Below are positions 1 through 64,000 of a stretch of DNA of 64,000 nucleotides, one piece after another. The notes under the pieces are model-generated. The model had not been told where the DNA came from, did not search any database, and saw only the letters and a list, made by a program, of their open reading frames with translations. The DNA is taken from NCBI GenBank assembly GCA_963792215.1, contig CAWBVL010000007.1, positions 855,710 through 919,709 on the forward strand, given 5' to 3'. Within the stretch, counting starts at the first letter, position 1. Every line of letters starts with the position of its first letter. The position numbers and the translations under genes were made by a program. The stretch is from an uncultured Actinomycetes bacterium (GTDB lineage: Bacteria; Actinomycetota; UBA4738; HRBIN12).

Positions 1-1082
1 GTCGCGACCTCGTCGTGCGGGGCCCGGGGGAGGACACGTACGGGGCGCTGCTCGGCGATGTGGTCGAGCGGTTCGGCTTCGACGCCGGCGCGCTGTTCGT
101 GAGCGTGCCCGAGGGCGGGCTGGACGAGCGGGTCGTCGTCGGCGCGCCCTCGGGATCGATCAGTCCGTCGTGGAACCCGGCGGACCCGGGGCGCGCGCCA
201 GAACGGCTGCCGCTGTCGGTGGGGAACCGCACGCTGGGCCTGGTGGTGCTGACCGGCTCGCGTGAAGCGCTCGACCCGGCCGAGACCCGGGTCCTGCGGG
301 CCGTGTGCGACCAGCTCGCGCTCGTGTTGGAGCGCGACCGGCTCTTGCGCACCGCCACCGATGCCGAGATCCTGCGGCAGACCGAGACGGCCCGACGGAC
401 GATGCTCGCGGCGGTCTCGCACGATCTGCGGAGCCCCCTCGCGGCGATCAAGGCATCGGTGACCGATCTGCTCGACACTGAGGTCCAGCGTTCGGCAGCG
501 GATCGTGATGCCGTCCTCCGCGTCGTCGACCGCGAGGCCGACCGGCTCGATGCGCTCGTCGCGAACCTGCTCGACCTCTCGCGGATCGAGGCGGGCGTGG
601 TCCAGGCCAATCTCGAACACGTCGACCTCGCCGAGGCGGTGACCGCCGAGGTCGACGCTGCATCCATGCGGTGGCCGGATGTCACGATCGCGATGGCGAT
701 CGACGACGGCCATGAGGTTGTGATCGCCGATCCGGTGTTCGTCCCCCGGGTGGTGTCCAACCTGTTGGACAACGCCGCGCGTGCCGCGACGGCCGCCGCC
801 AAGCCCTCGGTCGAGATCGAGATCGGCCCCACGTCCCACGGGAAGCGCAACGCGCAGGTGGCCGTCAAGATCGTCGACCACGGGGCGGGGCTCACGACGA
901 TGGAGCGGACCCAGCTGTTCCTGCCGTTCGCCCGGTTGGACGAGCGCACCACGAAGCTGGGCTCGGGTCTCGGTCTCGCGATCGCACGCGGATTCGTCGA
1001 CCTCATGGGCGGCGAGATCTGGCTGGAGGACACGCCGGGCGGCGGCGCGACCTTCGCCTTCTCGCTGCAGGAGGCGTCGTGA
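1..1082 (+). CDS. KdpD-like sensor histidine kinase (GAF–HisKA–HATPase C-terminal portion), 5'-truncated by window edge
   Basis: H-box 'AAVSHDLRSPLAAIKASV', HATPase motifs 'DNAARAA', 'DHGAGL', 'GSGLGLAIARGFV'. The ORF reaches the window start without an upstream TM segment, so the N-terminus probably lies outside the window. Stop overlaps the next gene's start (GTGA at 1079-1082). Confidence 0.8.
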   Translation, partial: RDLVVRGPGEDTYGALLGDVVERFGFDAGALFVSVPEGGLDERVVVGAPSGSISPSWNPADPGRAPERLPLSVGNRTLGLVVLTGSREALDPAETRVLRAVCDQLALVLERDRLLRTATDAEILRQTETARRTMLAAVSHDLRSPLAAIKASVTDLLDTEVQRSAADRDAVLRVVDREADRLDALVANLLDLSRIEAGVVQANLEHVDLAEAVTAEVDAASMRWPDVTIAMAIDDGHEVVIADPVFVPRVVSNLLDNAARAATAAAKPSVEIEIGPTSHGKRNAQVAVKIVDHGAGLTTMERTQLFLPFARLDERTTKLGSGLGLAIARGFVDLMGGEIWLEDTPGGGATFAFSLQEAS

Positions 1083-1777
1083 CCAAGATCTTGGTCGTTG
1101 ACGACGAGCCGCAGATCCGCGAGGCGATCGAGCGGTCGCTCGTCGCGCGCGGCTACACGGTGGAGCTGGCCGGCGACGGCGCCGTGGCGCTGGACCTCGC
1201 GGCCGCGGCGCCGCCCGACCTCGTCGTGCTCGACCTCAACATGCCGGTGCTCGACGGGCTCGAGTTCTGCCGGCGGATCCGCGCGTGGAGCAGCGTGCCG
1301 ATCATCGTGCTGTCGGTCCGTGACGAGGAGCCCGACAAGATCGCGGCGCTCGACCTCGGCGCGGACGACTACCTGACCAAACCGTTCGGAACCGGGGAGC
1401 TGCTCGCCCGGGTGCGTGCGCTGCTGCGGCGCGGCGAGGGCACGCCGGCTGAACGGCCGCCCGTCTATCAGCTCGACGGCGTCGCGATCGACATGCAGGC
1501 GCACCGCGTGACCCGCGGCAACGGCGACGTCCACCTGACCAAAACCGAGTGGGCCCTGCTCGAGGCGCTGACGGCGTACCCCGGCAAGCTGCTCACCCAC
1601 CGGTGGTTGCTCGAGCGCGTGTGGGGCGACACGTATGGCGAAGACGTCGAGGTGCTGCGGGTGTTCGTCAGCCAGCTCCGTCGCAAGATCGAGCCCGATC
1701 CGCGAAGGCCTCGCGCGATCGTGACGGAACCGGGCATCGGCTACCGCTGGAGCGAACAGCCGGTGGAGGGACGCTAG
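1079..1777 (+). CDS. OmpR/KdpE-family response regulator
   Basis: Receiver 'ILVVDDEPQIR…DLVVLDLNMP…LSVRDEEPDKIAALDLGADDYLTKPF' plus winged-helix C-terminus 'VFVSQLRRKIEPDP…IVTEPGIGYRW'. GTG start translationally coupled to the upstream kinase. Confidence 0.85.
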   Translation: MTKILVVDDEPQIREAIERSLVARGYTVELAGDGAVALDLAAAAPPDLVVLDLNMPVLDGLEFCRRIRAWSSVPIIVLSVRDEEPDKIAALDLGADDYLTKPFGTGELLARVRALLRRGEGTPAERPPVYQLDGVAIDMQAHRVTRGNGDVHLTKTEWALLEALTAYPGKLLTHRWLLERVWGDTYGEDVEVLRVFVSQLRRKIEPDPRRPRAIVTEPGIGYRWSEQPVEGR

Positions 1778-4254
1778 ACCGACGCCGGGAGCGGCGCGTC
1801 GTCGGGGTCGGCTGGGGGCGGCTGAACGCCGCGGACGTAGTACGGGATGTCCGCGACGTCGATATGCGCGTAGCGACCAAGCGAGCGCTCGATCTTCCGG
1901 CTGGTGCGGTCGTGCAGCAGCCGTTGGCGCAGCTGCGGATAATCGCGCCGGGGCATCACGACGGTGATCTCGGTGCCCTCGGACGCCATCCCGACGATGT
2001 AGCGCTCGATCGCCCGCGGCACGTCGCGGTCCCAGCACTCGATCACGTCCAGCGGCACCGGCGCGCGGAGCTCCGACCACCGGTTCGCGAGCTGGGTCGC
2101 TCGATCGGGGTCCGCGGCCGCGTGCACGGCGCGCACGGTCCGGGTCCCGAGCCCGAGCGCGTACGAGACGGCCTGGAGCGTCGCCCGGTCGAGCTTGTCG
2201 ACCAAGACGACTACATCGTGGGTCTGACGAGCGGTGAGCCGGACCACGGGCTTGCCGGCCTCATCGCGCTGCAAAGGATGGACGCCGTCGGGGTGGTCGC
2301 GGACCATCGTGACACGCACGTGGCCGTACGGCAGCAGCGCGCGGTGCAGGCGCGCGCCGGCGCGCCGGTCGGCGACGTGTTCGCGGAGTGACCGCTCGTG
2401 CGGCACGGGAACGATCACGATCGCGTCGCGGTCCTCGCGCTCGTATGCGGCGAGGAAGCCGGCGAGCCGCGCCGCCTGGTCGCCTCGGCCGCGCACGATC
2501 CGGAGCGGGATCGCATCGAGGCCCGCGGTCCGCCACGCGGCCTGCAGCGCTTCGGTTCGGGCGTGATCGTCCTCGACGTGCACGGCGATCGTCCGTTCCG
2601 ACCGGATCGTTCGCGCGTACTGCAGCGCATGCACGGTCTTGGGGTCGAGGTCCTCGACCAGCAGGATCGTGATCGGCGGCCGGTTCTGGGGCGGCGAGAA
2701 CGCCTTCAGGTCCCGCTCGAGCTCGCGCTTCTCGCGGTCGTACTGGTGGTTCATCCGGACCAGCAGGACCACCAAGACCGGCACGAGGATCAAGATGACC
2801 CAGGCTCCCTCGGCGAACTTGGTCCGGGCGACGATCGCGAGCACGACCCCGGTCGCGATCGCACCGACCCCGTTGATCGCCAGCCCGACGCGCCAGCCCT
2901 GTTCGCGCAGGCGCAGGTGGCGCTTCGCCATCCCGGCCTGCGACAGCGTGAACGACGTGAACACGCCGATCGCGTAGAACGGGATCAGCTTCGTGACATC
3001 CGCGTGGAAGGCGATCACGAGGACGATGGCTGCCGCCGACAGCGCCAAGATTCCGTTCGAGAACACCAGCCGGTGCCCGCGAGTCGTGAACTGCCGCGGC
3101 AGGAAGTCGTCGCCGGCGTGGAAGTTCGCCAGGCGCGGGAAGTCGGCGTAGGCGGTGTTCGCCGCCAGCACCAGGATCAACGCGGTCGCGATCTGCAGGA
3201 GCGCGAAGGCGGCGTGGCCGAGCGGGCTCGACCCGTAGACGGCGTGGCCGATGTCGGCGACGACCGTGGACCGTCCCGAGAAGTCGGGCCTGATCTGCAG
3301 CTTCGCAGCGAGCCAGGAGATCCCGAGGAACATCGTCGAGAGAAGGAGCCCGAGGGCGACGAGGGTCTGCCGCGCGTGCTTCCACTCGACCGGCCGGAAC
3401 GCGGGCACGCCGTTGGAGATCGCCTCGACGCCGGTCATCGCGGTGCTCCCGGAGGCGAGCGCGTGCAGCACGATGAACATCGGCACGAGGGCGAACGCCG
3501 ACATCGCACCTCCGCTGGTCGCGGGTGGTGGGACGACGATCGATCCCGTGGCCGCCCGCACCACGCCGACGATGATCAGCGACAAGATGCAGAAGATGAA
3601 CACGTAGGTCGGCGCGGCGAAGATCTTGCCCGACTCGCGGACGCCCCGGAGGTTGCCGTACGCGATCAGCACGATCGAGACGACCGCCATCTCGACGCGG
3701 AACGGCGCCGTCGCCGGGACGAGCGCGATGATCGCTGCCACACCCGCCGACACCGACACGGCGACGGTCAGCACGTAGTCGGTGAGCAGCGCCACGCCGG
3801 CGACCTGGGCGGGGATCAGACCGAAGTTGTCCTTCGTGACGATGTACGCGCCACCAGCCGACGGGTACGCCTTGATCGTCTGGCGATAGCTGAAGACGAG
3901 GATCGCGAGCACGGCGACGATCGCTGCCGACAAGGGCACGATCAGGGAGAACATCAGGATGCCAACGCCCGCGATCGCGAGCGTCTTCAGCATCTCTTCC
4001 GTCGCATACGCGACGGACGACAGCGCGTCGGAGCTGAAGATCGCGAGCGCGGCGATCTTGCCGAGGCGCTCGTGCACCAGGTGGGCGGTCGGGAGCGCCC
4101 GGCCGAGGATCGCCCGCTTGACCGCGTAACCGTTGCTGCGGGGGAGGGGTGGTCGCGAGCTCGGACGCGACGGCGAGGCGGTCGTCCCAGACCGGGCGGC
4201 CGCCGTCTTGGGCCCCGCGCCCTTCTCGGAGGAGGCTTCGTCGGTCTGCATCAC
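1774..4254 (-). CDS. KimA-like K+ transporter (APC superfamily, 12-TM core plus large cytoplasmic C-terminal domain)
   Basis: N-terminal motifs 'FSSDALSSVAYATEEML', 'FSYRQTIKAYPSAGGAYIVTKDN', 'LLTDYVLTVAVSVSAG', 'LTGVEAISNGVPAF' match B. subtilis KimA (YdaO) nearly position-for-position. A ~330-aa soluble C-terminal domain follows. Stop converges on the RR at 1777. Confidence 0.8.
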   Translation of the reverse strand: MMQTDEASSEKGAGPKTAAARSGTTASPSRPSSRPPLPRSNGYAVKRAILGRALPTAHLVHERLGKIAALAIFSSDALSSVAYATEEMLKTLAIAGVGILMFSLIVPLSAAIVAVLAILVFSYRQTIKAYPSAGGAYIVTKDNFGLIPAQVAGVALLTDYVLTVAVSVSAGVAAIIALVPATAPFRVEMAVVSIVLIAYGNLRGVRESGKIFAAPTYVFIFCILSLIIVGVVRAATGSIVVPPPATSGGAMSAFALVPMFIVLHALASGSTAMTGVEAISNGVPAFRPVEWKHARQTLVALGLLLSTMFLGISWLAAKLQIRPDFSGRSTVVADIGHAVYGSSPLGHAAFALLQIATALILVLAANTAYADFPRLANFHAGDDFLPRQFTTRGHRLVFSNGILALSAAAIVLVIAFHADVTKLIPFYAIGVFTSFTLSQAGMAKRHLRLREQGWRVGLAINGVGAIATGVVLAIVARTKFAEGAWVILILVPVLVVLLVRMNHQYDREKRELERDLKAFSPPQNRPPITILLVEDLDPKTVHALQYARTIRSERTIAVHVEDDHARTEALQAAWRTAGLDAIPLRIVRGRGDQAARLAGFLAAYEREDRDAIVIVPVPHERSLREHVADRRAGARLHRALLPYGHVRVTMVRDHPDGVHPLQRDEAGKPVVRLTARQTHDVVVLVDKLDRATLQAVSYALGLGTRTVRAVHAAADPDRATQLANRWSELRAPVPLDVIECWDRDVPRAIERYIVGMASEGTEITVVMPRRDYPQLRQRLLHDRTSRKIERSLGRYAHIDVADIPYYVRGVQPPPADPDDAPLPASV

Positions 4255-4310
4255 GTTCCACGGTAGGAACGCGGGATAAGGGATCCGTAAGGGCGACTAT
4301 CGTTGCGAGC

Positions 4311-5717
4311 GTGGATCGAACGGCGGTCGTCTCGGCCCGGGTACTGGGTGTTCGCCGGCCCTCGTGGAGCAACTGGGCCGCCTATCTCGTGGCGACCGTT
4401 GGCAGCATCGTGATCGCCGCCGTCATGGAGCCCTTCCGGGTCCAGCTGTCGCACACCCTGACGGCGTTCGCGTTCCTCGTCCCGGTCGTGGTGGCCTCAT
4501 GGCTCGGCGGCGTCATCCCCGGGATCGTCGCCGCGGTGGTCGGGTCCGCCCTCTACAACGTGGGGTTCCTGCCGCCCTATGGAACGTTCAACCTCGAGCG
4601 GACCGAATACGTCGTCGCCTTCCTCGCGTTCATCGCGATGTCGCTGTTGATCTCGTGGCTGGTCGGCGTCGCTCACGAGCGCGCGACCGCCGCCGAGGAT
4701 CGCGAGGCTGAAGTTCGGCTGCTCTTCGACCTGAGTCACGTGCTCGTGTCCGAGCGCGCGGAGGGGCTCACGCCGGCGCTCGGCCGCGCCGCGGAACGCC
4801 TGGGCTTCGTCCTTGCGTCGGTGCGTGACGAGACGGACCCGGCGGCGTCCTCTGCGACCGCGTTCCCGTTGCGTGTCGGACCCGCGCGCGTCGGCTCGCT
4901 CGTGTTCGTCGGCGACCGGCCGCCGCTGACCGCTGCAGAGACGCGCGTGGTGCGCACGTTCGCCGACGAGGTCGCGCTGGTGGTCCAGGCCGAGCGCTTG
5001 GAGCAAGAGCTGCGCGAAGCCGAGCTGTACAAGCGGACCGAGGACATGCGGCAGTCGCTCCTCGCGGCGGCGTCACACGAGCTGAAGAGCCCGATCGCCG
5101 CGATCACGGCGTCGGTTACCGACGTGCTCGACCGTGCGGCGTTCGACCGCGAGAGCGTTCGAGTGGTGCTCGAGGATGTGCGTGCCTCTGCCGGCCGGCT
5201 CGCGCAGCTGATCACGAACCTGTTGGACATGTCGCGGATCGAGTCGGGCACGCTCGTTGCCCACGACGACCTCGTCGACCTCGACGACCTCGTTGGTCCG
5301 GCCGTCGACGGCGTGCGCGAACGATGGCCCGGCGTCGAGATCGAGGTGCGCGTTGCCGACGACGCGGTGCGGATCCGTGGCGACGTGTTGTTCGTCGAGC
5401 GGGTCGTAACCAACCTCGTGGAGAACGCGGCACGGGCCGTGCGAGGCGCCGCGGACCGGCGGATCGAGCTCGGCGCAGAGCGGGCCGACGGCGTGGTCGT
5501 CGTCCAGGTGGTCGACCACGGGCCGGGGCTCGCGTTCGGCGACCAGCAGTTGCTCTTCACGCCGTTCTACAAGCTGCAGGAAGGATCGCCGCGCCTGTCG
5601 GCCGGCCTTGGCCTCGCGATCTGTAAGGGCTTCGTCGAGGCGATGGGAGGCGAGATCTGGGCGACCGACACGCCCGGCGGCGGCACGACCATGGGGTTCC
5701 GGCTCCGGGCGGCATGA
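4311..5717 (+). CDS. KdpD-like sensor histidine kinase (4-TM DUF4118-like segment, GAF, HisKA, HATPase) lacking the KdpD N-terminal/Usp domains
   Basis: TM block 'WAAYLVATVGSIVIAAV…LTAFAFLVPVVVASWLGGVIPGIVAAVVGSALYNVGF…YVVAFLAFIAMSLLISWLVGV', H-box 'AAASHELKSPIAAITASV', 'GLGLAICKGFVEAMGGEIW'. The six-frame ORF begins at 4149 but overlaps the divergent permease, so an in-frame GTG at 4311 is proposed; start uncertain. Confidence 0.75.
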   Translation: MDRTAVVSARVLGVRRPSWSNWAAYLVATVGSIVIAAVMEPFRVQLSHTLTAFAFLVPVVVASWLGGVIPGIVAAVVGSALYNVGFLPPYGTFNLERTEYVVAFLAFIAMSLLISWLVGVAHERATAAEDREAEVRLLFDLSHVLVSERAEGLTPALGRAAERLGFVLASVRDETDPAASSATAFPLRVGPARVGSLVFVGDRPPLTAAETRVVRTFADEVALVVQAERLEQELREAELYKRTEDMRQSLLAAASHELKSPIAAITASVTDVLDRAAFDRESVRVVLEDVRASAGRLAQLITNLLDMSRIESGTLVAHDDLVDLDDLVGPAVDGVRERWPGVEIEVRVADDAVRIRGDVLFVERVVTNLVENAARAVRGAADRRIELGAERADGVVVVQVVDHGPGLAFGDQQLLFTPFYKLQEGSPRLSAGLGLAICKGFVEAMGGEIWATDTPGGGTTMGFRLRAA

Positions 5718-6406
5718 GCGACCCGTTGATCCTGGTCGTCGACGATGAGCCGCAGATCCTCCGCGCCGTCGAGCGAACGCTGCTCGCGCGTGACTTCCGC
5801 GTCGAGGCTGCGACCGACGGCCGCGCGGCGATCGGCGCGGTCCGAGACCTCGAGCCCGATCTCGTGGTGCTGGACCTCAACCTGCCGCATGTCGACGGGC
5901 TCACCGCGTGCCGGGAGATCCGGCGGTTCAGCGGTGTGCCGATCCTCGTGCTGTCGGTTCGAGACGCCGAGCAGGACAAGGTGGCGGCGCTCGATCTCGG
6001 CGCCGACGACTACCTGACGAAGCCGTTCGGCGCGGCCGAGCTGCTCGCTCGCGTGCGCGCGCTGCTCCGCCGAGCCGCGCCCGAGCCGAGCGGCACGCGC
6101 TTCGCGGTCGAGGACATCACGATCGATCTGAGCGCGCGGTCGGTCCGCCGTGGCGACGACCAGGTGCACCTCACGCCGACCGAATGGCGGCTGCTCGAAG
6201 CGCTCGCGAGCGCGCCAGGCGTGCTCCGCACGCACGAGTGGTTGCTCGCCGAGGTGTGGGAGGGCGACGGCGTGCCCGATGTCGAGGCGCTTCGGGTGTT
6301 CGTCAGCCAGCTGCGCCGAAAGATCGAGCCGGATCCGCGGCATCCGCGCGCGATCGTCACCGAATCGAGGATCGGGTACCGCTGGCAGCTCGAGCCGACG
6401 GGCTAA
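5714..6406 (+). CDS. OmpR/KdpE-family response regulator
   Basis: 'LILVVDDEPQILRAV…DLVVLDLNLP…LSVRDAEQDKVAALDLGADDYLTKPF…VFVSQLRRKIEPDPRHPRAIVTESRIGYRW'. ATGA overlap with the upstream kinase. Confidence 0.85.
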   Translation: MSDPLILVVDDEPQILRAVERTLLARDFRVEAATDGRAAIGAVRDLEPDLVVLDLNLPHVDGLTACREIRRFSGVPILVLSVRDAEQDKVAALDLGADDYLTKPFGAAELLARVRALLRRAAPEPSGTRFAVEDITIDLSARSVRRGDDQVHLTPTEWRLLEALASAPGVLRTHEWLLAEVWEGDGVPDVEALRVFVSQLRRKIEPDPRHPRAIVTESRIGYRWQLEPTG

Positions 6407-6415
6407 GGCGCCGCG

Positions 6416-7081
6416 TCAGTCGCCGACGATCGCGGACTGAAGCGCCTGCTCGGTCCCCACGCCGGCGAGCGCCACGAGCTCGTCGCCCGTGCCGAGCACC
6501 GTCTCGGGTTGCGGGATGACGACGTGCGCGTCCCGCACGATCGCAACGATCGCCGCGTCGTTCGGCAGCCGCAACTCGTAGATCGGCCGTCCGACCGCCG
6601 GCGAGTCGGCGGCGAGCTTCATCTCCACGATCGAGATCTGCCCGCCCTCCAGGCGCAGCAGCTGCACGAGGTCGCCGGTGGTGACGGCTTCCTCGACCAT
6701 CGACGTGAGCATGTGCGGGGGCGAGACCGCCGTGTCGACGCCCCATTGATCGGTGAACAGCCACTCGTTCTTCGGATGGTTCACGCGCGCGAGCACGCGC
6801 GGCACCGCGAACTCCTGCTTGGCGAGCAGCGACGTCACGAGGTTGTCCTCGTCGTCGCCGGTTGCGGCGACCACGACGTCGGAGCGCGCGAGGTCCGCCT
6901 CTTCGAGCACCCACGGCTCGCACGCGTCGCCGAGCATGATGGTCACACCGGGGATCTCCACACGGAGGTCCTCGACTGTTTGCTTGTCCTGCTCGATCAG
7001 CGTGACCTCGTGGCCGCGCGTGGTGAGGTCGGCGGCCACGTGCCGCCCGATCGCGCCCCCGCCGGTGACGACGACCCGCAT
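6416..7081 (-). CDS. trkA: TrkA-family K+ uptake regulatory protein (NAD-binding RCK-N plus RCK-C), ceoC-like
   Basis: 'MRVVVTGGGAIGRHVAADL' Rossmann GxGxxG, then an RCK_C-like C-terminus. ATGA overlap with the upstream trkA paralog. Confidence 0.8.
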   Translation of the reverse strand: MRVVVTGGGAIGRHVAADLTTRGHEVTLIEQDKQTVEDLRVEIPGVTIMLGDACEPWVLEEADLARSDVVVAATGDDEDNLVTSLLAKQEFAVPRVLARVNHPKNEWLFTDQWGVDTAVSPPHMLTSMVEEAVTTGDLVQLLRLEGGQISIVEMKLAADSPAVGRPIYELRLPNDAAIVAIVRDAHVVIPQPETVLGTGDELVALAGVGTEQALQSAIVGD

Positions 7082-7740
7082 CAGTGGTGCTCCGCCGGCT
7101 CGAGTATGGCGTCGAGTTCGTCCATGTAGTCCTTACCCATCGTGACGATCAGAAAGTCTCCCTCTTGCAGGGTGCTGTCGCTCGCCGGGATGAAGCCCTT
7201 GCCGCCGCGCGACACGCCGGCGACGAGGATGTGCCCGTCGACGTTCAACGTCGAAACGGGCTTGCCGACCAAGTGGCTCGGCACCGGCACGCGCACGCGG
7301 AGCAGCTCGCCGCCGCCGAGGCTCTCGCGCACCTCCTTGCCGGTGTGCAACAGCATCAGCTGGAACTGCTTGACGCCCCAGGTGGTGGTCGCGACCGTCG
7401 GGATGTTCAGCTGCTCGTAGATCTCGGCGCGGCGCGGATCGAAGATGCGCGCGATCACCTTGGGCACGTGGTAGTGCTCGAGCGCGACGCGTGCCGACAC
7501 GATGTTGGAGTTGTCGCCGCTCGAGACCGCGATGAACGCGTCGGCCTCGCGGATGCCCGCTTCCTCGAGCACGTCGCGGTCGAACCCGAGCCCGACGATG
7601 GTTCGGGCTTGCTCGCCGGGCGGATACCGGTCGAACGCCGCGGCGCGCTTGTCGATCACGGTGACCTCGTGGCCCGCGTCGAGCAGTGCGTGCGAGAGCT
7701 CGGAGCCGACGCGTCCGCATCCCATGATCAGCACCCGCAT
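7081..7740 (-). CDS. trkA: TrkA-family K+ uptake regulatory protein, ceoB-like
   Basis: 'MRVLIMGCGRVGSELSHAL…VTVIDKR' Rossmann, and an RCK_C-like 'GKPVSTLNVDGHILVAGVSRGG'. The six-frame ORF extends to 8355, but a 219-aa product from the ATG at 7740 fits the family size. Confidence 0.8.
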   Translation of the reverse strand: MRVLIMGCGRVGSELSHALLDAGHEVTVIDKRAAAFDRYPPGEQARTIVGLGFDRDVLEEAGIREADAFIAVSSGDNSNIVSARVALEHYHVPKVIARIFDPRRAEIYEQLNIPTVATTTWGVKQFQLMLLHTGKEVRESLGGGELLRVRVPVPSHLVGKPVSTLNVDGHILVAGVSRGGKGFIPASDSTLQEGDFLIVTMGKDYMDELDAILEPAEHH

Positions 7741-8082
7741 GGCCGGGAAGCGTACCCGCGCGCGAACCGCCTGACAGCGCCAAGCGGATGGAGAGAGAGA
7801 ACGGAACGGACCCCAGATATGCCTGCGGGCCGACAGCTGGAGGGAGCTGCCGGCCCCGCAGACGGGCTCGGAGGAAAGTAGGTTCGTTGGTGCCCTGTCC
7901 CGCGTCGTCCGATGCCGGGGGTGACGGTCCGACACCAGGGTCAGCGAGACCCTTCTTTCCGTGGATAAGGGTCGGACTCCGCGCGTGAGTGCGGCGTGAA
8001 GGATGCCGAACACCGCGTGAAGAACCCGTGAACGACCCGGCGGCCATCCGGGCGCCAAGATCACGCTCGACCAGGCGGTAGC

Positions 8083-9531
8083 GTGTCCGTCGTGGCCACG
8101 GACCGCAGGGATCCCCGGGTGGACCAGCTGTCGGTTCGCGCGTTGGCGATCGGGGTCGGGGCTGCCCTGTGCGGCGCGATCCTTGTGGCCCTGACCAGGG
8201 AACTTGGCCCAGGCGCGGGGGTCGCGATCCTGATGCTGGCGGTCACGATCTCGGCCGTCAGCGGCGGCATCTGGGCCGGGATCATCACGGCGCTGCTCTC
8301 CTCGGTCGCGCTGCCCTGGATCGAGCAGCCCGGCGTGGGGTTCCAGTTCGAGCAACTCCGCGACGTGATCGCGGCGGTGGTCTTCTTGGCGATCGCCGCG
8401 GTGGTCGGACTGGTCGTCGGCAACGCCGCGGCGGAGCGCCGGCGGGCGACGGAGCGCGAGCGGGAGGCCCGGTTGCTGGCGCTGTTGTCAACCAAGCTGC
8501 TGACTGGCGACGTCCCCGACCGGGTGCTCGACGAGTTCGTCGCGCTGTTGCTCGATCCGTTCAACCTCGCGATGTGCAGCGTGCAGGTAGTGCTCGACGG
8601 TCATGAGATGAGCGCGATCGCGACGCGCGAAGGCGTCGAGCTCGGTGGGCCGAGCGAGATCCTCCCGGTGGTGATCGCGTCGGTGCCGCTCGGCACGCTG
8701 ACCACGGAGCGCCCGGCCCGCGCCCGATCGTTCACCCGCAGGGAACGAGAGCTGCTCGAGGCGGCGACCCGGCAGGCGGCGGTCGCGTTGGACCGCGCGC
8801 GACTCGACGCCCGCGCGCGACTCGCACAGCTCGACGCCGAGACCAACGAGCTGCGCGCCGCGATGTTCTCCTCGGTGACCCACGACCTGCGGACCCCGCT
8901 CGCGTCGATCAAAGCGGGCGTCACGAGCCTGCTCGACACGACCACGGTCCACGACCCGACCCAGCAACACGAGCTGCTCGTCACCATCCTCGAGGAGACC
9001 GACCGGCTGAACCGGCTGGTCGGCAACATCCTCGACCTCGCCCGGATCCGGGCCGGCGCGTTGATCCCGCGCCGGGTTCGGACCGACGTGCAGGAGGTCG
9101 CCGAGGCCGTGCTCGCGCGGATGCGGCCGCAGCTCGAGCGTGTGCGCGTCGAGCTGGCGGTGCCCGACGACCTCCCAGAGATCGCCGCGGACCCGATGCA
9201 GCTCGATCAGGTCCTGACCAACCTCGTCGAGAACGCCGCCCGCCATTCGCCACCCGGCGGGGCGATCCTGATCCACGTATCGCGCGAGGACGCAGCGGTG
9301 CGCGTGCGCGTGAGCGACGAGGGTCCGGGGATCCCGCTCACGCAGCGCGAGAAGGTGTTCGAGCCCTTCTATCGTGGCCAGGAGGAGCCGGAGCGCCCCG
9401 GCAGCGGGCTCGGGCTGTCGATCGCGCGGGCCGTGGTGGTCGCGCACGGCGGCCGGATCTGGGTCGAGGAGACCGCCGGTGGCGGCACGGCGATGGTCCT
9501 GGACCTGCCGATCGAGGAGGCAGCGGCGTGA
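8083..9531 (+). CDS. KdpD-like sensor histidine kinase (TM–GAF–HisKA–HATPase) lacking the KdpD N-terminal domains
   Basis: TM segments 'ALAIGVGAALCGAILVAL…VAILMLAVTISAVSGGIWAGIITALLSSVALPW…VIAAVVFLAIAAVVGLVVG', H-box 'FSSVTHDLRTPLASIKAGV', 'GSGLGLSIARAVVVAHGGRIW'. Third paralog in the window. Confidence 0.8.
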   Translation: MSVVATDRRDPRVDQLSVRALAIGVGAALCGAILVALTRELGPGAGVAILMLAVTISAVSGGIWAGIITALLSSVALPWIEQPGVGFQFEQLRDVIAAVVFLAIAAVVGLVVGNAAAERRRATEREREARLLALLSTKLLTGDVPDRVLDEFVALLLDPFNLAMCSVQVVLDGHEMSAIATREGVELGGPSEILPVVIASVPLGTLTTERPARARSFTRRERELLEAATRQAAVALDRARLDARARLAQLDAETNELRAAMFSSVTHDLRTPLASIKAGVTSLLDTTTVHDPTQQHELLVTILEETDRLNRLVGNILDLARIRAGALIPRRVRTDVQEVAEAVLARMRPQLERVRVELAVPDDLPEIAADPMQLDQVLTNLVENAARHSPPGGAILIHVSREDAAVRVRVSDEGPGIPLTQREKVFEPFYRGQEEPERPGSGLGLSIARAVVVAHGGRIWVEETAGGGTAMVLDLPIEEAAA

Positions 9532-10211
9532 AGGTGCTGGTGGTCGATGACGAACCACAGATCCGTCGCGCGCTCCGCACGAGCCTCGAGGCGCACGGGT
9601 ACACCGTCGAGACGGTGGGCACCGGCGACGAGGGAGTGGTCGCCGCCGCGAGTCAGCACCCAGAGCTGATCCTGCTCGACCTCGGGCTGCCCGACATGGA
9701 CGGCACCGAGGTGATCACCCGCGTCCGCGCCTTCTCGGAGGTCCCGATCATCGTGCTGTCGGTTCGCGAAAGCCAGAGCGACAAGGTGGCCGCCCTCGAC
9801 GCCGGCGCCGACGACTACGTGACCAAGCCGTTCGGGATGGAGGAGCTGCTCGCGCGTTCCCGAGCCGCGTTGCGGCGCAAAGGCTCCGGTGAACCGGACG
9901 CGCCGGTCCTCACCTTCAACAGCTTGCAGGTCGACCTGGCCAAGCAGCTCGTGACGATCGACGGCGAACAGGTCCACCTGACCCCGACGGAGTACGGGCT
10001 GCTCGAGGTGCTCGTTACGAACCCCGGCAAGCTCCTCACCCACCAATGGTTGTTGCGACGGGTGTGGGGCCAGGGCTACGGCACCGAAACGACGTACCTG
10101 CGCACCTACGTCCGGGCGCTCCGGCGAAAGCTCGGCGACGACGCCGCGGCGCCCGCGTTGATCGTCACCGAGCCGGGCGTCGGATATCGCTGGGTCGCTG
10201 ACACGACATGA
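9528..10211 (+). CDS. OmpR/KdpE-family response regulator
   Basis: 'KVLVVDDEPQIRRALR…LILLDLGLPDMDG…LSVRESQSDKVAALDAGADDYVTKPF…YVRALRRKLGDD…IVTEPGVGYRW'. GTGA overlap with the kinase. Confidence 0.85.
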   Translation: MKVLVVDDEPQIRRALRTSLEAHGYTVETVGTGDEGVVAAASQHPELILLDLGLPDMDGTEVITRVRAFSEVPIIVLSVRESQSDKVAALDAGADDYVTKPFGMEELLARSRAALRRKGSGEPDAPVLTFNSLQVDLAKQLVTIDGEQVHLTPTEYGLLEVLVTNPGKLLTHQWLLRRVWGQGYGTETTYLRTYVRALRRKLGDDAAAPALIVTEPGVGYRWVADTT

Positions 10212-10251
10212 CGTACGGGTCGGGCGTGCTCGGCCGTAGCATCGGGGGCTG

Positions 10252-12588
10252 ATGGGCTCCCAACCGAAAGCGTCGACCGGCTCGGTCGCCAAGCGTGTCC
10301 TCGTCGGCCGCGCGTTCTCGAGCCAACACCTCGAGCACACCTTGCTGCCGAAGATCCTCGCGCTGCCGGTGTTCGCCTCCGACGCGCTGTCCTCGGTGGC
10401 CTACGCGACCGGCGAGATCTTGATCGCGCTCACGCTCGCGACCACCGACCCGGCGAAGTACGTGATGCCGATCTCGTTCGCCATCGCGGCGCTGATGGCG
10501 ATCGTCGTGAGCTCGTACCGCCAGACGGTGCGCGCGTATCCGAGCGGCGGCGGTGCCTACATCGTCAGCAAGGAGAACCTCGGCACGTTCGCCGGGCTCG
10601 TGGCGGCGGCCGCGCTGCTGTTCGACTACATGATGACGGTGATCGTCTCGATCGTGGCCGGCGTGTTCGCCATCGGGTCGGCGTTCCCGTGGGCCAACGA
10701 GCACAAGGTGATCCTGTCGATCATGTTCGTTGCCCTCGTGACGATCGCGAACCTCCGCGGCGCCCGTGAGTCGGGCACGCTGTTCGCGATCCCCACCTAT
10801 GGGTTCGTCGTGTCGATCCTGATCCTGATCGCGGTCGGGGCGGTTCGGTGCGTCGGCGGCTGCCCCGCCGTCGCGCCGCCGAGTCCGCAGATCGCGGCGC
10901 CGGCGGCCGTGGCCGGCATCACGATCTTCGCGTTGCTGAAGGCGTTCTCGCAGGGCGCGACCGCGCTCACGGGGGTCGAGGCGATCTCGAACGGCGTGCC
11001 CGCGTTCAAACGGCCGCAAGCGAAGAACGCCGCCGCGACGCTCGCGATCATGGGGACGATCGCGGTGACGATGTTCCTCGGGATCTCCTATCTGGCGACG
11101 CACGTGCCGGGCCTGGTCGCGAGCGAGGACCGGTCGGCGGTCGCGCAGGTCGCGGTCGCGATCTTCGGGAACAACACGTTCGGGTTCTTCATCGTGCAAG
11201 CGTTCACCGCCGCGATCCTGATCCTCGCTGCGAACACCGCGTACCAGGACTTCCCCCGGCTCGCGTCGATCCTCGGCCGGGACCGATTCATGCCCAGCCA
11301 ATTCGTGAACCGTGGCGACCGGCTGGTGTTCTCCAACGGCGTCGTGGTCCTCGGCCTGCTGTCGTCGCTGATGATCTACATCTTCAAAGCCGACCTGAAC
11401 ACCTTGATCCACTTCTACGTCGTGGGCGTGTTCACGTCGTTCACGTTGTCGCAGAGCGGGATGGTGAAGCACTGGATCGCCGAGGGCCGCAAGGGCGAGA
11501 ACGCGATGAAGGGCTGGCGCCGCTCGATCGTGATCAACATCATCGGCGCGATCACGACCTTCGTGGTGTTGATCGTCGTGATCTTTTCGAAGTTCAAGGA
11601 CGGTGCGTGGCTCTCGATCCTGATCATGGCGCTGCTCGTGCCGCTGTTCTACGCGATCCATCGCCACTACACGTGGGTGCGCGCGGCGGTGCACCGTGGG
11701 ACCGAACGCGTCGGCGTCATCGGCCAGACGCACGTCGTGTTGCTGGTGCGCCAGGTAGACGCGTCGGTCGCCGAGGCCCTCGGATACATCCGATCGTTCC
11801 ACCCGCGGTCGCTGCGGGTGCTCACGCCGATGTCGTCGGTGCCGGACGAGCTCGCGACGGGGTGGGCGGAGCTCGCCGGCGCCGGGGCGCCGCCGCTCGA
11901 GGCGGCCGGGCACGGGAGCATGACCGCAAGCGTTCGCCGCGCGGTCGCGCAGATGGATGTCGCGCCGCACGACATCGTGAACCTCGTCGTCCCGGAGCTC
12001 GTCGGGTCGGGGCTTCCCGCGTACGTGCTGCGGCGCTCCGACCTGGTGCGGCTCAAGGCCTCGCTGCTCCGAACGCCCCACGTGGTCGTCACCGACGTGC
12101 CCGTCGTGATGACCCATGAAGGTGTGCGCGGGGTCGACGGGAAGCCCTTGATCCCCCATCGGACGGTCGCGCTGGTCTTCTTGTCCACCGTGAACGACCT
12201 GACGATCCGCGCGGTCAACTACGCGAAGTCGCTCGACGCGACGATCACCCGGGCGATCTACTTCGATCTCGACCCCGAGGCCGCGCACCGGCTCGAGACC
12301 GCATGGTTCGACGCCGGGCTCGAGGTCCCGTTGGACATCGTCGAGGCGCCGTTCCGCGACCTGACCGGGCCGATGCTCGAGGAGGTGCGGCGCTACTCGT
12401 CGGATCCGGGCACCGTGGTCAACGTGATCGTGCCCGAGGTGATCGTGAACCACTGGTGGCAGCTGCCGCTGCACAACCAGAACGCGTTGTTCATCAAGCG
12501 GCTGTTCCTCTATGAGGACCGGGTAGTCCTGTCGAGCGTCCCGATGCTCGTGTCGGGCACGCCGACCAGCGAAACGGAGACCGTCTGA
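10252..12588 (+). CDS. KimA-like K+ transporter (APC superfamily plus cytoplasmic C-terminal domain), second paralog
   Basis: 'FASDALSSVAYATGEILIAL', 'SSYRQTVRAYPSGGGAYIVSKENLG', 'LLFDYMMTVIVSIVAG', 'LTGVEAISNGVPAFKRP'. Starts 40 nt downstream of the RR, same strand. Confidence 0.8.
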   Translation: MGSQPKASTGSVAKRVLVGRAFSSQHLEHTLLPKILALPVFASDALSSVAYATGEILIALTLATTDPAKYVMPISFAIAALMAIVVSSYRQTVRAYPSGGGAYIVSKENLGTFAGLVAAAALLFDYMMTVIVSIVAGVFAIGSAFPWANEHKVILSIMFVALVTIANLRGARESGTLFAIPTYGFVVSILILIAVGAVRCVGGCPAVAPPSPQIAAPAAVAGITIFALLKAFSQGATALTGVEAISNGVPAFKRPQAKNAAATLAIMGTIAVTMFLGISYLATHVPGLVASEDRSAVAQVAVAIFGNNTFGFFIVQAFTAAILILAANTAYQDFPRLASILGRDRFMPSQFVNRGDRLVFSNGVVVLGLLSSLMIYIFKADLNTLIHFYVVGVFTSFTLSQSGMVKHWIAEGRKGENAMKGWRRSIVINIIGAITTFVVLIVVIFSKFKDGAWLSILIMALLVPLFYAIHRHYTWVRAAVHRGTERVGVIGQTHVVLLVRQVDASVAEALGYIRSFHPRSLRVLTPMSSVPDELATGWAELAGAGAPPLEAAGHGSMTASVRRAVAQMDVAPHDIVNLVVPELVGSGLPAYVLRRSDLVRLKASLLRTPHVVVTDVPVVMTHEGVRGVDGKPLIPHRTVALVFLSTVNDLTIRAVNYAKSLDATITRAIYFDLDPEAAHRLETAWFDAGLEVPLDIVEAPFRDLTGPMLEEVRRYSSDPGTVVNVIVPEVIVNHWWQLPLHNQNALFIKRLFLYEDRVVLSSVPMLVSGTPTSETETV

Positions 12589-12614
12589 GGGGTGGGAGGC
12601 GCTAGCATCGAGCC

Positions 12615-13103
12615 ATGAACATCCGCCCCGTCACGTCCGAGGACCTGCCGTTCCTCCGCAAGATGATGTACGAGGCCGCCCGGTGGAACCCGGACTGGCC
12701 GCGCGAGCCGATGGAAGAGGTGCTCGCCGAGCCGATCCTCCTGCGGTACAGCCAGGGCTGGGGGCGCAACGGCGACGGCGGCGTGATCGCCGAGATCGAG
12801 GGCGAGCCGGTCGGCGCGGCGTGGTACCGGCTGTTCACCGAGGACACGCCTGGCTACGGGTTCGTCGATGAGAAGACCCCGGAGCTGTCGATCGCGGTGG
12901 TGCCGCTGCACCGGCGCAAAGGGATCGGCGAGACCGTGCTGCGCGCGTGCATGGTGCAGGCGCGTGAGGAAGGGTTCCAGGCGTTGTCGCTGTCGGTGGC
13001 CGTGCACAACCGGTCGCGGATGATGTACCAGCGCGCGGGCTTCGAGAAGGTGTCGGAGTCCGGTGACGGCGGCGACCACTGGACGATGGTCGCCAACCTC
13101 TAA
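12615..13103 (+). CDS. GNAT-family N-acetyltransferase
   Basis: Acetyl-CoA binding motif 'VVPLHRRKGIGETVLRACMVQAREEGFQALSLSV…N…SRMMYQRAGF'. Confidence 0.7.
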   Translation: MNIRPVTSEDLPFLRKMMYEAARWNPDWPREPMEEVLAEPILLRYSQGWGRNGDGGVIAEIEGEPVGAAWYRLFTEDTPGYGFVDEKTPELSIAVVPLHRRKGIGETVLRACMVQAREEGFQALSLSVAVHNRSRMMYQRAGFEKVSESGDGGDHWTMVANL

Positions 13104-13106
13104 CCT

Positions 13107-13613
13107 CTAGCCGGCGGCGGTCTCGTCAGTCGTTAGGTCGTACTCGAACATCACCTGACGTCGGCCGTCCCAGCGTCCTCCCGTGGTGCGGTACAGCTGC
13201 ATCGCAGGCTCGTTGTCCTCGTCCGTGAGGACCCAGATCGCCATGCACCCGCGTTCCCGCGCGAGGGCGGTCAACTCCTCGATCAGTGCCCGGGCGACGC
13301 CGTGGCGGCGCGCCTCGTCGCCGACGCCGATCTCGTTCAAGAACAGCTCCGGCTCCTTGTCGGGATGGAAGACCTCGGTCGCAGTGACGAACCCGGCCGG
13401 ACGCCCGTCGAGGTAGCCGAGCAGCAGGTGGTGTCGGTCGTCGCCGAGGAATCGCACGAGGTCGGACGGCCGGATCGGCTCGTCGAACACCGAGGCGAAC
13501 CCGCTCACCTCGTCGGGTGACGCCTCGTTCGCTCGTGCCACCGAGACGGCCGATCGCTGGCCCATACGCCCTGAGCCTAGCGACGCATCGGCACCATCGG
13601 ACGCCGGATCCAC
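13107..13613 (-). CDS. GNAT-family N-acetyltransferase
   Basis: 'IGVGDEARRHGVARALIEELTALARERGCMAIWVLTDEDNEPAMQLYRTTG'. Start may be the internal Met ('MGQRSA'). Confidence 0.65.
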   Translation of the reverse strand: MDPASDGADASLGSGRMGQRSAVSVARANEASPDEVSGFASVFDEPIRPSDLVRFLGDDRHHLLLGYLDGRPAGFVTATEVFHPDKEPELFLNEIGVGDEARRHGVARALIEELTALARERGCMAIWVLTDEDNEPAMQLYRTTGGRWDGRRQVMFEYDLTTDETAAG

Positions 13614-13623
13614 ACCTTGGGTC

Positions 13624-14300
13624 TCAGTCCAGACGGTTGTGCTCGGCCTCGGTCTTGCCTTCGATCAGCGCAGCTGCCGCCCGTCGGCGGGACCAGATCC
13701 ACCACGCGATCGCCCCCACCAACGCGATGGCGGCCGCGATCGAGACCGGGAGGAAGTACTGCTCGAGGGTGTCCCACTGGGCCCCGAGGGCTCTGCCCGC
13801 CAGCGCGAGGCCGAGGCACCACGGGATCACGCCGAGGAGGGTGAACAGGGTGAAGCGGCGGAGATCCATGCGGGCCACGCCCGCGGGGAGGCTCACGAAC
13901 GCCCGGATCAGGGGCACGAGGCGGCCGAGGAATACGACGGCCTCGCCGCGGCGTTCGAACCAGGCATGCGCCCGGTCCACCTCGTGGGGGCGCAACAAGA
14001 GGTATCGGCCCCACCGGTCGATCGCGGGGCGGCCACCCCAGGCTCCCAGGGCATAGGCGAGCCAGGACCCGACCATGCTCCCGACGATCCCCCAGATGAC
14101 CACCCACGGGACCGAGAGGGCCGCGTCGGGGGAGCCGAGAACGCTTGCGGCGAAAGCGGGAGCGCACAGGGCGCCCGCGAAGGCCATCACCACCTCGGAG
14201 GGGATGGGTACGCAGATCGAACCGAGCAACATCAAGAGGAAGACCGCTAGGTAGCCGTTGTCGGCGACCAGCCGTTGGATCGTGTCGGTGAAGACGGCGA
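13624..14300 (-). CDS. DedA/SNARE-associated (TVP38/TMEM64) family membrane protein
   Basis: 'YLAVFLLMLLGSICVPIPSEVVMAFAG…VVFLGRLVPLIRAFVSLPAGVARMDLRRFTLFTLLGVIPW'. The 5' end is uncertain: the ORF's first ATG abuts the divergent topA start, and no clean in-frame ATG/GTG lies just upstream of the conserved core, so a non-canonical start is likely. Confidence 0.6.
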
Positions 14301-14453
14301 GCAGGGGGGAACCTCCCTCGTGACCAGCGGGAACGCTGTGAGCGTACCAATGGGGGTGGATGCAAAGGTCACGGTTCTGTGCTGAGGCGGTGGTACCGTC
14401 CGCCACCGGGAGCCCTCCGACCGAAGGGGTTTCCAGAAAGAGGAACAGCAAGC

Positions 14454-16985
14454 ATGCCGAAGACGTTGGTCGTGGTCGAGTCGCCCGCCAAGGCGAAGAC
14501 CATCGAGCGCTACCTGGGGCCGGACTACCTGGTCCGGGCCTCGTACGGCCATATCCGCGACCTGCCCAAGTCCAAGCTCGGGGTGGACCCGGAGCACGAC
14601 TTCCAGGTCGAGTACGAAGTGCCCGAGCGCTCGAAGGAGCACGTCGCCGTCCTGAAGCGGGCGATGAAGTCCGCCGGCGGCCTGGTCCTAGCCACCGACT
14701 TCGATCGCGAGGGCGAAGCGATCGCGATGCACGTCGCGACGCTCCTCGGTGAGGACGCCAAGCAGGCCGACCGGGTCACCTTCACCGAGATCACCCGCGA
14801 CGCGATCCTCGAGGCCTTCGCCCACCCACGCCGGATCGATGGCAACCTGACCGACGCCCAGGAGGCGCGGCGGATCCTCGACCGGCTGGTCGGCTACAAG
14901 ATCTCTCCTCTCTTGTGGAAGCGCGTGCAGCCGGGCCTGTCCGCCGGGCGCGTCCAGTCGGTCGCGGTGCGGCTGATCGTCGAGCGTGAGCGCGAGATCG
15001 ATGCGTTCGTACCGGTCGAGTACTGGAGCATCGACGTCCGGCTCACGCCGGAGGACCCGGAGTCGCCGTTCGTCGCCCGGTTGGTCCAGGTGCCGGACGG
15101 CAAGCTCGCGACGAGCCCCGACAAGAAGGGCCTCGTCCTCGGCGCGCAGGGCGACGCCGACACGCATGCCGCCGCCCTCCGCGACGCCCGCTACCGCGTC
15201 ACCGCGGTCGAGAAGAAGCAGCGCAAGCGCTCGCCGTCGCCACCGTTCACGACCTCGACCCTGCAGCAGGAGGCCGCGCGCAAGCTCGGGTTCGGCGCGC
15301 GCCGAACGATGCAGATCGCGCAGCGCCTGTACGAAGGCATCGACCTGCCCGGCGAGGGCTCGGTCGGCCTGATCACCTACATGCGTACCGACTCGGTGAC
15401 GATCGCCGACTCGGCGCTCCGCGAGATCGCCGAACTGGTCAGGTCCGAGTACGGCGAGTCGTACACGATCGCCGAGGCGCGGCGCTACAAGACCCGCAGC
15501 CGTAACGCCCAGGAAGCGCACGAAGCGATCCGCCCGACGAGCGCGATGCGCACACCCGGGCGTCTCGGGACCGTGCTCGACCGCGACCAGCTCCGCCTCT
15601 ACACCTTGATCTGGCAGCGCACGGTCGCCACACAGATGGCCGAGGCGAGGTTCGACCAGGTCGGCGTCGACATCGAGGCCACAGCCGGCGCGTCCACCTA
15701 CGGGCTTCGCGCCACCGGCCAGACGCTCGTTTTCGACGGGTTCCTCAAGCTCTACCGCGAGGGCCGCGACGACGAGAAGGTCGACGAGGACGCCGAGTCG
15801 AACCTGCCCGAGCTCACCGCCGAGCAGGCGCTCCGGATGCTCGAGGTCCTGCCCGAGCAGCACTTCACGCAGCCGCCGCCGCGGTACTCCGAGGCGTCGC
15901 TTGTGAAGAAGCTCGAGGAGGAGGGCATCGGCCGGCCCTCGACGTACGCGTCGATCATCTCGACGGTCCAGGATCGCGGCTACGTGCGTCTGGAGGATCG
16001 CCGGTTCAAGCCCGAGGACGTCGGCTACGTCGTCACCGACAAGCTGATCGAGCACTTCCCCGACGTCGTCGATGTCAACTTCACCCGCTACATGGAGAAG
16101 GAGCTCGACGACATCGCCGAGGGCCAACTGGGCAAGGTCCAGATGCTCCATGAGTTCAACGCGCCGTTCGAGCGGGCGCTCGAGAAGGCCGAGGACTCCT
16201 TCGAGCGATATCAAGAAGACCTCGACGAGCTCTGTCCGCTGTGTCCGACCGAAGGGCGTGAGCCCGGCAAGCTGCAGGTGAAGCTCGGGCGCTACGGCAA
16301 GTTCATCGGCTGCCCGAACTACCCGGAGTGCCGCTACATCCGCAACATGGACGGAAGCGAGCGCCCCGAGCCCGAGATGCTCGACGAGAAGTGCCCGGAC
16401 TGCGGACGCCAGCTGCAGCGCCGGGTCGGGCGCTACGGCCCGTTCATCGGATGCAGCGGCTACCCCGACTGCCGGTACATCAAGAAGGACCCGCCGCGGT
16501 CGCTCGAGATCACCTGCCCGCAGTGCAACCAGGGCGAGATCGTCGAGAAGCGCACGCGGTTCGGCGTGTTCTACGGCTGCGACCGGTATCCGGAGTGCGA
16601 CTTCGCGATCAACAACGAGCCGCTGAAGGAGCCCCGCTGCCCGGTCGACGGCTCGCTCTTGGTCCAGCGCCCGAAGTCGATCCGGTGCTGGGGATGCGGC
16701 GCCGAGTTCGACCTCGACATGGTGCAGACCAAGGAGGGCGACCCCGAGGCCGAGGCCGAGGCGCGCGCCGCCAAGTCCGCAGCCCGTGCCGCTCGTGCCG
16801 CGGCGAAGGCCGCGAAGAAGAAGCCGGCCACGCGCAAGAAGGCCGCGGCGAAGAAGAAGCCGGCCGCGAAGAAGAAGACCACGACCAAGAAACGCGCGAC
16901 GGCCAAGAAGAAGGAGTCGCCGGACACCTCGCCGGCGACCGAGCCGGCCGCGGTCGCCGCGGCATCTTCCGGCGACGACGCCTAA
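14454..16985 (+). CDS. topA: DNA topoisomerase I
   Basis: Toprim 'TLVVVESPAKAKTIERYLG', catalytic region 'EGIDLPGEGSVGLITYMRTDS', C-terminal zinc-ribbon-like Cys repeats and a Lys/Ala-rich tail 'KKKPATRKKAAAKKKPAAKKKTTTKKRATAKKK'. RBS-like AGAGGAA lies upstream of the ATG at 14454. Confidence 0.95.
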   Translation: MPKTLVVVESPAKAKTIERYLGPDYLVRASYGHIRDLPKSKLGVDPEHDFQVEYEVPERSKEHVAVLKRAMKSAGGLVLATDFDREGEAIAMHVATLLGEDAKQADRVTFTEITRDAILEAFAHPRRIDGNLTDAQEARRILDRLVGYKISPLLWKRVQPGLSAGRVQSVAVRLIVEREREIDAFVPVEYWSIDVRLTPEDPESPFVARLVQVPDGKLATSPDKKGLVLGAQGDADTHAAALRDARYRVTAVEKKQRKRSPSPPFTTSTLQQEAARKLGFGARRTMQIAQRLYEGIDLPGEGSVGLITYMRTDSVTIADSALREIAELVRSEYGESYTIAEARRYKTRSRNAQEAHEAIRPTSAMRTPGRLGTVLDRDQLRLYTLIWQRTVATQMAEARFDQVGVDIEATAGASTYGLRATGQTLVFDGFLKLYREGRDDEKVDEDAESNLPELTAEQALRMLEVLPEQHFTQPPPRYSEASLVKKLEEEGIGRPSTYASIISTVQDRGYVRLEDRRFKPEDVGYVVTDKLIEHFPDVVDVNFTRYMEKELDDIAEGQLGKVQMLHEFNAPFERALEKAEDSFERYQEDLDELCPLCPTEGREPGKLQVKLGRYGKFIGCPNYPECRYIRNMDGSERPEPEMLDEKCPDCGRQLQRRVGRYGPFIGCSGYPDCRYIKKDPPRSLEITCPQCNQGEIVEKRTRFGVFYGCDRYPECDFAINNEPLKEPRCPVDGSLLVQRPKSIRCWGCGAEFDLDMVQTKEGDPEAEAEARAAKSAARAARAAAKAAKKKPATRKKAAAKKKPAAKKKTTTKKRATAKKKESPDTSPATEPAAVAAASSGDDA

Positions 16986-16991
16986 CGCCCA

Positions 16992-19031
16992 GTGTCGTCG
17001 ATCACCGACGAGGTCGCCGAACTCCGCGGGACCCGTCCGGCCACCATCAAGGACCTTCTGACCAACCGGACGTTCGCGCGCCTGCTGGCCGCGATGTCCG
17101 TGTCGTCGTTCGGCGACTGGGTCGGGTTCGTCGCCGTCACGTCGATCGTTGCCGGCCTCGGCGGCGGCACGGCCGCGCTCGCCGTCTCCGGCGTGATGAT
17201 CGCGCGCACCCTGCCGGCGTTCGTGTTCGGTCCGATCGCGGGGTCGTTCGTCGATCGGTTCAACCGCAAGCAGATCATGATCATCGCCGACATCGGACGG
17301 GCCGGCCTCTACCTCTCGATGGCGTTCCTGAACCGGTTGTGGGCGATCTACCTGCTGTCGTTCGTGATCGAGTGCCTGTCGCTGTTGTGGAGCCCGGCCC
17401 GAGACGCCTCGTTGCCGAACATCGTGCCGCGCCGGCAACTTGCGAACGCCAACTCGCTGGTGCTGGTGAGCGCCTACGCGACGCTCCCCATCGGCGGCGC
17501 GGCGTTCGCCGTGCTGGTCGGCGTGTCGAAGTCCCTCAGCGCGCGCATCCCGATCCTCGCGAGCCAGCCTGAGTCGCTCGCGCTGGTCTTCGACGCGGCG
17601 ACGTTCGTGTTCTCGGCGGCGATGGTCGCCGGCATCATGCTGCGAAGTACCGCCGCCGCCGAACGCGAAGGGCTCGATATGTCTCGCGTCTGGCGCGACA
17701 CCCGCGACGGCCTGCGCTTCCTTCGTGAGGACTCGATCGCGGCCGCGATGACCGGCGGCATCGCGATCGCCTTCGGCGCCGTCGGCGCGGTGCTCGCGAC
17801 GGGTCCCGTGTTCGTCGCGACGACCGTGCACGGAGAGAAGTCGGGCTGGGGGCTCGTCGTCACCGCGTTCGGCGTCGGCATGGCGCTCGGGATGGTGAGC
17901 GCGACACCCGCCGCGCGCGTCGTCGAGCGCGACCGTGTGTTCGTGTGGTCGCTCCTGGCCGCCGCCGCCACGTTGATCGTGATGGCGGCGATGCCCAACC
18001 TGTCGTGGACCGTCGTGTTCTGCGTGTGGCTGGGCGCGTTCTGCGGGCTCGCGTGGGTGAGTGGCTACACCGTGCTCCAGGAGAACGTGGTCGACGAGTT
18101 CCGCGGCCGAACGTTCGCGGCGCTGACCACGCTGTCGCGGATGGTCCTGTTCATATCGCTCGCGCTGTTCCCGCTGCTTGCGCAGCTCTTCGACTGGATC
18201 TCGAATGCCTTCGGCGGCGGCGACTTCTACATCGGGGGCCAGCGGATCGACGTCTCGGGGCCGCGCCTCGCGCTGTGGACCGCGGGGCTCTTGATCGTGG
18301 CCGCGGCGCTCAACACGCGGCGGTTGCTGACGCGGTACCGTCTGTCTCGACCCGTCTCCCTCTCGCTCGTGCCGAAGCTCAAACGTCCACCCGCCACCGG
18401 CGCCTTCATCGCCTTCGAAGGCGTCGAAGGTGCGGGCAAGGGCACCCAGATCGCGATGCTCGAGCGGTACCTGCATGAGGCGAACGTGCCTGTGCTCGTC
18501 ACGCGCGAGCCCGGCGGGACGAAGACGGGAGAGCGCATCCGCGAGCTGCTACTGGATCCAGAGACCGGCTCGCTCGATGCCCGCGCCGAGGCGATGTTGT
18601 TCGCGGCGGCCCGAGCACAGACCGTGGCGTCGGTGATCCGGCCGGCGCTCGCGGAAGGCAAGGTCGTCGTGTGCGACCGCTACGTCGATTCGTCGCTCGC
18701 CTACCAAGGATCGGGGCGCGGGCTCGGCGAGCCCGACATCCTGTCGTTGAACGTCTGGGGCACGCAGGGGTTGTTCCCGGACCTCGTGATCCTGTTGCAC
18801 ATCGAGCCGGAGCTCGGCCTCGCGCGGTCGGGCGACGAGCGCGACCGGATGGAACGGGAAGGCGGGTCGTTCCTCGCGACCGTAGCCGACGCGTACCTGC
18901 GCATCGCGGAGGAACATCCTGAGCGGTTCGTCGTGATCGATGCGGCCCGCGCGCCGGCCGAGGTGTTCGACGACGTCCGTGCGGCGATCGACAAGGCGCT
19001 CCGCGACCGCCACGACCACGGCAACCGCTGA
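16992..19031 (+). CDS. tmk: Fusion protein: N-terminal MFS-like polytopic membrane domain plus C-terminal thymidylate kinase
   Basis: About 450 aa of hydrophobic helices, then a Tmk P-loop and core 'IAFEGVEGAGKGTQIAMLERYL…VTREPGGT…VVCDRYVDSSLAYQGSGRGL'. Position topA–tmk–holB matches actinobacterial synteny. Confidence 0.85.
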   Translation: MSSITDEVAELRGTRPATIKDLLTNRTFARLLAAMSVSSFGDWVGFVAVTSIVAGLGGGTAALAVSGVMIARTLPAFVFGPIAGSFVDRFNRKQIMIIADIGRAGLYLSMAFLNRLWAIYLLSFVIECLSLLWSPARDASLPNIVPRRQLANANSLVLVSAYATLPIGGAAFAVLVGVSKSLSARIPILASQPESLALVFDAATFVFSAAMVAGIMLRSTAAAEREGLDMSRVWRDTRDGLRFLREDSIAAAMTGGIAIAFGAVGAVLATGPVFVATTVHGEKSGWGLVVTAFGVGMALGMVSATPAARVVERDRVFVWSLLAAAATLIVMAAMPNLSWTVVFCVWLGAFCGLAWVSGYTVLQENVVDEFRGRTFAALTTLSRMVLFISLALFPLLAQLFDWISNAFGGGDFYIGGQRIDVSGPRLALWTAGLLIVAAALNTRRLLTRYRLSRPVSLSLVPKLKRPPATGAFIAFEGVEGAGKGTQIAMLERYLHEANVPVLVTREPGGTKTGERIRELLLDPETGSLDARAEAMLFAAARAQTVASVIRPALAEGKVVVCDRYVDSSLAYQGSGRGLGEPDILSLNVWGTQGLFPDLVILLHIEPELGLARSGDERDRMEREGGSFLATVADAYLRIAEEHPERFVVIDAARAPAEVFDDVRAAIDKALRDRHDHGNR

Positions 19032-19062
19032 GCCGTCGGCGTCGCGCGCTACCCTGCCGGCC

Positions 19063-20178
19063 ATGGCAGCCGTCCTCGACGACGTCGCGGGTCAGGAGGA
19101 CGCGGTCGCATTCCTGCGGCGCGCGGCCGAGCGTCCGCATCACGCCTACGTGCTCGCCGGGCCGGAGGGCTCCGGCAAGTCGCTGGTCGCCCGGGCGTTC
19201 GTCGCCGCGCTGCTGTGCCACAACGGCGGATGCGGCGTGTGCCGCGACTGTCAACTCGCGCTCCGCGAGCATCATCCGAACGAGTTCGTCGTCGAGCCCG
19301 AGGGCCGCGACATCCACATCGACACGATCCGCGACGAGGTCTGGCACCACGCGTACCGCACCCCGCCGGAGCCGGGGCGCAAGGTCTTCATCATCCGCGA
19401 GGCGGACCGGCTCTCGCCCGCCGCGGCCGACACGCTGCTGAAGGTCCTCGAGGAGCCGCCGCTCGACACGGTGTTCCTCTTGTTGTCGGCGCGGGCCCAG
19501 GAGTTGCCCGACACGATCGCGAGCCGCTGTCACGTCGTCGTCTTCGCGGCGCTGCCCGAGTCCTTCGTGGTTCAGGAGCTCGAAGGCGAGGGCGTAGACC
19601 GGGTTCGGGCGCAGCTCGTGGCCCGGCTGTCCGGCGGCAACCTCGGACGGGCGCGCCGGATGGCGACCGACCCGGACGGCCTCGGGTTCCGAGACGTCGC
19701 TGCGGATGCGCTGGGCCGGGCGGCCCAAGGGCCGGGCGACGCGCTCGCCGCCGCCGCCGACGTGCTGGATGCAGCCGCGGCCTACAAGAAAGGACTCCGG
19801 GCGGAGCTCGACGAGGAACTGGCGCCGTTCCTCGACGAGAAGGGCCGGCCGGAAGAGGCGTACCGGGGAGCGATCCGGCGGATCGAGGTCCGGTTCGCCC
19901 GGCGCGAACGGCGAGCCGAACGCGACCAGGTCGACCGGATCCTGCTCGCGGCCTCGGCGCTGCTACGGGATCGCATCGCCGCGACGGTCCAGGCGCCGGA
20001 CGACCTGCGCCTCAACCTGGATCGCGAGGCTGTGCCCGCCGGGGAGGTCGGCGGCCTGGTCGCTTCTCTCGCCGCGGTCGAAGGCGCCCGGGCCGACCTG
20101 GCAGACGATGTGAACCGCAACGCGCGGCTCGTTGTCGAGCAAGCGTTCTTGGTCGTGGCCGGCGCGTCGGCAGGTTAG
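19063..20178 (+). CDS. holB: DNA polymerase III delta-prime subunit
   Basis: 'HAYVLAGPEGSGKSLVARAFVAALLC…CGVCRDC', 'KVFIIREADRLSPAAADTLLKVLEEPP'. Confidence 0.85.
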   Translation: MAAVLDDVAGQEDAVAFLRRAAERPHHAYVLAGPEGSGKSLVARAFVAALLCHNGGCGVCRDCQLALREHHPNEFVVEPEGRDIHIDTIRDEVWHHAYRTPPEPGRKVFIIREADRLSPAAADTLLKVLEEPPLDTVFLLLSARAQELPDTIASRCHVVVFAALPESFVVQELEGEGVDRVRAQLVARLSGGNLGRARRMATDPDGLGFRDVAADALGRAAQGPGDALAAAADVLDAAAAYKKGLRAELDEELAPFLDEKGRPEEAYRGAIRRIEVRFARRERRAERDQVDRILLAASALLRDRIAATVQAPDDLRLNLDREAVPAGEVGGLVASLAAVEGARADLADDVNRNARLVVEQAFLVVAGASAG

Positions 20179-20232
20179 GTCTTTCGGCCCAGCCCTTCGG
20201 CTGTTCGCATCGGCCGGACGCGGCGGTATCGT

Positions 20233-21789
20233 GTGCGACGTCTGTGTTTCGGGGGGGCGCGCGTTTCCGTGTTCGATAGGTTCACGCTCGACGAAGTGAG
20301 CGCCAAGATCTGGTGGCCGCTCGCCATGGTGGCGCTGGTCGCATTGGTGCTGACCGTTCCGGCGGCGAACCATGCCGCCGATCGGGCTCGGCGCGAGAGC
20401 GCGGCGAGGGCGATCGTCATCAGTACCCAGCGGATCGAGCCGCTCACCGCCAACGGCGCGTCCGTGGACGAGATGCATACGGCGCTCGCCGGGATCAAAG
20501 CTGCGAATCCGAGCTACGACGCGATCCGCTTGTGGAACACCGAGAACAAGCTGCTCATCGCCTCGTCGATCACGAACGACCCGTTGGGCGACGGCACCGC
20601 CGGCGTGTACGACACCGACATCGACGAGGCGGTCTCGAGTACCTACCGGATGGATGTCACCAACCGGGAGCCGACAGGCGAGCAGGGACCGACGACGGTG
20701 CACACCTTCGTCCGGGTCGACGGCCCGACCGGCAGCCCTGAGGTGGCGGAGTTCGAGGCAAGCGACGCAGCCCTGCTGGCGCAGGTCCACCACGACTGGA
20801 ACGGGTATCGGATCGTCGGGGCCCTCGCCTTCCTGCTCCTGTTCTTGCTCGCGCTGATGTCGATGCGGGAGCCCGTCGCGGACATCGGCGTGGGCGTGCC
20901 GTTCTATCCCGCGTCGCTGCCGCCGAACCTCGCGATCGTCGACGCCGAGCGCGCGATCGTGATCGAGCACGAGGACGACCACGTCCGACAACGCGTCGAA
21001 AGCCTGCAACAGCGATTGGATGAGAGCGAGCGGCAACGCCTGAAGGCCGAGGCGCGGCTGCAGCAGGCGCTCACGACATTGGGCACGGGCGGACGCAACG
21101 TGCCCGGTCTGCCGCCCGAACCGCCGACGCCGACGCTGCCGCCATCGCGTCAGGCAGCGGGTCGCCAGCAAAAGCCTGAGCCGGCCGAGCCCGTTAGCCG
21201 GCCAGCCGCCACGGCCGCGCCGGCGCCTGCGTTCGCCGAGCTCGCAGCAGCAGCATCCGCAGCAGCAGCCGCCGCATCGACGCCCAAGCACGCGTCGAAG
21301 AAGCGAACCTCGCGCCGCAGTACCCAGAAGCCGGCCGCCGAGCGCACGCCCGCGCCGCGCCGATCCCGCGCGGAGGAGCCCACCGAGGTGCCCGCAACCC
21401 CGCCCGCGGCGCCCGAACGTGTGACGGTGTCCGCGGAAGACGTCACCGTGACCGCGCAGCCGGCGGCCAAGCCCGCCGTCGAGAGGGCGGAGCCAACGCA
21501 GACCCGGCCCGAGGTCGTGGTCATCCCCGCTGAGAAGCCAACGCCCGTCGGCGCGTCGAACGCATCCGCGCCGGCTTCTTCCAAGGCGCCCGCGAAGACC
21601 CCCGACGAAGACTCGAACTCAGATGTTCTGCACCGGCTCGTCCCTGAGGACGATGCACAGGTCGAGCCACTCGATGACCCAGGCGATCTCCGGTCCCGGC
21701 TGGCCCGAACAGCCGCGCTGAAGAAGCCGGGCTCGAAAGAGCGCCAGGACCAGCGAGAAGGGCTGCAGCACCGGTCATCCGAACAGTAG
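20233..21789 (+). CDS. Hypothetical bitopic membrane protein (two TM helices flanking a ~190-aa extracytoplasmic domain, coiled coil, Pro/Ala/Thr-rich tail)
   Basis: TM1 'IWWPLAMVALVALVLTV', TM2 'IVGALAFLLLFLLALM', coiled coil 'RVESLQQRLDESERQRLKAEARLQQAL'. High-GC3 codon usage throughout. No recognisable catalytic domain. Confidence 0.5.
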   Translation: MRRLCFGGARVSVFDRFTLDEVSAKIWWPLAMVALVALVLTVPAANHAADRARRESAARAIVISTQRIEPLTANGASVDEMHTALAGIKAANPSYDAIRLWNTENKLLIASSITNDPLGDGTAGVYDTDIDEAVSSTYRMDVTNREPTGEQGPTTVHTFVRVDGPTGSPEVAEFEASDAALLAQVHHDWNGYRIVGALAFLLLFLLALMSMREPVADIGVGVPFYPASLPPNLAIVDAERAIVIEHEDDHVRQRVESLQQRLDESERQRLKAEARLQQALTTLGTGGRNVPGLPPEPPTPTLPPSRQAAGRQQKPEPAEPVSRPAATAAPAPAFAELAAAASAAAAAASTPKHASKKRTSRRSTQKPAAERTPAPRRSRAEEPTEVPATPPAAPERVTVSAEDVTVTAQPAAKPAVERAEPTQTRPEVVVIPAEKPTPVGASNASAPASSKAPAKTPDEDSNSDVLHRLVPEDDAQVEPLDDPGDLRSRLARTAALKKPGSKERQDQREGLQHRSSEQ

Positions 21790-21849
21790 TGCCTGCACCA
21801 CTGTCGGCCGGGGTCGCGTCTGGCAGCCTGGGCTGCAAGGAACCCTGCG

Positions 21850-22218
21850 ATGACCGTCCGCGTGTTGATCGTCGATGACCAGGAGCCGTTCCGGCAGGCC
21901 GCCCGCATGGTGGTCGAGTTGACGGACGGCTTCGAAGTCGTCGGCGAGGCCGAGACCGGCGAGGACTCGGTGACGATGGCGCAGGACCTGCAGCCCGACC
22001 TCGTGCTGATGGACGTGAACCTCCCGGGCATCAACGGGCTCGATGCGACGCGGCAGATCCTGGGCTCGTCGGACACGGTCGTGGTGCTGCTGCTGTCGAC
22101 CTACGAGGAAGCCGAGTACGCGCCGCGCGCCGCCGAGTGCGGCGCCTCCGCCTACATCCCCAAGTCGTCGTTCGGGCCGGACAGGCTCGAGGCCGCCTGG
22201 GAGACCGCCTCCGCCTGA
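21850..22218 (+). CDS. Stand-alone response-regulator receiver domain protein (NarL-like REC, no output domain)
   Basis: 'VRVLIVDDQEPFRQAARMVVE…DLVLMDVNLPGINGLDATRQIL…VVVLLLSTYEEAE'; the product ends after the receiver at 122 aa. Confidence 0.75.
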   Translation: MTVRVLIVDDQEPFRQAARMVVELTDGFEVVGEAETGEDSVTMAQDLQPDLVLMDVNLPGINGLDATRQILGSSDTVVVLLLSTYEEAEYAPRAAECGASAYIPKSSFGPDRLEAAWETASA

Positions 22219-24275
22219 TCGGACGCAGCGGGAACCGTGCCGATGACGGTGGTTCCTGCTCCGATGGCCGACTCGATCAGCAACGAACCACCGACCGCCT
22301 CGAGACGGTCGGCCATGCCTTGCAGTCCGGTCCCCCCGGCCACCGCGTCGGGGTCGAAGCCGCGGCCGTCGTCACGAACCATGAACCGCAACAGGCCGTC
22401 GGTCTGTTCGACGGATACGGACGCCGTCGAGGCTGAGGCGTACTTCGCGATGTTGTTCATCGCCTCGAGGGCGCAGAAGTAGACGGTGGATTCGATGTCG
22501 CGTGGGTAGCGACCGATCGACGCCGCGTCGACGCGGACCGGTGTGATCGCCTTCTGCGCCTGCGCCTCCAGCGCCGCTCGAAGCCCTTGATCGGCGAGCA
22601 GCGGCGGGTAGATCCCGCGTGCGAGGTTCCGGAGGTCGTCGAGCGCCGCGTTGGCGTCGTCTTGGAGCGCGGCGATCGCGTCGTGCGCCCGGACGGGGTC
22701 GCGCTCGATCATCGCGTCGGCCAGGCGCAGCTTCACGGCGAGCGCGACCAACTGCTGCTGGACGCCGTCGTGGATGTTGCGTTCCAGGCGCCGCCGCCCT
22801 TCATCCTGCGCCGCCACGAGCCGTTGCCGGGACGCGCGCAGCTCCTCGATCAGACGGACGTTCCGCAGCGCGAGGCCCGCCTGGTCGGCGAGGTCGCGGA
22901 TCAGCCGCTGGCGTCCGGGCCCGATCGGATCGTTGGCCGGCATCGTCACAGCGAGCGCCCCGAGCAGTTCGCCCCGGTCACGGACCGGTTCCGCCCAATC
23001 GGCCGGAAGCATCGGCAGCTCGTCGCCCTCGAGCGCCATCGCGTCGCCGATCGGACCGTCGCTCGGCCACGCGCCCGCGGGGCGGATCTCGCGCCCGACG
23101 CGGAGCCACACGACGGCGCTCGACGCACCCGTCGCGGTCGCGAGCAGTTGTGCCGTCCGGCCCACGACGTCGTCGGTCGCATACGTCTCGGACATGCGAC
23201 GCCCGAACGTCGTCAGCACCTCGTACGGCGTCGCGCGGCCGCCGTAGACGATCCGGTCCGCGATGCGTCCTGCGAGGCGGAGCGCCGGCCAGAACGCGAT
23301 GCCGATCGCCGCCGCCGCGATGACGGCGGCGCGCTGGCTCCGTCCGAACAGACCGCCGACGACGACCGCCGCCGCGACGAACGTGATCAGGAGGAGCCCG
23401 GCGACCGTCACATACAGCACCGTCTTCTTCACGACGAGGTCGAGGTCGTACAGGCGGTACTTCAGGAGCGCGATCGCGATGGAGCCGGGGATACCCACCG
23501 ACAGGCAGAGGAAGAACAGGACGAAGGCCAGGTCGTTCACCGGGCGGTTCTGGCCCGGTTGCAGGCCGATGCTCGTGATCAACACGAGGATCAGGAACAC
23601 GCCGGCGAGCGCGGCGGAGACCGAGATCCACCGGACCTGTTGCCGTTCCTCCTCGCCGGCCCGCCGATATCGGACCACAAGGGCGGCGACCGCCGCGATC
23701 GACTCGGCGGCGAGGAGGAGCCCGAAGATCCACGCGCTGGCGTTGAGGGACGACCGTAGTGCCTCGATGGCGGTGGGGTTCGGCACAGAGACGCCGTGCT
23801 TCAGCTCGATCGGAACCGGACGGAACATCGCGCCGAGGACGAGGCACACGAGCGTTGCCGCGGTCGCCCACACCAGCCAGCGCCACCGTTCCGACGGCGG
23901 ACGTCCCGTGGGGAAGAGCACGAGTACGATCGGGATCAGTCCGGCCATCACGAAGGTCCAGTTGTTGATCCACGCGGCCCAGTCTCCCGCGGGCAAAGAA
24001 CCAGGGTTCGTGACGAGGGAGTACGTCGCGTACTCCGCGGTGGCGCCGCCGAGCAGCAACCCGACCCCGACGAGCAGGAACAGCCAGCCGATCGGGTTGT
24101 GCGGGACGCGACTCGCCAGGATCGCGCCGGTGATCGCGTAGGTGACGATCGACAAGATGATCAGCAACGTGAACGGGTCGCCGGAGAAGGTGCCGTTCAG
24201 CGTGCCGAGCCAGAGCGCTTCGACGACGAGCGCGGCACCGACGGCGATCGCGCTCCAGACGCCGATCCGTCTCAC
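22152..24275 (-). CDS. Membrane sensor histidine kinase, HisKA_3 (NarL-partner) type, paralog K1
   Basis: N-terminal multi-TM domain with conserved 'NPIGW', 'FPTGRPPSERWRW', 'KYRLYDLDLVVKKT'; linker 'RIVYGGRATPYEVL'; H-box 'RRRLERNIHDGVQQQLVAL'; HATPase 'DDGRGFD…GTGLQGMADRL'. The 3' end overlaps the convergent receiver gene by 67 nt. Confidence 0.8.
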   Translation of the reverse strand: MRRIGVWSAIAVGAALVVEALWLGTLNGTFSGDPFTLLIILSIVTYAITGAILASRVPHNPIGWLFLLVGVGLLLGGATAEYATYSLVTNPGSLPAGDWAAWINNWTFVMAGLIPIVLVLFPTGRPPSERWRWLVWATAATLVCLVLGAMFRPVPIELKHGVSVPNPTAIEALRSSLNASAWIFGLLLAAESIAAVAALVVRYRRAGEEERQQVRWISVSAALAGVFLILVLITSIGLQPGQNRPVNDLAFVLFFLCLSVGIPGSIAIALLKYRLYDLDLVVKKTVLYVTVAGLLLITFVAAAVVVGGLFGRSQRAAVIAAAAIGIAFWPALRLAGRIADRIVYGGRATPYEVLTTFGRRMSETYATDDVVGRTAQLLATATGASSAVVWLRVGREIRPAGAWPSDGPIGDAMALEGDELPMLPADWAEPVRDRGELLGALAVTMPANDPIGPGRQRLIRDLADQAGLALRNVRLIEELRASRQRLVAAQDEGRRRLERNIHDGVQQQLVALAVKLRLADAMIERDPVRAHDAIAALQDDANAALDDLRNLARGIYPPLLADQGLRAALEAQAQKAITPVRVDAASIGRYPRDIESTVYFCALEAMNNIAKYASASTASVSVEQTDGLLRFMVRDDGRGFDPDAVAGGTGLQGMADRLEAVGGSLLIESAIGAGTTVIGTVPAASDQAEAVSQAASSLSGPNDDLGM

Positions 24276-26353
24276 GACGACGATCCTCCGGCGGCCATGA
24301 CGGGCACGGTACCCATCACGACGGTGCCGTTGCCCGGCTCACTCTTCACGGTGATCGAGCCGCCGACCGCATCGAGACGGTCGGCCATGCCCTGCAACCC
24401 GGTTCCGTAGGACGTCGTTGCCGTGTTGAAGCCGGCGCCGTCGTCGTGGACGGCGAAGCGAAGATGTTCGTCGTCTTGCGCGAGCTCGATCGTTGCCCGA
24501 TCCGCCTGCGCGTACTTCGCGACGTTGTTGAGCGCCTCGAGCGAGCAGAAGTAGATCGCCGACTCCACCGCCTGGTCGTACCGCCCGACCCCATCGGACG
24601 TCACGGTCGTGGGCACCGCCGCCTTACGCGCCTGCGCCTCGAGCGCCGCAGCCAGGCCTTGGTCGGCGAGCAGCGGGGGGTAGATCCCGCGCGCGAGGTC
24701 GCGGAGGTCCTCCAGTGCTTCGGTGGCGCGGCCCTGGAGCTGTTCGGCCATCGCCGGCACCTTGGACGGATCGCGATCGGCGGTCCTGCTCAGCAGTCCA
24801 AGCTGCACGTTGAGCGCGACCAGCTGCTGCTGCACGCCGTCATGCAGGTTGCGCTCGATCTTCCGCCGTTCATCGTCTTGTGCGGCAACCAGGCGTTGTC
24901 GCGACGCCCGGAGCTCCTCGATCAGCCGCACGTTCCGCAGGACGAGGCCGGCCTGTGCCGCGAGGTCGCCCATCAGCTTCTCCTTGGCGGGGTCGATCGG
25001 GTCTGAGGGTGGCATCGTGACGGAGAGCTCGCCGAGCTCCACACCCTGGTGCACGACGGCGACCGCGTGGTCCCGTCCGGGCGGTTCATCCGCCGGGAAC
25101 GTCGCGATCGGATGGAGGTCTGCGTCGACGCGGAGCCATACGGTCGCGGAAGACGCGCCGGTGCCTTTCGCCAGCACCTGCGCCATCCGAGGCAGGACGT
25201 CGTCGGCGTCGTACGCGTCGCCGACCCGTGAGGAGAAGTCCGCGAGGACCTCGTACGGCGTCGCGCGCTTCCCGTAGACGAGCCGGTCGGCGACCTTTCG
25301 TGCCCGTTCCCGCGCCGGTTGGAACGCGATGGCCAAGACCGCGGCGGCGACGAACGAGAGCGTCGCGTCGTGGTGTCCGACGAGCGCGCCGATGCCGCTG
25401 ACGACGGCCGCGTACACGACGGTGATGAACACCGCCAAGAGACCGAACACCACCGTCTTGCGGATCACGAGATCGAGGTCGTACAGGCGATACTTCACGA
25501 TCGCGATACCGCACGCGATGGGGATGCCACCCAACAGCGTGACGAACCAGACGGTGAAGACGATCGAGCCGACGAGCTGCCCGAGCGGTGTCTGGTCGCC
25601 GAGGAGCGCCGTGGTCACGATGCCGATCACGAGCTCGGCGGTGAACAGCATGCCGACGAACGCCAGCCATCGGATCTGCTGGCGGACCTCGCCCGTCGCG
25701 CCTCGGTAGCGGACGACGATGGCCGCGCACGCGGGGAACACCATGAGGAACGTGATGATGCCCGCGACCTCGGTCAGGACGTGGAGCAGACCGGCGAGCG
25801 CATCGACCCCGAGCGGGTTCATCACGATGACGTCGGTCAGATCGGCGAACGCCCCGGTCATCGGTCCGGGCGTCAGCGCGAAGGCGATCACGGTGATCGC
25901 CGGGGCGATGATCGTGACCCAGAGCACCGGTCGCCACCGAGGTGACGGCACCCGCCCGTCGGGGAAGAGCAGGAAGACGGGGATGAAGCTCGTGAGCACC
26001 AACACGATGAGCCACCGGTCGAACCACGCCGCGGCGTATCCGAACGGCAGCGAGCCGGGGTCCTTCTTCAGCGCCTGTGTCGCGTAGTCGCCGCAGAACA
26101 AGGCGAACGCTCCGACGAGCGGGATCGCCAGCAGGATCCATCCGATCGCGTTGCGTGCGTGCCGTATCACGATCGACCACCCGACGAACAGCAGCATCGC
26201 GGGGAAGAGGATCACGCCCCCGGCGTAGATCGTGTTGATCAACCACCCGGCTTGATCGGTCAGGCTTCCCGTCGAGAGTGCGAGCGTGAACCGGACGACG
26301 AGCAAGACCGTCGTCGCCACGACCATCGCCGTCGCGATCCTGCGGGCATTCAT
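24272..26353 (-). CDS. Membrane sensor histidine kinase, HisKA_3 type, paralog K2
   Basis: 'RNAIGW', 'FPDGRVPSPRWRP', 'KYRLYDLDLVIRKT', 'RLVYGKRATPYEVL', 'RRKIERNLHDGVQQQLVAL'. ATGA overlap with K1. Confidence 0.8.
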   Translation of the reverse strand: MNARRIATAMVVATTVLLVVRFTLALSTGSLTDQAGWLINTIYAGGVILFPAMLLFVGWSIVIRHARNAIGWILLAIPLVGAFALFCGDYATQALKKDPGSLPFGYAAAWFDRWLIVLVLTSFIPVFLLFPDGRVPSPRWRPVLWVTIIAPAITVIAFALTPGPMTGAFADLTDVIVMNPLGVDALAGLLHVLTEVAGIITFLMVFPACAAIVVRYRGATGEVRQQIRWLAFVGMLFTAELVIGIVTTALLGDQTPLGQLVGSIVFTVWFVTLLGGIPIACGIAIVKYRLYDLDLVIRKTVVFGLLAVFITVVYAAVVSGIGALVGHHDATLSFVAAAVLAIAFQPARERARKVADRLVYGKRATPYEVLADFSSRVGDAYDADDVLPRMAQVLAKGTGASSATVWLRVDADLHPIATFPADEPPGRDHAVAVVHQGVELGELSVTMPPSDPIDPAKEKLMGDLAAQAGLVLRNVRLIEELRASRQRLVAAQDDERRKIERNLHDGVQQQLVALNVQLGLLSRTADRDPSKVPAMAEQLQGRATEALEDLRDLARGIYPPLLADQGLAAALEAQARKAAVPTTVTSDGVGRYDQAVESAIYFCSLEALNNVAKYAQADRATIELAQDDEHLRFAVHDDGAGFNTATTSYGTGLQGMADRLDAVGGSITVKSEPGNGTVVMGTVPVMAAGGSSS

Positions 26354-28338
26354 CGGGCTGATCCCGCCATGCTCCGATCCGATGCCGGAACCGCGACCAT
26401 CACGGTGGTGCCGGATGCCCCGCTCGTGACGGCGAGCGAACCTTCGAGGGCGTCCACGCGATCCTGGATGATCTGCAGCCCCATGCCGCGCGGCGTCGTC
26501 CTCGCATCGAACCCCGGTCCTTCGTCGGTGATCTCGAAGGTCAAGACATCGCCGTCGAGCGACAGTCGCACCGTGCTCGGTGCGTTCGCGGCGTGACGCA
26601 GCACGTTCTGGATCGCCTGCAGACAGCAGAAGTAGACGCAGGCCTCGACGTCCGCATCGAACCTGCGGTTGGCGACCGAGGGATCGGCTTCGACCGTCGT
26701 CTGGGCGCCGACTTTGCGGATGTGTGCTTGCAGAGCGGGAACGATCCCTTGATCGGCCAGTAGCGGAGGGAACACCCCGCGCGCGAGGTCGCGAAGTCCT
26801 TCCAGGGTGTCGTTGGCGCGCTCGATCAGCGGGTCGAGCTCAGCCGGCTCGTTGACCGCGCGCACCGCGCGGCCGATCTCCAGGAGCTGCCGTTCGGGTC
26901 CCTCCTGGATGTCGCGCTGGAGCCCGCGACGCTGCGCGTCGCGGGCGGTCACCAAGCGCTCACGCGAGACCCGAAGGGCCGCCGCCTGCACGTCGAGCTC
27001 CCGCAACCGGACCCCGAGCTCTTCCGTGAGTCGGACGTTGTGCACGGCAAGGCCTGCCTGAGCGCCGAGGTCTTCGAGCAGCGCGCGTTCTGCCGGCGTG
27101 AGCGGGTCGTTCGCCGGCTTCGTCACGGTCAAGGTGGCGACGGGCTCGCCTTGGTGCACGATCGTCGTGGTCCACGGCTCCGCCGTTCGCCCGCCGGCGC
27201 TCGGTCCTTGCCAGCGCTCCACACGCTCGCCGCCGTCCGGAAGCGCGACGCGGATCGTCACTTCGGCGGCGCCCACGCCGGTGCCGGCCGCCTCGGCCAT
27301 CTGCGGAAGCACCTGTTCGGTCGAGACCGCGTCGGCGACCCGCTCTGAGAAGCCGGCCATCACCTCGTACGGGGTCGCGCGCTCGCCGAACACCAGCCGG
27401 TTGGCGAGCCGCCGTGCCCACACGCGCGCCGGCTGGAACAGCACGGCCGCGATCACGGTGGCAAGCAGGGACGAGGCGCCGGTGAGCGAACCGATCGCCG
27501 CGACCACTGCCACGTAGACCACCGTGATGAACGCCGCGAGCATTGCGAACACGAGCGTCTTCGACAAGACGAGGTCGATGTCGTACAGGCGGTAGCGCAG
27601 GATCGCGATGCCGGCCGCGATCGGGATCAGCGGGACCAAGAGCGCGAACGCCAGGTCGGGCCTCGGGAGTGCGAACACGCCGACCGCGACCCCCACGGCT
27701 GCGACCGCGCTCGCGGCGGTGAACCACTTCATCTGTGCGCGTTCGAGGCCGGCAGAGCGCCGGAACCGCACGACGAGCGAGACGGCGGACGCAAGGAAGA
27801 TCACCGCGTTCAGCAGACCGCCGAACGAGTTCAGCTCATCCGCGAACGATGGCGAGACGAGCTGCATCGGATGCGTCACCCCGGGGAAGTTCTGCGTGAA
27901 GTCCGACGTCACGCCGATGGCGGGCGCGATGAGGACGAACGCGATCGATCCGAGGGTGATCCACACGAGCGCGCGCCAGCGCGGCGTCAGCGGCGAGCCG
28001 GTCGGGAACAGTTGCAGGATCAGGTACACCGCTCCCGAGAGACCGATCGCCGATTGGAAGACCACTCCAACCCACCCCACGCCGGGCAGGTTCCGGGCGG
28101 TCGCTTGATGCGCGTACCCCAGGAGCGCGATGTCGACGGCGACCGACGCGCCGACGAACATCAGCAGCGGGCCGATCGCACGCCCGGCGCGCCGATACCA
28201 CAGCAGCGCGCCGACCGCGGTGGACGCGGCGACGAGCGGGATCCACATCAGGTCGCTCGGCACGTCTTCCAACATGGCACCAGCGACGAGTACCGCCAGC
28301 GACACGACCGGGATCGCCACGGCGAACGCGCGTCTCAT
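26350..28338 (-). CDS. Membrane sensor histidine kinase, HisKA_3 type, paralog K3
   Basis: 'FPTGSPLTPRWRA', 'RYRLYDIDLVLSKT', 'RLVFGERATPYEVM'. H-box diverged to 'RRGLQRDIQEGPERQLLEI' (Gln at the usual His position). ATGA overlap with K2. Confidence 0.75.
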   Translation of the reverse strand: MRRAFAVAIPVVSLAVLVAGAMLEDVPSDLMWIPLVAASTAVGALLWYRRAGRAIGPLLMFVGASVAVDIALLGYAHQATARNLPGVGWVGVVFQSAIGLSGAVYLILQLFPTGSPLTPRWRALVWITLGSIAFVLIAPAIGVTSDFTQNFPGVTHPMQLVSPSFADELNSFGGLLNAVIFLASAVSLVVRFRRSAGLERAQMKWFTAASAVAAVGVAVGVFALPRPDLAFALLVPLIPIAAGIAILRYRLYDIDLVLSKTLVFAMLAAFITVVYVAVVAAIGSLTGASSLLATVIAAVLFQPARVWARRLANRLVFGERATPYEVMAGFSERVADAVSTEQVLPQMAEAAGTGVGAAEVTIRVALPDGGERVERWQGPSAGGRTAEPWTTTIVHQGEPVATLTVTKPANDPLTPAERALLEDLGAQAGLAVHNVRLTEELGVRLRELDVQAAALRVSRERLVTARDAQRRGLQRDIQEGPERQLLEIGRAVRAVNEPAELDPLIERANDTLEGLRDLARGVFPPLLADQGIVPALQAHIRKVGAQTTVEADPSVANRRFDADVEACVYFCCLQAIQNVLRHAANAPSTVRLSLDGDVLTFEITDEGPGFDARTTPRGMGLQIIQDRVDALEGSLAVTSGASGTTVMVAVPASDRSMAGSAR

Positions 28339-30434
28339 GCGGTGCGCACCTCCGAGATGGGCACGCGCCCGCGCACGATCGTGCCCTTCCCGCGAGAGGA
28401 CTCGATCGTCGCGTCCCCGCCGAACACGGCGAGCCGGTCACGGATGCCGGCGAGGCCACTGCCTCCTCCGGTCGCGGCGGGATCGAACCCGACGCCGTCG
28501 TCGCGCACCGAGAAGCGCAGCGCTCCGTCGTCCGCCGCGATCACGATGGTGATCTCGTTCGCGTGCGCGTACTTGGCGGCGTTCTGCAACGCCTCGAGCG
28601 CGGCGAAGTACACGGCCGCTTCGATCTCGATGGGATAGCGGCCCGTCCCGTCCGCCTCCATCCGCACGGGCAGCCCGGAGCGCACGTACTGAGCCGCCAG
28701 CGCGGGGGCGATCCCTTGTTCCTCGAGCAACGGCGGGTAGATCCCGAGCGCAAGGGCCCGCAGCGTGTCGAGCGCGGCGTCGATCTCACCGCCGATCTCT
28801 TCGAGCATCGCGCGGCCGCGAGCAGGATCGGCGGCGATCGCCGTCTTGGCGAGCCGGAGCTTCACCGCAAGGGCGACCAGGTGCTGTTGCGCGCCGTCGT
28901 GGATGTTGCGCTCCAGCCGGCGGCGCTCCTCGTCCTGGGCGGTGACGATCCGCTGACGGGACGCGCGAAGCTCCGCGGCCTGGACCCCGATCTGATCGAG
29001 CCGCGCCTCCAGGTCGGCGGTCAGACCGGCGTTCGCGAGGATCAAGCCGGCCTGGTCGGCGAGTCGGTCGACCAACTCGGCCTCGCCGGGCGTGAGCGGT
29101 TCGCTCGCGCGCTTGTGGACCGCGATCGCGCCGAGCAGATCGCCGTGGTGGCGGACCGCGGCGACGCGATCGGCCTCGATCGGCATGACGTCATCGGCGA
29201 CCGGCAGGGATCGCCGTTCGTCCATATCGGGCCACGAGGCCGCCAACCGAAGCTCGTCGCCCACCCGGAGCCACACCTCCGCGCGGACGGCCGACGTTCC
29301 TTCCGCGATCACGCGCGCCACCCGCGGCAAGACGTCGTCACTCGCGTACGTTTCGCCGACGCGGTCGCCGAACCGAGCGAGCACCTCGTACGGCGTCGCA
29401 CGCGCACCGTACACGAGCCGGTTCGCCCAGCGGTTCGCACGGTCGCGCGCCGGCTGGAACGCGATCGCGACGACCGCGGTCGCGGCGATCCGGAGCGCCG
29501 GCGAATCGGCGAACGAACCGAGCCCGACGACGATCGCGACGTAGATCAGGCCGATGAACGCCGCGAGCACGCCGACCACGACGGTCTTGCGGATCACCAC
29601 GTCGATGTCGAAGAGGCGGTACTGCAGTATCGCGATGCCGATCGCGATCGGGATCAGCATCAACACGAACCCCTGGATGAAGTCCGCGATCCCGCCGGTG
29701 CCGTGGTTCAGCGGGAGCATGAACCACGCGAGGGCGACCGCGCCGGCGAACATCAACCACCGGATCTGCTCGCGTTCGACGCCTCGGGACCGGCGGTACC
29801 GGACCACGAGCGCCGCGACGCACGCCCCGACGGCGAGGAGCACGAAGAAGCTGACGAGGACGCGAGCGGCGTCGAACACCGGCGCGAACCGGTGCCACGT
29901 GTACGGGTTGATCGCCGGGTGGTTGTTGCCGTCGGTGTAGTCGTTCTGTTCGAACGCGAACGACATCGACCACAGCACCATGACGACCGCGACGCCCCAC
30001 GCCACGGGTCGCCACCGCCGGCTCGGGAGCCGTCCGTCGGGGAACAGCAGGAGTGGATACGTGAGGAGCAGGGTGAATATCGGGACCCACGCCCAGTTCC
30101 CGAGCCAGTTGAGGAACACCGCCCCCGGCGCGCCGGGGTGGTCGATCGTCGCCCACTGCACGTAGGTCCCGGCGAAGGAGAAGACCGCCGAGACGCCGAC
30201 CCACACCGCGAGGAAGATCCACCCGATCGGGTTCCTCGGTTCGCGCAACGCGATCGCGAGACCGACCACGCCATACGCGGTGAAGGCGAGACCCTCGGAG
30301 ATCGTCGACAACGGCGTCGGCAGATGATGGGCGAGCCCGAACGCGAGCGACCCGACGAACACCACGGTCGATGCCGTCCACAGCGACCAGGCCAATGCAC
30401 GCCGGGACGGCGCCGGGTGCGCGGCACCCGGCAT
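28335..30434 (-). CDS. Membrane sensor histidine kinase, HisKA_3 type, paralog K4
   Basis: 'RNPIGW', 'FPDGRLPSRRWRP', 'QYRLFDIDVVIRKT', 'RLVYGARATPYEVL', 'RRRLERNIHDGAQQHLVAL'. Start set at the Met of 'MPGAAHPAPSRRALAW' by paralog alignment; the ORF could extend to 30530. Confidence 0.75.
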   Translation of the reverse strand: MPGAAHPAPSRRALAWSLWTASTVVFVGSLAFGLAHHLPTPLSTISEGLAFTAYGVVGLAIALREPRNPIGWIFLAVWVGVSAVFSFAGTYVQWATIDHPGAPGAVFLNWLGNWAWVPIFTLLLTYPLLLFPDGRLPSRRWRPVAWGVAVVMVLWSMSFAFEQNDYTDGNNHPAINPYTWHRFAPVFDAARVLVSFFVLLAVGACVAALVVRYRRSRGVEREQIRWLMFAGAVALAWFMLPLNHGTGGIADFIQGFVLMLIPIAIGIAILQYRLFDIDVVIRKTVVVGVLAAFIGLIYVAIVVGLGSFADSPALRIAATAVVAIAFQPARDRANRWANRLVYGARATPYEVLARFGDRVGETYASDDVLPRVARVIAEGTSAVRAEVWLRVGDELRLAASWPDMDERRSLPVADDVMPIEADRVAAVRHHGDLLGAIAVHKRASEPLTPGEAELVDRLADQAGLILANAGLTADLEARLDQIGVQAAELRASRQRIVTAQDEERRRLERNIHDGAQQHLVALAVKLRLAKTAIAADPARGRAMLEEIGGEIDAALDTLRALALGIYPPLLEEQGIAPALAAQYVRSGLPVRMEADGTGRYPIEIEAAVYFAALEALQNAAKYAHANEITIVIAADDGALRFSVRDDGVGFDPAATGGGSGLAGIRDRLAVFGGDATIESSRGKGTIVRGRVPISEVRTA

Positions 30435-30614
30435 CGTGGTCGCGACGTGTTGCTGCATACGGGTCGATGCTCGCAGCGCGGGGCTCCGCCACCAAGGAGG
30501 GGGTCGCCACCGTTGCCGGCGTGCTGGCACTACCCGCCAACCGTGGTGTCCGCCGGGTCGTTCCCGCAGGTCACGCGGCCTACCGTTCAGTCAGTGATTG
30601 GAGGCGAACGAGAG

Positions 30615-31022
30615 ATGGCAACGATCGTGGTAGGAACCGACACCTCGGCGGCAGCCGATCTGGCGGTCGACGAGGCCGGGCGGCTCGCTCGGGCCAACGG
30701 CGCGGAGCTCGTGGTGCTCCTCGTGCGGCCCGACGGTGATCTTCGCGCGGTGGTCGACCCAGCCAAGGCAGCCGACCCGGAACGACACCTGACCCAACTG
30801 ATCCAACGGTTCCCCGATGTGTCCGTGAAGGCGCGAGTGGAGCACGGCGACGCGGCCGAGCGGATCTGTGAGGTCGCCGGCGAGCTCAAAGCCGAGACCA
30901 TCGTGGTCGGCAACCGCGGCACGAAGGGCTCGTGGTGGAAGGTGAAGGACAGCGTCCCGAACCTCGTGCTCCGGCACGCGCCGTGCAGCGTCTACATCGT
31001 CGACACCCGGCGGGCTCAGTGA
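30615..31022 (+). CDS. Universal stress protein (UspA family)
   Basis: 'MATIVVGTDTSAAADLAVDEAGRLA…ELVVLLV…ETIVVGNRGTKG…VPNLVLRHAPCSVYIV'. GGAGG RBS 12 nt upstream. Embedded at the 3' end of a long antisense ORF. Confidence 0.75.
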   Translation: MATIVVGTDTSAAADLAVDEAGRLARANGAELVVLLVRPDGDLRAVVDPAKAADPERHLTQLIQRFPDVSVKARVEHGDAAERICEVAGELKAETIVVGNRGTKGSWWKVKDSVPNLVLRHAPCSVYIVDTRRAQ

Positions 31023-31047
31023 GCCCAAGGAGGCAAGACCGGTGACG

Positions 31048-31731
31048 CTACGCGAGCTCGGTCTCCCGCAGGAACGCGAGCACGGCCATCACGCGACGGT
31101 GCACGTCGGGTTCTTCGGTGAGACCGAGCTTGTGGAACATCGAGTTGATGTGCTTCTCGACCGCGCGGTCGGTGAGGAACAAGGCCTTCGCGATCGACGC
31201 GTTGTTCATCCCTTGCGCCATGAGCGACAGCACCTCGCGTTCGCGGTCGGTGAGCTGCGCAAGCGGGGAGTGGGCGAGCCGGTCCTTCGCGGCGACGAGC
31301 GACTCGACGACCTTGGGATCGAGCACGCTGCCACCGCGGGAAACCTCGTAGAGGGCGCGGACGACTTCGTCGAGGTCGGCGACCCGCTCTTTCAACAGGT
31401 ACCCGAGCCCGGCGGCGCCGTCCTTCAGCAGGTCGTAGACATAGGCCTCGTCGGCGTATTGGGACAGCACGACGACGCCGGTGTCGGGGTGCTCGGCGCG
31501 GATCTGCCGCGCGGCGCGGATCCCTTCGTCCGTGCCGGTGGGCGGCATGCGGATGTCGGTGAGGACGGCGTCCGGGGTCTGGTCGGCGACCGCGGCGAGC
31601 AGCTCGTCGTAGGAGGCGGCGGTGCCCACGATGGCGACGTCCTCGGCCTCGTGCAGCAGCGCCGCGGTGCCCTCCCGCACAAGGTAGTTATCCTCGGCGA
31701 ACACGATGCGCAGCACGGCCGCATCGTACAC
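31048..31731 (-). CDS. NarL/FixJ-family response regulator (REC plus LuxR-type HTH)
   Basis: 'LRIVFAEDNYLVREG…DAVLTDIRMPP…VVVLSQYADEAYV', HTH 'LTDREREVLSLMAQGMNNASIAKALFLTDRAVEKHINSMFHKLG'. Confidence 0.85.
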   Translation of the reverse strand: MYDAAVLRIVFAEDNYLVREGTAALLHEAEDVAIVGTAASYDELLAAVADQTPDAVLTDIRMPPTGTDEGIRAARQIRAEHPDTGVVVLSQYADEAYVYDLLKDGAAGLGYLLKERVADLDEVVRALYEVSRGGSVLDPKVVESLVAAKDRLAHSPLAQLTDREREVLSLMAQGMNNASIAKALFLTDRAVEKHINSMFHKLGLTEEPDVHRRVMAVLAFLRETELA

Positions 31732-31748
31732 GGGGAGCTACGGGCGAC

Positions 31749-33029
31749 ATGACGATCCGAGTGGTGCTCGGCGAGGACAATGTGCTGGTCCGCGAGGGTG
31801 TCCGCGCACTGCTCGACTCCTACGAGGATGTCGAGGTCGTCGGCGTCGCGTCCGACGCGCCGACCTTGATGGCGGCCGCGCATGAGCATGTTCCGGACGT
31901 CGTCGTCACCGATATCAAGATGCCGCCGTCGTTCCAGCTCGAGGGGATCGACTGCGCGCACGCGATCCGCGAGCAGCACCCGGACACCGGTGTGGTCGTC
32001 CTGTCGGCGCACGACGACGCCGAGTACGCCGTCGCGCTGCTGGGCGAAGGGCACAGCGGCCTTGCCTACCTCTTGAAGGACCGGATCGCGCAGGGCGACG
32101 AGCTCGTCCGCGCGATCCACGAGGTGCATGAGGGCGGCAGCGTCGTCGATCCGACGATCGCCGAGCGGCTCACCGGGAGCCAGCACGCCGACGACCAAGA
32201 CCGCAAGGTGCTGGACATGATGGCCCAGGGCCTCGGCTATCAGGAGATGGCGGCCGCGCTCGGCACGACGCAGGAGGCGGTCGACCGCCGCGTCACGGAT
32301 CTGTTCCGTCGGATGGCCGGTGGCAGCGAGGCCGGCAACGTGGACGATCTGAAGCGGCTGCACGCCGCCGTGGTGCAAAGCTCAGCGTCGTTCGAGACGC
32401 TTCGCTCGTACGTGCCGCAACAGGTGGTCGACGGACTCGCGGCAGACGCGAGCCTCGCCGAGCAGCGCGAGGTTGAGGTGACGGTGTTGTTCAGCGACAT
32501 CCGCGGCTTCTCGACGTTGTCGGAACGGCTCGCGGCGCGCGAGATCGCCGATGTGATCGGGCGGCATCTGCAGGCGATGGCCGAGGTCGTCGCCTCCCAC
32601 GGCGGCACGATCGACAAGTTCCAGGGCGACGCGGTGATGGCGGTGTTCGGCGCGCCGGTGCCGATGGACGATCACGCGCGCTGCGCGGTCGCGTGCGCGC
32701 TCGAGATGCAGTCGCGTCAGCGCGAGCTCAACGCCGAGGGTTGGGGGATCGAGAAGGTCGAGCGCCTCGACGTCGGGATCGGCCTGAACACCGGCATCGT
32801 GATGGCGGGCGCGATCGGCGGTGGCGGCCGGCTCGAGTACACGGTGATCGGCGACGCGGTCAACGTCGCGCAGCGCTTGCAGTCCGAGGCCGCCGGCGGA
32901 GAGATCGTCGCCGCAGCGAGCACGGTCCAGGCATGCGCCGACATCGAGGTCGAGTCGATCGGGGCCCGATCGGTGAAAGGCCGGGAAGAGCCCGTCGAGG
33001 TCTTCCGGGTCCTCATCGCGGACCGATGA
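31749..33029 (+). CDS. Response regulator with REC plus LuxR-type HTH fused to a C-terminal class III nucleotidyl cyclase (CHD) domain
   Basis: REC 'IRVVLGEDNVLVREG…DVVVTDIKMPP…VVVLSAHDD'; HTH 'DRKVLDMMAQGLGYQEMAAALGTTQEAVDRRV'; cyclase 'VTVLFSDIRGFSTLSE', 'IDKFQGDAVMAVFGAP', 'IGLNTGIVMAGAIGG', 'YTVIGDAVNVAQRLQS'. Confidence 0.8.
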   Translation: MTIRVVLGEDNVLVREGVRALLDSYEDVEVVGVASDAPTLMAAAHEHVPDVVVTDIKMPPSFQLEGIDCAHAIREQHPDTGVVVLSAHDDAEYAVALLGEGHSGLAYLLKDRIAQGDELVRAIHEVHEGGSVVDPTIAERLTGSQHADDQDRKVLDMMAQGLGYQEMAAALGTTQEAVDRRVTDLFRRMAGGSEAGNVDDLKRLHAAVVQSSASFETLRSYVPQQVVDGLAADASLAEQREVEVTVLFSDIRGFSTLSERLAAREIADVIGRHLQAMAEVVASHGGTIDKFQGDAVMAVFGAPVPMDDHARCAVACALEMQSRQRELNAEGWGIEKVERLDVGIGLNTGIVMAGAIGGGGRLEYTVIGDAVNVAQRLQSEAAGGEIVAAASTVQACADIEVESIGARSVKGREEPVEVFRVLIADR

Positions 33030-35113
33030 CCATCTCCGACCGAGGCCTCCGCGTCCTGACGTGGGTGGTCCTCGGCGTGATGTTGCTGACCGCGGTCGTG
33101 AGCCTGCTGATGGACAGCGTCAGCGGCTACAAGACCGACTGGGGCTTCGCGGTGATCATCCTTGCGTTCCCGTTCACCGGGTTCGTCGTGCTCCAGAAGC
33201 GACCGCGGAACACCCTCGGCTGGCTGATGCTCGGCATGGGCTTCATCGTGGCGATGCCCTTCCAGGACTACGCCGAGTACGCGCTCGTGAAGGGCCTGCC
33301 CGGTGCGGGCGTCGGCCTGGCGATGTCCGAGTGGTCCTGGGTCCCGTTCATCGGGATCTCCGGGTTCCTGTTGATGTTGTTCCCCGACGGGCATCTGCCG
33401 ACGCCGCGATGGCGGTGGTTCGCCTGGACGTGCGGGATCGGTCTCGTGTCGCTCGCGGCTGTGATCGCGTTCGCGCCGGGGAACTTCGCCGACCTGGGCC
33501 ATCCGGAGATCACGAACCCGCTGGGGTTCCATCCGCTCGATGTGCTCGGCGGCTGGATCTACGTGGTGACGATCTTCGCGCCGGCCGCGGTCGTCGGAGG
33601 AGCGGTCGCGATCATCCGGCGTCTCCGGCGTTCGACCGACCAGATCGAACGCCAGCAGCTGAAGTGGCTCGCGTGGGCGGCGGGCATCATCGCGGCGACG
33701 TACGTGTTCGCGTTCATCCCGGAGCTGGCCCTGGGAACGAGCACGTCCAACTGGAACGACTGGATCGCGCGGATCGCGGTGGGGTCATTCATCCTGATCC
33801 CGATCACGATCGGCATCGCGATCTTGCGCTATCGCCTGTACGACATCGACCTGGTGATCCGTAAGACCGTGGTCTTCGCGGTGCTCGCGGGGTTCATCGC
33901 GGTCGTGTATGTCGCGATCGTCGCCGGGATCAGCGTGGTCGTCGGGAACCTGTCCAGCACCGTCGCGTCGGCCATCGCCGCGGCGGTGGTCGCGCTCGCG
34001 ATCCAACCGGTGCGCCGGTGGGGCCAGCGCACCGCCGACCGCATCGTGTACGGCAAGCGCGCGACGCCGTACGAGGTGCTCACCGAGTTCGGCGAGAACC
34101 TCGCCGAGACCTACGGAGCCGACGACGTGCTCGCGCGCCTCGCCCGCGTGCTCGGTGAAGGCGTCGGCGCGCAGCGTGCGCGTGTCTGGCTCGGCGCAGA
34201 CGGGACGCGGCGCGTCGTCGCGAGTTGGCCTGACGGTGCCCCCGCATCCGGCGGCGACGATCTCGTCGAACCCGTTCGGCACCAGGGCCAGGTGCTCGGG
34301 GCTCTGTCCGTCGCGATGCCGCCGAACGATCCGATCGATGAGCCGCGGACCAAGCTGGTCGACGGGCTCGCTGCGCAGGCCGGCCTGGTGCTCCGCAATG
34401 TCGGCCTCCTCGAGGATCTGCGTGAGTCGCGGCGACGCTTGGTCGCCGCACAAGACCTCGAGCGGCGCAAGCTCGAGCGGAACATCCACGACGGCGCGCA
34501 GCAGCAGCTCGTCGCGCTGACCGTGAAGCTTCGATTGGCGCGTCAGGTCCTCGTGAAGGACCCGTCGCGCGTCGACGGCATGCTCGACGAGCTGGCCGGC
34601 GAGACGCAGCAGGCGCTCGAGGATCTCCGCGACCTGGCGCGCGGCATCTATCCACCGTTGCTGGCGGACCAGGGGCTCGGGGCGGCGCTGGAGGCCCAGG
34701 CGCGCCGGTCGGCGGTGCCGGTGACCGTCGAGTCCGACGCGATCGGCCGGTATGCACCGGAGGTGGAGGCAGCTGTCTACTTCTCGTGCCTCGAGGCCTT
34801 GCAGAACATCGCGAAGTACGCCGGCGCCACCGCCGCGACGATCCAGCTCACGGGTGCGCCGGGCCGCCTCGAGTTCCGGATCAACGACGACGGGGTCGGG
34901 TTCGACGCCGGCGCGACCTCGTACGGAACTGGGCTGCAGGGGATCGCGGACCGCCTGGCGGCGCTCGGCGGGGCGCTCGCCGTCGCCTCGACGCCCGGCA
35001 GCGGGACCGCGATCACCGGGTCCTTGCCCGCCCAGGAGGCCGATGCGAAGGTGAGCCCCGACGGTGCGCCGCCCGCCGTACCGGCGGCGCCGATGGGCGC
35101 TGCGCGCCCGTGA
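33026..35113 (+). CDS. Membrane sensor histidine kinase, HisKA_3 type, paralog K5
   Basis: ATGA overlap with the cyclase-RR stop. 'RNTLGW', 'FPDGHLPTPRWRW', 'RYRLYDIDLVIRKT', 'RIVYGKRATPYEVL', 'RRKLERNIHDGAQQQLVAL', 'DDGVGFD…GTGLQGIADRL'. Confidence 0.8.
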   Translation: MTISDRGLRVLTWVVLGVMLLTAVVSLLMDSVSGYKTDWGFAVIILAFPFTGFVVLQKRPRNTLGWLMLGMGFIVAMPFQDYAEYALVKGLPGAGVGLAMSEWSWVPFIGISGFLLMLFPDGHLPTPRWRWFAWTCGIGLVSLAAVIAFAPGNFADLGHPEITNPLGFHPLDVLGGWIYVVTIFAPAAVVGGAVAIIRRLRRSTDQIERQQLKWLAWAAGIIAATYVFAFIPELALGTSTSNWNDWIARIAVGSFILIPITIGIAILRYRLYDIDLVIRKTVVFAVLAGFIAVVYVAIVAGISVVVGNLSSTVASAIAAAVVALAIQPVRRWGQRTADRIVYGKRATPYEVLTEFGENLAETYGADDVLARLARVLGEGVGAQRARVWLGADGTRRVVASWPDGAPASGGDDLVEPVRHQGQVLGALSVAMPPNDPIDEPRTKLVDGLAAQAGLVLRNVGLLEDLRESRRRLVAAQDLERRKLERNIHDGAQQQLVALTVKLRLARQVLVKDPSRVDGMLDELAGETQQALEDLRDLARGIYPPLLADQGLGAALEAQARRSAVPVTVESDAIGRYAPEVEAAVYFSCLEALQNIAKYAGATAATIQLTGAPGRLEFRINDDGVGFDAGATSYGTGLQGIADRLAALGGALAVASTPGSGTAITGSLPAQEADAKVSPDGAPPAVPAAPMGAARP

Positions 35114-35127
35114 CGAGAGGGGATCCG

Positions 35128-35928
35128 ATGGATCCGCAGACCGCGCCGACCGTTTCACGAGGCCGAGTGCTCGCGTACAGGATCATCGCGGGCATCTTCG
35201 GTGTGTTCGTGCTCATCTCGAACGTCGCGTTCTCGGTCCCGCAGTTCTTCAGCACGACCGACAAGATCCACTCCTTCCATGACCTCGCGTCGATGCCGGC
35301 GTTCCTCATCCTGCTCGGCTTCGCGTTGATCGTGATGATGCTGCGGCCCGACGACGTGGTCGCGCTCCGTGTCGGATGGGCGGTGGTCCTCGGCACACTG
35401 ATCGCGGGCATCATCGGCCACGACTACATCTCGGGGACGTACTACATCACGCTCGTCGTGATCGGCGTGCTGACCATCCTCGCGCCGGCACGAGCGGAGC
35501 TGCTCCGGTTCGGCTCGCCGAACGTCGCGATGCTCTGCTTGGCGGTCGTCGCGGCGATCCCCGCGATCGTGTTCGCGTGGGACAACGCGCGCATCATGTT
35601 GCAGATGGACCCGGCGATGGACATGAGCGGCCACTGGAAGTACCACCACTGGACCGGCGTTGCCGCGTCCGCGCTCGGCGTCGTCCTCGCGGCGATCGTC
35701 GTGTCTTTCCGCTCACCGGGCGACCGCATGTGGACCTGGGTGGTCGGGTTCTCGACGATGTTGTTCGGGCTCGCGGGCATCATCTTCAGCGACGCCGTCC
35801 GCTACCCGAGCTCGGTCGGAACGCTCTGGGGCGTCGGCGTCTTCTTCGTCGGACTCGTCTACATCGTTGTGGCCGAGGTCAGCGAGGGCGAGGAAGTGGA
35901 AGCCGGAGCGCAAGCGGTGGCGACATGA
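35128..35928 (+). CDS. Hypothetical polytopic membrane protein (6–7 TM)
   Basis: Starts 15 nt after the K5 stop and is preceded by GAGAGGGGA. Hydrophobic helices throughout ('IIAGIFGVFVLISNVAF', 'FLILLGFALIVMML', 'VVLGTLIAGIIG'). High-GC3 codon usage. Confidence 0.55.
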   Translation: MDPQTAPTVSRGRVLAYRIIAGIFGVFVLISNVAFSVPQFFSTTDKIHSFHDLASMPAFLILLGFALIVMMLRPDDVVALRVGWAVVLGTLIAGIIGHDYISGTYYITLVVIGVLTILAPARAELLRFGSPNVAMLCLAVVAAIPAIVFAWDNARIMLQMDPAMDMSGHWKYHHWTGVAASALGVVLAAIVVSFRSPGDRMWTWVVGFSTMLFGLAGIIFSDAVRYPSSVGTLWGVGVFFVGLVYIVVAEVSEGEEVEAGAQAVAT

Positions 35929-36155
35929 GCGCGCGCCCGGGCGCCGCCCGTCCCAAAGGCATACGCCGTCTCGAGCGGTGGTTCGTCGGCGTGATGATGG
36001 GCATCATCGCGTTCGCGCTCGAGAAGATCGTGCTGCGGTCCGTGAAGAAGAAGCATCCGGAGACCGGGCCAGAGGCGTCGACGCTCACGTCCAAGGGTGG
36101 CGACGTCGACCTGGAGGACCTGCGCCTCGGGAAAGGCTTCGGGAAGAGCTCCTAG
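35925..36155 (+). CDS. Small hypothetical single-TM protein (76 aa)
   Basis: ATGA overlap with the preceding gene. One TM ('WFVGVMMGIIAFAL'). GC3-rich codons. No homology recognised. Confidence 0.4.
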   Translation: MSARPGAARPKGIRRLERWFVGVMMGIIAFALEKIVLRSVKKKHPETGPEASTLTSKGGDVDLEDLRLGKGFGKSS

Positions 36156-38266
36156 AGGATCCGGTCGCGGCGGTCGCGCACCAGGTCCATCACCAAGCCG
36201 ATCACGAACAGGAGCCCGATAGCGCCGAGGGTCAGCGGCACCCATAGATCGACGCGGGTGGACGTCGCGGTGATCGCGGTGCCGAGCAGCGCCGCGGATG
36301 CGACGAGGCCGATCGCCAAGCGGCGGCCGGCGCGGCGCACCGTCCGCTCGAGCGAGGCCGCACGGAAGTTGACCTCGAGCTTCTGTCCCGGTCGCGCGCC
36401 GATCAGTCGCTCGACCGCCTCGATCACGCGGCCGGCGCGGACCCGCAGCCGCTGCACCTGATAGAAGATCGTCTTCGGGTCGAGCTTCGTGCCCATCCCG
36501 GTCATCACGCTTCGCATCAGGAACTTGCCCGCGACGTCGAACGGGTCAACCGTCGGATCGAGTTGCGAGGCGGCGAGCTGCATCTGCGCCAGCGCTTTGG
36601 CGGTCAGCGTGAGCGATGCGGGCAGCGGCACCCCGTAGCGGAGCGAGATCTCGGTCATCTCTTGCAGCACCGGGCCGAGCTGGATGTCCTGGATCGAGGC
36701 GCCCTGATACTTCGCGACCAGCGTGCCGATCTCCCCCTGGAACGCGTCGACGTCGAGGTCGCTTCGGTCGATCGCGCCGGCCATCATCAGCGTCACGTCG
36801 GTGAGGAAACCGACGTCGTCCTGCCAGAACGCCATCAGCAGCAACATCATCGACTCGCGAAGCTCCGAGCCGACCTCGCCGGCCATCCCGAGGTCGAGGA
36901 AGTACAGCTTGTTCTCCTCGGGCTGCCACATCAGGTTGCCGGGGTGCGGGTCGGCATGGAAGAAGCCGTCGACCATGACCTGCTTGTAGAAGGACTCGAG
37001 CAGCTGCTTCGCCGCCTCGGTGCGGATCGGCCCCTCGGGCGCGATCGTGATCGGGCCGCCGCCGACGTCGCCCATCACGAGCTGGCGCCCCGTCGAGTAG
37101 TCGCCGTAGATCGACGGCACGGCGAGGCGGTCGAAGGGCGCGATCACCTCGCGCATCCGCTCGACGTTGCGCGCTTCGTTGCGGAAGTCGAGCTCACGGT
37201 GCAGCGACGTCGACAGGTGTTCGAACACCGCCTTGAGGTCGATCACCTGTTTGAGGCCGGCGCGGTCGCCCGCCTTCTCCGCGAACACCTCGAGGAGCGC
37301 AAGGTCCTGCCCGATCAGCTCGCGCGCGTCGGGCCGCTGGACCTTGATCACGGCCTTCGCGCCGTTGGCCATCACCGCTCGGTGCACCTGCGCGATCGTG
37401 CCGGCGGCGAGTGGCTCCGGCTCGACATGATCGAACACGTCCTCCCACGGCACGCCGAGCTCTTGTTCCATCACCTGGACGACCTGTTCCTCCGACAGCG
37501 GCGGCACGTGGTCCTGCAGCTGCGCGAGCTCGGTGATGAACTCCGGCGGCAGCAGGTCGGGGCGCGTCGACAGGATCTGGCCGAGCTTGCAGAACGTCGG
37601 GCCGAGCTCCTCGAGCGCCTCGCGGAGGCGTTTGGCGCTTCTGGCCCGGCCCATCGTGCCCTCTTCGTCCGGGCGGCCGAACGCTTCACGCAGGCCGTGC
37701 TTGGCGAAGACCGTCGCGATCTTGGAGCCGCGCGCCATCAGGTGTGGCTGGGTCTCGGGCGGCGCGGCACCCGCCCGGAGCACCGTGCCGCCGGGCGCGG
37801 CGGGCATCGCACTCGTCACGCCATCGGTCGTGTTGACGATGATCACGGTGCAGCGAGCGTTGTGGCTGATCCTGTTCGGGACGTTGCCGAGCAGGAACTC
37901 CTTGCGTCCGGCCATCCCGGCGTTGCCGACCACCAGCACATCGATCGCCGCGTCATCGGCGGCGCCGACGATCGCCATCGCGGGGTCCTCGTCGACCACG
38001 ACGTGCGCCTTGCCGCGGACGCCGGCGAGCCGCTCGGCTTCTGCTTGGAGCGCCTCGGCCGCGGCCGCGGCTCGCGTGCGCTCGGCCGCCCCGAACTCGG
38101 TGTCCGATGGGCTGGTCGGGATGATGACCTGCACCAGATGGAGCTCGGCTCCGAACCGCTCGGCCAGGTCGTTGGCCCACCCGACGGCTCGCGAGGCGGT
38201 CTGGGACAGGTCGGTGCCGACCATGACCCGCTCGATGGGTCCCGCGAGACCAGGTTGTGCGTTCAC
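36152..38266 (-). CDS. Fusion: N-terminal universal-stress-protein domain plus UbiB/ABC1 (AarF) atypical kinase with C-terminal TM helices
   Basis: USP 'VMVGTDLSQTASRAV…VLVVGNAGMAGRKEFLLGNVPNRISHNARCTVIIV'; ABC1 'LGPTFCKLGQILSTRPDLLPPEF…LAAGTIAQVH…FFHADPHPGNLMW…LDLGMAGE'; C-terminal TM 'LGAIGLLFVIGLVMDL'. Confidence 0.8.
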   Translation of the reverse strand: MNAQPGLAGPIERVMVGTDLSQTASRAVGWANDLAERFGAELHLVQVIIPTSPSDTEFGAAERTRAAAAAEALQAEAERLAGVRGKAHVVVDEDPAMAIVGAADDAAIDVLVVGNAGMAGRKEFLLGNVPNRISHNARCTVIIVNTTDGVTSAMPAAPGGTVLRAGAAPPETQPHLMARGSKIATVFAKHGLREAFGRPDEEGTMGRARSAKRLREALEELGPTFCKLGQILSTRPDLLPPEFITELAQLQDHVPPLSEEQVVQVMEQELGVPWEDVFDHVEPEPLAAGTIAQVHRAVMANGAKAVIKVQRPDARELIGQDLALLEVFAEKAGDRAGLKQVIDLKAVFEHLSTSLHRELDFRNEARNVERMREVIAPFDRLAVPSIYGDYSTGRQLVMGDVGGGPITIAPEGPIRTEAAKQLLESFYKQVMVDGFFHADPHPGNLMWQPEENKLYFLDLGMAGEVGSELRESMMLLLMAFWQDDVGFLTDVTLMMAGAIDRSDLDVDAFQGEIGTLVAKYQGASIQDIQLGPVLQEMTEISLRYGVPLPASLTLTAKALAQMQLAASQLDPTVDPFDVAGKFLMRSVMTGMGTKLDPKTIFYQVQRLRVRAGRVIEAVERLIGARPGQKLEVNFRAASLERTVRRAGRRLAIGLVASAALLGTAITATSTRVDLWVPLTLGAIGLLFVIGLVMDLVRDRRDRIL

Positions 38267-38273
38267 GCGCGCA

Positions 38274-40046
38274 TCATGGCAGCGCCGGGGCTATGGAGGA
38301 AGGGAGGCCCTCGCGCGTCGTGTGGGTGGTGGTGGCACCCCGGCCGCCCGATGCGCGCCACCTCCGGGCGCGGCTCGTCGCCATCGCGGCGAGCAACCCT
38401 GCGCCAGCGACGGCAGCGATCACGCCGATCGCGACGGGTCGGGAGCCGAGGCGAAGCCCCATGCGATCGGCGATGGCGCCCGCGAGGATCAGGCCGCCCA
38501 GCCCGGTCCCGGTCGCTCGCTCCACCAACGCGACTCCTCGGTGCCCGGCTGCCGCGCACCAACCTGTCCCTGCGACGCCGCTCGTCGCGAACCAGGCGAT
38601 CGTCGCGAAGAACGCGGACGCGACGGGAAGAGGAGGCGCCGGTGGCGCCGCCGGTGGCGCCGCCGGTGGCGCCGTCACCTCCGTGGAGCCGGGAACGAGG
38701 GCCCGCGTGGCTGCGTCCTCGCTGGCGCGCCAGAGGCTCTCGGCATCGGGGTCTCCGTCGGCCGGAGCCGGATAGCGAAGCACGATGTCTCGAACTCGGT
38801 CGCCGGGCACCGCGGCCCGAAGAAGGTTGAGCGACCGGATCACCGCGACCGCCGTCATGCCGCGATCGGACGGCATGTCGACGACCACCGGCCCGGGCAT
38901 CACCGCGATCGAGGGGACGACCGCGGCCACTGCGTCGGCGGCGGGGTCCTGATACGGCCGGGGCGCTCGAACCCAGAGCCAGCCCGCGCTCACTGCGATC
39001 ATCCCGACGACGCCGATCGCGATCGGCTTCGCCAGCCGCGGGAAACGATCGCCGATCGCACCGAGGCCGATCGCGGCGAGCAGTGGCAGGCAGAACGCGA
39101 AGGCCACCACCCGGTGCGGCGGGAACCACCTGCCAACGAGCCCGGCGATCACGCCGGCGATCGAGACGATCGCCCAGGCGAGGAGCAGTCGGCCGCGTCG
39201 CCCGCGGAGTTTCGGGATCGCGACGGCGGCCAGCGGCAGCCACGCCCATAACGCGTAGCCCGCGATCTTCGGGGTGAACCGTTCGAGGAACAACTGGTGT
39301 AACCGGTCCAGCTGATGGGTCTGCAGCAAGAACAGGTCGAGCGACGTCGGCACGTCGAAGGCCGCGCCACCGGTCGTCGCGGCGAGCAGCCCGATCCCCG
39401 CGATGGCTGCACCCGCCACACCGACCGCCGCGGTCGTCCCGGCCTCGCGCCTGCGGCCGGCGAGCAAGGCTAGGGCCGTCGCGATCACGAGGATCGCGAC
39501 CGCGAACCACAGGAACTCCGGGTGGGCGATCCCGGCGGCGCCGACCAGGGCGGCAGCGACCGCCGATCCCCAGCCGCGCTCGCTGAGGAGGAACGCGAGG
39601 GCCAGCACGAAGAGCACGGCGAACACGGCGTTCGAGAGATGTCCGGCCGCAAGGTAGGTCGCGAACAGGCCGGTAAGGACCAGCCCCAGAAGCGGGACGG
39701 CGCGGCGTTCGGGATCGCCTCGCAGCACGGCGCTCCCGGCAAGTCCGACCATGGCGATCAACGCACAACCGAGACCCGCAACCGTCGCCGTCTCGGGAAG
39801 GCCGAACGCCTTCGCGATCACCTCGGTGATGTCGGGAACGCCTGGCCGGAACGCCACAACGGACGAACCCGCGGCGCCGACCACGCGTGCCCACCAGACG
39901 TAGACCGGCGTGTCAGCGCCGACCGGCGCGCCGTCGTGGCGCACGAGTGCGACGACGATGGGGAACGCCGCGAGCACGGCCGCCGCGATGATCGTCGCAG
40001 CCGCGTCGCGCGCGCCGTCCATCCGGCGCGACGACGCCAGGGGCAT
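38274..40046 (-). CDS. Hypothetical polytopic membrane protein (about 12 TM; possibly a GT-C-type glycosyltransferase)
   Basis: Long series of hydrophobic helices, a Pro/Ala linker 'APPAAPPAAPPAPP', then further C-terminal TMs. Stop is 7 nt upstream of the USP–UbiB gene on the same strand. Confidence 0.5.
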   Translation of the reverse strand: MPLASSRRMDGARDAAATIIAAAVLAAFPIVVALVRHDGAPVGADTPVYVWWARVVGAAGSSVVAFRPGVPDITEVIAKAFGLPETATVAGLGCALIAMVGLAGSAVLRGDPERRAVPLLGLVLTGLFATYLAAGHLSNAVFAVLFVLALAFLLSERGWGSAVAAALVGAAGIAHPEFLWFAVAILVIATALALLAGRRREAGTTAAVGVAGAAIAGIGLLAATTGGAAFDVPTSLDLFLLQTHQLDRLHQLFLERFTPKIAGYALWAWLPLAAVAIPKLRGRRGRLLLAWAIVSIAGVIAGLVGRWFPPHRVVAFAFCLPLLAAIGLGAIGDRFPRLAKPIAIGVVGMIAVSAGWLWVRAPRPYQDPAADAVAAVVPSIAVMPGPVVVDMPSDRGMTAVAVIRSLNLLRAAVPGDRVRDIVLRYPAPADGDPDAESLWRASEDAATRALVPGSTEVTAPPAAPPAAPPAPPLPVASAFFATIAWFATSGVAGTGWCAAAGHRGVALVERATGTGLGGLILAGAIADRMGLRLGSRPVAIGVIAAVAGAGLLAAMATSRARRWRASGGRGATTTHTTREGLPSSIAPALP

Positions 40047-40107
40047 CGGCGCATCATTCCACAGTGCTTCCAGGGCCGCTCCAGACGTCCGGTATCCTGA
40101 CGGCTCC

Positions 40108-40179
40108 GCCGGAGTAGCTCAGGGGTAGAGCAACCGCCTCGTAAGTGGTAGGTCGGGGGTTCGAATCCCCCCTCCGGCT
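40108..40179 (+). tRNA. tRNA-Thr (anticodon CGU)
   Basis: Manual cloverleaf: acceptor GCCGGAG/CTCCGGC, D-arm GCTC-AGGGGTA-GAGC, anticodon arm ACCGC-CTCGTAA-GTGGT (anticodon CGT), T-arm GGGGG-TTCGAAT-CCCCC, discriminator T. CCA is not encoded. Confidence 0.85.
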
Positions 40180-40244
40180 CTCCCGGACGGGTTCGGAGGT
40201 CTGTGGTTGCCGGTATCGAGCTCAGCTTGCGAGAATCCCGCCCG

Positions 40245-40931
40245 ATGAAGGCGATCCGTCGAGCCCTCGCCGTCGCGGCCGGTGCCATGATCCTGATCGC
40301 GGGCTCTGGAACCGCCGCATCCGCGCAGACGGGCATCCGGCCGACCATCACGCCGGTGCTGACCAACGGCGGGTGGATCTACTGGCTGGCGTTCCTCAGC
40401 CTCGGACTGGGCCTGCTCCTTCTGATCTTCCTGATCGCGGCCTACATGCGGTTCGCGCCACGCTTCTCCAAGGACGAGGACCAGGCGAGGGTGGTGCGCG
40501 CCGACCGGGTCGTCCCCGGTCGGGAGGCGCCGCGCCGGCTGGTCGACGTGACCCAGGCCGTGCCCGTCGTGGCGCAGCCGCCGGCGGTCGTCGCATCCGC
40601 TCCGGCCGCAGCTACAGCGCCCGCACCTGCCGCGGCCGCGCCGGCGCCAGCAGCAGCGCCCGCACTTGCCGCGGCCGCGCCGGCGCCAGCAGCAGCCCCC
40701 GCCGAGGCGCCCGCAGCCGCTGAGGCGCCGGCCGCCGCCGCACCAGCCGCGCCCGCACCCGCTGCCGCTGCACCGGCTCCGCCGGCGGAGCGGCCCGAGG
40801 TCTCCTTGGACCAAGAGGTGTATGAGCAGACGTTGAAGGAGCTGCTCGACAGCGGCACCGACCGGCGGATCGCGGAGGGCAAAGCCAAGCGCACCGCCAT
40901 GATCGCGGCGCGCAAGAAGGCCGAAGGCTAG
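40245..40931 (+). CDS. Secreted/anchored Ala/Pro-rich repetitive protein
   Basis: Signal peptide 'MKAIRRALAVAAGAMILIAGSGTAASA', a TM 'WIYWLAFLSLGLGLLLLIFLIAAY', then an Ala/Pro repeat tract 'APAPAAAAPAPAAAPALAAAAPAPAAAPAEAPAAAEAPAAAAPAAPAPAAAAPAPP'. Confidence 0.55.
   Translation: MKAIRRALAVAAGAMILIAGSGTAASAQTGIRPTITPVLTNGGWIYWLAFLSLGLGLLLLIFLIAAYMRFAPRFSKDEDQARVVRADRVVPGREAPRRLVDVTQAVPVVAQPPAVVASAPAAATAPAPAAAAPAPAAAPALAAAAPAPAAAPAEAPAAAEAPAAAAPAAPAPAAAAPAPPAERPEVSLDQEVYEQTLKELLDSGTDRRIAEGKAKRTAMIAARKKAEG
40619..40696 (+). repeat. Tandem direct repeat, 2 × 39 nt (one mismatch) within the Ala/Pro-rich CDS
   Basis: gcccgcac(c/t)tgccgcggccgcgccggcgccagcagcagc repeated head-to-tail. Confidence 0.6.
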
Positions 40932-40941
40932 GCGCGCCGCG

Positions 40942-42027
40942 GTGCCCCCCGACCCGGCCGTCGAGCTCGACTGGTCGCTCGGGTCCTACGCGGCCCGGCT
41001 CGCCGATTGGGACGTCGCCGTCCGCACCGCGCGATCCATCTCCGGTTCCGGTCCGAAGGTGTCGCACGCCGAACGCGCGGTGATGCGAGAGCAGCTGACC
41101 CAACAGGTCGAGCGGGCAGAAGCCCTCGTCGCGGAGTGCACCGGGATCACCGTGGGTGGCTTCCGATCGCGTGCGTGGGTGATGGGCCGCGGCGACTGGT
41201 CGCGGCAGAACCTCAAGGGCTTGCAGCGAGCGATCGAACCGCTCGCCCGTCGCATCGCGGAACGCCGCCCGAGCACCACGACCGAGAAGCACACGATCGC
41301 GCGCAAGGCGCTCGGCGTGCAGGTGGGTGGCCTTCTCGGCTACGTCTCCCGCCGCGTGCTCGGCCAGGTTGACATGTTCCTGCCGCCCGATGACGACGGC
41401 CTGATCTACTTCATCGGCCCGAACCTCGTCGAGGTCGAACGCGCCTTCTCGTTGTCGCCGGCCGACTTCCGCCTCTGGGTCGCGATCCACGAGGTGACGC
41501 ACCGCGTGCAGTTCTCCGGCGCACCGTGGCTCCGCGCCGAGCTGATGCGGATGGTCGACGCGTACCTCCAGAGCGTGCAGCTCGACACGAAGGAGCTGAT
41601 GGAGCAGCTCGGCCGCGCCGTCCAGGAGCTTCGCCCCGGCGGTGGCTCGCCCGGCGGGATCCTGCGGATGCTGACGCCCGAGCAACGCGAGCTCTTCCAT
41701 CGGACGCAGGCCGTGATGTCGCTGCTCGAGGGACACGCCTCGTATGTGATGAACGCGGTCGCGAAGGACGTCGTCGAGGATCTGCCGCGGTTGCAGGGGG
41801 CGCTCGCTCGCCGGCGCGCGGTCGGCGGGTTCGAGAAGCATCTGCAGCGCGCGATCGGCTTCGACCAGAAGGTCGCGCAGTACGACGCCGGCGAGCGTTT
41901 CGTCGGGTCGGTCGTCGAACGGATCGGGATGCCGGGGTTCAACTTGGTGTGGTCCGAGCCGGGCAACATGCCGCGGCCGGACGAGATCGACGAGCCCGAC
42001 CGCTGGATCGCCCGCGTCGTGGGCTGA
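40942..42027 (+). CDS. Zinc-dependent metalloprotease-like protein (HExxH; actinobacterial DUF2342-like family)
   Basis: 'LWVAIHEVTHRVQFSG' HExxH motif. Position immediately upstream of tilS as in mycobacteria. Confidence 0.6.
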   Translation: MPPDPAVELDWSLGSYAARLADWDVAVRTARSISGSGPKVSHAERAVMREQLTQQVERAEALVAECTGITVGGFRSRAWVMGRGDWSRQNLKGLQRAIEPLARRIAERRPSTTTEKHTIARKALGVQVGGLLGYVSRRVLGQVDMFLPPDDDGLIYFIGPNLVEVERAFSLSPADFRLWVAIHEVTHRVQFSGAPWLRAELMRMVDAYLQSVQLDTKELMEQLGRAVQELRPGGGSPGGILRMLTPEQRELFHRTQAVMSLLEGHASYVMNAVAKDVVEDLPRLQGALARRRAVGGFEKHLQRAIGFDQKVAQYDAGERFVGSVVERIGMPGFNLVWSEPGNMPRPDEIDEPDRWIARVVG

Positions 42028-42030
42028 CCG

Positions 42031-43062
42031 ATGCCGCGCCTGCCGCCGGCGGTTGCCCGCGTCCTCACGCAAGCAACGGCCACGATGCGTGCGCACGAGA
42101 TGGTTGCGCCCGGCGACCTCGTGCTGGTTGCCGTGTCCGGCGGTCCCGACAGCGTGTGCCTCTTGCACACGATGCACGAGCTCCGTCGCCTGTTCCGGAT
42201 GAAGCTCGCGGTCTTCCACTTCGATCATCGGCTCCGTGAGGACAGCGTCGCCGACGCGGCGTACGTGGGCCGGCTTACCGACCGGCTCGGGTTGCCGCTG
42301 CACGTTCGGGTTGCCGAGGGCTCGCCGGCCAAGGGCGAGTCCGTGGAGGCGTGGGCGACCGGCCAGCGCGGGAACGCGGCCAACGACGTGCGCCGGCAGA
42401 TCGGCGCCGAGCACACGGCCGAGGGGCACACGCTCGACGATCAGGCCGAAACCGTCCTGCTCAACCTCCTGCGGGGCACCGGGATCGAGGGACTCTCTGG
42501 CATCGAGCCGGGCGGGCCCAACCAGGGCCCTCTGATCCAGCCGCTGCTTGCGGTGACGCGTGATGACGTTGAGGCGTTCTGCCGGGCGCTGCATCTGAAG
42601 CCGCGCCGCGACCCGATGAACGAGGATCGGCGGTACCTCCGTGCGTCGATCCGCCACGACGTGTTGCCGATGCTCGAGCAGGCGACGGGGCGCGGTGTCC
42701 GGGAACCGATCGCGCGCACCGCCGACACGATCAGACGCGACCGTGATGAGCTGTGGGAGCGGACGTTCGTGCTCTACAAGGACCTCGTCGAGAAGTCGGA
42801 CGGCTCCGTGCGCTTCGATGCTGCGGGGCTTGCCGCGCTGACGGAGCCGGTCGCCGCCCGGCTCGTCCGCTTCGCCGCGTACCAGGTGTTGAGCATCGAC
42901 GCGCCGGCCCCCTGGACCAAGGACGGCATCGAGGCCGTACTCGATCTCGCGCGCGGTCGGCCAGGGCGGCACCGCGATCTCCCCGACGGCAGGGTCGCCC
43001 GGCGTGACCGGACGCACGTCGTCGTCTCACCGGTGGGATACGGCGAACCAGACGGCGAGTAG
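42031..43062 (+). CDS. tilS: tRNA(Ile)-lysidine synthetase
   Basis: PP-loop 'LVAVSGGPDSVCLLH'. Upstream of hpt as in Actinobacteria. Confidence 0.9.
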   Translation: MPRLPPAVARVLTQATATMRAHEMVAPGDLVLVAVSGGPDSVCLLHTMHELRRLFRMKLAVFHFDHRLREDSVADAAYVGRLTDRLGLPLHVRVAEGSPAKGESVEAWATGQRGNAANDVRRQIGAEHTAEGHTLDDQAETVLLNLLRGTGIEGLSGIEPGGPNQGPLIQPLLAVTRDDVEAFCRALHLKPRRDPMNEDRRYLRASIRHDVLPMLEQATGRGVREPIARTADTIRRDRDELWERTFVLYKDLVEKSDGSVRFDAAGLAALTEPVAARLVRFAAYQVLSIDAPAPWTKDGIEAVLDLARGRPGRHRDLPDGRVARRDRTHVVVSPVGYGEPDGE

Positions 43063-43076
43063 ACTCGCGCCCTCGC

Positions 43077-43625
43077 ATGGATGCTTTCACCGACGACATC
43101 GAAAAGGTCCTGATCCCCGAGCATGAGATCCAGGCGAAGCTCGCCGAGATGGGCGAGAAGATCACCTCGGATTACCGCGACCGCAGCCTGCTTCTCGTCG
43201 GCGTGTTGAAAGGCGCCTTCGTCGTGATGGCCGACCTCGCGCGCCACATCGATCTGCCGTTGCAGTTCGACTTCATGGCGGTCTCGTCCTACGGCGCGGC
43301 GACGAAGACCTCGGGCGTCGTCCGCATCCTGAAGGACCTCGACCACGATCTGCGCGATCGCGACGTGCTCGTCGTCGAGGACATCGTGGACTCGGGGCTC
43401 ACGCTCAAGTACCTGCTGAAGAACCTGGCCGGACGCAAGCCGGCGACGCTCGAGGTCGCCGCACTCCTGCGCAAGGAAGGCATCCAGCAGGTCGACCTCG
43501 ATGTCCGCTACGTCGGGTTCGACATCCCGAACGAGTTCGTCGTGGGCTATGGCCTCGACTACGCCGAGAAGTACCGGAACCTGCCGTTCATCGGGATGCT
43601 GAAGCCGTCCGCGTACGCGAGCTGA
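43077..43625 (+). CDS. hpt: Hypoxanthine-guanine phosphoribosyltransferase
   Basis: 'VLVVEDIVDSGLTL' PRPP-binding motif, ~180 aa. Confidence 0.9.
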   Translation: MDAFTDDIEKVLIPEHEIQAKLAEMGEKITSDYRDRSLLLVGVLKGAFVVMADLARHIDLPLQFDFMAVSSYGAATKTSGVVRILKDLDHDLRDRDVLVVEDIVDSGLTLKYLLKNLAGRKPATLEVAALLRKEGIQQVDLDVRYVGFDIPNEFVVGYGLDYAEKYRNLPFIGMLKPSAYAS

Positions 43626-43663
43626 TCGGGAACCCGGAAGGCCGCCCCGCGCGTCTCACCCCT

Positions 43664-44032
43664 ATGCGTCGTGCGGCCGTGCTCATGGTGTTGGTGCTGG
43701 CGGCGGCGTGCGCGTCCAACGCAGGGAGTGCACCATCCGGCGGGATCGAAGGTCACGTCACGATCGGTCCGACGTGTCCGGTCGAGCGCGAGGGCTCTCC
43801 CTGTCCGCCGGGCACGTGGAGCGGCACCGTTCGCGCGACGGCCTCGGACGGCAGCGTCCAGGACACGGTGACCGCCGCCGACGGTTCCTATCAGCTCGCG
43901 CTCGCGCCGGGCACCTACACCGTGACGCCGGTCGTCGCCGGCGCCGGTCCGCCGATCGCGAAGCCGGTGACCGTTTCGGTCACGTCCGTGATGCAACAGC
44001 TCGACCTGCAGCTGGACTCCGGTATCCGCTGA
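43664..44032 (+). CDS. Putative lipoprotein with carboxypeptidase-regulatory-like beta-sandwich
   Basis: Lipobox 'LVLAAAC'; '[10 protein letters not shown]…[21 protein letters not shown]' resembles CarboxypepD_reg repeats. Confidence 0.5.
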
Positions 44033-44066
44033 CCTCGACATCGACGGCCGCGGTAGCATCCCGCAC

Positions 44067-44642
44067 GTGAACGACCGGTTCGACGCCGCCGCGATCGAAG
44101 AAGGTGTCCGCATGATCCTGCGCGGGATCGGCGAGGACCCCGAGCGAGGGGGCTTGCGCGAGACGCCCGCTCGAGTCGCCCGGATGTACGAGGAGATCTT
44201 CGGCGGGATCGACGTCGACGCCTCGCAGATCGTGACCGTCGTCGAGGGCGCCGACTTCGACGAGATGATCATGGTGCGCGATATCCCGCTGTACTCGATG
44301 TGCGAGCACCACCTGATCCCGTTCAACGGCAAGGCCCACGTCGCCTACATCCCGAACAAGTCGCAGCAGATCACCGGGCTGTCGAAGATCGCCCGCGTGG
44401 TCGACACGCTCGCGAAGAAGCCGCAGGTGCAGGAACGCCTGACGACGGAGATCGCCGAGTCGATCGAGCAGGCGCTCAGCCCGCGCGGCGTCTTCGTCGT
44501 GATCGAGGCAGAGCACCTGTGCATGACCATGCGCGGCATCAAGAAGCCCGGGGCGGTGACGGTGACGTCGGCGGTGCGCGGTCTGTTCCGCAACGACGCC
44601 CGCACCCGCCAAGAGGCGATGCAGCACATCGGGATGCGCTGA
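44067..44642 (+). CDS. folE: GTP cyclohydrolase I
   Basis: '[31 protein letters not shown]…[28 protein letters not shown]…[12 protein letters not shown]'. GTG start. Confidence 0.9.
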
Positions 44643-44698
44643 CCCGGCCGCCGAGCCGCGGCTCGGCCGTCCACGCCGGTCCTCACTACGATGGCGGC

Positions 44699-45550
44699 GT
44701 GACCGAACGGATCTGGCGGTGCGGGGATCACGCTCTGAGCCTGGGTGGGCGGACGCTGGTGATGGGCATCGTGAACGTCACGCCGGACTCGTTCAGCGAC
44801 GGCGGGATGTTCGACGACGCGTCAGCGGCGATCGCCCACGGCGCCCAGCTCGCAGGTGAGGGGGCCGACCTGGTCGACATCGGGGGAGAGTCAACGCGTC
44901 CGGGCGCGGAGCCGGTGCCGGCAGCAGAGGAGCGCCGCCGCGTCCTGCCGGTGATCGAGGGATTGCACGCGCAGCTGCCCGACCTGCCCATCAGCATCGA
45001 CACGCGTCACGCGGCGATCGCGACGGACGCCCTTACGGCAGGCGCGTCGGTCGTGAACGACATCTCGGGAGGCGCCGACGAGCAGATGTTGCCGATCGTC
45101 GCGAAGGCCGGCGCCGGCCTCGTGCTGATGCACATGCGCGGCGAGCCGGGCACGATGCAGGACGCGCCCCTCTACGAGGACGTGGTCGCGGAGGTGCACG
45201 AGTACCTGCGCGAGCGCGTCGAGGCGGCGATCTTCGCGGGCGTCGAAGCCGACAGGCTCTGCGTCGACCCGGGTATCGGCTTCGGGAAGACGGTCGACCA
45301 CAACCTGCAGCTGCTGCGCTCGGTCGGCGTGTTCCGTGATCTCGATGCGGCGGTGCTCGTCGGTGCGTCACGCAAGCGGTTCGTCGGCGCCCTGTCGGGC
45401 GCCGACGAACCGCGGGACCGGCTCGAGGGTTCGCTCGCCGCCGCGATCCTCGCGGCGGCGAGCGGCGCCGACATCGTGCGCGTCCACGACGTGCTGGCCA
45501 CCGTTCGCGCGCTCCGCGTCGCCGACGCGATCACCCGAGGCTCCGCGTGA
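44699..45550 (+). CDS. folP: Dihydropteroate synthase
   Basis: 'TLVMGIVNVTPDSFSDGG…LVDIGGESTRPG…VDPGIGFGK'. GTG start at 44699 within the longer track ORF. Confidence 0.85.
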   Translation: MTERIWRCGDHALSLGGRTLVMGIVNVTPDSFSDGGMFDDASAAIAHGAQLAGEGADLVDIGGESTRPGAEPVPAAEERRRVLPVIEGLHAQLPDLPISIDTRHAAIATDALTAGASVVNDISGGADEQMLPIVAKAGAGLVLMHMRGEPGTMQDAPLYEDVVAEVHEYLRERVEAAIFAGVEADRLCVDPGIGFGKTVDHNLQLLRSVGVFRDLDAAVLVGASRKRFVGALSGADEPRDRLEGSLAAAILAAASGADIVRVHDVLATVRALRVADAITRGSA

Positions 45551-46482
45551 ACCGCGCCGACACGTCGGCCGGCGCGCTCGCCTACCACGACGAGGGCAGC
45601 GGTCCGGCCGTCGTGCTGCTGCACGGGTTCCCGCTGTCGTCGTACCTGTGGCGCGGGCTGATCCCCGCGCTCGCGTCGAGGCATCGCGTGATCGCCCCCG
45701 ATCTGCTCGGACTCGGCGCGTCCGACAAGCCGCCTGGGGCGCCGCTCGGTATCCGCGCGCAAGCGGGGTACGTGAGCGAGCTGCTCGCGCAGCTCGAGGT
45801 CGATCGCGTGGCGCTCATCGGGCACTCCACCGGCGGCGGCATCGCACAGCTGCTGGTCGAGCAACGCGACGACGTCGAGGCGCTCGTCCTGATCGACAGC
45901 ATCGCGTTCGACCGATGGCCGACCAGGGCGATCGGTGAGATCCAGGTGGTGCCCGCCGACGATGAGACGCACGATGCGGCCGAGCTCGTCGTGCGCTCGG
46001 CGCTTCGACTCGGGACGGTCGAGGACCAGCTGACCGACGGCGACGTGCGCGCATACCTCGAGCCGTGGAACCCGCCGGCGCCGGTCGACCCGCTCTTCCG
46101 GTTCGCGCGGGCGCTCGACGGCGTCGGCCTCAAGCAGCTCGAACCCGCGATGGCGAACTGGGACCTCCCGACGCTGTTGCTCTGGGGTGAGGAGGACCCG
46201 TTCCATCCGGCGGACATCGCCGAGCGGTTGAACGCGGCGATCCCGTCCTCGGCGCTCGGCCTCGTGCCCGGATGCGGCCACTTCCTGCCGGACGAGGCGC
46301 CCGAGACGGTCTTCCCGATCATGGCGGAGTACCTTCGCGCCAACTACCTGCGGATCCCGCACGGGCACCAGCCGCCCGGGCCGGTCCTTGTCCCCCTCGG
46401 CGGGGTGCCGTACGAGATCGACGACGAAGACGACCCGGAGCCGGTGATCGCGAACGATCAGGAGGTGGGACCGAACGCATGA
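45547..46482 (+). CDS. Alpha/beta-fold hydrolase
   Basis: 'VVLLHGFPLSSYLWRGLIPAL', nucleophile elbow 'LIGHSTGGGIA', C-terminal 'GCGHFLPDEAP'. Overlaps folP stop and folB start. Confidence 0.75.
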   Translation: MNRADTSAGALAYHDEGSGPAVVLLHGFPLSSYLWRGLIPALASRHRVIAPDLLGLGASDKPPGAPLGIRAQAGYVSELLAQLEVDRVALIGHSTGGGIAQLLVEQRDDVEALVLIDSIAFDRWPTRAIGEIQVVPADDETHDAAELVVRSALRLGTVEDQLTDGDVRAYLEPWNPPAPVDPLFRFARALDGVGLKQLEPAMANWDLPTLLLWGEEDPFHPADIAERLNAAIPSSALGLVPGCGHFLPDEAPETVFPIMAEYLRANYLRIPHGHQPPGPVLVPLGGVPYEIDDEDDPEPVIANDQEVGPNA

Positions 46483-46826
46483 GAGCGCGGCTGTTCCTGT
46501 CAGGGATCCGGGGTGAAGGGCATCACGGCGCACGGCCGGGGGAGAAAGACGCGGCCCAGCCGTTCGTCGTCGATCTCGACCTCGAGGTCGAAGTGACCGG
46601 CGACGGCATCGACGGGACCGCGGACTATCGCGGCATCACCGAGGCGGTCCGCACAGTGATCGAGGACGGCTCGTTCGACCTGATCGAGTCGATGGCCGCG
46701 GCGATCGCGGATAGGTGTGTCGCGTTCGAACCGATCGCGCGGGCAACCGTCGTCGTCCACAAGCCGAACGCCGCCACGCGGCTTGAGATCGACGGCGTCG
46801 CGGCTGCGGTCACCCGGCCGGAGTGA
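46479..46826 (+). CDS. folB: Dihydroneopterin aldolase
   Basis: 'RARLFLSGIRGEGHHGARPGEKDAAQPFVVDLDLEV…DYRGI'. ATGA overlap with the hydrolase. Confidence 0.8.
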   Translation: MRARLFLSGIRGEGHHGARPGEKDAAQPFVVDLDLEVEVTGDGIDGTADYRGITEAVRTVIEDGSFDLIESMAAAIADRCVAFEPIARATVVVHKPNAATRLEIDGVAAAVTRPE

Positions 46827-46830
46827 GCCG

Positions 46831-47328
46831 GTGGCGCGGGTCTTCCTCGGGATCGGCGCGAACCTTGGCGACCGGCTCGCGAGCCTGCAGCGCGCGGTCG
46901 ACCTACTGGCCGAGCGCGGCGTTCGCACCGTTGCGTGCTCGCGTGTGTGGGCGACGGCGCCGCTCGCCGGCCCACCCGACCAACCCGAGTTCCTGAATGT
47001 CGTCGTCGAGGTCGATCCCGGCTCGCTCGAGCCCACGGAGGTCCTCGCAGCCGCGAACGCCGTCGAAGCGGAGCTCGGGCGCGTGCGCGAGGTGCGCTGG
47101 GGCCCGCGCACGATCGACATCGATGTGCTGCTCTGGGATGACCTTCGCTCCGATGACCCCGCGCTGACCCTTCCGCATCCTCGGATGCACGAGCGCGCGT
47201 TCGTCGTCCTGCCACTCCTCGACCTCGACCCGGACCCACGGCTGCCCGACGGCCGCCGACTGGTCGAGCTCCCTGCGCCGGCGGGCGAGGCGCGACCGTA
47301 CGCGCCACCGCTCGCCGTACCCGTCTGA
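46831..47328 (+). CDS. folK: 6-hydroxymethyl-7,8-dihydropterin pyrophosphokinase
   Basis: 'VFLGIGANLGDR…RVWATAP…QPEFLNVVVEVD…WGPRTIDIDVLLWDD…LPHPRMHERAFVVLPL'. GTG start. Confidence 0.8.
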   Translation: MARVFLGIGANLGDRLASLQRAVDLLAERGVRTVACSRVWATAPLAGPPDQPEFLNVVVEVDPGSLEPTEVLAAANAVEAELGRVREVRWGPRTIDIDVLLWDDLRSDDPALTLPHPRMHERAFVVLPLLDLDPDPRLPDGRRLVELPAPAGEARPYAPPLAVPV

Positions 47329-47340
47329 TCGGACGAGCCG

Positions 47341-48576
47341 ATGGTGGCCAAGGTGTGCCTGCGCTGCGACTGGTCGGGCACGACGACGTCGTCCGCGTGC
47401 CCACGATGCGGCGCGCCGCTGTACGCGCGCGGGGCCCCAGCTCCGAAAGACGCCGCGCCGTCTGACCACCCGGGATCCGACGACTCGACGCGCCGACCCT
47501 GGCGCGCGTGGATGGCAACGGCCCTCGTCGTCGCGATCGCCGCGGCTGCGTTCGTGACGATCCAGTTCCTCACGCCGTCCCAGCCGCCGCCGCACGCGCT
47601 CGCTTTGACCGGTTTCCAGGGCTATCTCGTCTATGCGGCGCCCGACGAAGGGCAGCAGCGACTGTGGATCTGGGATCTCGCGACCGGCACCGTCCAGCCG
47701 GGGCCGGAGATCCACGCCGCGCCGAGCGCCATCGTGTCGACGTACGCGGTCGAGGACACGTGGATCGGGCTTACGGTGCCGACCGGCATCGGCACGTCGG
47801 CGGCCTCGGTGTTGCGCAGTGCGGACGCCGGCACCGATCCGGTGGAGCTCGGGGAGGGTCAGTTCGTCGCCTGGCCCGACGGGGGCGCGTTCGTCAGCAT
47901 CCTGCGTTCCGACCGGGTGGCGGGGTGCCGCGAACATCTGCAGGTGACCACGGCGTCTCTGGTCACTCGGGTTTCCTTGCGGTCCCTCAACCGGGATGTG
48001 TGCGGGCACGCGATCGGACTCTTGCGCGACGGGACGTTCACGTACGTAACGAGCCGCGGGGGCGCGCTCTCGATCGACCGCGTGAGCGGACATCGGCTGA
48101 CGACGGTCCTGGAGGGCTACGTCCCGCTCGGTGTCTCGGCCAACGGCGACTTCCTCGTCCGAACCCCCGACGGTCGTGCCGGGATGTACTACCCCAGCGC
48201 GCGGTCGCAGGCGGCCACGATGATCTCGCTGCACCACCAGCCGCTCCGCGCGACGCGGCTGCTCGCGTGGAGCACCGACGGCAACATCGCCTACGTCCTC
48301 GGGTCGGTCGGCGGTGTGGCCGGCGTCTACGCGGTCACGGTAGGCCCGAGACCCGAGCCGGGCACGCCGACGCTGATTTTCGGCACGCACAGCCGCCATG
48401 TGTCCGCGTCGATCACATCGACGAACGATCTGTTCTTGCTGACGGGCGGGCTCGTGCGCTTCGTGCACGACGGCTCGTTGGAGAACGCGCTGCCACCGCC
48501 GACGGGCGCACCGGTGCCGAACGGGCCGGTGCTCTGGGTGCTCTCGTTGCCATACTCGCCGTCGGTGACGCCATGA
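47341..48576 (+). CDS. Hypothetical membrane-anchored protein (N-terminal zinc-ribbon, one TM, extracytoplasmic beta-rich domain)
   Basis: 'CLRCDWSGTTTSSACPRCGAPLY' zinc ribbon, then TM 'MATALVVAIAAAAFVTIQFL', then a ~330-aa domain with beta-strand-like periodicity. Confidence 0.5.
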   Translation: MVAKVCLRCDWSGTTTSSACPRCGAPLYARGAPAPKDAAPSDHPGSDDSTRRPWRAWMATALVVAIAAAAFVTIQFLTPSQPPPHALALTGFQGYLVYAAPDEGQQRLWIWDLATGTVQPGPEIHAAPSAIVSTYAVEDTWIGLTVPTGIGTSAASVLRSADAGTDPVELGEGQFVAWPDGGAFVSILRSDRVAGCREHLQVTTASLVTRVSLRSLNRDVCGHAIGLLRDGTFTYVTSRGGALSIDRVSGHRLTTVLEGYVPLGVSANGDFLVRTPDGRAGMYYPSARSQAATMISLHHQPLRATRLLAWSTDGNIAYVLGSVGGVAGVYAVTVGPRPEPGTPTLIFGTHSRHVSASITSTNDLFLLTGGLVRFVHDGSLENALPPPTGAPVPNGPVLWVLSLPYSPSVTP

Positions 48577-49424
48577 AGATCGCGATCGTCGGTGCGGGCA
48601 CGGTGGGAACCGCCGCCGCGGTCCGATGGCGCGACGCCGGTTACACGATCACGGCTGTCTCTGGACGAGCTGCGACATCCGATCGCGCCGCGCGATGGCT
48701 GCCCGGGGTTGAGGTGGTTCCCTTGGCGAACGCGCCGACCGGCGCGGACGTCGTCGTGCTCGCGGTGCCGGACGACACGCTGCCCGAGATCGTGGCGTCG
48801 CTCGTGGGACGGTTCGACCCCGGCTCCTCCGCGCTCCACCTCTCCGGCGCACTCGGGCTCGACGCGCTCCGGCCGTTGGAAGCTGCAGGTATCCGAACCC
48901 TCGCCGTGCATCCGCTCCAGACGTTCGCCGAGGTCGGGGGAGCCATCGAGGCGCTTCCGGGCGCTGCGATCGCCGTCACGGCGCGCAACGACGAGGGAAC
49001 CGCGCTCGGAGACCAGCTGGCGCGCGACCTCGGCGGCCGCCCGTTCCGGCTCGCCGACGAGGATCGCCCGCTGTATCACGCGGCCGCGGTGTTCGCGTCG
49101 AACTACCTGGTCGCCGTGTCGGGGGCGGCGCTCGACCTCTTCACGGCCGCAGGCGTGCCGGATGCCGCCGACGCGATGCACCCCCTCCAGGCGGCGACGC
49201 TCGCCAACGTCCACCGGTTGGGACCGCAGCAGGCGCTGACCGGGCCTGCGGTCCGCGGCGACTCCGGCACGGTCGCACGGAACCTCGACGCGGTGGCCGC
49301 CGCGTCGCCCGCGCTCGTGCCGGCGTACATCGCGTTGTGCCGAGCCGCGATGGACGTCGCGGGCTCCCGGCTGCCCGACGATCGCCGTCGAGCCGTCGAG
49401 GAGGTGCTCGCCCGGTGGAGGTGA
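48573..49424 (+). CDS. Rossmann-fold NAD(P)-binding protein (DUF2520-like) of the pantothenate cluster
   Basis: 'MKIAIVGAGTVGTAAAVRW'. ATGA overlap upstream and TGATG overlap with panC downstream. Same position as the conserved gene upstream of panC in mycobacteria. Confidence 0.6.
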   Translation: MKIAIVGAGTVGTAAAVRWRDAGYTITAVSGRAATSDRAARWLPGVEVVPLANAPTGADVVVLAVPDDTLPEIVASLVGRFDPGSSALHLSGALGLDALRPLEAAGIRTLAVHPLQTFAEVGGAIEALPGAAIAVTARNDEGTALGDQLARDLGGRPFRLADEDRPLYHAAAVFASNYLVAVSGAALDLFTAAGVPDAADAMHPLQAATLANVHRLGPQQALTGPAVRGDSGTVARNLDAVAAASPALVPAYIALCRAAMDVAGSRLPDDRRRAVEEVLARWR

Positions 49425-50275
49425 TGCGTGAGGCTTCGGCGTTCCGCGACGCCACCGACGCCGCGCGCGACGGCGGCGCATCGATCGGGTTCGTCCCGAC
49501 GATGGGTGCGATGCACGAAGGCCATCGATCCCTCCTTCGCGCCGCGCGCGCGCAGACCGATCGTGTCGCGGTCTCGATCTTCGTGAACCCGATGCAGTTC
49601 GAGGACCCCGACGACCTCGCGCGCTATCCGCGCGACGAGGGGAAGGACCTTGCGATGTGCGAGGCGGAGGGAACGGATCTCGTGTGGGCGCCGCCGGTCG
49701 AGGAGGTGTATCCGCTCGGCGTGGAGCTCGCACATCCCGATGCGGGCGAGGTCGGCGACCTGTACGAAGGCGCCGCGCGGCCGGGACACTTCGCGGGCGT
49801 CTTGCTCGTCGTGCACCGGCTGTTCGACGTCGCCGGTCCGTGCACCGCGTTCTTCGGCGAGAAGGACGCCCAACAGCTCTTCTTGGTTCGGCGGATGACG
49901 GATCAGGAACCCGCGCTGGGGGTGACGATCGTCGGCTGTCCGACGCAGCGGGAGCCGGACGGACTTGCGCGCTCTTCGCGGAACGCGGCGCTTGCACCCG
50001 CGGAACGCGAGCAAGCGGCCTGCCTGTTCCTCGCGCTTACGGAGGCGGCGGAACGCGCGCGGTCCGGCGAACGCGACGCGAACGCGCTCGTCGCGGTGAT
50101 GGCCCGCGAGATCGGCGCCACGCCGCTCGCGCGCCTGGACTACGCCGCCGTCGTCGACGAGGCGACGTTCGAGCCGATCGGGGTGCTCGACCGTCCCGCG
50201 CGCGCGATCGTCGCCGCGCGGTTCCCGAGCGCGCGGCTGATCGACAACGTGGCGCTCCCGGAGCCCGCTCCGTGA
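49424..50275 (+). CDS. panC: Pantoate–beta-alanine ligase
   Basis: 'GFVPTMGAMHEGHRSLL', 'VSIFVNPMQF', 'FGEKDAQQ'. Confidence 0.85.
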   Translation: MREASAFRDATDAARDGGASIGFVPTMGAMHEGHRSLLRAARAQTDRVAVSIFVNPMQFEDPDDLARYPRDEGKDLAMCEAEGTDLVWAPPVEEVYPLGVELAHPDAGEVGDLYEGAARPGHFAGVLLVVHRLFDVAGPCTAFFGEKDAQQLFLVRRMTDQEPALGVTIVGCPTQREPDGLARSSRNAALAPAEREQAACLFLALTEAAERARSGERDANALVAVMAREIGATPLARLDYAAVVDEATFEPIGVLDRPARAIVAARFPSARLIDNVALPEPAP

Positions 50276-50733
50276 GCGCCGCGCCGCCGGATCGCGCAAC
50301 GATCGCCGCCGCGGTGATGGACGACCTCGTCACGATCACCCTCGATACCGACGACGACGCGGTCGGTGTGGCGCGGATCGTGGCGACCCGGGCGGGCGTC
50401 TTCGCCGGAGCACCGATCGTCCGCGAGATCATGGGCCGCGTCGCCGTCCGGACGCGGGCGCTCGTCGCCGAGGGTGAGGCCGTCGACCTCGGCATCGCCG
50501 TTCTCGAACTCGGCGGGCCGCTCGCCGCGATCCGTGGCGCCGCGCCGCTCGCCCTGACCTGGGTGACCCGTTGCGGCGCCGTGGCGAGCGGCGCGACCCC
50601 GCCCGAGGCGGGCAACCCCATCGATGCGTACGCCGCGCGGTTGTCGGCGCGGGCCGCGGTCGGCCACGATGAGCCGTCCTTCCGTCTGGAGATCGAGCCA
50701 GACGAAGGATCCGAAGAGAGGACAGAGGGGTAA
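50272..50733 (+). CDS. Hypothetical protein resembling only the N-terminal domain of quinolinate phosphoribosyltransferase (NadC)
   Basis: 'TRAGVFAGAPIVREIMGRV…VRTRALVAEGEAVDLGIAVLELGGPLAAIRGAAPLALTWV' parallels the NadC N-domain 'RENGVFCGKRWVEEVF…[32 protein letters not shown]'. No TIM-barrel catalytic half follows. GTGA overlap with panC; sits where panD is expected. Confidence 0.4.
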   Translation: MSAAPPDRATIAAAVMDDLVTITLDTDDDAVGVARIVATRAGVFAGAPIVREIMGRVAVRTRALVAEGEAVDLGIAVLELGGPLAAIRGAAPLALTWVTRCGAVASGATPPEAGNPIDAYAARLSARAAVGHDEPSFRLEIEPDEGSEERTEG

Positions 50734-50735
50734 CC

Positions 50736-51512
50736 GTGCTGCTCACTGCCGACGTCGGGAACACCGAGATCGTGCTCGGCGTGTTCGACGGCGCGGAGCT
50801 CCGCCACACCTGGCGCTCTTCGACCCATTCCGAGCGCACGTCCGACGAGCTCGCGCTGTTGCTCGCTGGGTTCCTCGAGCACCGCGATCTCGACCTGCGC
50901 AAGGACATCACCGGCATGTGCATCGCGAGCGTCGTGCCCGATGTGACCGGCCAGTTCCGCGAGATGGCGGCCGCCTACCTCACCCACGAGCCCGTGATCG
51001 TCGGTCCCGGTATGAAGACCGGCGTGTCGGTCGTGACCGACAACCCGCGCGAGGTCGGCGCCGACCGGGTGGTCAACACGCTCGCCGCGTTCACGGCGTT
51101 CGGCGGCCCTGCGATCGTCGTCGACTTCGGCACGAGCACGAACTTCGACGTCGTCTCCGAGAGCGGCGAGTTCCTCGGGGGCGTGATCGCGCCCGGGCTG
51201 CAGATCAGCGCCTCCGCGCTCGTCGGGCGCACCGCTCGCCTCACCCGCGTCGACCTGCAGCCGCCGCGGTCGCCGGTCGGCCGATCCACGGTCGAGGCGA
51301 TCCAATCCGGGCTGATCTACGGCACGGCCGGTGAGGTCGATGGCATCGTCGAGCGGATCCGCGACGAGCTCGGCGCGCCCGACGCAACGGTGGTCGCGAC
51401 CGGCGGCCTCGCGCCCGTCGTGATCCCGCACTGCCGCACCGTCGACCGGTACGAGCCCTGGCTCACCCTCGAGGGGCTCCGGCTCGTCTACGAGAAGAAC
51501 GTCGATGCCTGA
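50736..51512 (+). CDS. coaX: Type III pantothenate kinase
   Basis: 'LLTADVGNTEIVLGVF', 'IVVDFGTSTNFDVV', 'TGGLA'. Confidence 0.85.
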   Translation: MLLTADVGNTEIVLGVFDGAELRHTWRSSTHSERTSDELALLLAGFLEHRDLDLRKDITGMCIASVVPDVTGQFREMAAAYLTHEPVIVGPGMKTGVSVVTDNPREVGADRVVNTLAAFTAFGGPAIVVDFGTSTNFDVVSESGEFLGGVIAPGLQISASALVGRTARLTRVDLQPPRSPVGRSTVEAIQSGLIYGTAGEVDGIVERIRDELGAPDATVVATGGLAPVVIPHCRTVDRYEPWLTLEGLRLVYEKNVDA

Positions 51513-53067
51513 GGAGCCGACCGGACGCCCAACGGGGCGGGAAGCCGAGGTGCTCGCGGCGCGCCGCGAGAGCTTGGCCCGCCTGGGCAACCGGCGTGCG
51601 TTCGCGATCACGCTCGCGGACGTGCTCGACGTGTCCGAGCCCACACGCTCCGGCGTCGTGCGCGCTGCGCATCCTGATCTCGCCGCCGACACGCAGACCG
51701 ACGACGTCGTCACCGTCGCGGGTCGTGTCGTGCTGAAGCGCGATATGGGCAAGCTCGTGTTCGCGACGCTCCGCGATCCGGACGGCGACCTCCAGGTCGT
51801 CGTCAACGCCGCGAACCTGCCCGCGGACGACTTCGCGCTGTTCCAAGAGGTGGACCTCGGGGACATCATCGGCGCGACCGGCACCGTCGGCACCACGCGC
51901 AAAGGCGAGCTCAGCGTGTTCGTCACGCGGTGGGCGATGCTCACGAAGGCGCTACGGCCGCTCCCGGAGAAGTGGGCGGGCCTGCAGGATCCGGATCTGC
52001 AACAGCGACGTCGTTACCTCCACCTGATCACCGACGAGGAGCCGCGCAAGCTGTTCCTCGCGCGCGCCGCCGTGCTCAAGACGATCCGCCGGGTGCTCGA
52101 CGAGCGCGGCTTCGTCGAGTTCGAAGGCCCGATGCTGCAGACGATCGCCGGCGGCGCGAACGCGCGCCCGTTCACGACGCATCACTTCGCCCTCGACATG
52201 CCGATGAAGCTCCGCATCTCGCTCGAGCTCTATCTGAAGCGGATGCTCGTCGGCGGTGTCGACCGTGTGTTCGAGCTCGGACGCAACTTCCGCAACGAAG
52301 GCATCGACCGCGACCACAACCCCGAGTTCACGATGCTCGAGGCATACCAGGCCTACGGCGACTACCACTCGATGATGGAGCTGTCGGAGACGTTGGTGCG
52401 CGAATCCTGCCGCACCGTCAACCCGATCCTCGGGCGGCCCGCGGACGACCTCGTGATCCCTGCGCGCGGTCAGATGGTCGACCTGGCCGAGCCGTTCCAG
52501 CGGATCACCGTGCTCGGCTCCGTCTCGGAGGCCGTCGGCGAGGAGGTCACGCTCGACCATCCCGACCTCCGCGGCGTCGCCGCGCGTAACGACGTTCCCG
52601 TCGAACCGGCGTGGGGACCCGGCAAGATCGTGCAGGAGCTGTTCGAGAAGCTCGTCGAGGACACGATCGTGCAGCCGACGTTCGTGTGCGATTTCCCGCG
52701 CGAGGTCTCGCCGCTCGCGCGGCCGCACCGCGAGAACCCCGGGCTCACCGAGCACTTCGACCTGGTCGCCGCGGGCATCGAGCTCGTCACCGCGTTCAGC
52801 GAGCTGACCGACCCCGACGAGCAACGCGCCAAGTTCGAGCTCCAGCAGCAGATGAAGGAGGTGCTCGGCGACGAGACGCACCCGTACGACGAGGAGTTCC
52901 TGCGGGCGCTGGAGCAGGGGATGCCGCCCGCCGGCGGCCTCGGCATGGGCATCGATCGACTCCTGTTGCTGCTCACCGACGCGCAGAGCCTGCGCGACGT
53001 GATCATGTTCCCGGCGCAGCGACCGGAAGGACGGCCGGACGGAGCGTCGGAGGGACAGCCCGAGTAG
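51505..53067 (+). CDS. lysS: Lysyl-tRNA synthetase (class II)
   Basis: Class II motifs 'RNFRNEGIDRDHNPEFTMLEAYQAY', 'GGLGMGIDRLLLLLT'. Overlaps coaX stop. Confidence 0.9.
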   Translation: MPEEPTGRPTGREAEVLAARRESLARLGNRRAFAITLADVLDVSEPTRSGVVRAAHPDLAADTQTDDVVTVAGRVVLKRDMGKLVFATLRDPDGDLQVVVNAANLPADDFALFQEVDLGDIIGATGTVGTTRKGELSVFVTRWAMLTKALRPLPEKWAGLQDPDLQQRRRYLHLITDEEPRKLFLARAAVLKTIRRVLDERGFVEFEGPMLQTIAGGANARPFTTHHFALDMPMKLRISLELYLKRMLVGGVDRVFELGRNFRNEGIDRDHNPEFTMLEAYQAYGDYHSMMELSETLVRESCRTVNPILGRPADDLVIPARGQMVDLAEPFQRITVLGSVSEAVGEEVTLDHPDLRGVAARNDVPVEPAWGPGKIVQELFEKLVEDTIVQPTFVCDFPREVSPLARPHRENPGLTEHFDLVAAGIELVTAFSELTDPDEQRAKFELQQQMKEVLGDETHPYDEEFLRALEQGMPPAGGLGMGIDRLLLLLTDAQSLRDVIMFPAQRPEGRPDGASEGQPE

Positions 53068-53146
53068 GTGACTTGCCCACCAGCCGGTTCGGTGCCAACG
53101 TAACGCCCTGCGCCGGCCCGGCGCCCGACCGACGAGGGGATCCACG

Positions 53147-53569
53147 ATGGACGAGAGCGAGATCGCCAAGCTGTTGAGCTCCGTGCCTCTGTTCGCCCAG
53201 ATCGAGCAGCACGACCTCATGCTCGTCGCCGCGCGCATGAAAGAGGTGCACTTCGAGCCCGGGCGCGTGATCGCCAAGCAGGGCGACTCGGGTGTCGGGT
53301 TCCATCTGATCGTCGAGGGCCAGGCCGAGGTGTCGGGCGAGGGCGTGCCCAGGCACTCGATGGGTGCCGGCGGCTACTTCGGCGAGATCGGTCTGATCGA
53401 CGGCGGCGTGCGCTCCGCGACGGTCAGCGCGGCGACCGATCTGACGACGCTGGCGCTCGTGTCGTGGGACTTCCAGCCGCTGTTGGACAATCCCGTGTTC
53501 GCGAAGGGACTGCTGATGGGGTTGTGCCAACTCGTGCGGGACTATCGGGAGTCCGCGGCCGGCAACTAG
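53147..53569 (+). CDS. Stand-alone cyclic-nucleotide-binding (cNMP/CAP effector) domain protein
   Basis: 'VIAKQGDSGVGFHLIVEGQAEVS…GAGGYFGEIGLIDGGVRSATVSAATDLTTLAL' canonical cNMP-binding fold; no HTH follows. RBS GAGGGGA upstream. Confidence 0.7.
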   Translation: MDESEIAKLLSSVPLFAQIEQHDLMLVAARMKEVHFEPGRVIAKQGDSGVGFHLIVEGQAEVSGEGVPRHSMGAGGYFGEIGLIDGGVRSATVSAATDLTTLALVSWDFQPLLDNPVFAKGLLMGLCQLVRDYRESAAGN

Positions 53570-53971
53570 CTACGCCTCGTCCGGCTCCGCGGCTTCGTGC
53601 AGCACGATCACGAGATCGTGCAATCCGGTGCCCTTCGCGAGGAATCCCGACGCACCCGCCTCGCGCGCCTCGCGCTCCACGCCCTCGTCGGCGTGCGCGG
53701 TCAAGATCACGACCGGAAGATCGGGCCGCCGCGCATGGATCCGCTTCATCGCGTCGATCCCCGACAGATCGGGCATCGACAGATCCATGATGATGATGTC
53801 GGGGTGGAGTTCTTCCGCCTCGGTGCACGCATCGACACCCCCCCCGGCCTCGCCGGCGACCTCGATGTCGGCGACGAGGTTGAGCGCGGACGACAGCGCC
53901 TTGCGGAACGCAGGGTGGTCGTCGACGACGAGCACGCGCACCGGTGTTTCCTCTCCGTACGTGAGGTCCAC
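53570..53971 (-). CDS. Stand-alone response-regulator receiver domain protein
   Basis: 'VRVLVVDDHPAFRKAL…DIIIMDLSMPDLSGIDAMKRI…VVILTAHADEG'; ends after REC. Confidence 0.7.
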   Translation of the reverse strand: MDLTYGEETPVRVLVVDDHPAFRKALSSALNLVADIEVAGEAGGGVDACTEAEELHPDIIIMDLSMPDLSGIDAMKRIHARRPDLPVVILTAHADEGVEREAREAGASGFLAKGTGLHDLVIVLHEAAEPDEA

Positions 53972-54368
53972 GGCGGACGTGGGGGACCTCCTTCCCGCCA
54001 GTGGTTTCGGCGTGTCGTCGACCGGACTTGACAGGTTGCCAGCCGGCGTGCAGCGCTCGCATGACCCATCCGGGGGGATTCCGGATGGTCCCTATGGCGC
54101 ACCCCGCTCGCGCGCAGCCCTCCAGCGCGCGTTCGACGTATCTGTATGAGAGACGGACTCATCCACACCCATCGACGTGCCGAAGGGAACACGGAGTACC
54201 GGTGCGGATCAGTTGGTTCGTTCCGGGTGAACGGAGGGCCACGGGTATACTCGGTGCAGAGGCGCTGGGGACGACCCGGCGCCCGACGTACCTCGGGGGG
54301 AGGACGCAGCGCCTGCGATCCTCGAGGGCAGGTGAGAGGAACGGGCTTCGGCTCGGAGGACGGACGCT

Positions 54369-56864
54369 ATGTTCGAGCGTTTCACGGATCGCGCCAGGCG
54401 CGTCGTGGTTCTCGCCCAAGAAGAAGCGAGGATGCTCAACCACAATTACATCGGCACCGAGCACATCCTGCTCGGTTTGATCCACGAGGGCGAGGGCGTC
54501 GCCGCGAAGGCGCTCGAGTCCATGAACATCTCGCTCGACGCGGTTCGCGAACAGGTGCAGGAGATCATCGGCCAGGGGCAGGCGGCCCCGACCGGGCACA
54601 TCCCGTTCACGCCTCGAGCCAAGAAGGTCTTGGAGCTGTCGCTGCGCGAAGCGCTGCAGCTCGGCCACAACTACATCGGCACCGAGCACATCCTGCTCGG
54701 GTTGATCCGCGAGGGTGAGGGCGTCGCCGCCCAGGTGCTGCAGAAGCTCGGCGCCGACCTCAACCGCGTGCGTCAGACGGTGATCCAGCTGCTGTCGGGC
54801 TACACCGGCGGCAAGGGTGAGCAGGTCGCCGCCGGCGGCACAACCGAGGCGCCGCAGGGCGGGTCCGCAGTGCTCGATCAGTTCGGACGAAACCTCACGC
54901 AGCTCGCTCGAGAATCCAAGCTCGACCCGGTGATCGGGCGCGAGAAGGAGATCGAGCGCGTGATGCAGGTGCTGTCGCGCCGCACGAAGAACAACCCGGT
55001 GCTGATCGGCGACCCTGGCGTCGGCAAGACCGCCGTCGTCGAGGGCCTCTCGCAAGCGATCGTGAAGGGCGAGATCCCCGAGACGCTGAAGGGCAAGCAG
55101 ATCTACACACTCGACCTCGGCGCGCTCGTGGCCGGCTCCCGCTACCGCGGCGACTTCGAGGAGCGCCTGAAGAAGGTGCTGAAGGAGATCAAGACGCGCG
55201 GCGACATCGTGCTGTTCATCGACGAGCTGCACACGCTCGTCGGCGCCGGCGCGGCCGAGGGAGCGATCGACGCGGCCTCGATCCTCAAGCCGATGCTCGC
55301 GCGCGGTGAGCTCCAGACGATCGGCGCCACGACGCGCGACGAGTATCGCAAGCACCTTGAGAAGGACGCCGCCCTCGAGCGCCGGTTCCAGCCGATCGAC
55401 GTCGCGGAGCCGACGGTCTCGCACACCATCGAGATCCTGAAGGGCCTGCGCGACCGCTACGAGGCGCACCACCGCGTGACCTACACCGACGACGCGATCG
55501 TCGCGGCCGCGAACCTCGCCGACCGCTACATCTCCGACCGCCAGCTCCCCGACAAGGCCATCGACCTGATCGACGAGGCCGGCAGCCGGATGCGCATCCG
55601 CCGCATGACCGCGCCGCCCGACGTCCGCGAGATCGACGAGAAGATCGCCGAGGTCCGGCTCAAGAAGGAATCCGCGATCGATGGCCAGGACTTCGAACTC
55701 GCGGCTCGGCTGCGCGACGAGGAGCGTCAGCTCCAGGAGGAGCGCGGCCGGCGCGAGCAGACCTGGAAGGCCGGCGAGATGGACGTGCTCTCCGAGATCG
55801 ACGAGGAGGAGATCGCCGAGGTCCTGTCCGTGTGGACGGGCATCCCGGTCTTCAAGCTCACCGAGGAGGAGACGGAGAAGCTGCTCCGCATGGAGGACGA
55901 GCTCCACAAGCGGATCATCAGCCAGGAAGAGGCGATCGGCGCCGTCTCGCGCGCGATGCGCCGCACGCGCAGCGGTCTGAAGGACCCGCGGCGTCCGTCC
56001 GGCTCGTTCGTCTTCCTCGGCCCCTCGGGCGTCGGCAAGACCGAGCTCTCGAAGGCGCTCGCCGAGTTCCTGTTCGGCGACGAGGACGCGCTCATCCAGC
56101 TCGACATGTCGGAGTTCCATGACCAATACACGGTGTCGCGGTTGATCGGGTCGCCACCCGGCTACGTCGGCTACGACGAAGGTGGACAGCTCACCGAGGC
56201 CGTTCGGCGCAAGCCGTTCTCGGTCGTGCTCTTCGACGAGATCGAGAAGGCGCACCCGAACGTGTTCGACACGTTGCTGCAGATCCTCGAAGACGGCCAC
56301 CTGACCGACGGCCAGGGCCGCACGGTCGACTTCAAGAACACGATCATCATCATGACCTCCAACCTCGGCACGCGGGACATCCAGAAGGGCGTCTCGGTCG
56401 GGTTCACCTCGAACACCGACGAGCGCGGCGACTACGAGCGGATGAAGGGCAAGGTCGAGGAGGAGCTCAAGAAGTCCTTCCGGCCGGAGTTCCTGAACCG
56501 GATCGACGAGGTCATCGTGTTCCACTCGCTGTCGATGGACGACGTGAAGCTGATCGTCGACCTGCTCATGCGCCGCGTCGAGGACCAGTTGAAGACCAAG
56601 GACGTCGACATCGAGCTGACCGACGCCGCCAAGACGCTGCTGGCCCAGCAGGGCTGGGACCAGGCGCTCGGCGCGCGGCCGCTCCGCCGCACGATCCAGC
56701 GGATGGTCGAGGACCCGCTCGCGGAGAAGCTCCTGCACAAGGAGTATCGCGCGGGCGAGACGATCCTCGTCGATGCGGTCGACGGCGAGATCGTGTTCAG
56801 TTCTACGTTTGGGCTCGTCCCACCGGACGCCCCACCCGTTGAGCTCGCAGGCGAACCCGGCTAG
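54369..56864 (+). CDS. clpC1: ATP-dependent Clp protease ATP-binding subunit ClpC1
   Basis: Clp_N repeats '[14 protein letters not shown]' ×2, Walker A '[16 protein letters not shown]' and '[15 protein letters not shown]', UVR-like middle domain. Confidence 0.95.
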
Positions 56865-56902
56865 GGCCGCCTGCGTACCGCCCCTTCGGGGGCATCAAGG
56901 CC

Positions 56903-56933
56903 GAAGCCCGGCCCCGCGAGGGGACCGGGCTTC
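56903..56933. terminator. Bidirectional stem-loop between convergent clpC1 and anti-sigma genes
   Basis: Perfect inverted repeat GAAGCCCGG…CCGGGCTTC. A second hairpin CCCCTTCGGGGG lies just upstream (about 56880–56893). Confidence 0.5.
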
Positions 56934-56964
56934 TCGGCATCTGGAACTCGCAGGGATCTCGTGC

Positions 56965-58119
56965 CTACGCGCCCTTGGCCGGCACACGCATCACGAAGAT
57001 GTGTTGGGCATCGAGCCACACCGGCGTGTTCCGATCGGTGCCCATGCCCACGTTCCGGAGCTTGGTCACCTTGCCTGTCGCAAGGTCGACGAGCGACACG
57101 ATCACGACAGGCCGGTCGCCGTAGTCGTAGCCGAGTTGCACCGTCGGGCGACTCAGCACGTTCTTGTAGTACGTGAACGCGATCGTCTTGCCGTCCGGCG
57201 AGAAACGCGGAGTGAAGGCCGAGGGCGCCGCGACGGCGACCTGCCTGTAGTGGCTCCCGTCGGGCTTCATCATCGAGAGCCCGAGGAAAGACTCGTCCAC
57301 GATCGACTTGCCGTTCGGGGAGTACGACGGCGCTGCATCGTTCCCACGGTTGTGCGTGATCCGGGTCGGGGTGCCGCCATCCGCGGGAACCGTGAAGATC
57401 TCCGCAGTCTTCGAGAATTGAGGATCTGCGATCTCTTCCTTCTTGCCGGCATCGTCGTAGACGATCGTCGAACCGTCCGGTGACCACGCGGGGTACTGGT
57501 CCGTGTGTGGGTCATGGGTCAGACGGAGAAGGCCCGTCCCGTCGCTGTTGACGACGAAGATGTCGGTGTTTCCTTCGACCGTTCCCTCAAGCGCGATCCG
57601 CGTTCCGTCAGGCGATATCGCGACCGTGCCGACATCGATGTTCGGCGTCGACACGAAATGAGCTTCGGTGCCGTCCGTGTTCATCGCGACGACCTGGTTG
57701 TAGCCGAGCTCATTCGGGGATGCGACGAACGCCATCTTCGTTCCGTCGAGCGACACGGACGGCGCGTACGCATCCAGCGGGACGCCGCTCATCGTCGACG
57801 TCTGCCTCCCTTGCAGGTCGACAGTGGCCGGCACCTGCGGCGTCGCGCCATCGGGGAGGGACTGGAGGAAGGTCCAGTTCTCCGTGCTCGGTGTACTCGT
57901 TCCATGGTTGTCCGACACCTTGTCGTTCTTCTCGACGGCGCTGGAGATCGCGAAGATGGCGACTCCCAGCACGACGAGCACCGCTGCGACTGCAATGTAG
58001 GCCCGGACACGGCTCTTGCGGACCTCGGCGCGCTGGCGACGGACCTGCCGCTCCAGCGCGTCGGGGTCTGGCTTCACCTTGTTGGTGGCCAAGCGGAACA
58101 CCTCCTGCACGTCAGGCAT
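56965..58119 (-). CDS. Putative anti-sigma factor: cytoplasmic N-terminus, one TM, periplasmic TolB-like (PD40) beta-propeller
   Basis: TM 'AYIAVAAVLVVLGVAIFAI'; PD40-like repeats 'SLDGTKMAFV', 'SPDGTRIALE', 'SPDGSTIVYD', 'SPNGKSIV', 'SPDGKTIAFT'. Start ATG chosen where it overlaps the sigma stop (ATGCCTGA). Confidence 0.6.
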   Translation of the reverse strand: MPDVQEVFRLATNKVKPDPDALERQVRRQRAEVRKSRVRAYIAVAAVLVVLGVAIFAISSAVEKNDKVSDNHGTSTPSTENWTFLQSLPDGATPQVPATVDLQGRQTSTMSGVPLDAYAPSVSLDGTKMAFVASPNELGYNQVVAMNTDGTEAHFVSTPNIDVGTVAISPDGTRIALEGTVEGNTDIFVVNSDGTGLLRLTHDPHTDQYPAWSPDGSTIVYDDAGKKEEIADPQFSKTAEIFTVPADGGTPTRITHNRGNDAAPSYSPNGKSIVDESFLGLSMMKPDGSHYRQVAVAAPSAFTPRFSPDGKTIAFTYYKNVLSRPTVQLGYDYGDRPVVIVSLVDLATGKVTKLRNVGMGTDRNTPVWLDAQHIFVMRVPAKGA

Positions 58120-58660
58120 CCCGGTCTCCTTCCGCACCTCGGATCGCGCGTCGCCCTTGTGTGGCGAGGGCCCGAACGGTCGAAGGACGCACGCCCAGGA
58201 TGCGGGCTGCCTGCTCGGACGGATAGCCGAGCAGATCGACGAGCACCAGGGCGGCTCTCTGGCGTGCCGTGCACCCGAGCAGCAGGCCGCGGACGTCCGC
58301 CCGCATCTCCGCATCGGTGAACGGATCGCGTTCTTCGTGCACCGGCGTGAGCTTCCGGAGCGCGACCGCCGCTCTGCGGTGCCGCGACCGGAACGCGTTC
58401 AGGGCGACCCGGAAGAGATACGCGGTCGGATCGTCGATCCGCTCGATGTCATGCCAGCGTTCCCATAGCCGCAGGAACGCCTCTTGCATGAGCTCTTCCG
58501 AGTCTTCCCGGTTGCCGGTGACGAAGTAGAGAGCCTTGAAGAGGCGTTCGTGTTCCTCCGCGAAGAACGCGTCGAATCGGGCCCACCCTTCGGCGCGCTC
58601 CCTGGGGAACCGAACGACCTCACCTTCTGCTCGCACGGTCCATGGACGCACGGCGCCCAT
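58112..58660 (-). CDS. ECF-subfamily RNA polymerase sigma-70 factor
   Basis: Region 2 'EELMQEAFLRLWERW…DPTAYLFRVALNAF', region 4 'LTARQRAALVLVDLLGYPSEQAARILGVRPSTVRALATQGR'. Confidence 0.8.
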   Translation of the reverse strand: MGAVRPWTVRAEGEVVRFPRERAEGWARFDAFFAEEHERLFKALYFVTGNREDSEELMQEAFLRLWERWHDIERIDDPTAYLFRVALNAFRSRHRRAAVALRKLTPVHEERDPFTDAEMRADVRGLLLGCTARQRAALVLVDLLGYPSEQAARILGVRPSTVRALATQGRRAIRGAEGDRDA

Positions 58661-58692
58661 CGTGCGCTTATGCGGATGAGGCCGCTACCGGC

Positions 58693-59460
58693 TCACGAGA
58701 CGTCGGTGGCCAAGCCGCGGAGCTCCTCGGGGACCAGGTCGGCGAACGTCCAGGCGGTCCACAGGTCGTCGGCGATCTGCTCCCACGGCAGGACCAAGCC
58801 CTGGCGCTCGAACCATTCGCCGATCCGGCGGACGTCGCGCTCCAGGAACGCGGCGGCGTGGCTGTTCTTCTTCGGATCGACCGCCTGCGGGAAGTCGATG
58901 AGGTACACGTCGCCGTCCCACACGAGCACGTTGTATGCGGAGAGGTCGCCGTGGACGACGTCGCGGTACAGGAGCTGCGTGAGCGTGTCGTGGATGCGCG
59001 ACCAGATCGCCTCGACCTCGTCGCGATCCTCCACCGCGTACTCGTGCAAGCGCGGTGCGGCGCTCGACCGGTCGCCGATGTAGGTCATCAGGATCGCATC
59101 GTCGGTGCGCTCGATCGGCCGCGGCACCGGCGCCCCGGCATCGGACAGCGCGCGCAAGGTCTCCCATTCGCGGGAGACCCAGAGGCCGCCTTGCACTTGG
59201 CGGCCGAAGGCCGTCTTGTGTTCGAGCGCCACACGCACGCGGCGCTCCTTGATGAACTCGCCGTCGCGATAGAGCTGCTCGTCACGGAAGTCCCGCTTAT
59301 CGAGCGGGTGGTAGAGCTTCAATGCGACCAGCGACTCGCCCGTGGTGCGCGGGTTCGCGCGACACAGGTGAACGCTGGCCTCTTTCCCATGTTTCAGCGG
59401 CGCGATGACCGCTTCGATGAGCCCTTCGTCGAAGAAGTGCTCGAACGCTTCGTCGTGCAC
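58693..59460 (-). CDS. RIO-type atypical serine protein kinase
   Basis: 'GKEASVHLC', 'LVALKLYH', catalytic loop 'VVHGDLSAYNVLV', 'DVYLIDFPQAV'. Confidence 0.7.
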   Translation of the reverse strand: MHDEAFEHFFDEGLIEAVIAPLKHGKEASVHLCRANPRTTGESLVALKLYHPLDKRDFRDEQLYRDGEFIKERRVRVALEHKTAFGRQVQGGLWVSREWETLRALSDAGAPVPRPIERTDDAILMTYIGDRSSAAPRLHEYAVEDRDEVEAIWSRIHDTLTQLLYRDVVHGDLSAYNVLVWDGDVYLIDFPQAVDPKKNSHAAAFLERDVRRIGEWFERQGLVLPWEQIADDLWTAWTFADLVPEELRGLATDVS

Positions 59461-59673
59461 TGTGTGCTCCTTCGTCAGGATGCGGACATAGGTCGACCGC
59501 GTTCCGAGGCCAGGAGCGACGTGATCAGGTCAGCGCATGACGGAGGGACGCGGTGTGGTGAACACCGAGGCAGAGGTCATGGTCATCTGCTCATCCCTCC
59601 TTCCGAGGAGCGTCCGGGTGGCGCTGTTCCGAGCGAGCACCATACCACGAGGCCATCCCCGCACCGGGCTTTG

Positions 59674-59979
59674 TTAGGTGCGGACGTCGAGCCGTTCGAC
59701 GCGCTCGACGATCGATATCGGGATGTGCGTGACCGCGCGGAACCCGTCGCCGTCGGGCAAGATCTCCTGCGCGAGGGAGACGAACCGGGGTCCCTCGGCC
59801 ACCAGGAAGCCCACGGTGTGGACCAGGTAGTCGGGCCGGATGTCCTCGGCGTCTGACTGATCGAAGTCGAAGAAGGCGTCTCGCCAGATCACCAGGACCG
59901 TGGGGTGTTCCAACTGGATCCGGTCGAGTTCGATCTGAGGGTCTTGGTCTCCTCCCTGATCGATCTTGACGACTCGCAT
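59674..59979 (-). CDS. Hypothetical small protein (about 100 aa)
   Basis: ORF with GC3-rich codons. Start taken at internal Met 'MRVVKIDQGG'. No domain recognised. Confidence 0.35.
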   Translation of the reverse strand: MRVVKIDQGGDQDPQIELDRIQLEHPTVLVIWRDAFFDFDQSDAEDIRPDYLVHTVGFLVAEGPRFVSLAQEILPDGDGFRAVTHIPISIVERVERLDVRT

Positions 59980-60199
59980 CGGCTCCACCTCACCCGCTTG
60001 ATATCGGCATCTGGGGGCCGCGGGCGAGGGGTGCGGCCGCAATCACAACCTTCAGACCTGGAGTGAGCCGAAGAACCTCACCCGGGGTCGGGCGCCACCG
60101 TACCCTCCGACCCTGACACGGCTCCGGGTGGAGCCAGACGGTGGCCACCCGAGTTGGCGGGTCCGCCGAAGTGTCAGTGACGGCGGCTACGGTCGCCGC

Positions 60200-61552
60200 A
60201 TGCCCAAGCACGCCGTCTTCGTGTGTGAGGCCTGCGGTCAGCACGCGTCCCAGTGGGCCGGACGGTGCGCGGGCTGTGGCGCCTGGGGCGAGATCCGCGA
60301 GCGGTCGCCGGAGCCCCAGCGCCGCCAAGGCCGGTCCGAGACGGTGGTGCCGCTGATCGACCCCGCCGCCACGGAGCCGGCAAGGCTCCACACCGGACTG
60401 ACCGACCTCGACCGGGTGCTCGGAGGGGGGCTCGTCCCAGGCTCGGTGCTCTTGCTCGCGGGCCCGCCAGGGATCGGGAAATCGACGCTGTTGTTGCAGT
60501 GGCTCGCGGCGATGGCCGCATCCGGCCGTCCCGGGCTCCTCGTGTCCGGCGAGGAGTCGCGCGCCCAGGTAGCCGCCCGAGCCAGGCGCATCGGGGTCGA
60601 GGCCGACGCCGTCTCGTTCGCGCCGGGCCGTGACCTCCACCCGGTGCTCGCCGCCGCGAGGGCCGAGCGGCCGACGGTGCTGGCGGTCGACTCGATCCAG
60701 ACGCTCCGCGACCCCGAGGCGACCACCCAGCCCGGCGGCGTGGCGCAGGTTCGTGGGTGCGTCGACGCGCTCGTGGAGCTGGCCAAGACCGACGACATCA
60801 CGGTGGTCGTCTCCGGCCACGTCACCAAGGACGGAGACCTCGCCGGTCCCCGAGCCCTCGAGCATGCCGTGGACGTGGTCCTCACGTTCGAGGGAGACCC
60901 CCGCTCGGGCCTTCGGATCGTCTCCGGGGGCAAGAACCGCTTCGGGGCAGAGGGCGAGACCGCTTGGTTCGAGATGAGCCCGGCGGGCTTGGCCCCGATC
61001 GACCCCGCGGGGTTGCTCTGCTCGGGCGAGCGGCACCCCGGCGCCGCCGTGGCCCTCCCGCTGGCCGGCCGCAGGGCGCTCGCCGTCGAGGTGCAGGCGC
61101 TCGTTGGCGGCGACGACGGGCCTAGCCGGCGCCAGGTCACGGGGCTCGACCTCCGGCGGTTCCAGCAGGTCGCGGCGGTGCTCGAGCGCTCGATCGGCCT
61201 CCCGCTGGGGCGATCGGAGCTCTTCGGCGCCGTCGGGGGTGGGATCAAGGTCGACGACCCCGCCGGCGACCTCGCCGTGGCGGCGGCCCTGGCCTCCGCC
61301 GCGACCGGCCAGGCGCCGCCGGAGGCAGCGGCCTTCGTGGGCGAGATCGCCCTCACTGGCCAGGTCCGGCCCGCGCCGGCGATGGAGCAGCGGATCGCGG
61401 CCGCTCGGGCGGCGGGCTGCTCGATGCTGTTCGGGCCCGAACGTGCAGGTCCGCTGGACGGTTTGCAACTGGTCACGGTGGGTCATATCTCTGAAGCCGT
61501 GGGTTGGGCGCTCTCACCTGCGGGAACGGTTCCGCGCCGCCGCGCCTCATAG
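60200..61552 (+). CDS. radA: DNA repair protein RadA
   Basis: Zinc finger 'FVCEACGQHASQWAGRCAGCGAWG', Walker A 'LLAGPPGIGKSTLLLQ', KNRFG motif 'GGKNRFG', Lon-like C-terminal domain. Confidence 0.9.
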   Translation: MPKHAVFVCEACGQHASQWAGRCAGCGAWGEIRERSPEPQRRQGRSETVVPLIDPAATEPARLHTGLTDLDRVLGGGLVPGSVLLLAGPPGIGKSTLLLQWLAAMAASGRPGLLVSGEESRAQVAARARRIGVEADAVSFAPGRDLHPVLAAARAERPTVLAVDSIQTLRDPEATTQPGGVAQVRGCVDALVELAKTDDITVVVSGHVTKDGDLAGPRALEHAVDVVLTFEGDPRSGLRIVSGGKNRFGAEGETAWFEMSPAGLAPIDPAGLLCSGERHPGAAVALPLAGRRALAVEVQALVGGDDGPSRRQVTGLDLRRFQQVAAVLERSIGLPLGRSELFGAVGGGIKVDDPAGDLAVAAALASAATGQAPPEAAAFVGEIALTGQVRPAPAMEQRIAAARAAGCSMLFGPERAGPLDGLQLVTVGHISEAVGWALSPAGTVPRRRAS

Positions 61553-61688
61553 GTCGATGGGACCACGGGGACGGCGCCTATAGCCCTCTGACCTGCAGAT
61601 TTGGGTTGCGCCGGAAAGGGTCACCGTGCTACCCTCTTGACTAGTCACCGCACTTCTTGCGGTTCCACTTCTTCCACCGGGAGGGTTC

Positions 61689-62204
61689 GTGGCGTTCAGG
61701 AAAGGCGACACGGTCGTGCACCCCGAACACGGGGCCGCAGTAGTCGAAGAAGTGCGTGAGAAGGAATTCCTGGGCGAGAAGCGCAAGTATCTGGTGCTGC
61801 GTGTCGTCTACGGCGACCTGACGGTCCTCGTGCCCACCGACTCGACCGACCAGGTCGGTCTGCGGCCCTGCGTCAGCAAGAACGAGGCGAAGAAGATCCT
61901 CAAGGTCCTGACCGAGGACGAGAGCTCGGTGGCAGCCAACTGGAGCCGCCGCTTCAAGAACAACCTCGAGAAGCTGCACTCCGGCGACCCGTACGAGGTG
62001 GCCGAGGTCCTTCGGAACCTCGCGATCCGGGACCGGGAGAAGGGGCTGTCCGCGGGTGAGAAGCGGATGATCACCAAGGCCCGGCAGATCTTGATCTCCG
62101 AGCTCGCCTTCGCGACCGACAAGTCCGAGGAAGAGGCCGAGGCGACGATCGACGCCACCCTCGACGACGCCCACGGCGTCAAGGTCGCGGCCGCCGAGGC
62201 CTGA
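61689..62204 (+). CDS. carD: CarD-family RNA-polymerase-binding transcriptional regulator
   Basis: 'FRKGDTVVHPEHGAAVVEEVREKEFLGEKRKYLVLRV' TRCF-RID-like N-terminus and a helical C-terminal domain. Confidence 0.85.
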   Translation: MAFRKGDTVVHPEHGAAVVEEVREKEFLGEKRKYLVLRVVYGDLTVLVPTDSTDQVGLRPCVSKNEAKKILKVLTEDESSVAANWSRRFKNNLEKLHSGDPYEVAEVLRNLAIRDREKGLSAGEKRMITKARQILISELAFATDKSEEEAEATIDATLDDAHGVKVAAAEA

Positions 62205-62254
62205 TCTAGCCCTCCTCCAGGCCCGCCCTCAGGTGCCCCGCCGGGGCGTCCGAT

Positions 62255-63373
62255 GTGTCCAATGGAGGCTCGATCCTTCCTGGGTCGACGTATGGGCAGA
62301 TGACAGACGACAGCCGAACGACCCGGCTCCGCGGGCGCGTGGTGGAAGGCGTCCGCCTGATCTTCATGGCCCTGCTCGGCGCGGTCGGGTACCAGCTCGG
62401 GGCGGCCCGGATCGACGCCAGCGACCGGAGCACGGTCCTGTACGTCTTCCTCGGCGCGGCCAGTGGCTACGTGCTGGGCGGCGTCTTCGGGCGGCTGACC
62501 CTGGAGGCCGTCTCCGGCCTCGAGCGTGAGCTCCACCGGCGGCCGGCGGCGCAGATCGCCGGCGGGGTGGTCGGGCTGATCGTCGGGCTGGTCGTCGCGA
62601 CGCTGTTGTCGGTGCCGCTGTTCTTCATGCCGACGTTCTACGGGTGGCCCGCGGCCCTGTTCCTGTTCATCGTGCTCGGGTCGCTCGGCACCCGCGTGGG
62701 CCAGGACAAGCACGAGGACATCTTCGCGTTGGTCGGCATGAAGCCGCGCGTGAGTGCGCGCGCGACCGGCGACCTGCACGTGCTCGATACGAGCGCGTTG
62801 ATCGATGGGCGCGTGGCGGACCTGGTCGAGACAGGGTTCATCTCGGGAACGCTGCTGGTGCATGAGGGCGTGCTCGGCGAGCTGCAGGCGATCGCCGATT
62901 CGTCCGATCCGCAACGCCGCACGCGCGGACGCCGCGGCCTCGATGTCCTGGTCGAGCTGCAGAAGTCGCCGCTCGTGCAGATCCAGTTGGTCGAAGAGGC
63001 CGGCATCGTCGACGTCGACGCTGCGCTCGTGCGGCTCGCACGGGAAAGCGGTGCCTCGTTGATCACCGTCGATCACAACCTCGCGCTCGTCGCGGAAGCG
63101 TTGCGGGTGCCCGTGGCGCAGGTCAACACCTTGGCGTCGCGGTTCCGCACGCCGGTCTCGGCCGGCGACGAGCTCCAGGTGCGGCTCGTCCGCGAGGGCC
63201 GCGACGCCGGCCAGGCGGTCGGCTACCTCGATGATGGAACGATGGTGGTCGTCGAAGAGGCGACCGACGCGATCGGGTCCCAGGTGGCGGCCCGGGTTCG
63301 CAACGTGATCCAGACGACCACCGGTCGCATGATCTTCGCGACCCTCGAGGCGACCGCGCCGGCTCCGTCGTAG
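62255..63373 (+). CDS. PIN/TRAM-domain membrane protein (YacL-like)
   Basis: N-terminal TMs, PIN 'VLDTSALIDGRVADLVETGF…LLVHEGVLGELQAIADSSD', C-terminal TRAM-like 'GDELQVRLVREGRDAGQAVGYLDDGTMVVVEEA'. Lies upstream of ispD as yacL does in Bacillus. Confidence 0.7.
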   Translation: MSNGGSILPGSTYGQMTDDSRTTRLRGRVVEGVRLIFMALLGAVGYQLGAARIDASDRSTVLYVFLGAASGYVLGGVFGRLTLEAVSGLERELHRRPAAQIAGGVVGLIVGLVVATLLSVPLFFMPTFYGWPAALFLFIVLGSLGTRVGQDKHEDIFALVGMKPRVSARATGDLHVLDTSALIDGRVADLVETGFISGTLLVHEGVLGELQAIADSSDPQRRTRGRRGLDVLVELQKSPLVQIQLVEEAGIVDVDAALVRLARESGASLITVDHNLALVAEALRVPVAQVNTLASRFRTPVSAGDELQVRLVREGRDAGQAVGYLDDGTMVVVEEATDAIGSQVAARVRNVIQTTTGRMIFATLEATAPAPS

Positions 63374-63413
63374 CGCGCATACGAGCCCCGGCGGTGTCTG
63401 CCATGCTGCGCGC

Positions 63414-64000
63414 ATGGACCCCGATACCCAAGCGGCGGCGGTGATCCTCGCTGCCGGCGCGGGCAGGCGGCTCGGCGGTGAGATCCCAAAGGCGTTCCTG
63501 AGCATCGGTGACCGGCCGATCCTGGCGGTCGCCGCGGCGGCGGCCGCGGCCTCGCCGGCGATCGCGGCGATCGTGGTGACGGCACCGCCCGGATACGCCG
63601 ACGCGGCCCAGGCCTGTCTGGAGGGGCTCCCGGTCCCGGCCACGGTCGTGGACGGCGGCGCGACCCGGCAGGCGTCAGTCCGCGCGGCGCTGGCGGTCCT
63701 CGAAGGACCGCAGATCGTGGCGGTGCATGACGCCGCCCGGCCCTTCGCGCCGCCGGATCTGTTCACCGAGGTCGTCCGCGCCGTTGCCGGCGGCGCCGAC
63801 GGTGCGATCCCGGTCGTGGCGGCCTCCGACACGGTGAAGCGGCTCGACGGCTTGCGTGTTGTGGACACGATCCCGCGCGACGACCTCGGGCTCGCGCAGA
63901 CGCCGCAGGCGTTCCGCGTGGCGGCGTTGCGTGCCGCACACGATGAGGCGACGAAGGCAGGGTATGACGTGACGGACGACGCGATGCTGTTGGAGCAACT
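63414..64000 (+). CDS. ispD: 2-C-methyl-D-erythritol 4-phosphate cytidylyltransferase, 3'-truncated by window edge
   Basis: 'AAVILAAGAGRRLGGEIPKAFL', 'VHDAARPF', 'TVKRL…QTPQAF'. No stop codon before the window end. Confidence 0.8.
   Translation, partial: MDPDTQAAAVILAAGAGRRLGGEIPKAFLSIGDRPILAVAAAAAAASPAIAAIVVTAPPGYADAAQACLEGLPVPATVVDGGATRQASVRAALAVLEGPQIVAVHDAARPFAPPDLFTEVVRAVAGGADGAIPVVAASDTVKRLDGLRVVDTIPRDDLGLAQTPQAFRVAALRAAHDEATKAGYDVTDDAMLLEQ

Follow-up and report, generated by a model that had tools for sequence, protein, structure and literature searches.

Three related sensor-regulator pairs, each beside a different K+ importer, in a potassium-uptake gene cluster from an uncultured soil actinomycete

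The potassium-uptake genes of this uncultured soil actinomycete lie in one cluster, in which each of three related sensor-regulator pairs has a different K+ importer beside it. The window (the whole 64-kb stretch of DNA that was analysed) would hold the larger part of this K+-uptake supercluster, its left edge cutting inside the first kinase gene. The features are:

1..1082, plus strand: HK1, 3' part (residues ~141-499) of a split-KdpD kinase chain; HisKA and HATPase_c, sub-threshold GAF
1079..1777, plus: RR1, KdpE-type response regulator; Response_reg and Trans_reg_C, GTGA overlap with HK1
1774..4254, minus: Kim1, KimA-family K+/H+ symporter homologue, 826 aa; sole PDB match KimA 6s3k, E 1.8e-106
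4260..4303, no strand: Kim1/HK2 divergent control region, from sequence and conservation in relatives
4265-4260, minus: putative Kim1 -10 box TACCGT
4276-4282 and 4287-4293: direct repeat ATAAGGG / GTAAGGG with 11-bp spacing, in the Kim1/HK2 gap
4298-4303, plus: putative HK2 -10 box TATCGT
4311..5717, plus: HK2, KdpD-core-type kinase, 468 aa; DUF4118, HisKA and HATPase_c
5714..6406, plus: RR2, KdpE-type regulator, from Pfam and NCBIfam
6416..7081, minus: TrkA2, half-size RCK protein (TrkA_N and TrkA_C), from Pfam and NCBIfam TrkA models
7081..7740, minus: TrkA1, half-size RCK protein, from Pfam and PDB TrkA matches
7799..7963, minus: ~165-nt structured RNA candidate; near-invariant block with covariation
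7985..8032, plus: candidate RR3 operator of four GT(G/A)A(A/G) direct repeats, starting at 7985, 7996, 8017 and 8028
8083 (8092)..9531, plus: HK3, KdpD-core-type kinase; DUF4118, HisKA and HATPase_c
9528..10211, plus: RR3, KdpE-type regulator, from NCBIfam KdpE
10252..12588, plus: Kim2, KimA-family K+/H+ symporter homologue, 778 aa; KimA E 1e-121
12615..13103, plus: GNAT acetyltransferase, from Pfam in relatives

Kinase and regulator ORFs overlap by 4 nt in each pair (HK1/RR1, HK2/RR2 and HK3/RR3), as an earlier note on this DNA had reported. The KdpD C-terminal architecture that it gave the kinases was recovered by Pfam as DUF4118, HisKA and HATPase_c, all three of which were found in HK2 and HK3, but not as regards GAF, for which every match fell under the Pfam cut-offs; the start of HK1 lies off-window, and its 500-aa orthologue in a relative (locus L005) carries DUF4118. 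Response_reg and Trans_reg_C are present in three of three regulators, bearing out their description as KdpE-like and OmpR-type. The best NCBIfam model was KdpE for the regulators and the C-terminal part of KdpD for the kinases, with all six proteins scoring under the equivalog cut-offs (RR1 224.5 bits, under a cut-off of 325). RR3 scored 245.7 bits with KdpE versus 193.8 with the next model, MtrA, and is 50% identical to E. coli KdpE. The top PDB match of HK3 is KdpD 6lgq, and JGI labels every one of its ~480-aa homologues KdpD. The pairs are KdpD-core/KdpE-like paralogues, and the intact H-box His and receiver Asp motifs in every pair suggest that all three two-component systems are functional. 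Each kinase would amount to KdpD's TM/(GAF)/DHp/CA core, lacking the N-terminal serine-kinase and Usp part, which would be encoded by a separate gene adjoining kdpC.

KdpA, KdpB and KdpC were not found within the 64-kb window, and the earlier statement that kdpFABC is missing is true only inside it. Every relative that reaches past HK1 has kdpF-A-B-C and a separate KdpD-N/Usp gene directly upstream of it, in divergent orientation: at L005, which is collinear with positions 6-7705 of the window at 89% nucleotide identity, KdpA (E 1.6e-227), KdpB, KdpC and KdpD_N+Usp adjoin HK1, and the same neighbours occur in more than 15 other loci. Since the window is cut inside HK1 and kdpFABC would lie just beyond, the apparent absence is a window-edge artefact; the window's own genome presumably shares the arrangement of its relatives. 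Because of these upstream genes pair 1 is best read as an already-described split KdpD/KdpE; it would drive kdpFABC in the ordinary way, and RR1 is probably the cognate regulator of that operon. The earlier note had itself considered that a canonical kdpFABC-kdpDE locus might account for the regulators, and for pair 1 the relatives bear this out. From left to right the full layout would be KdpD-N/Usp and kdpC-B-A-F pointing left, HK1-RR1 right, Kim1 left, HK2-RR2 right, TrkA2-TrkA1 and the RNA left, and HK3-RR3-Kim2 (with GNAT) right.

KimA is the sole PDB relative of both permeases, in keeping with the earlier assignment. Checking the K+ site, which had been proposed as the way to tell them from amino-acid or polyamine APC transporters, showed that the K+-binding, gating and H+-coupling residues D36, Y43, D117, Y118, T121, S125, T230, E233, N237 and Y377 of KimA are all kept in Kim1 and Kim2, and also in ~79 orthologues. 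Kim1, which starts at GTG 4254 or ATG 4251, and Kim2 are true members of the KimA family, and K+ uptake is predicted for both from their sequences.

Kim1 is divergent from pair 2 across a gap of 56 bp, as previously described. The control region in this gap is kept in the orthologous intergenic regions of seven of eight relatives, down to 58% HK2 identity, and TAAGG-N6-TAAGG has a single match in 64 kb versus 0.05 expected. The TAAGGG-N6-TAAGGG repeat, with the Kim1 and HK2 promoters back to back on either side of it, would be the binding site of RR2~P, and the HK2 mRNA is probably leaderless; promoter and leaderless-start assignments here are TANNNT motifs read by eye, and a generic sigma-70 promoter scan found nothing. 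Among the loci compared, pair 2 is confined to the window-type subclade. RR2 is 63% identical to RR1, and HK2 is 42-45% identical to HK1 versus 33% to HK3. Judging from this distribution and its closeness to pair 1, pair 2 appears to be a lineage-specific duplicate of pair 1, younger than pair 3, and would have arisen together with the rearrangement that split Kim1 from trkA1-trkA2.

The tandem trkA pair noted before was recovered as two half-size genes. TrkA1 has its own putative promoter (TGTCA-N17-TACGCT, then 8 nt and ATG), which is kept in all sequence groups, and no Shine-Dalgarno sequence precedes its start. Between this promoter and the candidate RR3 operator sits the RNA candidate, with four helices and the C-rich loops GUCACCCC and CCCUCC. 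It has no Rfam match, but compensatory changes were observed at 16 pairs, and 91% of cells are paired versus 39-51% in slid controls. Its covariance model (R1) gave 54 matches, one per locus, always in the order HK3 on one strand, then the RNA and TrkA1 on the other.

Pair 3 and Kim2 form one same-strand unit, as had been proposed, with a 40-nt gap between RR3 and Kim2 that carries a GGGGG ribosome-binding site and no terminator-like site. Among genome loci taken at species level, 46 keep the HK3-RR3-Kim2 linkage, as do 45 loci from metagenomes. The GNAT gene, which starts 27 nt 3' of Kim2 and lies on its far side in most loci, is possibly the last gene of this operon. HK3 likely has a leaderless start at GTG 8092, 7 nt past a -10 box TAGCGT (8079-8084). 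The candidate operator repeats upstream are spaced by 11, 21 and 11 bp; GTRAR-N6-GTRAR has two matches in 64 kb, both in this element, versus 0.38 expected, and the four-repeat layout upstream of HK3 is also found in 24 further species. RR3~P would bind these 11-bp-phased repeats, and pair 3 would be an old paralogue whose leaderless operon also includes the symporter gene Kim2 and is probably autoregulated.

As kdpFABC is retained, sitting divergently beside pair 1 in relatives, the view in the earlier note that the lineage had triplicated and rewired KdpDE reduces to a split KdpDE, an old Kim2-operonic paralogue and a younger Kim1-adjacent duplicate in one K+-uptake supercluster, a reading that I consider reasonably likely. 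When K+ is scarce, distinct though related sensors would switch on an ATP-driven pump and two proton-coupled symporters; the assignment of regulators to repeats, the direction of control (activation, not repression) and the identity of the signal (K+) are what I infer. That the lineage has no kdpFABC and turned all three circuits to KimA/TrkA uptake would fit the gene content inside the window and the kinases' lack of KdpD N-terminal and Usp domains, but is barely credible given the kdp genes upstream of HK1 in all far-reaching relatives, the collinear one included, and a window merely cut within HK1. It is also very improbable that Kim1 and Kim2 are APC transporters of amino acids or polyamines, with an only apparent K+ link: Pfam gives AA_permease_2 only, JGI labels them 'amino acid transporter' and the sole NCBIfam match (Kim2) is a weak one to an amino-acid transporter model, yet KimA is the sole solved relative (E 1e-106 to 1e-121), the ten mutagenesis-defined residues are kept, and kdp, trkA and KdpDE-type genes surround them.

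The other alternatives concern signal and wiring. The sensor regions (TM/GAF) of the kinases share just 33-45% identity among paralogues, so the kinases may sense different signals, and pairs 2 and 3 might control the adjacent KimA-type genes in response to osmolarity, pH, Na+/NH4+ or turgor, with the cluster integrating stresses. Being coupled to protons, KimA-type transport depends on pH (PMC6994465), and M. smegmatis kdp expression responds to Na+ and NH4+ too (PMC5401905). On the other hand, the HK chains of split KdpD have been argued to keep E. coli's K+-sensing domains (PMC11018627) and the neighbouring cargo genes are all K+ uptake components, which leaves a non-K+ signal unlikely, though deserving some weight. 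The recognition helices of RR1 and RR2 are almost identical and their boxes alike (TGAGG versus TAAGG), which may leave pairs 1 and 2 without insulation at the DNA level; CGT(G/A)A(G/A)G is moreover common to the boxes of all three pairs. Partly redundant, cross-talking pairs on one shared K+ regulon, with transporter adjacency a relic of duplication history and not dedicated wiring, nevertheless seem improbable, as each pair's promoter carries a conserved repeat that can be told from the other two and the HK3-RR3-Kim2 linkage holds over ~90 loci although other parts of the cluster have been rearranged.

Split KdpD/KdpE systems with kdpFABC are known from Alicyclobacillus acidocaldarius, Deinococcus and Anabaena (Silberberg et al. 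2024, PMC11018627). Pair 1 fits this type: in relatives, a separate KdpD-N/Usp (serine-kinase) chain lies downstream of kdpC, and a TM/GAF/DHp-CA kinase chain with a KdpE-type regulator is divergent from kdpF. Unlike in those systems, two extra paralogous kinase-core/KdpE pairs lie here beside non-Kdp K+ importers, an arrangement on which a literature search found no paper.

B. subtilis KimA (PDB 6S3K, 8B70, 8B71), a LeuT-fold KUP-family K+/H+ symporter, has the ten key residues in common with Kim1 and Kim2 and also a PPAT-like cytoplasmic domain, of which there are two in tandem here (residues 529-635 and 681-788 of Kim1, 495-602 and 639-749 of Kim2) versus one. Its c-di-AMP pocket is only partly retained (H-N-Q in Kim2, H-D-R in Kim1), and in place of a ydaO/c-di-AMP riboswitch, which an Rfam search of the locus did not find, there is linkage to two-component systems. 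Mycobacterial CeoB/CeoC ('Trk') are likewise tandem half-size TrkA_N+TrkA_C genes beside a permease gene, Rv2690c, whose product would be an APC permease of the KimA type and a homologue of Kim1; no gene for TrkH/KtrB was seen near the trkA pair here. This pair differs from CeoB/CeoC in sharing an operon with Kim1 in most relatives and in having KdpDE-type pairs and the structured RNA on its flanks. One Tn-seq screen in M. tuberculosis (PMC12216072) found similar behaviour for Rv2690c and ceoB mutants.

The M. smegmatis KdpE operator is a DNase-footprinted 22-bp site, CCGTAAAGAAACCATCAAGGCC (PMC5401905), which is identical to window positions 8015-8036 at 15 of 22 bases and has CGT(A/G)AAG half-sites 11 bp apart, as in the candidate RR3 operator. 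The latter differs in having four repeats in two phased pairs, and in lying not at kdpF but upstream of a kinase-regulator-KimA operon.

The genes of the cluster follow one another from the left edge of the window, whose GC content is 70%. The sequences most closely related to it all come from uncultured Actinomycetota/Actinomycetes MAGs and soil metagenome contigs. Three pairs of KdpD-core-type kinases and KdpE-type regulators (HK1-RR1, HK2-RR2 and HK3-RR3) alternate with two KimA-family permeases (Kim1 and Kim2) and two tandem half-size TrkA proteins:

<1-1082, plus strand, HK1, reading frame continuing past the left edge
1079-1777, plus strand, RR1
1774-4254, minus strand, Kim1, 826 aa
4311-5717, plus strand, HK2
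5714-6406, plus strand, RR2
6416-7081, minus strand, TrkA2
7081-7740, minus strand, TrkA1
7799-7963, minus strand, RNA element, a structured RNA candidate of four helices placed by a covariance model
8083/8092-9531, plus strand, HK3, two candidate starts
9528-10211, plus strand, RR3
10252-12588, plus strand, Kim2, 778 aa
12615-13103, plus strand, GNAT

As the earlier note had described, kinase and regulator genes overlap at GTGA, ATGA and GTGA, respectively, Kim1 and HK2 are separated by 56 bp, and HK3, RR3 and Kim2 form a single unit on one strand. Further into the window, five large HisKA_3-type histidine kinases (about 700-880 aa) stand in a row within 22152-35113 (22152-24338, 24272-26839, 26350-28437, 28335-30590, and 32477-35113), together with a response-regulator/adenylate-cyclase fusion at 31563-33029, and a Usp domain fused to an ABC1 atypical kinase domain on the minus strand at 36152-38290.

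HK2, HK3, and the HK1 orthologue all carry DUF4118, HisKA, and HATPase_c above the Pfam cut-offs, so that the proposed KdpD C-terminal architecture stands for these domains, while its GAF domain was matched below threshold only. The full-length HK1 orthologue, taken from the related locus L005, has 500 aa including DUF4118. Neither PF02702 (KdpD) nor Usp matched HK1, HK2, HK3, or this orthologue in Pfam; in relatives, another protein, of 392 aa and encoded next to kdpC, carries both. The best NCBIfam model of the kinases was KdpD, matched over its C-terminal part only (134.6-188 bits), and none of the three reaches the cut-off of the KdpD equivalog NF007793 (1123 bits). The regulators consist of Response_reg and Trans_reg_C and had KdpE as their top NCBIfam model (199.6-245.7 bits), in agreement with their description as KdpE-like members of the OmpR family. 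The margin over the next model was clear for RR3 (245.7 vs 193.8 bits), smaller for RR1 (224.5 vs 200.8), and marginal for RR2 (199.6 vs 192.5). No regulator reaches the KdpE equivalog cut-off of 325 bits, and since RR1, which lies beside kdpFABC in relatives, also fails, this cut-off looks too strict for the phylum. Every pair has an intact H-box histidine motif and an intact receiver aspartate motif, and domain content and best models support KdpDE-type paralogues, though below the equivalog cut-offs.

The cluster had been read as belonging to a lineage without kdpFABC, and a scan of 20 large ORFs of the 64-kb window found no KdpA, KdpB or TrkH. This is a window-edge artefact: the window is cut inside HK1, and the kdp genes came to light only in relatives, where the sequence continues upstream of HK1. 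There, a small hydrophobic ORF, a KdpF-like peptide (…LLVYLVYVLIRPERF), kdpA, kdpB with its DKTGT motif, and kdpC run divergently from HK1, with a stand-alone protein in convergent orientation beyond kdpC. Pfam identified KdpA (E 1.6e-227), an E1-E2 ATPase, KdpC, and the 392-aa protein, composed of KdpD_N and Usp, in L005. At the nucleotide level, L005 aligns collinearly with window 6-7705 at 89% identity and L007 with 3-13102 at 86%, and with kdp upstream of HK1 in such close relatives the notion of a lineage lacking the pump is wrong. Wherever a window-type locus reaches far enough (L005, 7, 8, 9, 10, 14, 17, 37, and 46), and in many further loci, the kdp block adjoins the HK1/RR1-type pair, and HK1 itself is next to kdpFABC in all relatives of sufficient reach. 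HK2 and HK3 are not; their neighbours are Kim1, trkA, and Kim2.

A split KdpD has been described in which a KdpD/Usp serine-kinase chain stays with the pump, while the histidine kinase is a chain of its own made of TM/GAF/DHp-CA (Silberberg et al., 2024; PMC11018627). Given the kdp block and the KdpD_N/Usp protein beside HK1/RR1 in relatives, pair 1 appears to be this already described arrangement. The missing N-terminal domain of all three kinases is then a lineage trait and not a sign of rewiring from Kdp. The kdp operon of relatives has a second short hydrophobic ORF of about 27 aa (MWDIWVVAITAGFFLLAFALVRWFDAI) at its head, ahead of the KdpF-like peptide (L005 about 8250-8440; L007 14803-14970). 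Frameshifts break kdpA and kdpB in L007 (14970-19292), a long-read MAG, while both are intact in L005, and are likely an assembly error.

Among 46 species-level genome loci, the layout seen most often is Kim2 < RR3 < HK3 followed by Kim1 > TrkA1 > TrkA2, often with HK1-RR1 and kdpFABC next. The three-pair layout of the window is limited to a subclade (L001-3, 5-9, 14, 17, 37, and 46, plus many metagenome contigs). HK2 is 42-45% identical to HK1 vs 33% to HK3, RR2 is 63% identical to RR1 vs 48% to RR3, and RR1 and RR3 share 56%. Layout distribution and identities together suggest that pair 3 is an old paralogue stably linked to Kim2, and pair 2 a younger duplicate of the Kdp pair, which probably arose along with the rearrangement that parted Kim1 from trkA1-trkA2. 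In L010 (JBLMXP010000102.1), labelled Planctomycetaceae, this actinomycete K+ cluster recurs with protein identities of 58-72%; the contig is probably mis-binned. The more distant relative L004 (378-12373) has three KimA-type genes, one divergent and two in tandem after an HK-RR pair, and a 283-aa DUF4118-only remnant at the place of HK2, which shows that module copy number turns over rapidly.

Both permeases matched a single PDB protein, B. subtilis KimA (E 1.8e-106 for Kim1 and 1e-121 for Kim2), with homology spanning the 12-TM LeuT fold. KimA numbering was rebuilt from the PDB alignments and checked against 22 residues named in two KimA papers, in which structure and mutagenesis assign K+ binding or gating to D36, Y43, T121, S125, T230, and Y377, tunnel lining to D117, and proton coupling to E233 (PMC6994465, PMC10284832). 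All eight residues are kept in Kim1, Kim2, and essentially all of 79 orthologues (36-42 of each type) extracted from related loci. Amino-acid/polyamine-type carriers without a K+ site, the alternative raised by the earlier note, do not fit this conservation; the sole PDB match and the K+-site residues instead uphold the KimA identity, and Kim1 and Kim2 are best regarded as KimA-family proteins and putative K+/H+ symporters.

An iterated HMM found the KimA cytoplasmic domain in two tandem copies in 80/82 sequences, with the PPAT-like domains at residues 529-635 and 681-788 of Kim1, and 495-602 and 639-749 of Kim2, whereas B. subtilis KimA has one at its C-terminus. At the c-di-AMP pocket (R337, P479, H579, N580, Q581, and S582 in KimA), Kim2 retains H-N-Q but has S at position 337, while Kim1 retains R337 but reads H-D-R-T. 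At gathering score, the only Rfam match in the whole window was one tRNA, which ruled out a ydaO riboswitch upstream of Kim1, Kim2 or trkA, and a permissive scan (E up to 10) of the trkA1/HK3 intergenic region (7650-8150) found no ydaO either.

Conserved repeats of the right geometry lie at all three kinase promoters and are candidate KdpE-type binding sites; dimers of the OmpR/PhoB family use direct repeats spaced by 11 bp. Upstream of HK3, 24 species with the ancestral layout share four direct repeats GT(G/A)A(A/G), spaced by 11 bp, about 21 bp, and 11 bp, that abut a -10 box TAGCGT with the start codon 6-8 nt beyond. They occupy 7985-8000 and 8017-8032 in the window, and GTRAR-N6-GTRAR has no match on either strand of the 64 kb beyond these two, with 0.38 expected. 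In the Kim1/HK2 spacer, ATAAGGG (4276-4282) and GTAAGGG (4287-4293) stand 11 bp apart, flanked by outward-facing TANNNT boxes. This layout is kept in 7/8 relatives, down to 58% HK2 identity, and TAAGG-N6-TAAGG had its single window match here vs 0.05 expected. The kdpF/HK1 spacer of relatives contains ATGAGG-N5-GTGAGGAAC and GGGATCCGTAA(A/G)G. The three boxes have the common core CGT(G/A)A(G/A)G and the variants TGAGG, TAAGGG, and TGAAG. The recognition helices of RR1 and RR2 are almost identical (…LRVFVSQLRRKI), while that of RR3 (YLRTYVRALRRKL) more closely resembles the E. coli KdpE helix. These helix likenesses match the box similarities, and pairs 1 and 2 may thus cross-talk. Window 8015-8036 (GCGTGAAGAACCCGTGAACGAC) shares 15/22 positions with CCGTAAAGAAACCATCAAGGCC, the KdpE site of M. 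smegmatis defined by DNase footprinting (PMC5401905).

A generic scan for sigma-70 promoters and terminators was uninformative in DNA of 70% GC. HK1, HK2, HK3, Kim1, and TrkA1 look leaderless, as each start codon follows a TANNNT box at 5-8 nt and lacks a Shine-Dalgarno sequence (window 4260-4313, 7738-7777, and 8079-8094; L005 around 8124), whereas G-rich ribosome-binding sites precede Kim2 and the kdp small ORF. I infer the wiring of the pairs to the importers from conservation of sequence, and a literature search found no regulatory link between KdpE and KimA.

In the trkA1/HK3 spacer, one block hardly varies between relatives, although their proteins share only 70-90% identity. The RNA element placed on it had no Rfam match at gathering score and none up to E = 10, apart from a chance CRISPR-repeat match elsewhere in the spacer. 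A degenerate 43-nt pattern matched 45 contigs in a scan of metagenomes. A covariance model of the four-helix structure, required because MAFFT alone missed the 5' helices, found exactly one copy per locus (54 matches from soil MAGs and metagenomes, 91-176 bits). In the model-fitted alignment, 91.2% of cells were paired vs 39-51% with slid partners, both sides had changed in 16 pairs, and the covariation score was 0.239 vs 0.04-0.10. The trkA-sense strand was favoured by its G-U pairs (91% of cells paired vs 83% on the opposite strand), while thermodynamic folding was not decisive on the strand (z = -2.7 vs -1.9).

A small protein gene was rejected for this block: the plus-strand ORF of 20 codons has no conserved stop, and its substitutions are non-synonymous as well as complementary across a hairpin. 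A repeated or mobile element disagrees with one copy per locus and none outside the loci in about 1 Mb searched with the covariance model. The structured RNA candidate is a previously undescribed and well-supported motif with a putative regulatory role. Its order is invariant (HK3 < RNA > TrkA1 > TrkA2), and a conserved promoter (TGTCA-N17/18-TAC(G/C)CT, then 7-8 nt and ATG) lies between it and trkA1, so that it is a small RNA of its own or else an upstream leader. C-rich stretches form two apical loops (GUCACCCC and CCCUCC) and a linker (CUUUCCUCC). The first RR3 repeat pair lies 22-37 nt upstream of the 5' end of the RNA model, which makes control of the RNA by RR3 possible.

TrkA1 and TrkA2 are half-size RCK proteins with TrkA_N (NAD-binding) and TrkA_C above the Pfam cut-offs and TrkA matches in the PDB. 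Kim1, TrkA1, and TrkA2 share a strand in 32 loci, where tblastn puts the gaps between them at about 0 to 130 nt, and form one same-strand unit in most relatives among L011-L050 (e.g. L028 8615-12350 and L041 6-2733). The 20 large window ORFs scanned and the 22-kb loci annotated in relatives contained no TrkH or KtrB. This linkage, with no TrkH or KtrB nearby, leads to the hypothesis that the RCK pair might partner or act on the KimA-type carrier.

KdpDE is the textbook sensor of K+ limitation and is normally tied to one target, the Kdp pump. The cluster appears to be a conserved K+-uptake supercluster, in which split KdpD core/KdpE paralogues are linked to KimA-type symporters through operator variants of their own; copies of the sensing core stand beside proton-coupled importers, with one putative operator variant per copy. 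From the earlier note, the gene content, the KimA identity, and the KdpDE-type paralogues were retained, but neither the missing pump nor the lineage without it. All regulatory and physiological statements made here are inferences drawn from sequence. A more far-reaching reading, which I consider unlikely, would make the cluster a tiered network of K+ acquisition in which three links have gone unrecognised: KdpE paralogues that directly drive KimA-type symporters, TrkA1/TrkA2 that gate a KimA-like permease instead of TrkH/KtrB (as suggested by their co-operonic position with Kim1 in 32 loci and no TrkH seen), and the 165-nt RNA with its C-rich loops as a regulatory RNA of K+ homeostasis under the control of a KdpE paralogue.

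Should the wiring hold, the KdpD core would be a reusable K+-sensing module, and its operator/regulator pairs would lend themselves to studying how paralogous two-component systems become insulated. The linkage of Kim1 with TrkA1-TrkA2 would likewise bear on the membrane partner of CeoB/CeoC and on mycobacterial physiology. According to PMC13163235, the 'Trk system' of M. tuberculosis consists of two TrkA proteins; for Rv2690c, the gene next to it, a Tn-seq screen showed behaviour similar to that of ceoB (PMC12216072). The relatives of the window have Kim1-TrkA1-TrkA2 with no TrkH nearby; RCK gating of a KimA-like permease, if true, would explain a Trk system made of two TrkA proteins. In contrast to kimA in Bacillus, which is controlled by the c-di-AMP riboswitch ydaO, no such element is present at Kim1 or Kim2, and KdpE paralogues would regulate these genes by transcription, as an alternative to the c-di-AMP riboswitch that controls kimA in Firmicutes.

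Follow-up and report, generated by a model that had tools for sequence, protein, structure and literature searches.

Four paralogous sensor-kinase genes of a membrane/GAF/HisKA_3/HATPase type, K4, K3, K2 and K1, lie head-to-tail on the minus strand of the window, the whole stretch of 64,000 nucleotides that was analysed. Their positions, and those of the neighbouring genes considered here, are given in Table 1. The GC3 of the four open reading frames is 0.87-0.90. The K4 frame spans 28335-30530 and its start is uncertain: the sequence-only reading of this DNA chose the ATG at 30434, and the ATG at 30458 agrees with the K4 orthologue of a related locus (L001), which is called at 707 aa.

Table 1. 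Genes and features of the kinase array and its flanks
Feature	Coordinates	Strand	Remarks
REC-only (single-domain receiver)	21850..22218	+	convergent with K1, 67-nt overlap with the K1 3' end; position conserved across loci
K1, predicted active short-spacer accessory kinase	22152..24275	-	GTG start overlaps the K2 stop (GTGA)
K2, predicted active accessory kinase, short spacer (37 aa)	24272..26353	-	H-box HDGVQQQ
K3, pseudo-histidine kinase	26350..28338	-	membrane domain, GAF, 51-residue spacer, degenerate DHp, intact N/G1/G2 domain
K3 phospho-acceptor position, CAG (Gln) codon	26905..26907	-	H-box LQRDIQEGPE
K4, predicted active sensor kinase, array gene 1	28335..30434	-	H-box HDGAQQH, 51-residue GAF-to-His spacer
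USP (universal stress protein)	30615..31022	+	Pfam 6e-23; divergent from K4, convergent with the NarL-type regulator; position conserved
NarL/LuxR-type response regulator (REC + GerE)	31048..31731	-	on the strand of the array, 590-614 bp upstream of K4
REC + degenerate HTH + class III nucleotidyl cyclase	31749..33029	+	47% identity to the NarL-type regulator, its paralogue
K5, fifth family member, short-spacer	33026..35113	+	HDGAQQQ

The kinase genes overlap by 4 nt at each junction. The sequence-only reading gave every overlap as ATGA, which is correct for K4|K3 (28335-28338) and K3|K2 (26350-26353), whereas K2|K1 (24272-24275) is GTGA. GGAGG-like sequences precede two of the three kinase junctions, and in related loci 89 of 96 pairs of neighbouring kinase genes show the same 4-nt overlap, more than chance would give. 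Because consensus scans called no promoter or terminator (zero sites, an uninformative outcome for high-GC Actinomycetota), it is from these overlaps that a single transcript is proposed. No RNA family was detected by an Rfam scan of positions 20000-36000.

The locus recurs in more than 50 independent metagenome-assembled genomes (MAGs) or metagenome contigs, some of them 0.3-1.5 Mb long. K3 had no exact match in the assembly index, and relatives were collected by homologue search; the wider homologue set includes one complete chromosome, and every homologue is carried by an uncultured organism. DNA identity between the paralogues is only about 65-73%, too low for repeats to have been collapsed or expanded in assembly. 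Four tandem, translationally coupled kinase paralogues, as the sequence-only reading had them, are present; these back-to-back membrane sensor-kinase genes constitute a real operon, and its conservation is seen in uncultured soil Actinomycetota.

The coordinates also confirm the flanks described earlier, with a NarL-type gene about 600 bp upstream across a divergent usp gene and a receiver-only gene converging on the 3' end. By coordinates (33026-33029), the start of K5 overlaps the stop codon of the cyclase-fused regulator. In all syntenic loci with sufficient flanking sequence (roughly 27 loci), the array is bordered by the NarL-type regulator, USP, REC-only and REC-cyclase/K5 genes, and the three receiver proteins all keep the phospho-acceptor Asp, the Ser and the Lys. 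The statement that the array has no cognate regulator is therefore accurate for the operon in the narrow sense, from which the NarL-type gene is parted by the opposite-strand USP gene, but not for the locus. The local regulators are not specific to the array because they are also present in a genome without any array (L056). Among the neighbouring genes scanned at the locus, no Hpt or Spo0B-like domain was found. The NarL-type protein is most likely the output regulator.

K1-K5 are best read as members of an uncharacterised family of kinases in uncultured soil Actinomycetota that combines a polytopic membrane region with GAF, HisKA_3 and HATPase domains; literature searches turned up neither this family nor any tandem HisKA_3 array that includes a pseudokinase. 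HisKA_3 (PF07730, gathering threshold 24 bits) is matched by K4 (51.6 bits), K2 (59.4), K1 (49.7) and K5 (50.1), all of which carry the sequence HDG[AV]QQ[QH] that combines the His with the DxxxQ phosphatase motif. K3 has no match to Pfam HisKA_3 at E<=0.01. HATPase_c (PF02518) scores above threshold in all five proteins, K3 included, as do the N-box Asn, DxGxG and GxG motifs in being present throughout. The alignment shows the motifs listed in the sequence-only reading, from which K3 deviates. Pfam GAF matches are weak and mostly sub-threshold, K1 alone lying just at the cut-off and K2 having none. The N terminus contains 9-11 hydrophobic segments, and helices are also seen there in an AF2 model. 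HisKA_7TM (PF16927) reaches 19.1 bits in K4 against a cut-off of 28.6, with no match in the other array kinases and a precomputed match in a few K3 orthologues; this region is at best a distant relative. A PDB fold search with the membrane domain returned no match. NCBIfam holds no equivalog for any of the kinases, giving only matches to the C-terminal transmitter far below the cut-offs.

The sequence-only reading had noted a Gln in place of the phospho-accepting His of K3, and this substitution is genuine. The K3 motif QRDIQEGPERQ reads Q-E-G-P-E-R, so that His is replaced by Gln and Gln(+5) by Arg, and the Gln recurs in the independent assemblies L001, L006 and L008. Across 110 orthologues the His column is occupied by H (39), Q (29), R (28), E (7), S (5), Y (1) and N (1), for which Fitch parsimony counts at least 16 independent changes, while the columns beside it are invariant or nearly so. 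Judging by their sequences, the 39 orthologues that retain the His could be active. The H-box of the K3 in the window contains no alternative conserved His, and a His at +5 occurs in only 26 of the 110 orthologues. The N-box Asn, the G1 DxGxG and the G2 GxG are invariant across the actinomycetal K3 clade (about 110 orthologues), which has clade-specific changes of Glu to Gln at N-box -4 and of Lys to Arg at +3. K3-type partners in distant lineages binned as Dormibacterota or Chloroflexi lack N, G1 and G2, yet are still paired with a K4-type gene.

K3 is an intact, full-length reading frame, as are its 110 orthologues. Its dN/dS is 0.18-0.19, compared with 0.16-0.24 for K4, K5, K1 and K2, and the conservation of each domain is at least as high in K3-type proteins as in the active kinases, the DHp excepted. 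K3 is under purifying selection on a par with its active neighbours. An AF2 model of K3 (pLDDT 76) shows a DHp of two helices, an alpha/beta CA domain and a long S-helix, with DesK and VraS as the top PDB matches.

The first helix of the DHp domain separates K3 from the other kinases. Over H+1 to H+20, alpha-1 is 55-75% identical among K1, K2, K4 and K5 but only 15-20% identical between these and K3, whose alpha-1 surface positions are themselves variable across its clade. Identity among the sensor domains is only 29-36%. Because the docking helices are so alike while the sensor domains have diverged, a many-to-few output is plausible from the sequences; this agrees with the earlier proposal that many kinases feed one or two regulators. 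The DxxxQ glutamine is needed for HisKA_3 phosphatase activity (PMC3510030), and its column in the K3 orthologues holds Arg in 75 and His in 26 (101 of 110). Of the two roles suggested for K3, pseudokinase or phosphatase-only member, the latter appears unlikely because K3 has neither this glutamine nor the docking helix common to K1, K2, K4 and K5; what stands is a His-less member kept by selection.

Related arrays comprise from two to at least eight kinases, and nearly all contain an adjacent K4-type and K3-type pair. Across the surveyed loci, the gene immediately downstream of a K4-type kinase (HDGAQQH, spacer 51) is of the K3 type (spacer 51, variable His column), and this adjacency spans broad lineages, MAGs binned in other phyla included. 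The spacer is 51 residues in 44 of 44 K4-type and 36 of 36 K3-type members; other members have spacers of 37 (84 cases), 44 (13), 51 (13) or 68 (1), the 13 with 51 being mostly distant His-less members missed by the K3/K4 motif filter. The 4-nt overlap is found at 25 of 28 K4>K3 junctions. Mirror-tree correlation between K4 and K3 is 0.79-0.84, with a partial r of 0.65-0.76, whereas other pairs give 0.26-0.52 or less; such values could also be produced by tight linkage or imperfect control-gene orthology, and from the trees they are a hint of co-evolution. In the tree the K4 and K3 clades make up one long-spacer super-clade. We had considered the 14-residue insert shared by K4 and K3 as evidence for heterodimerisation, and rejected it: the tree shows a single long-spacer ancestor, and the insert is not independent evidence of pairing because both clades inherited it.

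The close relatives L001 and L006 have lost K2, and L006 most of K1 as well; K4 and K3 persist. As judged from gene content, K4 and K3 are the conserved core, and K2 and K1 a dispensable class of variable copy number. The idea that K1 and K2 are recent tandem duplicates was also rejected, each having its own positional orthologue in other genomes. The sensor domains are mosaic, and swapping of sensor domains is seen at the population level.

We propose, as an account that we hold to be somewhat more probable than all its competitors together, a multi-input module in which K4 is modulated by the pseudokinase K3 and the outputs of the accessory kinases meet at local regulators. The four genes form one operon that would encode this sensory module, and its constant core is a translationally coupled dyad of a predicted active K4 and a pseudo-histidine kinase. 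In K3 the sensor domain, the GAF, the signalling helix, the core of the DHp and the pocket for ATP are retained; phosphorylation at the canonical site is precluded, the phosphatase glutamine is absent and the regulator-docking surface of the family has been lost. By analogy with FasB/FasC, RetS/GacS and DivL/CckA, K3 would most likely be a signal-sensing, possibly ATP-sensing, modulator that acts on K4 through hetero-oligomerisation, and precedents exist for both heterodimeric and pseudo-histidine kinase regulation (PMC12675982, PMC4211667, PMC8498467). K2 and K1, with diverged sensor domains and near-identical docking helices, would be accessory active kinases, and K1, K2 and K4, together with the divergently encoded K5, probably have the same few conserved receivers from nearby genes as phosphorylation targets, namely the NarL-type regulator, the paralogue of it that is fused to a cyclase, and REC-only. 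We infer that K4 and K3 interact physically, that the regulators are shared and which way the regulation runs.

The invariant ATP pocket could instead mean that K4 and K3 are an obligate asymmetric heterodimer in which the CA domain of K3 phosphorylates the K4 His in trans, making K3 catalytically essential and not merely regulatory. The constancy of N, G1 and G2 in about 110 actinomycetal K3 orthologues while the His varies is in keeping with this, as are the adjacency, coupling and equal spacer length of K4 and K3 and the precedent of FasBC (PMC12675982); proposals of such action in trans exist for FasB->FasC and for HK1/HK2, the split kinase of M. tuberculosis. However, K4 needs no donor CA domain because its own N/G1/G2 motifs are complete, and the Dormibacterota- and Chloroflexi-binned K3-types have lost these motifs altogether with the pairing to K4-type genes kept. 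In addition, on the analogy of GHKL enzymes, the changes at N-box -4 and +3 may permit ATP binding but impair catalysis. We regard a trans-acting K3 as unlikely. Very doubtful, in our judgement, is a set of independent sensors that merely share an operon and address separate, possibly distant regulators, with a non-two-component output for K3 such as ATP-dependent scaffolding: the strong divergence of the sensor domains, the fluid membership of the arrays and the array-less genome with the same local regulators all suit it, but the near-identical docking helices of K1, K2, K4 and K5 would normally imply shared or cross-reacting partners, K4-K3 adjacency extends over many lineages, and the NarL-type and REC-only genes consistently bracket the array.

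The sequence-only reading favoured a KinA-E-like array feeding one or two regulators, which can be taken as four equivalent kinases with a phosphatase-only K3 that drains the regulator. The similar docking helices of the four His-containing kinases, the conserved REC-only (Spo0F-like) gene at the 3' end and the overall transmitter fold retained in K3 are what one would expect of such an array. Equivalence of the members is not borne out, however, as a core dyad is accompanied by dispensable accessories; the replacement of the DxxxQ glutamine by Arg or His (for the motif, see PMC3510030) and a docking surface that differs from those of the other kinases and varies within the clade speak against the phosphatase; and no Hpt/Spo0B-like gene is seen at the locus. 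We consider this arrangement highly improbable. There is practically no chance that the array is a mis-assembled repeat, or K3 a sequencing error or decaying pseudogene. Artefact, raised by the sequence-only reading, is an a priori possibility in MAG-like sequence and nothing beyond; it is already refuted by the comparative data, namely the same organisation in the independent MAGs and contigs, paralogues too dissimilar in DNA to be confused, and a full-length K3 with a dN/dS of about 0.18, full-length orthologues and the same Gln in three related assemblies.

A bolder extension of the proposed module, which we put forward tentatively and think has the odds well against it, is that K4 and K3 represent a widespread natural family of obligate heterodimeric kinases, in which the K3 protomer, itself without a phospho-acceptor, supplies an ATP-binding domain and a second sensor, and the variable accessory kinases act through those same regulators, or even swap protomers, so that the sensor array becomes combinatorial and evolvable. 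If this is true, the population-level swapping of sensor domains would be part of the evolvability of the array.

Histidine kinases are textbook homodimers. To our knowledge, histidine kinases that are heterodimeric or regulated by pseudokinases are few (FasBC, RetS/GacS and DivL) and have been found one at a time. The K3 family has more than 100 members, among which at least 16 losses of the His left the ATP pocket, the sensor and the order of the genes unchanged. It may offer a natural evolutionary experiment in how a histidine kinase turns into a regulator of its neighbour, with a further-degenerated series in other lineages. K3 is without its phosphorylation site yet still subject to normal selection, and the dyad is therefore a natural case in which to study the control of live kinases by dead ones. 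The variable accessory kinases and mosaic sensor domains show how inputs to a fixed output module are gained, lost and exchanged in soil bacteria.

The array is a variant of known multikinase and pseudokinase systems and is itself new. In Bacillus, KinA-E receive different inputs and converge on a single-domain receiver, Spo0F; the Kin genes are dispersed, all active and of the HisKA family, and the phosphotransferase Spo0B is required. The present array resembles this system in the adjoining REC-only gene, and differs in that no Spo0B-type gene is seen at the locus. K1, K2, K4 and K5 share the transmitter fold and motifs (HDxxxQ, N, G1, G2) of DesK, NarX and LiaS-VraS, which lack the membrane domain of about 9-10 helices and the GAF domain. 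AbrC3 of Streptomyces coelicolor is a NarL-type response regulator. The report on the AbrC1/AbrC2/AbrC3 system (PMC4428217) describes, likewise in an actinobacterium, two paralogous membrane kinases beside this single regulator; as described there, however, both kinases autophosphorylate on the canonical His, and the system has two kinases only, a regulator within the cluster, no pseudokinase and another N-terminal sensor. The AbrC type, with all kinases active and the regulator co-transcribed, is not what we find, as K3 is His-less and the USP gene lies between the NarL-type gene and the array.

FasB/FasC/FasA of group A Streptococcus (PMC12675982) has two adjacent kinase-like genes in one operon, a proposed DHp heterodimer with one member termed a pseudokinase, and a single response regulator as output. 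The FasC pseudokinase, however, keeps its His and has a dispensable kinase domain, whereas K3 lacks the His and keeps the ATP motifs; the Fas regulator is inside the operon, the sensor architecture and phylum differ, and the accessory kinases are extra in the present array. RetS-GacS of Pseudomonas (PMC8498467, PMC5992135) is similar in that one kinase modulates another by direct contact at the DHp level and several sensors serve one output, but both proteins are kinases of the hybrid or unorthodox type whose genes lie at separate loci, the His is kept in RetS, and there is no tandem array. In the DivL-CckA system of Caulobacter (PMC4211667), a conserved kinase fold without the His (Tyr in DivL) has been turned to the regulation of an active kinase. 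DivL, a HisKA/PAS protein, is encoded apart from CckA and senses a phosphorylated receiver, whereas K3 derives from the HisKA_3 type, carries a membrane sensor, is translationally coupled to the kinase presumed to be its partner and differs by lineage in the residue at the His position. K3 has two features of pseudo-histidine kinases of the DivL and FasC class: the fold is retained, and the phospho-acceptor is missing from a gene that selection maintains.

We used third-position GC to call coding regions in the window, which has a G+C content of ~70%. Four consecutive minus-strand ORFs were called coding, corresponding to the tandem sensor kinase paralogues K4, K3, K2 and K1 in order of transcription. 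The start of K4 is ambiguous between ATG 30434, chosen in the sequence-only reading, and ATG 30458, which agrees with the 707-aa call for the orthologue in the related locus L001. The 4-nt ATGA overlaps described in that reading are present at the K4-K3 and K3-K2 junctions, but the K2-K1 overlap is GTGA. GGAGG-like sequences precede two of the junctions in the array. The N-terminus contains 9-11 hydrophobic segments. Pfam matches to GAF are weak, with none in K2 and K1 alone just at the cut-off, and the HisKA_7TM match in K4 is sub-threshold. The sequence motifs reported earlier are recovered in an alignment of the window's kinases, with departures from them in K3, and the neighbouring REC-only, USP and NarL-type regulator genes are as previously described.

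Features of the kinase array and its surroundings
Feature	Position	Strand	Basis or remark
MFS-type membrane domain-thymidylate kinase fusion	16992-19031	+	adjoins holB; topA by synteny with related loci
Conserved ~500-aa ORF	20233-21789	+	between holB and REC-only gene
REC-only	21850-22218	+	3' end overlaps K1 3' end by 67 nt (22152-22218)
K1	22152-24275	-	ORF, third-position GC; HisKA_3 + HATPase_c (Pfam)
K2	24272-26353	-	ORF, third-position GC; HisKA_3 + HATPase_c (Pfam)
K3	26350-28338	-	ORF, third-position GC; HATPase_c only (Pfam)
K4	28335-30530	-	ORF, third-position GC; HisKA_3 + HATPase_c (Pfam)
USP	30615-31022	+	
NarL-type regulator	31048-31731	-	
REC-cyclase	31749-33029	+	REC + degenerate HTH + class III nucleotidyl cyclase
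K5	33026-35113	+	fifth member of the kinase family; start overlaps REC-cyclase stop codon, 33026-33029 (from coordinates only)
Putative USP + ABC1/UbiB-type kinase fusion, 704 aa	36152-38266	-	synteny with L001 gene calls

The convergent overlap of K1 with the REC-only gene also occurs in L001 and is absent in L005. The MFS-thymidylate kinase fusion is kept in every syntenic locus. The ~500-aa ORF, which matches no Pfam or NCBIfam family, was found by phmmer in many, not all, syntenic loci. By synteny with L001, the ABC1/UbiB-type fusion would be a second USP-domain gene at the border of the signalling cluster.

The array is not an assembly artefact. With DNA identity of only ~65-73% between paralogues, it contains no near-identical repeats that could have collapsed or expanded. 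The locus was also found in 59 species-representative genomes, some of the contigs being 0.3-1.5 Mb long. The alternative that K3 is a pseudogene is contradicted by its dN/dS of 0.18-0.19 (against the L001 and L008 orthologues), indistinguishable from that of K4 (0.16), K5 (0.18), K1 (0.17) and K2 (0.24), and by more than 110 full-length orthologues (47-95% identity), every one of which comes from an uncultured Actinomycetota MAG or a soil metagenome.

K3 lacks the phospho-acceptor His, as the sequence-only reading had noted: CAG at 26907-26905 replaces the His codon (LQRDIQEGPE). Across 110 orthologues this column contains H (39), Q (29), R (28), E (7), S (5), Y (1) or N (1), requiring at least 16 independent changes by Fitch parsimony. 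The columns on either side vary hardly or not at all (R475, G480 and L485 110/110; D476 107/110). In place of the phosphatase Gln of the HisKA_3 motif DxxxQ, which was defined in NarX (cited in PMC3510030), K3 orthologues have Arg (75/110) or His (26/110). Within the actinomycetal K3 clade there is no variation in the ATP-binding N-box Asn, G1 DxGxG or G2 GxG; the N-box also carries two substitutions specific to the clade, Glu->Gln and Lys->Arg. Every domain of K3 except the DHp is conserved at least as strongly as in the active kinases; in the DHp, the hydrophobic core positions of alpha-1 are preserved and its surface positions vary. An AF2 model (pLDDT 76) predicts a membrane bundle, GAF, long signalling helix, DHp and CA; its best PDB matches are DesK and VraS, and the fold search returned no solved structure similar to the membrane domain.

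Across loci, a K4-type gene is followed directly by a K3-type gene, with a 4-nt overlap at 25 of 28 such junctions (89 of 96 for all kinase-kinase junctions). In K4-type kinases the H-box reads HDGAQQH and a spacer of 51 residues separates the His from the GAF 'QAGL' motif; K3-type proteins share this spacer (44/44 and 36/36 members, respectively) and have a variable residue in the His column. The remaining members have HDG[AV]QQQ and spacers of 37 (84), 44 (13), 51 (13, mostly distant His-less members missed by the motif filter) or 68 (1) residues. In the K4-type H-box (about 28900 in the window) the extra His at +6 is invariant, this position being Gln in every other family kinase. A neighbour-joining tree separates a long-spacer super-clade (K4-type and K3-type) from a short-spacer one; the 14-residue, two-heptad insert common to K4 and K3 is thus inherited and is not independent evidence of pairing. 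Mirror-tree correlations for K4-K3 (r = 0.79-0.84, partial r = 0.65-0.76; other pairs 0.26-0.52 or lower) hint at co-evolution, although linkage may contribute to them, as may control genes that are not perfect orthologues. Distant versions of the dyad occur in four Dormibacterota/Chloroflexi-binned loci (L046, L048, L053 and L057), where the K3-type partner has lost His, N, G1 and G2 and still lies beside a K4-type gene. In these MAGs the two gene types can also stand in reverse order or alternate, as in L046 (P-4-P-4).

The surrounding frame does not change across the roughly 27 loci whose flanks are long enough to show it. On one side lie topA, tmk-MFS, holB, an unknown membrane protein and a REC-only gene convergent with the array; on the other lie a divergent USP gene, a NarL-type regulator convergent with it, and then, divergently, REC-cyclase and a K5-type kinase. 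The complete chromosome OY969099 (L056, 1-22001) keeps holB, the unknown gene, REC-only, USP, NarL-type regulator, REC-cyclase and K5-type kinase with no array between REC-only and USP; either the array was inserted or expanded in the other genomes, or it was lost here. Arrays hold from two to at least eight kinases, with at least eight in succession in L021 (JAHEXX010000031, 118-16969) and six each in L009, L014 and L036; each of these long arrays contains one K4-type/K3-type pair. Among the closest relatives, K2 has been deleted in L001 and in L006, as has most of K1 in L006; in L008 there is a single third gene. K1 and K2 are not recent duplicates but old paralogues with separate positional orthologues.

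We compared window positions 26200-37000 with L006 (DATAPH010000097). Identity is 95-99% across REC-cyclase/NarL/USP (32800-30700) and across the C-terminal part of K4 with K3 (28900-26200), and falls to 74-88% in the K4 membrane sensor domain (30400-28900) and 73-83% in K5 (35200-33100). This mosaic, together with a dS of 0.06 for K3 against 0.45-0.76 for K4 and K5, suggests that sensor parts have been exchanged by recombination, that is, by allelic replacement.

Divergence among the window's paralogues is greatest in the sensor domains (29-36% identity). In DHp alpha-1 (H+1 to H+20), the helix that docks the regulator, K1, K2, K4 and K5 are 55-75% identical to one another; K3 shares only 15-20% identity with each of the four. 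HisKA_3 kinases usually partner NarL-family receivers. The NarL-type regulator and REC-cyclase are paralogues (47% identity from the receiver into the degenerate LuxR-type HTH, for which GerE gives E=0.06 in REC-cyclase), and all three local receivers retain the phospho-acceptor Asp together with the conserved Ser and Lys. The locus contains no Hpt/Spo0B-like gene. Because the REC-cyclase stop overlaps the K5 start, K5 probably controls cyclic-nucleotide synthesis.

The best-supported reading of these comparisons is that the array would be a multi-input module with a fixed core of active K4 and pseudokinase K3; we infer each mechanistic step beyond sequence conservation. K3 would still sense through its membrane domain and GAF and probably bind ATP, but would neither be phosphorylated in the canonical way nor act as a canonical phosphatase, and would have lost the family docking surface. 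Most plausibly it regulates K4 through hetero-oligomerisation, with K2, K1 and K5 adding inputs onto the same regulators. The main rival is that the K3 ATP domain trans-phosphorylates K4, as proposed for FasB/FasC (PMC12675982). This is made less likely by three observations: K4 has an intact CA of its own, K3 carries the N-box Glu->Gln change, and the partners of K4-type kinases are fully degenerate in other phyla.

We found no description in the literature of this membrane/GAF/HisKA_3/HATPase family. The nearest known systems are FasBCA, AbrC1/C2/C3, DivL-CckA (PMC4211667), RetS-GacS (PMC8498467) and KinA-E/Spo0F; in AbrC1/C2/C3 both kinases are active (PMC4428217). None of them combines a tandem, copy-number-variable array with a conserved active/pseudokinase dyad and with repeated loss of the His position while the ATP pocket is retained.

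Follow-up and report, generated by a model that had tools for sequence, protein, structure and literature searches.

Organisation of the locus

The window, a stretch of 64,000 nucleotides of contig CAWBVL010000007.1 from an uncultured Actinomycetes bacterium, carries a gene for a predicted response regulator-adenylyl cyclase fusion (hereafter RR-AC), which lies between a divergently transcribed response regulator and the gene of a membrane histidine kinase, K5 (Table 1). The domain order of RR-AC is receiver (REC), HTH relic, helical linker and class III cyclase (REC-HTH-CHD). An earlier note on this DNA had placed receiver, HTH and cyclase in that order in one ORF, as Pfam and homology bear out, and the motifs it listed are all found where they are expected (FSDIRGF at 248, IDKFQGD at 288, YTVIGD at 364, AVNVAQR at 370 and the HTH motif DRKVLDMMAQGLGYQEMAAALGTTQEAVDRRV at 151-182). 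The domain scan that it proposed gave a divided answer: Response_reg and Guanylate_cyc were found above cut-off in the whole protein, together with no ATPase domain, whereas GerE, the model of the LuxR-type HTH, stayed below its cut-off and was absent from the whole-protein scan at E<=0.01.

Table 1. Features of the RR-AC locus, with positions counted from the first letter of the window.
Feature	Position	Strand	Basis or remark
Tandem kinases K1-K4, paralogues of K5	22152..30530	-	Pfam
Divergent paralogue, NarL/LuxR-type response regulator (REC + GerE)	31048..31731	-	Pfam
Divergent intergenic spacer, 17 bp	31732..31748	.	Carries GGGAG Shine-Dalgarno of RR-AC
RR-AC gene (response regulator-adenylyl cyclase fusion, predicted)	31749..33029	+	ORF, ATG start, 426 aa
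Receiver (REC), RR-AC residues 3-120	31755..32108	+	Pfam Response_reg
Helix alpha6 and REC-HTH linker, residues 121-148	32109..32192	+	NarL-family-like
Diverged LuxR/GerE-type HTH (HTH relic)	32193..32321	+	Sub-threshold, acidic
Gly/Ser/Ala-rich hinge and alpha10-like helix (KRLHAAVV), residues 192-215	32322..32393	+	
Pre-cyclase helical handle (...SYVPQQVVDGL...), residues 216-238	32394..32462	+	Cya2 6fht profile alignment
Class III (IIIb-type) cyclase homology domain, residues 239-421	32463..33011	+	Pfam, PDB profiles
ATGA, RR-AC stop overlapping K5 start (ccgATGAcc)	33026..33029	+	Sequence read
K5, polytopic membrane HisKA_3 histidine kinase, presumed cognate	33026..35113	+	Pfam HisKA_3 + HATPase_c

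Full-length relatives of RR-AC at 74-95% identity number more than 120; the family is restricted to uncultured Actinomycetota of soil, with strict synteny. An assembly or frameshift artefact as the source of the fusion was rejected, the same architecture of about 425 aa recurring in more than 120 protein clusters and in 80 genome loci (those retrieved out of 196 tblastn-confirmed stretches). In NCBIfam, RR-AC gave NarL-family matches that were all sub-threshold (MctR, 111 bits; MadR, 89.5 bits; cut-off 300 each), so the family is without a curated name.

K5 combines a GAF-like region, an H-box (ERNIHDGAQQ), a HATPase_c domain and TM-like segments. Its ATG overlaps the TGA of RR-AC, as had been described before, an arrangement compatible with translational coupling. 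The upstream GTG at 32693 was discarded as the start of K5, because RR-AC and K5 would then share 330 nt and because alignments with homologues begin at Met1 of the ATG start. NarL-type receivers usually work with HisKA_3 kinases, and a kinase of this type lies directly downstream of RR-AC in 64 of the 70 loci with enough sequence, being absent in the other 6. K5 had been called a fifth kinase paralogue, correctly so, since identities among K1-K4 and between them and K5 are 35-47%. All five kinases of the module are polytopic HisKA_3 paralogues, and K3 is without the phospho-acceptor His in the H-box alignment.

Receiver and cyclase domains of RR-AC

The receiver scores 62.1 bits against Response_reg over residues 6-110 (cut-off 30.2), and its acidic pair E9/D10, the phospho-acceptor D55 and residues S86, Y107 and K110 are all present and invariant in 81/81 sequences. 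The AF2 model, at pLDDT values of mostly 80-94, shows the (beta-alpha)5 fold, and Foldseek matches it to NarL-family REC domains (TM 0.85). This is the most constrained part of RR-AC (dN/dS 0.055, pairwise identity 0.89). The segment that follows, residues 121-148, aligns to the same region in the NarL-type paralogue, VraR, NarL and ChrA.

At the other end, Guanylate_cyc (PF00211) scores 96.6 bits over residues 238-415 (cut-off 21.9). Its closest relatives of solved structure are class IIIb-type enzymes: PDB profiles match the domain to Cya2 (2w01, 6e-43), P. aeruginosa CyaB (3r5g, 2e-40) and Spirulina CyaC (1wc0, 1e-29), with Foldseek TM values of 0.81-0.88 to the three, and the catalytic residues of RR-AC align with theirs: D250 and D294 for metal, K290 and T365 for specificity, N372 and R376 for the transition state. 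These six residues, and R361 as well, are invariant in 81/81 sequences. The two metal-binding Asp residues are therefore intact, as claimed earlier, and together with N372 and R376 they align with the same residues in CyaB 3r5g and Cya2. The adenine-type Lys that had been read in IDKFQGD also holds: the segment GGTIDKFQGD of RR-AC compares with GGTIDKFMGD in engineered, adenylate-specific Cya2 (6fht) and with GGTIDEFMGD in the native guanylyl cyclase (2w01), so that K290 falls on the Lys of the adenylate-specific variant. The alignment to CyaB, which the earlier note had proposed for assigning specificity, supplies the second residue, since T365 aligns with the Thr of DYTIIG, the Thr (IIIb) that replaces Asp; Asn372 and Arg376 are likewise present. 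On these residues, the Lys/Thr pair indicates that RR-AC would be a class IIIb adenylyl cyclase, and the most likely output of this response regulator would be cAMP synthesis.

The HTH relic and the adjacent paralogue

The divergent regulator, which scores 54.1 bits against GerE, is 45% identical to RR-AC residues 3-198, lies 17 bp away and is found divergently upstream in 75/75 loci, across which the spacer measures 18-60 bp and keeps the sequence gtacacgggg(a/g)g. Scans around the spacer detected neither sigma-70-like promoters nor terminators, and the first 40 codons of RR-AC and of the paralogue showed no excess synonymous-site conservation of the kind expected for embedded operators or promoters. 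Because of the identity over residues 3-198, we regard RR-AC as a duplicate of the adjacent NarL-type regulator that, to judge from the alignment, gained a C-terminal cyclase domain.

The HTH between receiver and cyclase consists of helices at residues 149-159, 164-171 and 175-191, modelled by AF2 with pLDDT 82-90. Scanned alone it reaches 16.5 bits against Pfam GerE (E 0.006, cut-off 23.5), and among 46 relatives GerE attains E<=0.01 in only 2 (best 0.0039), the other 44 being sub-threshold. Despite this score, the domain is clearly homologous to LuxR-type HTHs: the BLASTP alignment with the adjacent GerE-positive regulator runs through it (residues 3-198, 45% identity, E 1e-55), phmmer alignments to ChrA, NarL and VraR from the PDB span REC and HTH up to residues 189-190, and the best Foldseek matches of residues 1-215 are full-length NarL-family structures (E down to 1e-11).

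Whether this domain still reads DNA was judged from comparisons between the paralogue and the fusion. NarL contact residues as the sole argument (K188 to D179) were dropped; the E. coli NarL contacts are by themselves not diagnostic, because the GerE-positive paralogue also has Glu at the NarL Lys188 position. The HTH carries a net charge of -2.1 in RR-AC versus +0.4 in the paralogue, and residues invariant in the DNA-reading helices of the paralogue are changed (R189 to E176, K193 to R/G/S, H194 to R/Q, N196 to T). Exposed positions of the recognition helix that are invariant in the paralogue vary among RR-AC members (R/G/S, R/Q, E/D/M/A, R/G/Q/K). Other replacements are conservative (E192 to D179, K193 to R180 in 57/81 sequences, I to V, F to F), the hydrophobic core is kept, and V178, D179, T183 and F186 are invariant. 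In the distant members P0129 and P0128 (42-46% identity), no GerE signal was obtained, and the recognition helices are acidic (PEAVDAAIDQLF and PEAVADAVEELF). The pattern of constraint is inverted between the two genes: in the paralogue, dN/dS of the HTH (0.051) and of alpha10 (0.019) lies below that of its REC (0.111), whereas in RR-AC the HTH (0.084) and the alpha10-like helix with the handle (0.119) both lie above its REC (0.055).

The sub-threshold GerE score, the acidic charge, the changed invariant residues and the inverted constraint speak against the earlier claim that this regulator also binds DNA, and on the sequence comparison DNA binding appears unlikely. The alternative offered at the time, a degenerate linker, goes too far in the other direction: the HTH is under purifying selection, with a dN/dS as low as that of the cyclase, and therefore should be functional in some way. 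In our best reading, it is a conserved but diverged relic acting as a regulatory or structural module. The kept core, the conservative replacements and the low dN/dS leave room for residual or altered DNA binding, or for a heterodimer with the paralogue.

The HTH of RR-AC is internal, followed by a 230-residue linker plus cyclase, and is not the sole C-terminal output. The hinge behind it varies from 10 to 14 residues within the family, versus a fixed 9 in the paralogue, and constraint on the alpha10 region is about six-fold weaker than in the paralogue, with L204, H205, A207 and V208 of the alpha10-like helix invariant. The helix that AF2 predicts at residues 198-213 has a pLDDT below 50. Cya2 of 6fht aligns by profile from residue 216 onwards, a range that includes the handle, which we take, from what is known of class III cyclases, to resemble a cyclase-transducer element (CTE).

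Proposed mechanism, rival readings and known systems

The best explanation of these features, and one that we consider reasonably probable, is that RR-AC is a phosphorylation-activated class IIIb adenylyl cyclase, derived from a duplicated NarL-type regulator, in which the HTH relic serves as a transmission or docking module. A HisKA_3 kinase would phosphorylate D55, the most likely donor being K5, whose gene shares the operon and has the overlapping start. Phosphorylation would change the dimerisation or domain-docking state of the receiver, and this change could pass via the HTH relic, the flexible Gly-rich hinge and the helical handle to two cyclase domains, which would form a head-to-tail homodimer with two ATP-specific active sites. 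Purifying selection would have preserved the former DNA-binding HTH as a folded module, most likely one that no longer reads DNA; we infer that it provides a docking or inhibitory element for the receiver, in the manner of the C-terminal domain of unphosphorylated NarL, and/or belongs to a dimeric transmission path. This path is conjectural, because in the AF2 model confidence is low at residues 192-223 and the placement of the domains relative to one another is unreliable (pTM 0.50).

RR-AC could instead be truly bifunctional, its HTH binding DNA either by itself or in a heterodimer with the paralogue, for instance at their shared divergent control region, so that phosphorylation switches on transcription control and cAMP synthesis alike. 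In favour of this notion are the homology to working LuxR-type HTHs, the confident fold (AF2, Foldseek), the purifying selection on the domain with its four invariant residues, and the constant adjacency and divergence of the two paralogues across their short spacer. VieA, which combines an enzyme with an HTH, is a precedent, and so are the Rv0386-type cyclase+LuxR proteins (PMC3466318). However, GerE is sub-threshold in nearly all members, the net charge is negative with Arg reversed to Glu at position 176, the exposed recognition-helix positions drift or, in distant members, turn acidic, the alpha10 region is relaxed behind a variable hinge, and the surroundings of the spacer hold no conserved synonymous-site footprint and no promoter-like element. 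We consider bifunctionality unlikely, although it carries appreciable weight. Similarly doubtful, and a shade more so, is that the relic, by way of receiver and/or alpha10-like contacts, pairs RR-AC with the adjacent paralogue on their common divergent control region with its 17-bp spacer, or else that a NarL-style closed-to-open HTH docking switch was reused as an autoinhibitory clamp on the cyclase. If the pairing were true, one phosphorylation event would couple promoter occupancy with cAMP production; if the clamp were, RR-AC would be the first case of such a docking switch reused on a nucleotide cyclase.

The sign of regulation is not readable from sequence, and a receiver that inhibits has to be weighed: the unphosphorylated protein would be a constitutively active dimer whose cAMP production is stopped by phosphorylation or by a kinase-phosphatase balance. 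Intact catalytic residues make basal activity plausible, and four extra paralogous kinases, with the His-less K3 among those nearby, suggest a complex phosphate flux. Against this stands CyaC, the characterised receiver-cyclase, which is said to be activated by phosphotransfer, and a receiver working independently of phosphorylation is at odds with the invariant D55 and the full set of phospho-switch residues; we hold these variants to be improbable. Far less credible still is a cyclase domain that is guanylyl-specific or promiscuous for nucleotides, or that is catalytically silent and serves for dimerisation. Among solved structures its closest relative is Cya2, a guanylyl cyclase in its native form; the specificity residue of Cya2 is Glu, however, whereas RR-AC shares Lys290 with the engineered adenylate-specific variant and Thr365 with CyaB and CyaC, and its six catalytic residues never vary.

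Should the model of a phosphorylation-activated adenylyl cyclase hold, RR-AC would be a clean natural example of a transcription-factor response regulator rewired into a second-messenger enzyme, and one that allows a direct comparison of the derived with the ancestral state, because the parent gene adjoins it in every genome examined. Through RR-AC, a large and conserved module of several kinases would be tied to cAMP signalling in soil Actinomycetota of an abundant but uncultured lineage, and the family would offer a compact, soluble, phosphorylation-gated adenylyl cyclase as a possible synthetic-biology part. The retained HTH poses a testable question, namely how signals pass from the receiver to dimers of class III cyclases.

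The earlier note had called the output combination unusual. This is true in part: receiver-controlled class III cyclases and cyclase/LuxR-HTH proteins are both known, and our literature search for REC-LuxR-HTH-cyclase proteins found no description of this three-domain order. Cyanobacterial CyaC is reportedly activated by phosphotransfer to its receiver, in work of Kasahara and Ohmori dating from 1999 (cited in PMC1183210). It resembles RR-AC in having a receiver N-terminal to a class IIIb cyclase with the Lys/Thr pair, its catalytic domain is a top structural match of the RR-AC cyclase, and the presumed logic, phosphorylation controlling cAMP synthesis, would be shared. CyaC, however, is a large hybrid that also contains a kinase core and GAF domains of its own, whereas in RR-AC a stand-alone NarL-type regulator carries the cyclase, a complete relic LuxR-type HTH intervenes and the kinase is encoded separately, as a HisKA_3 membrane protein. 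With NarL/FixJ regulators (NarL, VraR/LiaR, DesR, DosR and the paralogue), RR-AC shares the receiver subtype, the alpha6 linker, the HTH topology and the pairing with HisKA_3 kinases; it differs in an HTH that is below the GerE threshold, acidic and internal instead of C-terminal, in the relaxed alpha10 region and in the cyclase domain that follows.

Response regulators with second-messenger enzymes as outputs include WspR and PleD (REC-GGDEF), RpfG (REC-HD-GYP) and V. cholerae VieA (REC-EAL-HTH). They likewise lead from a two-component input to a nucleotide second messenger, and VieA joins enzyme and HTH in one regulator, but their enzymes belong to other families and act on c-di-GMP, whereas RR-AC would make cAMP, with an HTH that stands between receiver and enzyme and looks vestigial. 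The mycobacterial proteins Rv0386, Rv1358 and Rv2488c form a 'CHD+LuxR' subfamily with an N-terminal cyclase, a central AAA/NB-ARC ATPase plus TPR, a C-terminal LuxR HTH and no receiver, restricted to Mycobacterium in the census concerned (PMC3466318). They too unite a class III cyclase and a LuxR-type HTH in one polypeptide in Actinomycetota; we see no evidence for a common origin of the fusions, and RR-AC shows the opposite order, with a receiver and without the ATPase domain.

Features of the RR-AC locus and its surroundings in the window
Feature	Position	Strand	Details
Signalling and ion-transport region	15..12588		
Single-domain receiver	21850..22218	+	122 aa; Response_reg, 86.9 bits
Histidine kinases K1-K4	22152..30530	-	tandem
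K3	26350..28338	-	third in tandem array
Universal stress protein	30615..31022	+	
NarL/LuxR-type paralogue	31048..31731	-	GTG start at 31731; Response_reg, 61.8 bits; GerE, 54.1 bits
Divergent starts	31729..31751		RR-AC Shine-Dalgarno GGGAG
RR-AC	31749..33029	+	ATG start, 426 aa
RR-AC Response_reg	residues 6-110		Pfam, 62.1 bits
RR-AC Guanylate_cyc	residues 238-415		Pfam, 96.6 bits
RR-AC stop/K5 start	33026-33029		ccgATGAcc
Histidine kinase K5	33026..35113	+	
Unannotated membrane protein	35128..35928		266 aa
USP-ABC1 atypical-kinase fusion	36152..38266	-	704 aa
cNMP-binding protein	53147..53569	+	140 aa; cNMP_binding, 53.2 bits

Receiver and cyclase domains of the fusion protein

In a window of ~70% G+C, the gene for the response regulator-cyclase fusion (RR-AC) displays coding-type G+C at its codon positions (0.75/0.42/0.90). 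Our Pfam scan and reading of the sequence agree with the earlier note on the ORF, its receiver and cyclase domains and the stop codon that shares bases with the K5 ATG, and all the motifs quoted there lie at the expected positions. RR-AC and a HisKA_3 kinase whose start overlaps its stop form an operon arrangement. No NCBIfam model was passed by RR-AC; in the JGI automatic pipeline, proteins of the family carry the label 'class 3 adenylate cyclase/DNA-binding NarL/FixJ family response regulator'.

The phospho-acceptor and switch set of the receiver (REC) is complete and invariant (E9, D10, D55, S86, Y107 and K110), and no other part of the protein is as well conserved as this domain, whose pairwise identity is 0.89. 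Judged by sequence, the receiver is a competent one of the NarL type.

With respect to the cyclase, the three leading PDB-sequence matches of the family profile are Synechocystis Cya2 (2w01, 6e-43, the best; also the phytochrome-Cya2 chimera 6fht), P. aeruginosa CyaB (3r5g, 2e-40) and Spirulina CyaC (1wc0, 1e-29), onto which the AF2 model superposes with TM 0.81-0.88. In profile alignments, the metal-binding Asp pair recognized in the earlier note corresponds to D250 and D294, N372 and R376 match the Asn and Arg of 'VNxAxR', and K290 and T365 match the substrate-defining pair. The adenine-type Lys suggested there is K290: 'GGTIDEFMGD' of native guanylyl Cya2 becomes 'GGTIDKFMGD' in the engineered adenylate-specific 6fht and RR-AC reads 'GGTIDKFQGD'. 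T365, at the second specificity position, is the class IIIb signature, common to CyaB and CyaC, and the Lys/Thr pair indicates an adenylyl cyclase of class IIIb. All six residues, together with R361, are invariant in 81/81 orthologues, and we conclude that the domain is a predicted catalytically competent, homodimer-type adenylyl cyclase; an inactive or non-adenylyl enzyme appears highly improbable.

Origin and distribution of the family

RR-AC residues 3-198 align with the divergent NarL/LuxR-type regulator, hereafter the paralogue, at 45% identity (E 1e-55) across the receiver, the alpha6 linker and the helix-turn-helix (HTH), and the fusion evidently arose from this neighbouring gene, which itself encodes a standard regulator of its type. 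The two start codons lie 17 bp apart in the window and 18-60 bp apart in 75/75 related genomes. The RR-AC Shine-Dalgarno directly adjoins the paralogue start codon, and hence the promoter of each gene must lie within the other. A search around the divergent spacer found no sigma-70-like promoter, nor was excess synonymous-site conservation found in the starts of the two genes. Between the paralogue and K4, on the opposite strand, lies a universal stress protein gene.

The 80 loci retrieved belong to genomes that each represent a species; every one is a MAG of an uncultured member of the Actinomycetota, and many come from soil surveys. All 75 loci with upstream sequence have the divergent NarL-type gene, and in 64 of the 70 with enough downstream sequence a K5-like kinase is encoded after RR-AC on its strand. 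A library with clusters at 50% identity gave, among the best 150 matches listed, no more than four full-length representatives with the RR-AC architecture: P0121 (67% identity), P0127 (48%), P0129 (46%) and P0128 (42%; 561 aa), the last adding to the REC-relic HTH-cyclase core a second receiver C-terminal to the cyclase, so the family explores further regulatory add-ons. Given these locus counts and the few clustered representatives, the family is narrow, lineage-restricted and syntenic.

A conserved but diverged helix-turn-helix

The LuxR-type HTH described in the earlier note stands as to homology and fold. Alignments of RR-AC to ChrA, NarL and VraR (phmmer) extend to residue ~190, two independent AF2 runs place helices at 149-159, 164-171 and 175-191 (pLDDT 82-90), and the best Foldseek matches of residues 1-215 are full-length NarL-family regulators (VraR, LiaR, spr1814, DesR, ChrA, RcsB and NarL; E down to 1e-11). 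As a GerE domain it does not stand: the region scores 16.5 bits against the Pfam cut-off of 23.5, only 2/46 relatives reach GerE at E<=0.01, and in more distant members the GerE signal is absent and the 'recognition' helices are acidic. The HTH is now outside the GerE family envelope.

We compared 81 fusion and 72 paralogue sequences from the same loci. The paralogue recognition helix, 'LTxRAVEKHINSxFHKL', shows little or no variation at any position, whereas in the fusion R189 is replaced by E176, K193 by R/G/S, H194 by R/Q, N196 by T, S197 by E/D/M/A, H200 by R/G/Q/K and K201 by R/G/S, and the mean net charge of the HTH is -2.1 versus +0.4 in the paralogue. The constraint pattern of the fusion is inverted: dN/dS is 0.111 in REC, 0.051 in the HTH and 0.019 in the alpha10 region of the paralogue, versus 0.055, 0.084 and 0.119 (alpha10-like helix plus pre-cyclase handle) in the fusion, and amino-acid identities show the same inversion. 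The loop N-terminal to the alpha10 helix always has 9 residues in the paralogue; its counterpart in the fusion is a hinge rich in Gly, Ser and Ala, 10-14 residues long. The module is not decaying: its dN/dS is on par with the 0.100 of the cyclase, and there is no variation at V178, D179, T183 and F186. What lies between receiver and cyclase is an HTH relic, conserved and folded. An argument for loss of DNA binding from the change of NarL Lys188 to D179 alone was dropped, as the GerE-positive paralogue is also acidic there (E192) and the comparison with E. coli NarL contacts alone is therefore not diagnostic.

The earlier note had proposed that a single regulator binds DNA and makes cNMP. The LuxR-type fold and its persistence would suit such a truly bifunctional protein, possibly acting together with the paralogue, but the sub-GerE score, the acidic helices and the constraint relaxed relative to the paralogue make this the less likely reading, and we hold it doubtful. 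Inverse or phosphorylation-independent regulation seems more unlikely still.

Proposed signalling route and genomic context

In the reading we favour, phosphorylated K5 would transfer its phosphate to D55, and the receiver would then shift its dimerisation or docking state. The signal could run from the HTH relic across the flexible hinge and the alpha10-like helix (KRLHAAVV, with L204/H205/A207/V208 invariant) to the pre-cyclase handle (216-238), whose alignment partner in 6fht is the handle native to the Cya2 N-terminus, bringing two cyclase domains into an active head-to-tail dimer that would produce cAMP. In NarL, the C-terminal domain docks on the unphosphorylated receiver, and by analogy the relic could well act as an autoinhibitory clamp; this step is a conjecture, as AF2 resolves neither residues 192-223 nor the interdomain geometry (pTM 0.50).

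It is common for regulators to have a second-messenger enzyme as their output. Class III cyclases under receiver control are already known, e.g. CyaC (a reference listed in PMC1183210), and so are Mycobacterium proteins that combine a cyclase with a LuxR HTH, although these have the opposite domain order and no receiver (PMC3466318). Our literature search found no paper describing a REC-LuxR-HTH-cyclase protein. What is new is the specific order REC-(relic LuxR HTH)-cyclase homology domain, its evident derivation from the adjacent NarL-type gene, and its constant linkage to both this gene and an array of kinases within a single lineage of uncultured actinobacteria.

The K5 histidine kinase is a polytopic membrane protein and contains HisKA_3, HATPase_c and a GAF-like region. 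It is indeed a fifth paralogue, as the earlier note had it, of K1-K4 on the other strand (35-47% identity among the five). K3 has no HisKA_3 Pfam match, and its aligned H-box is 'QRDIQEGPERQL' versus 'ERNIHDG(A/V)QQ' in the other four; with Gln in place of the phospho-acceptor His, it is probably a pseudo-kinase that retains HATPase_c. The single-domain receiver, convergent with K1 and overlapping its 3' end, may serve as a phosphate sink or an extra partner of the array.

The membrane protein gene 3' of K5 is conserved downstream in many loci, and the USP-ABC1 fusion lies just past it. The stand-alone cNMP-binding protein, whose gene is flanked by lysS and clpC-like genes ~20 kb away from RR-AC, is a possible cAMP receptor, tied to RR-AC by co-occurrence in the window alone. 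At the 5' end of the window, genes for signalling and ion transport are densely packed and encode three HisKA kinase/OmpR-type regulator pairs (two of the kinases are KdpD-like, with DUF4118), two TrkA-type proteins and two AA_permease_2 proteins of unusual length (778 and 826 aa).
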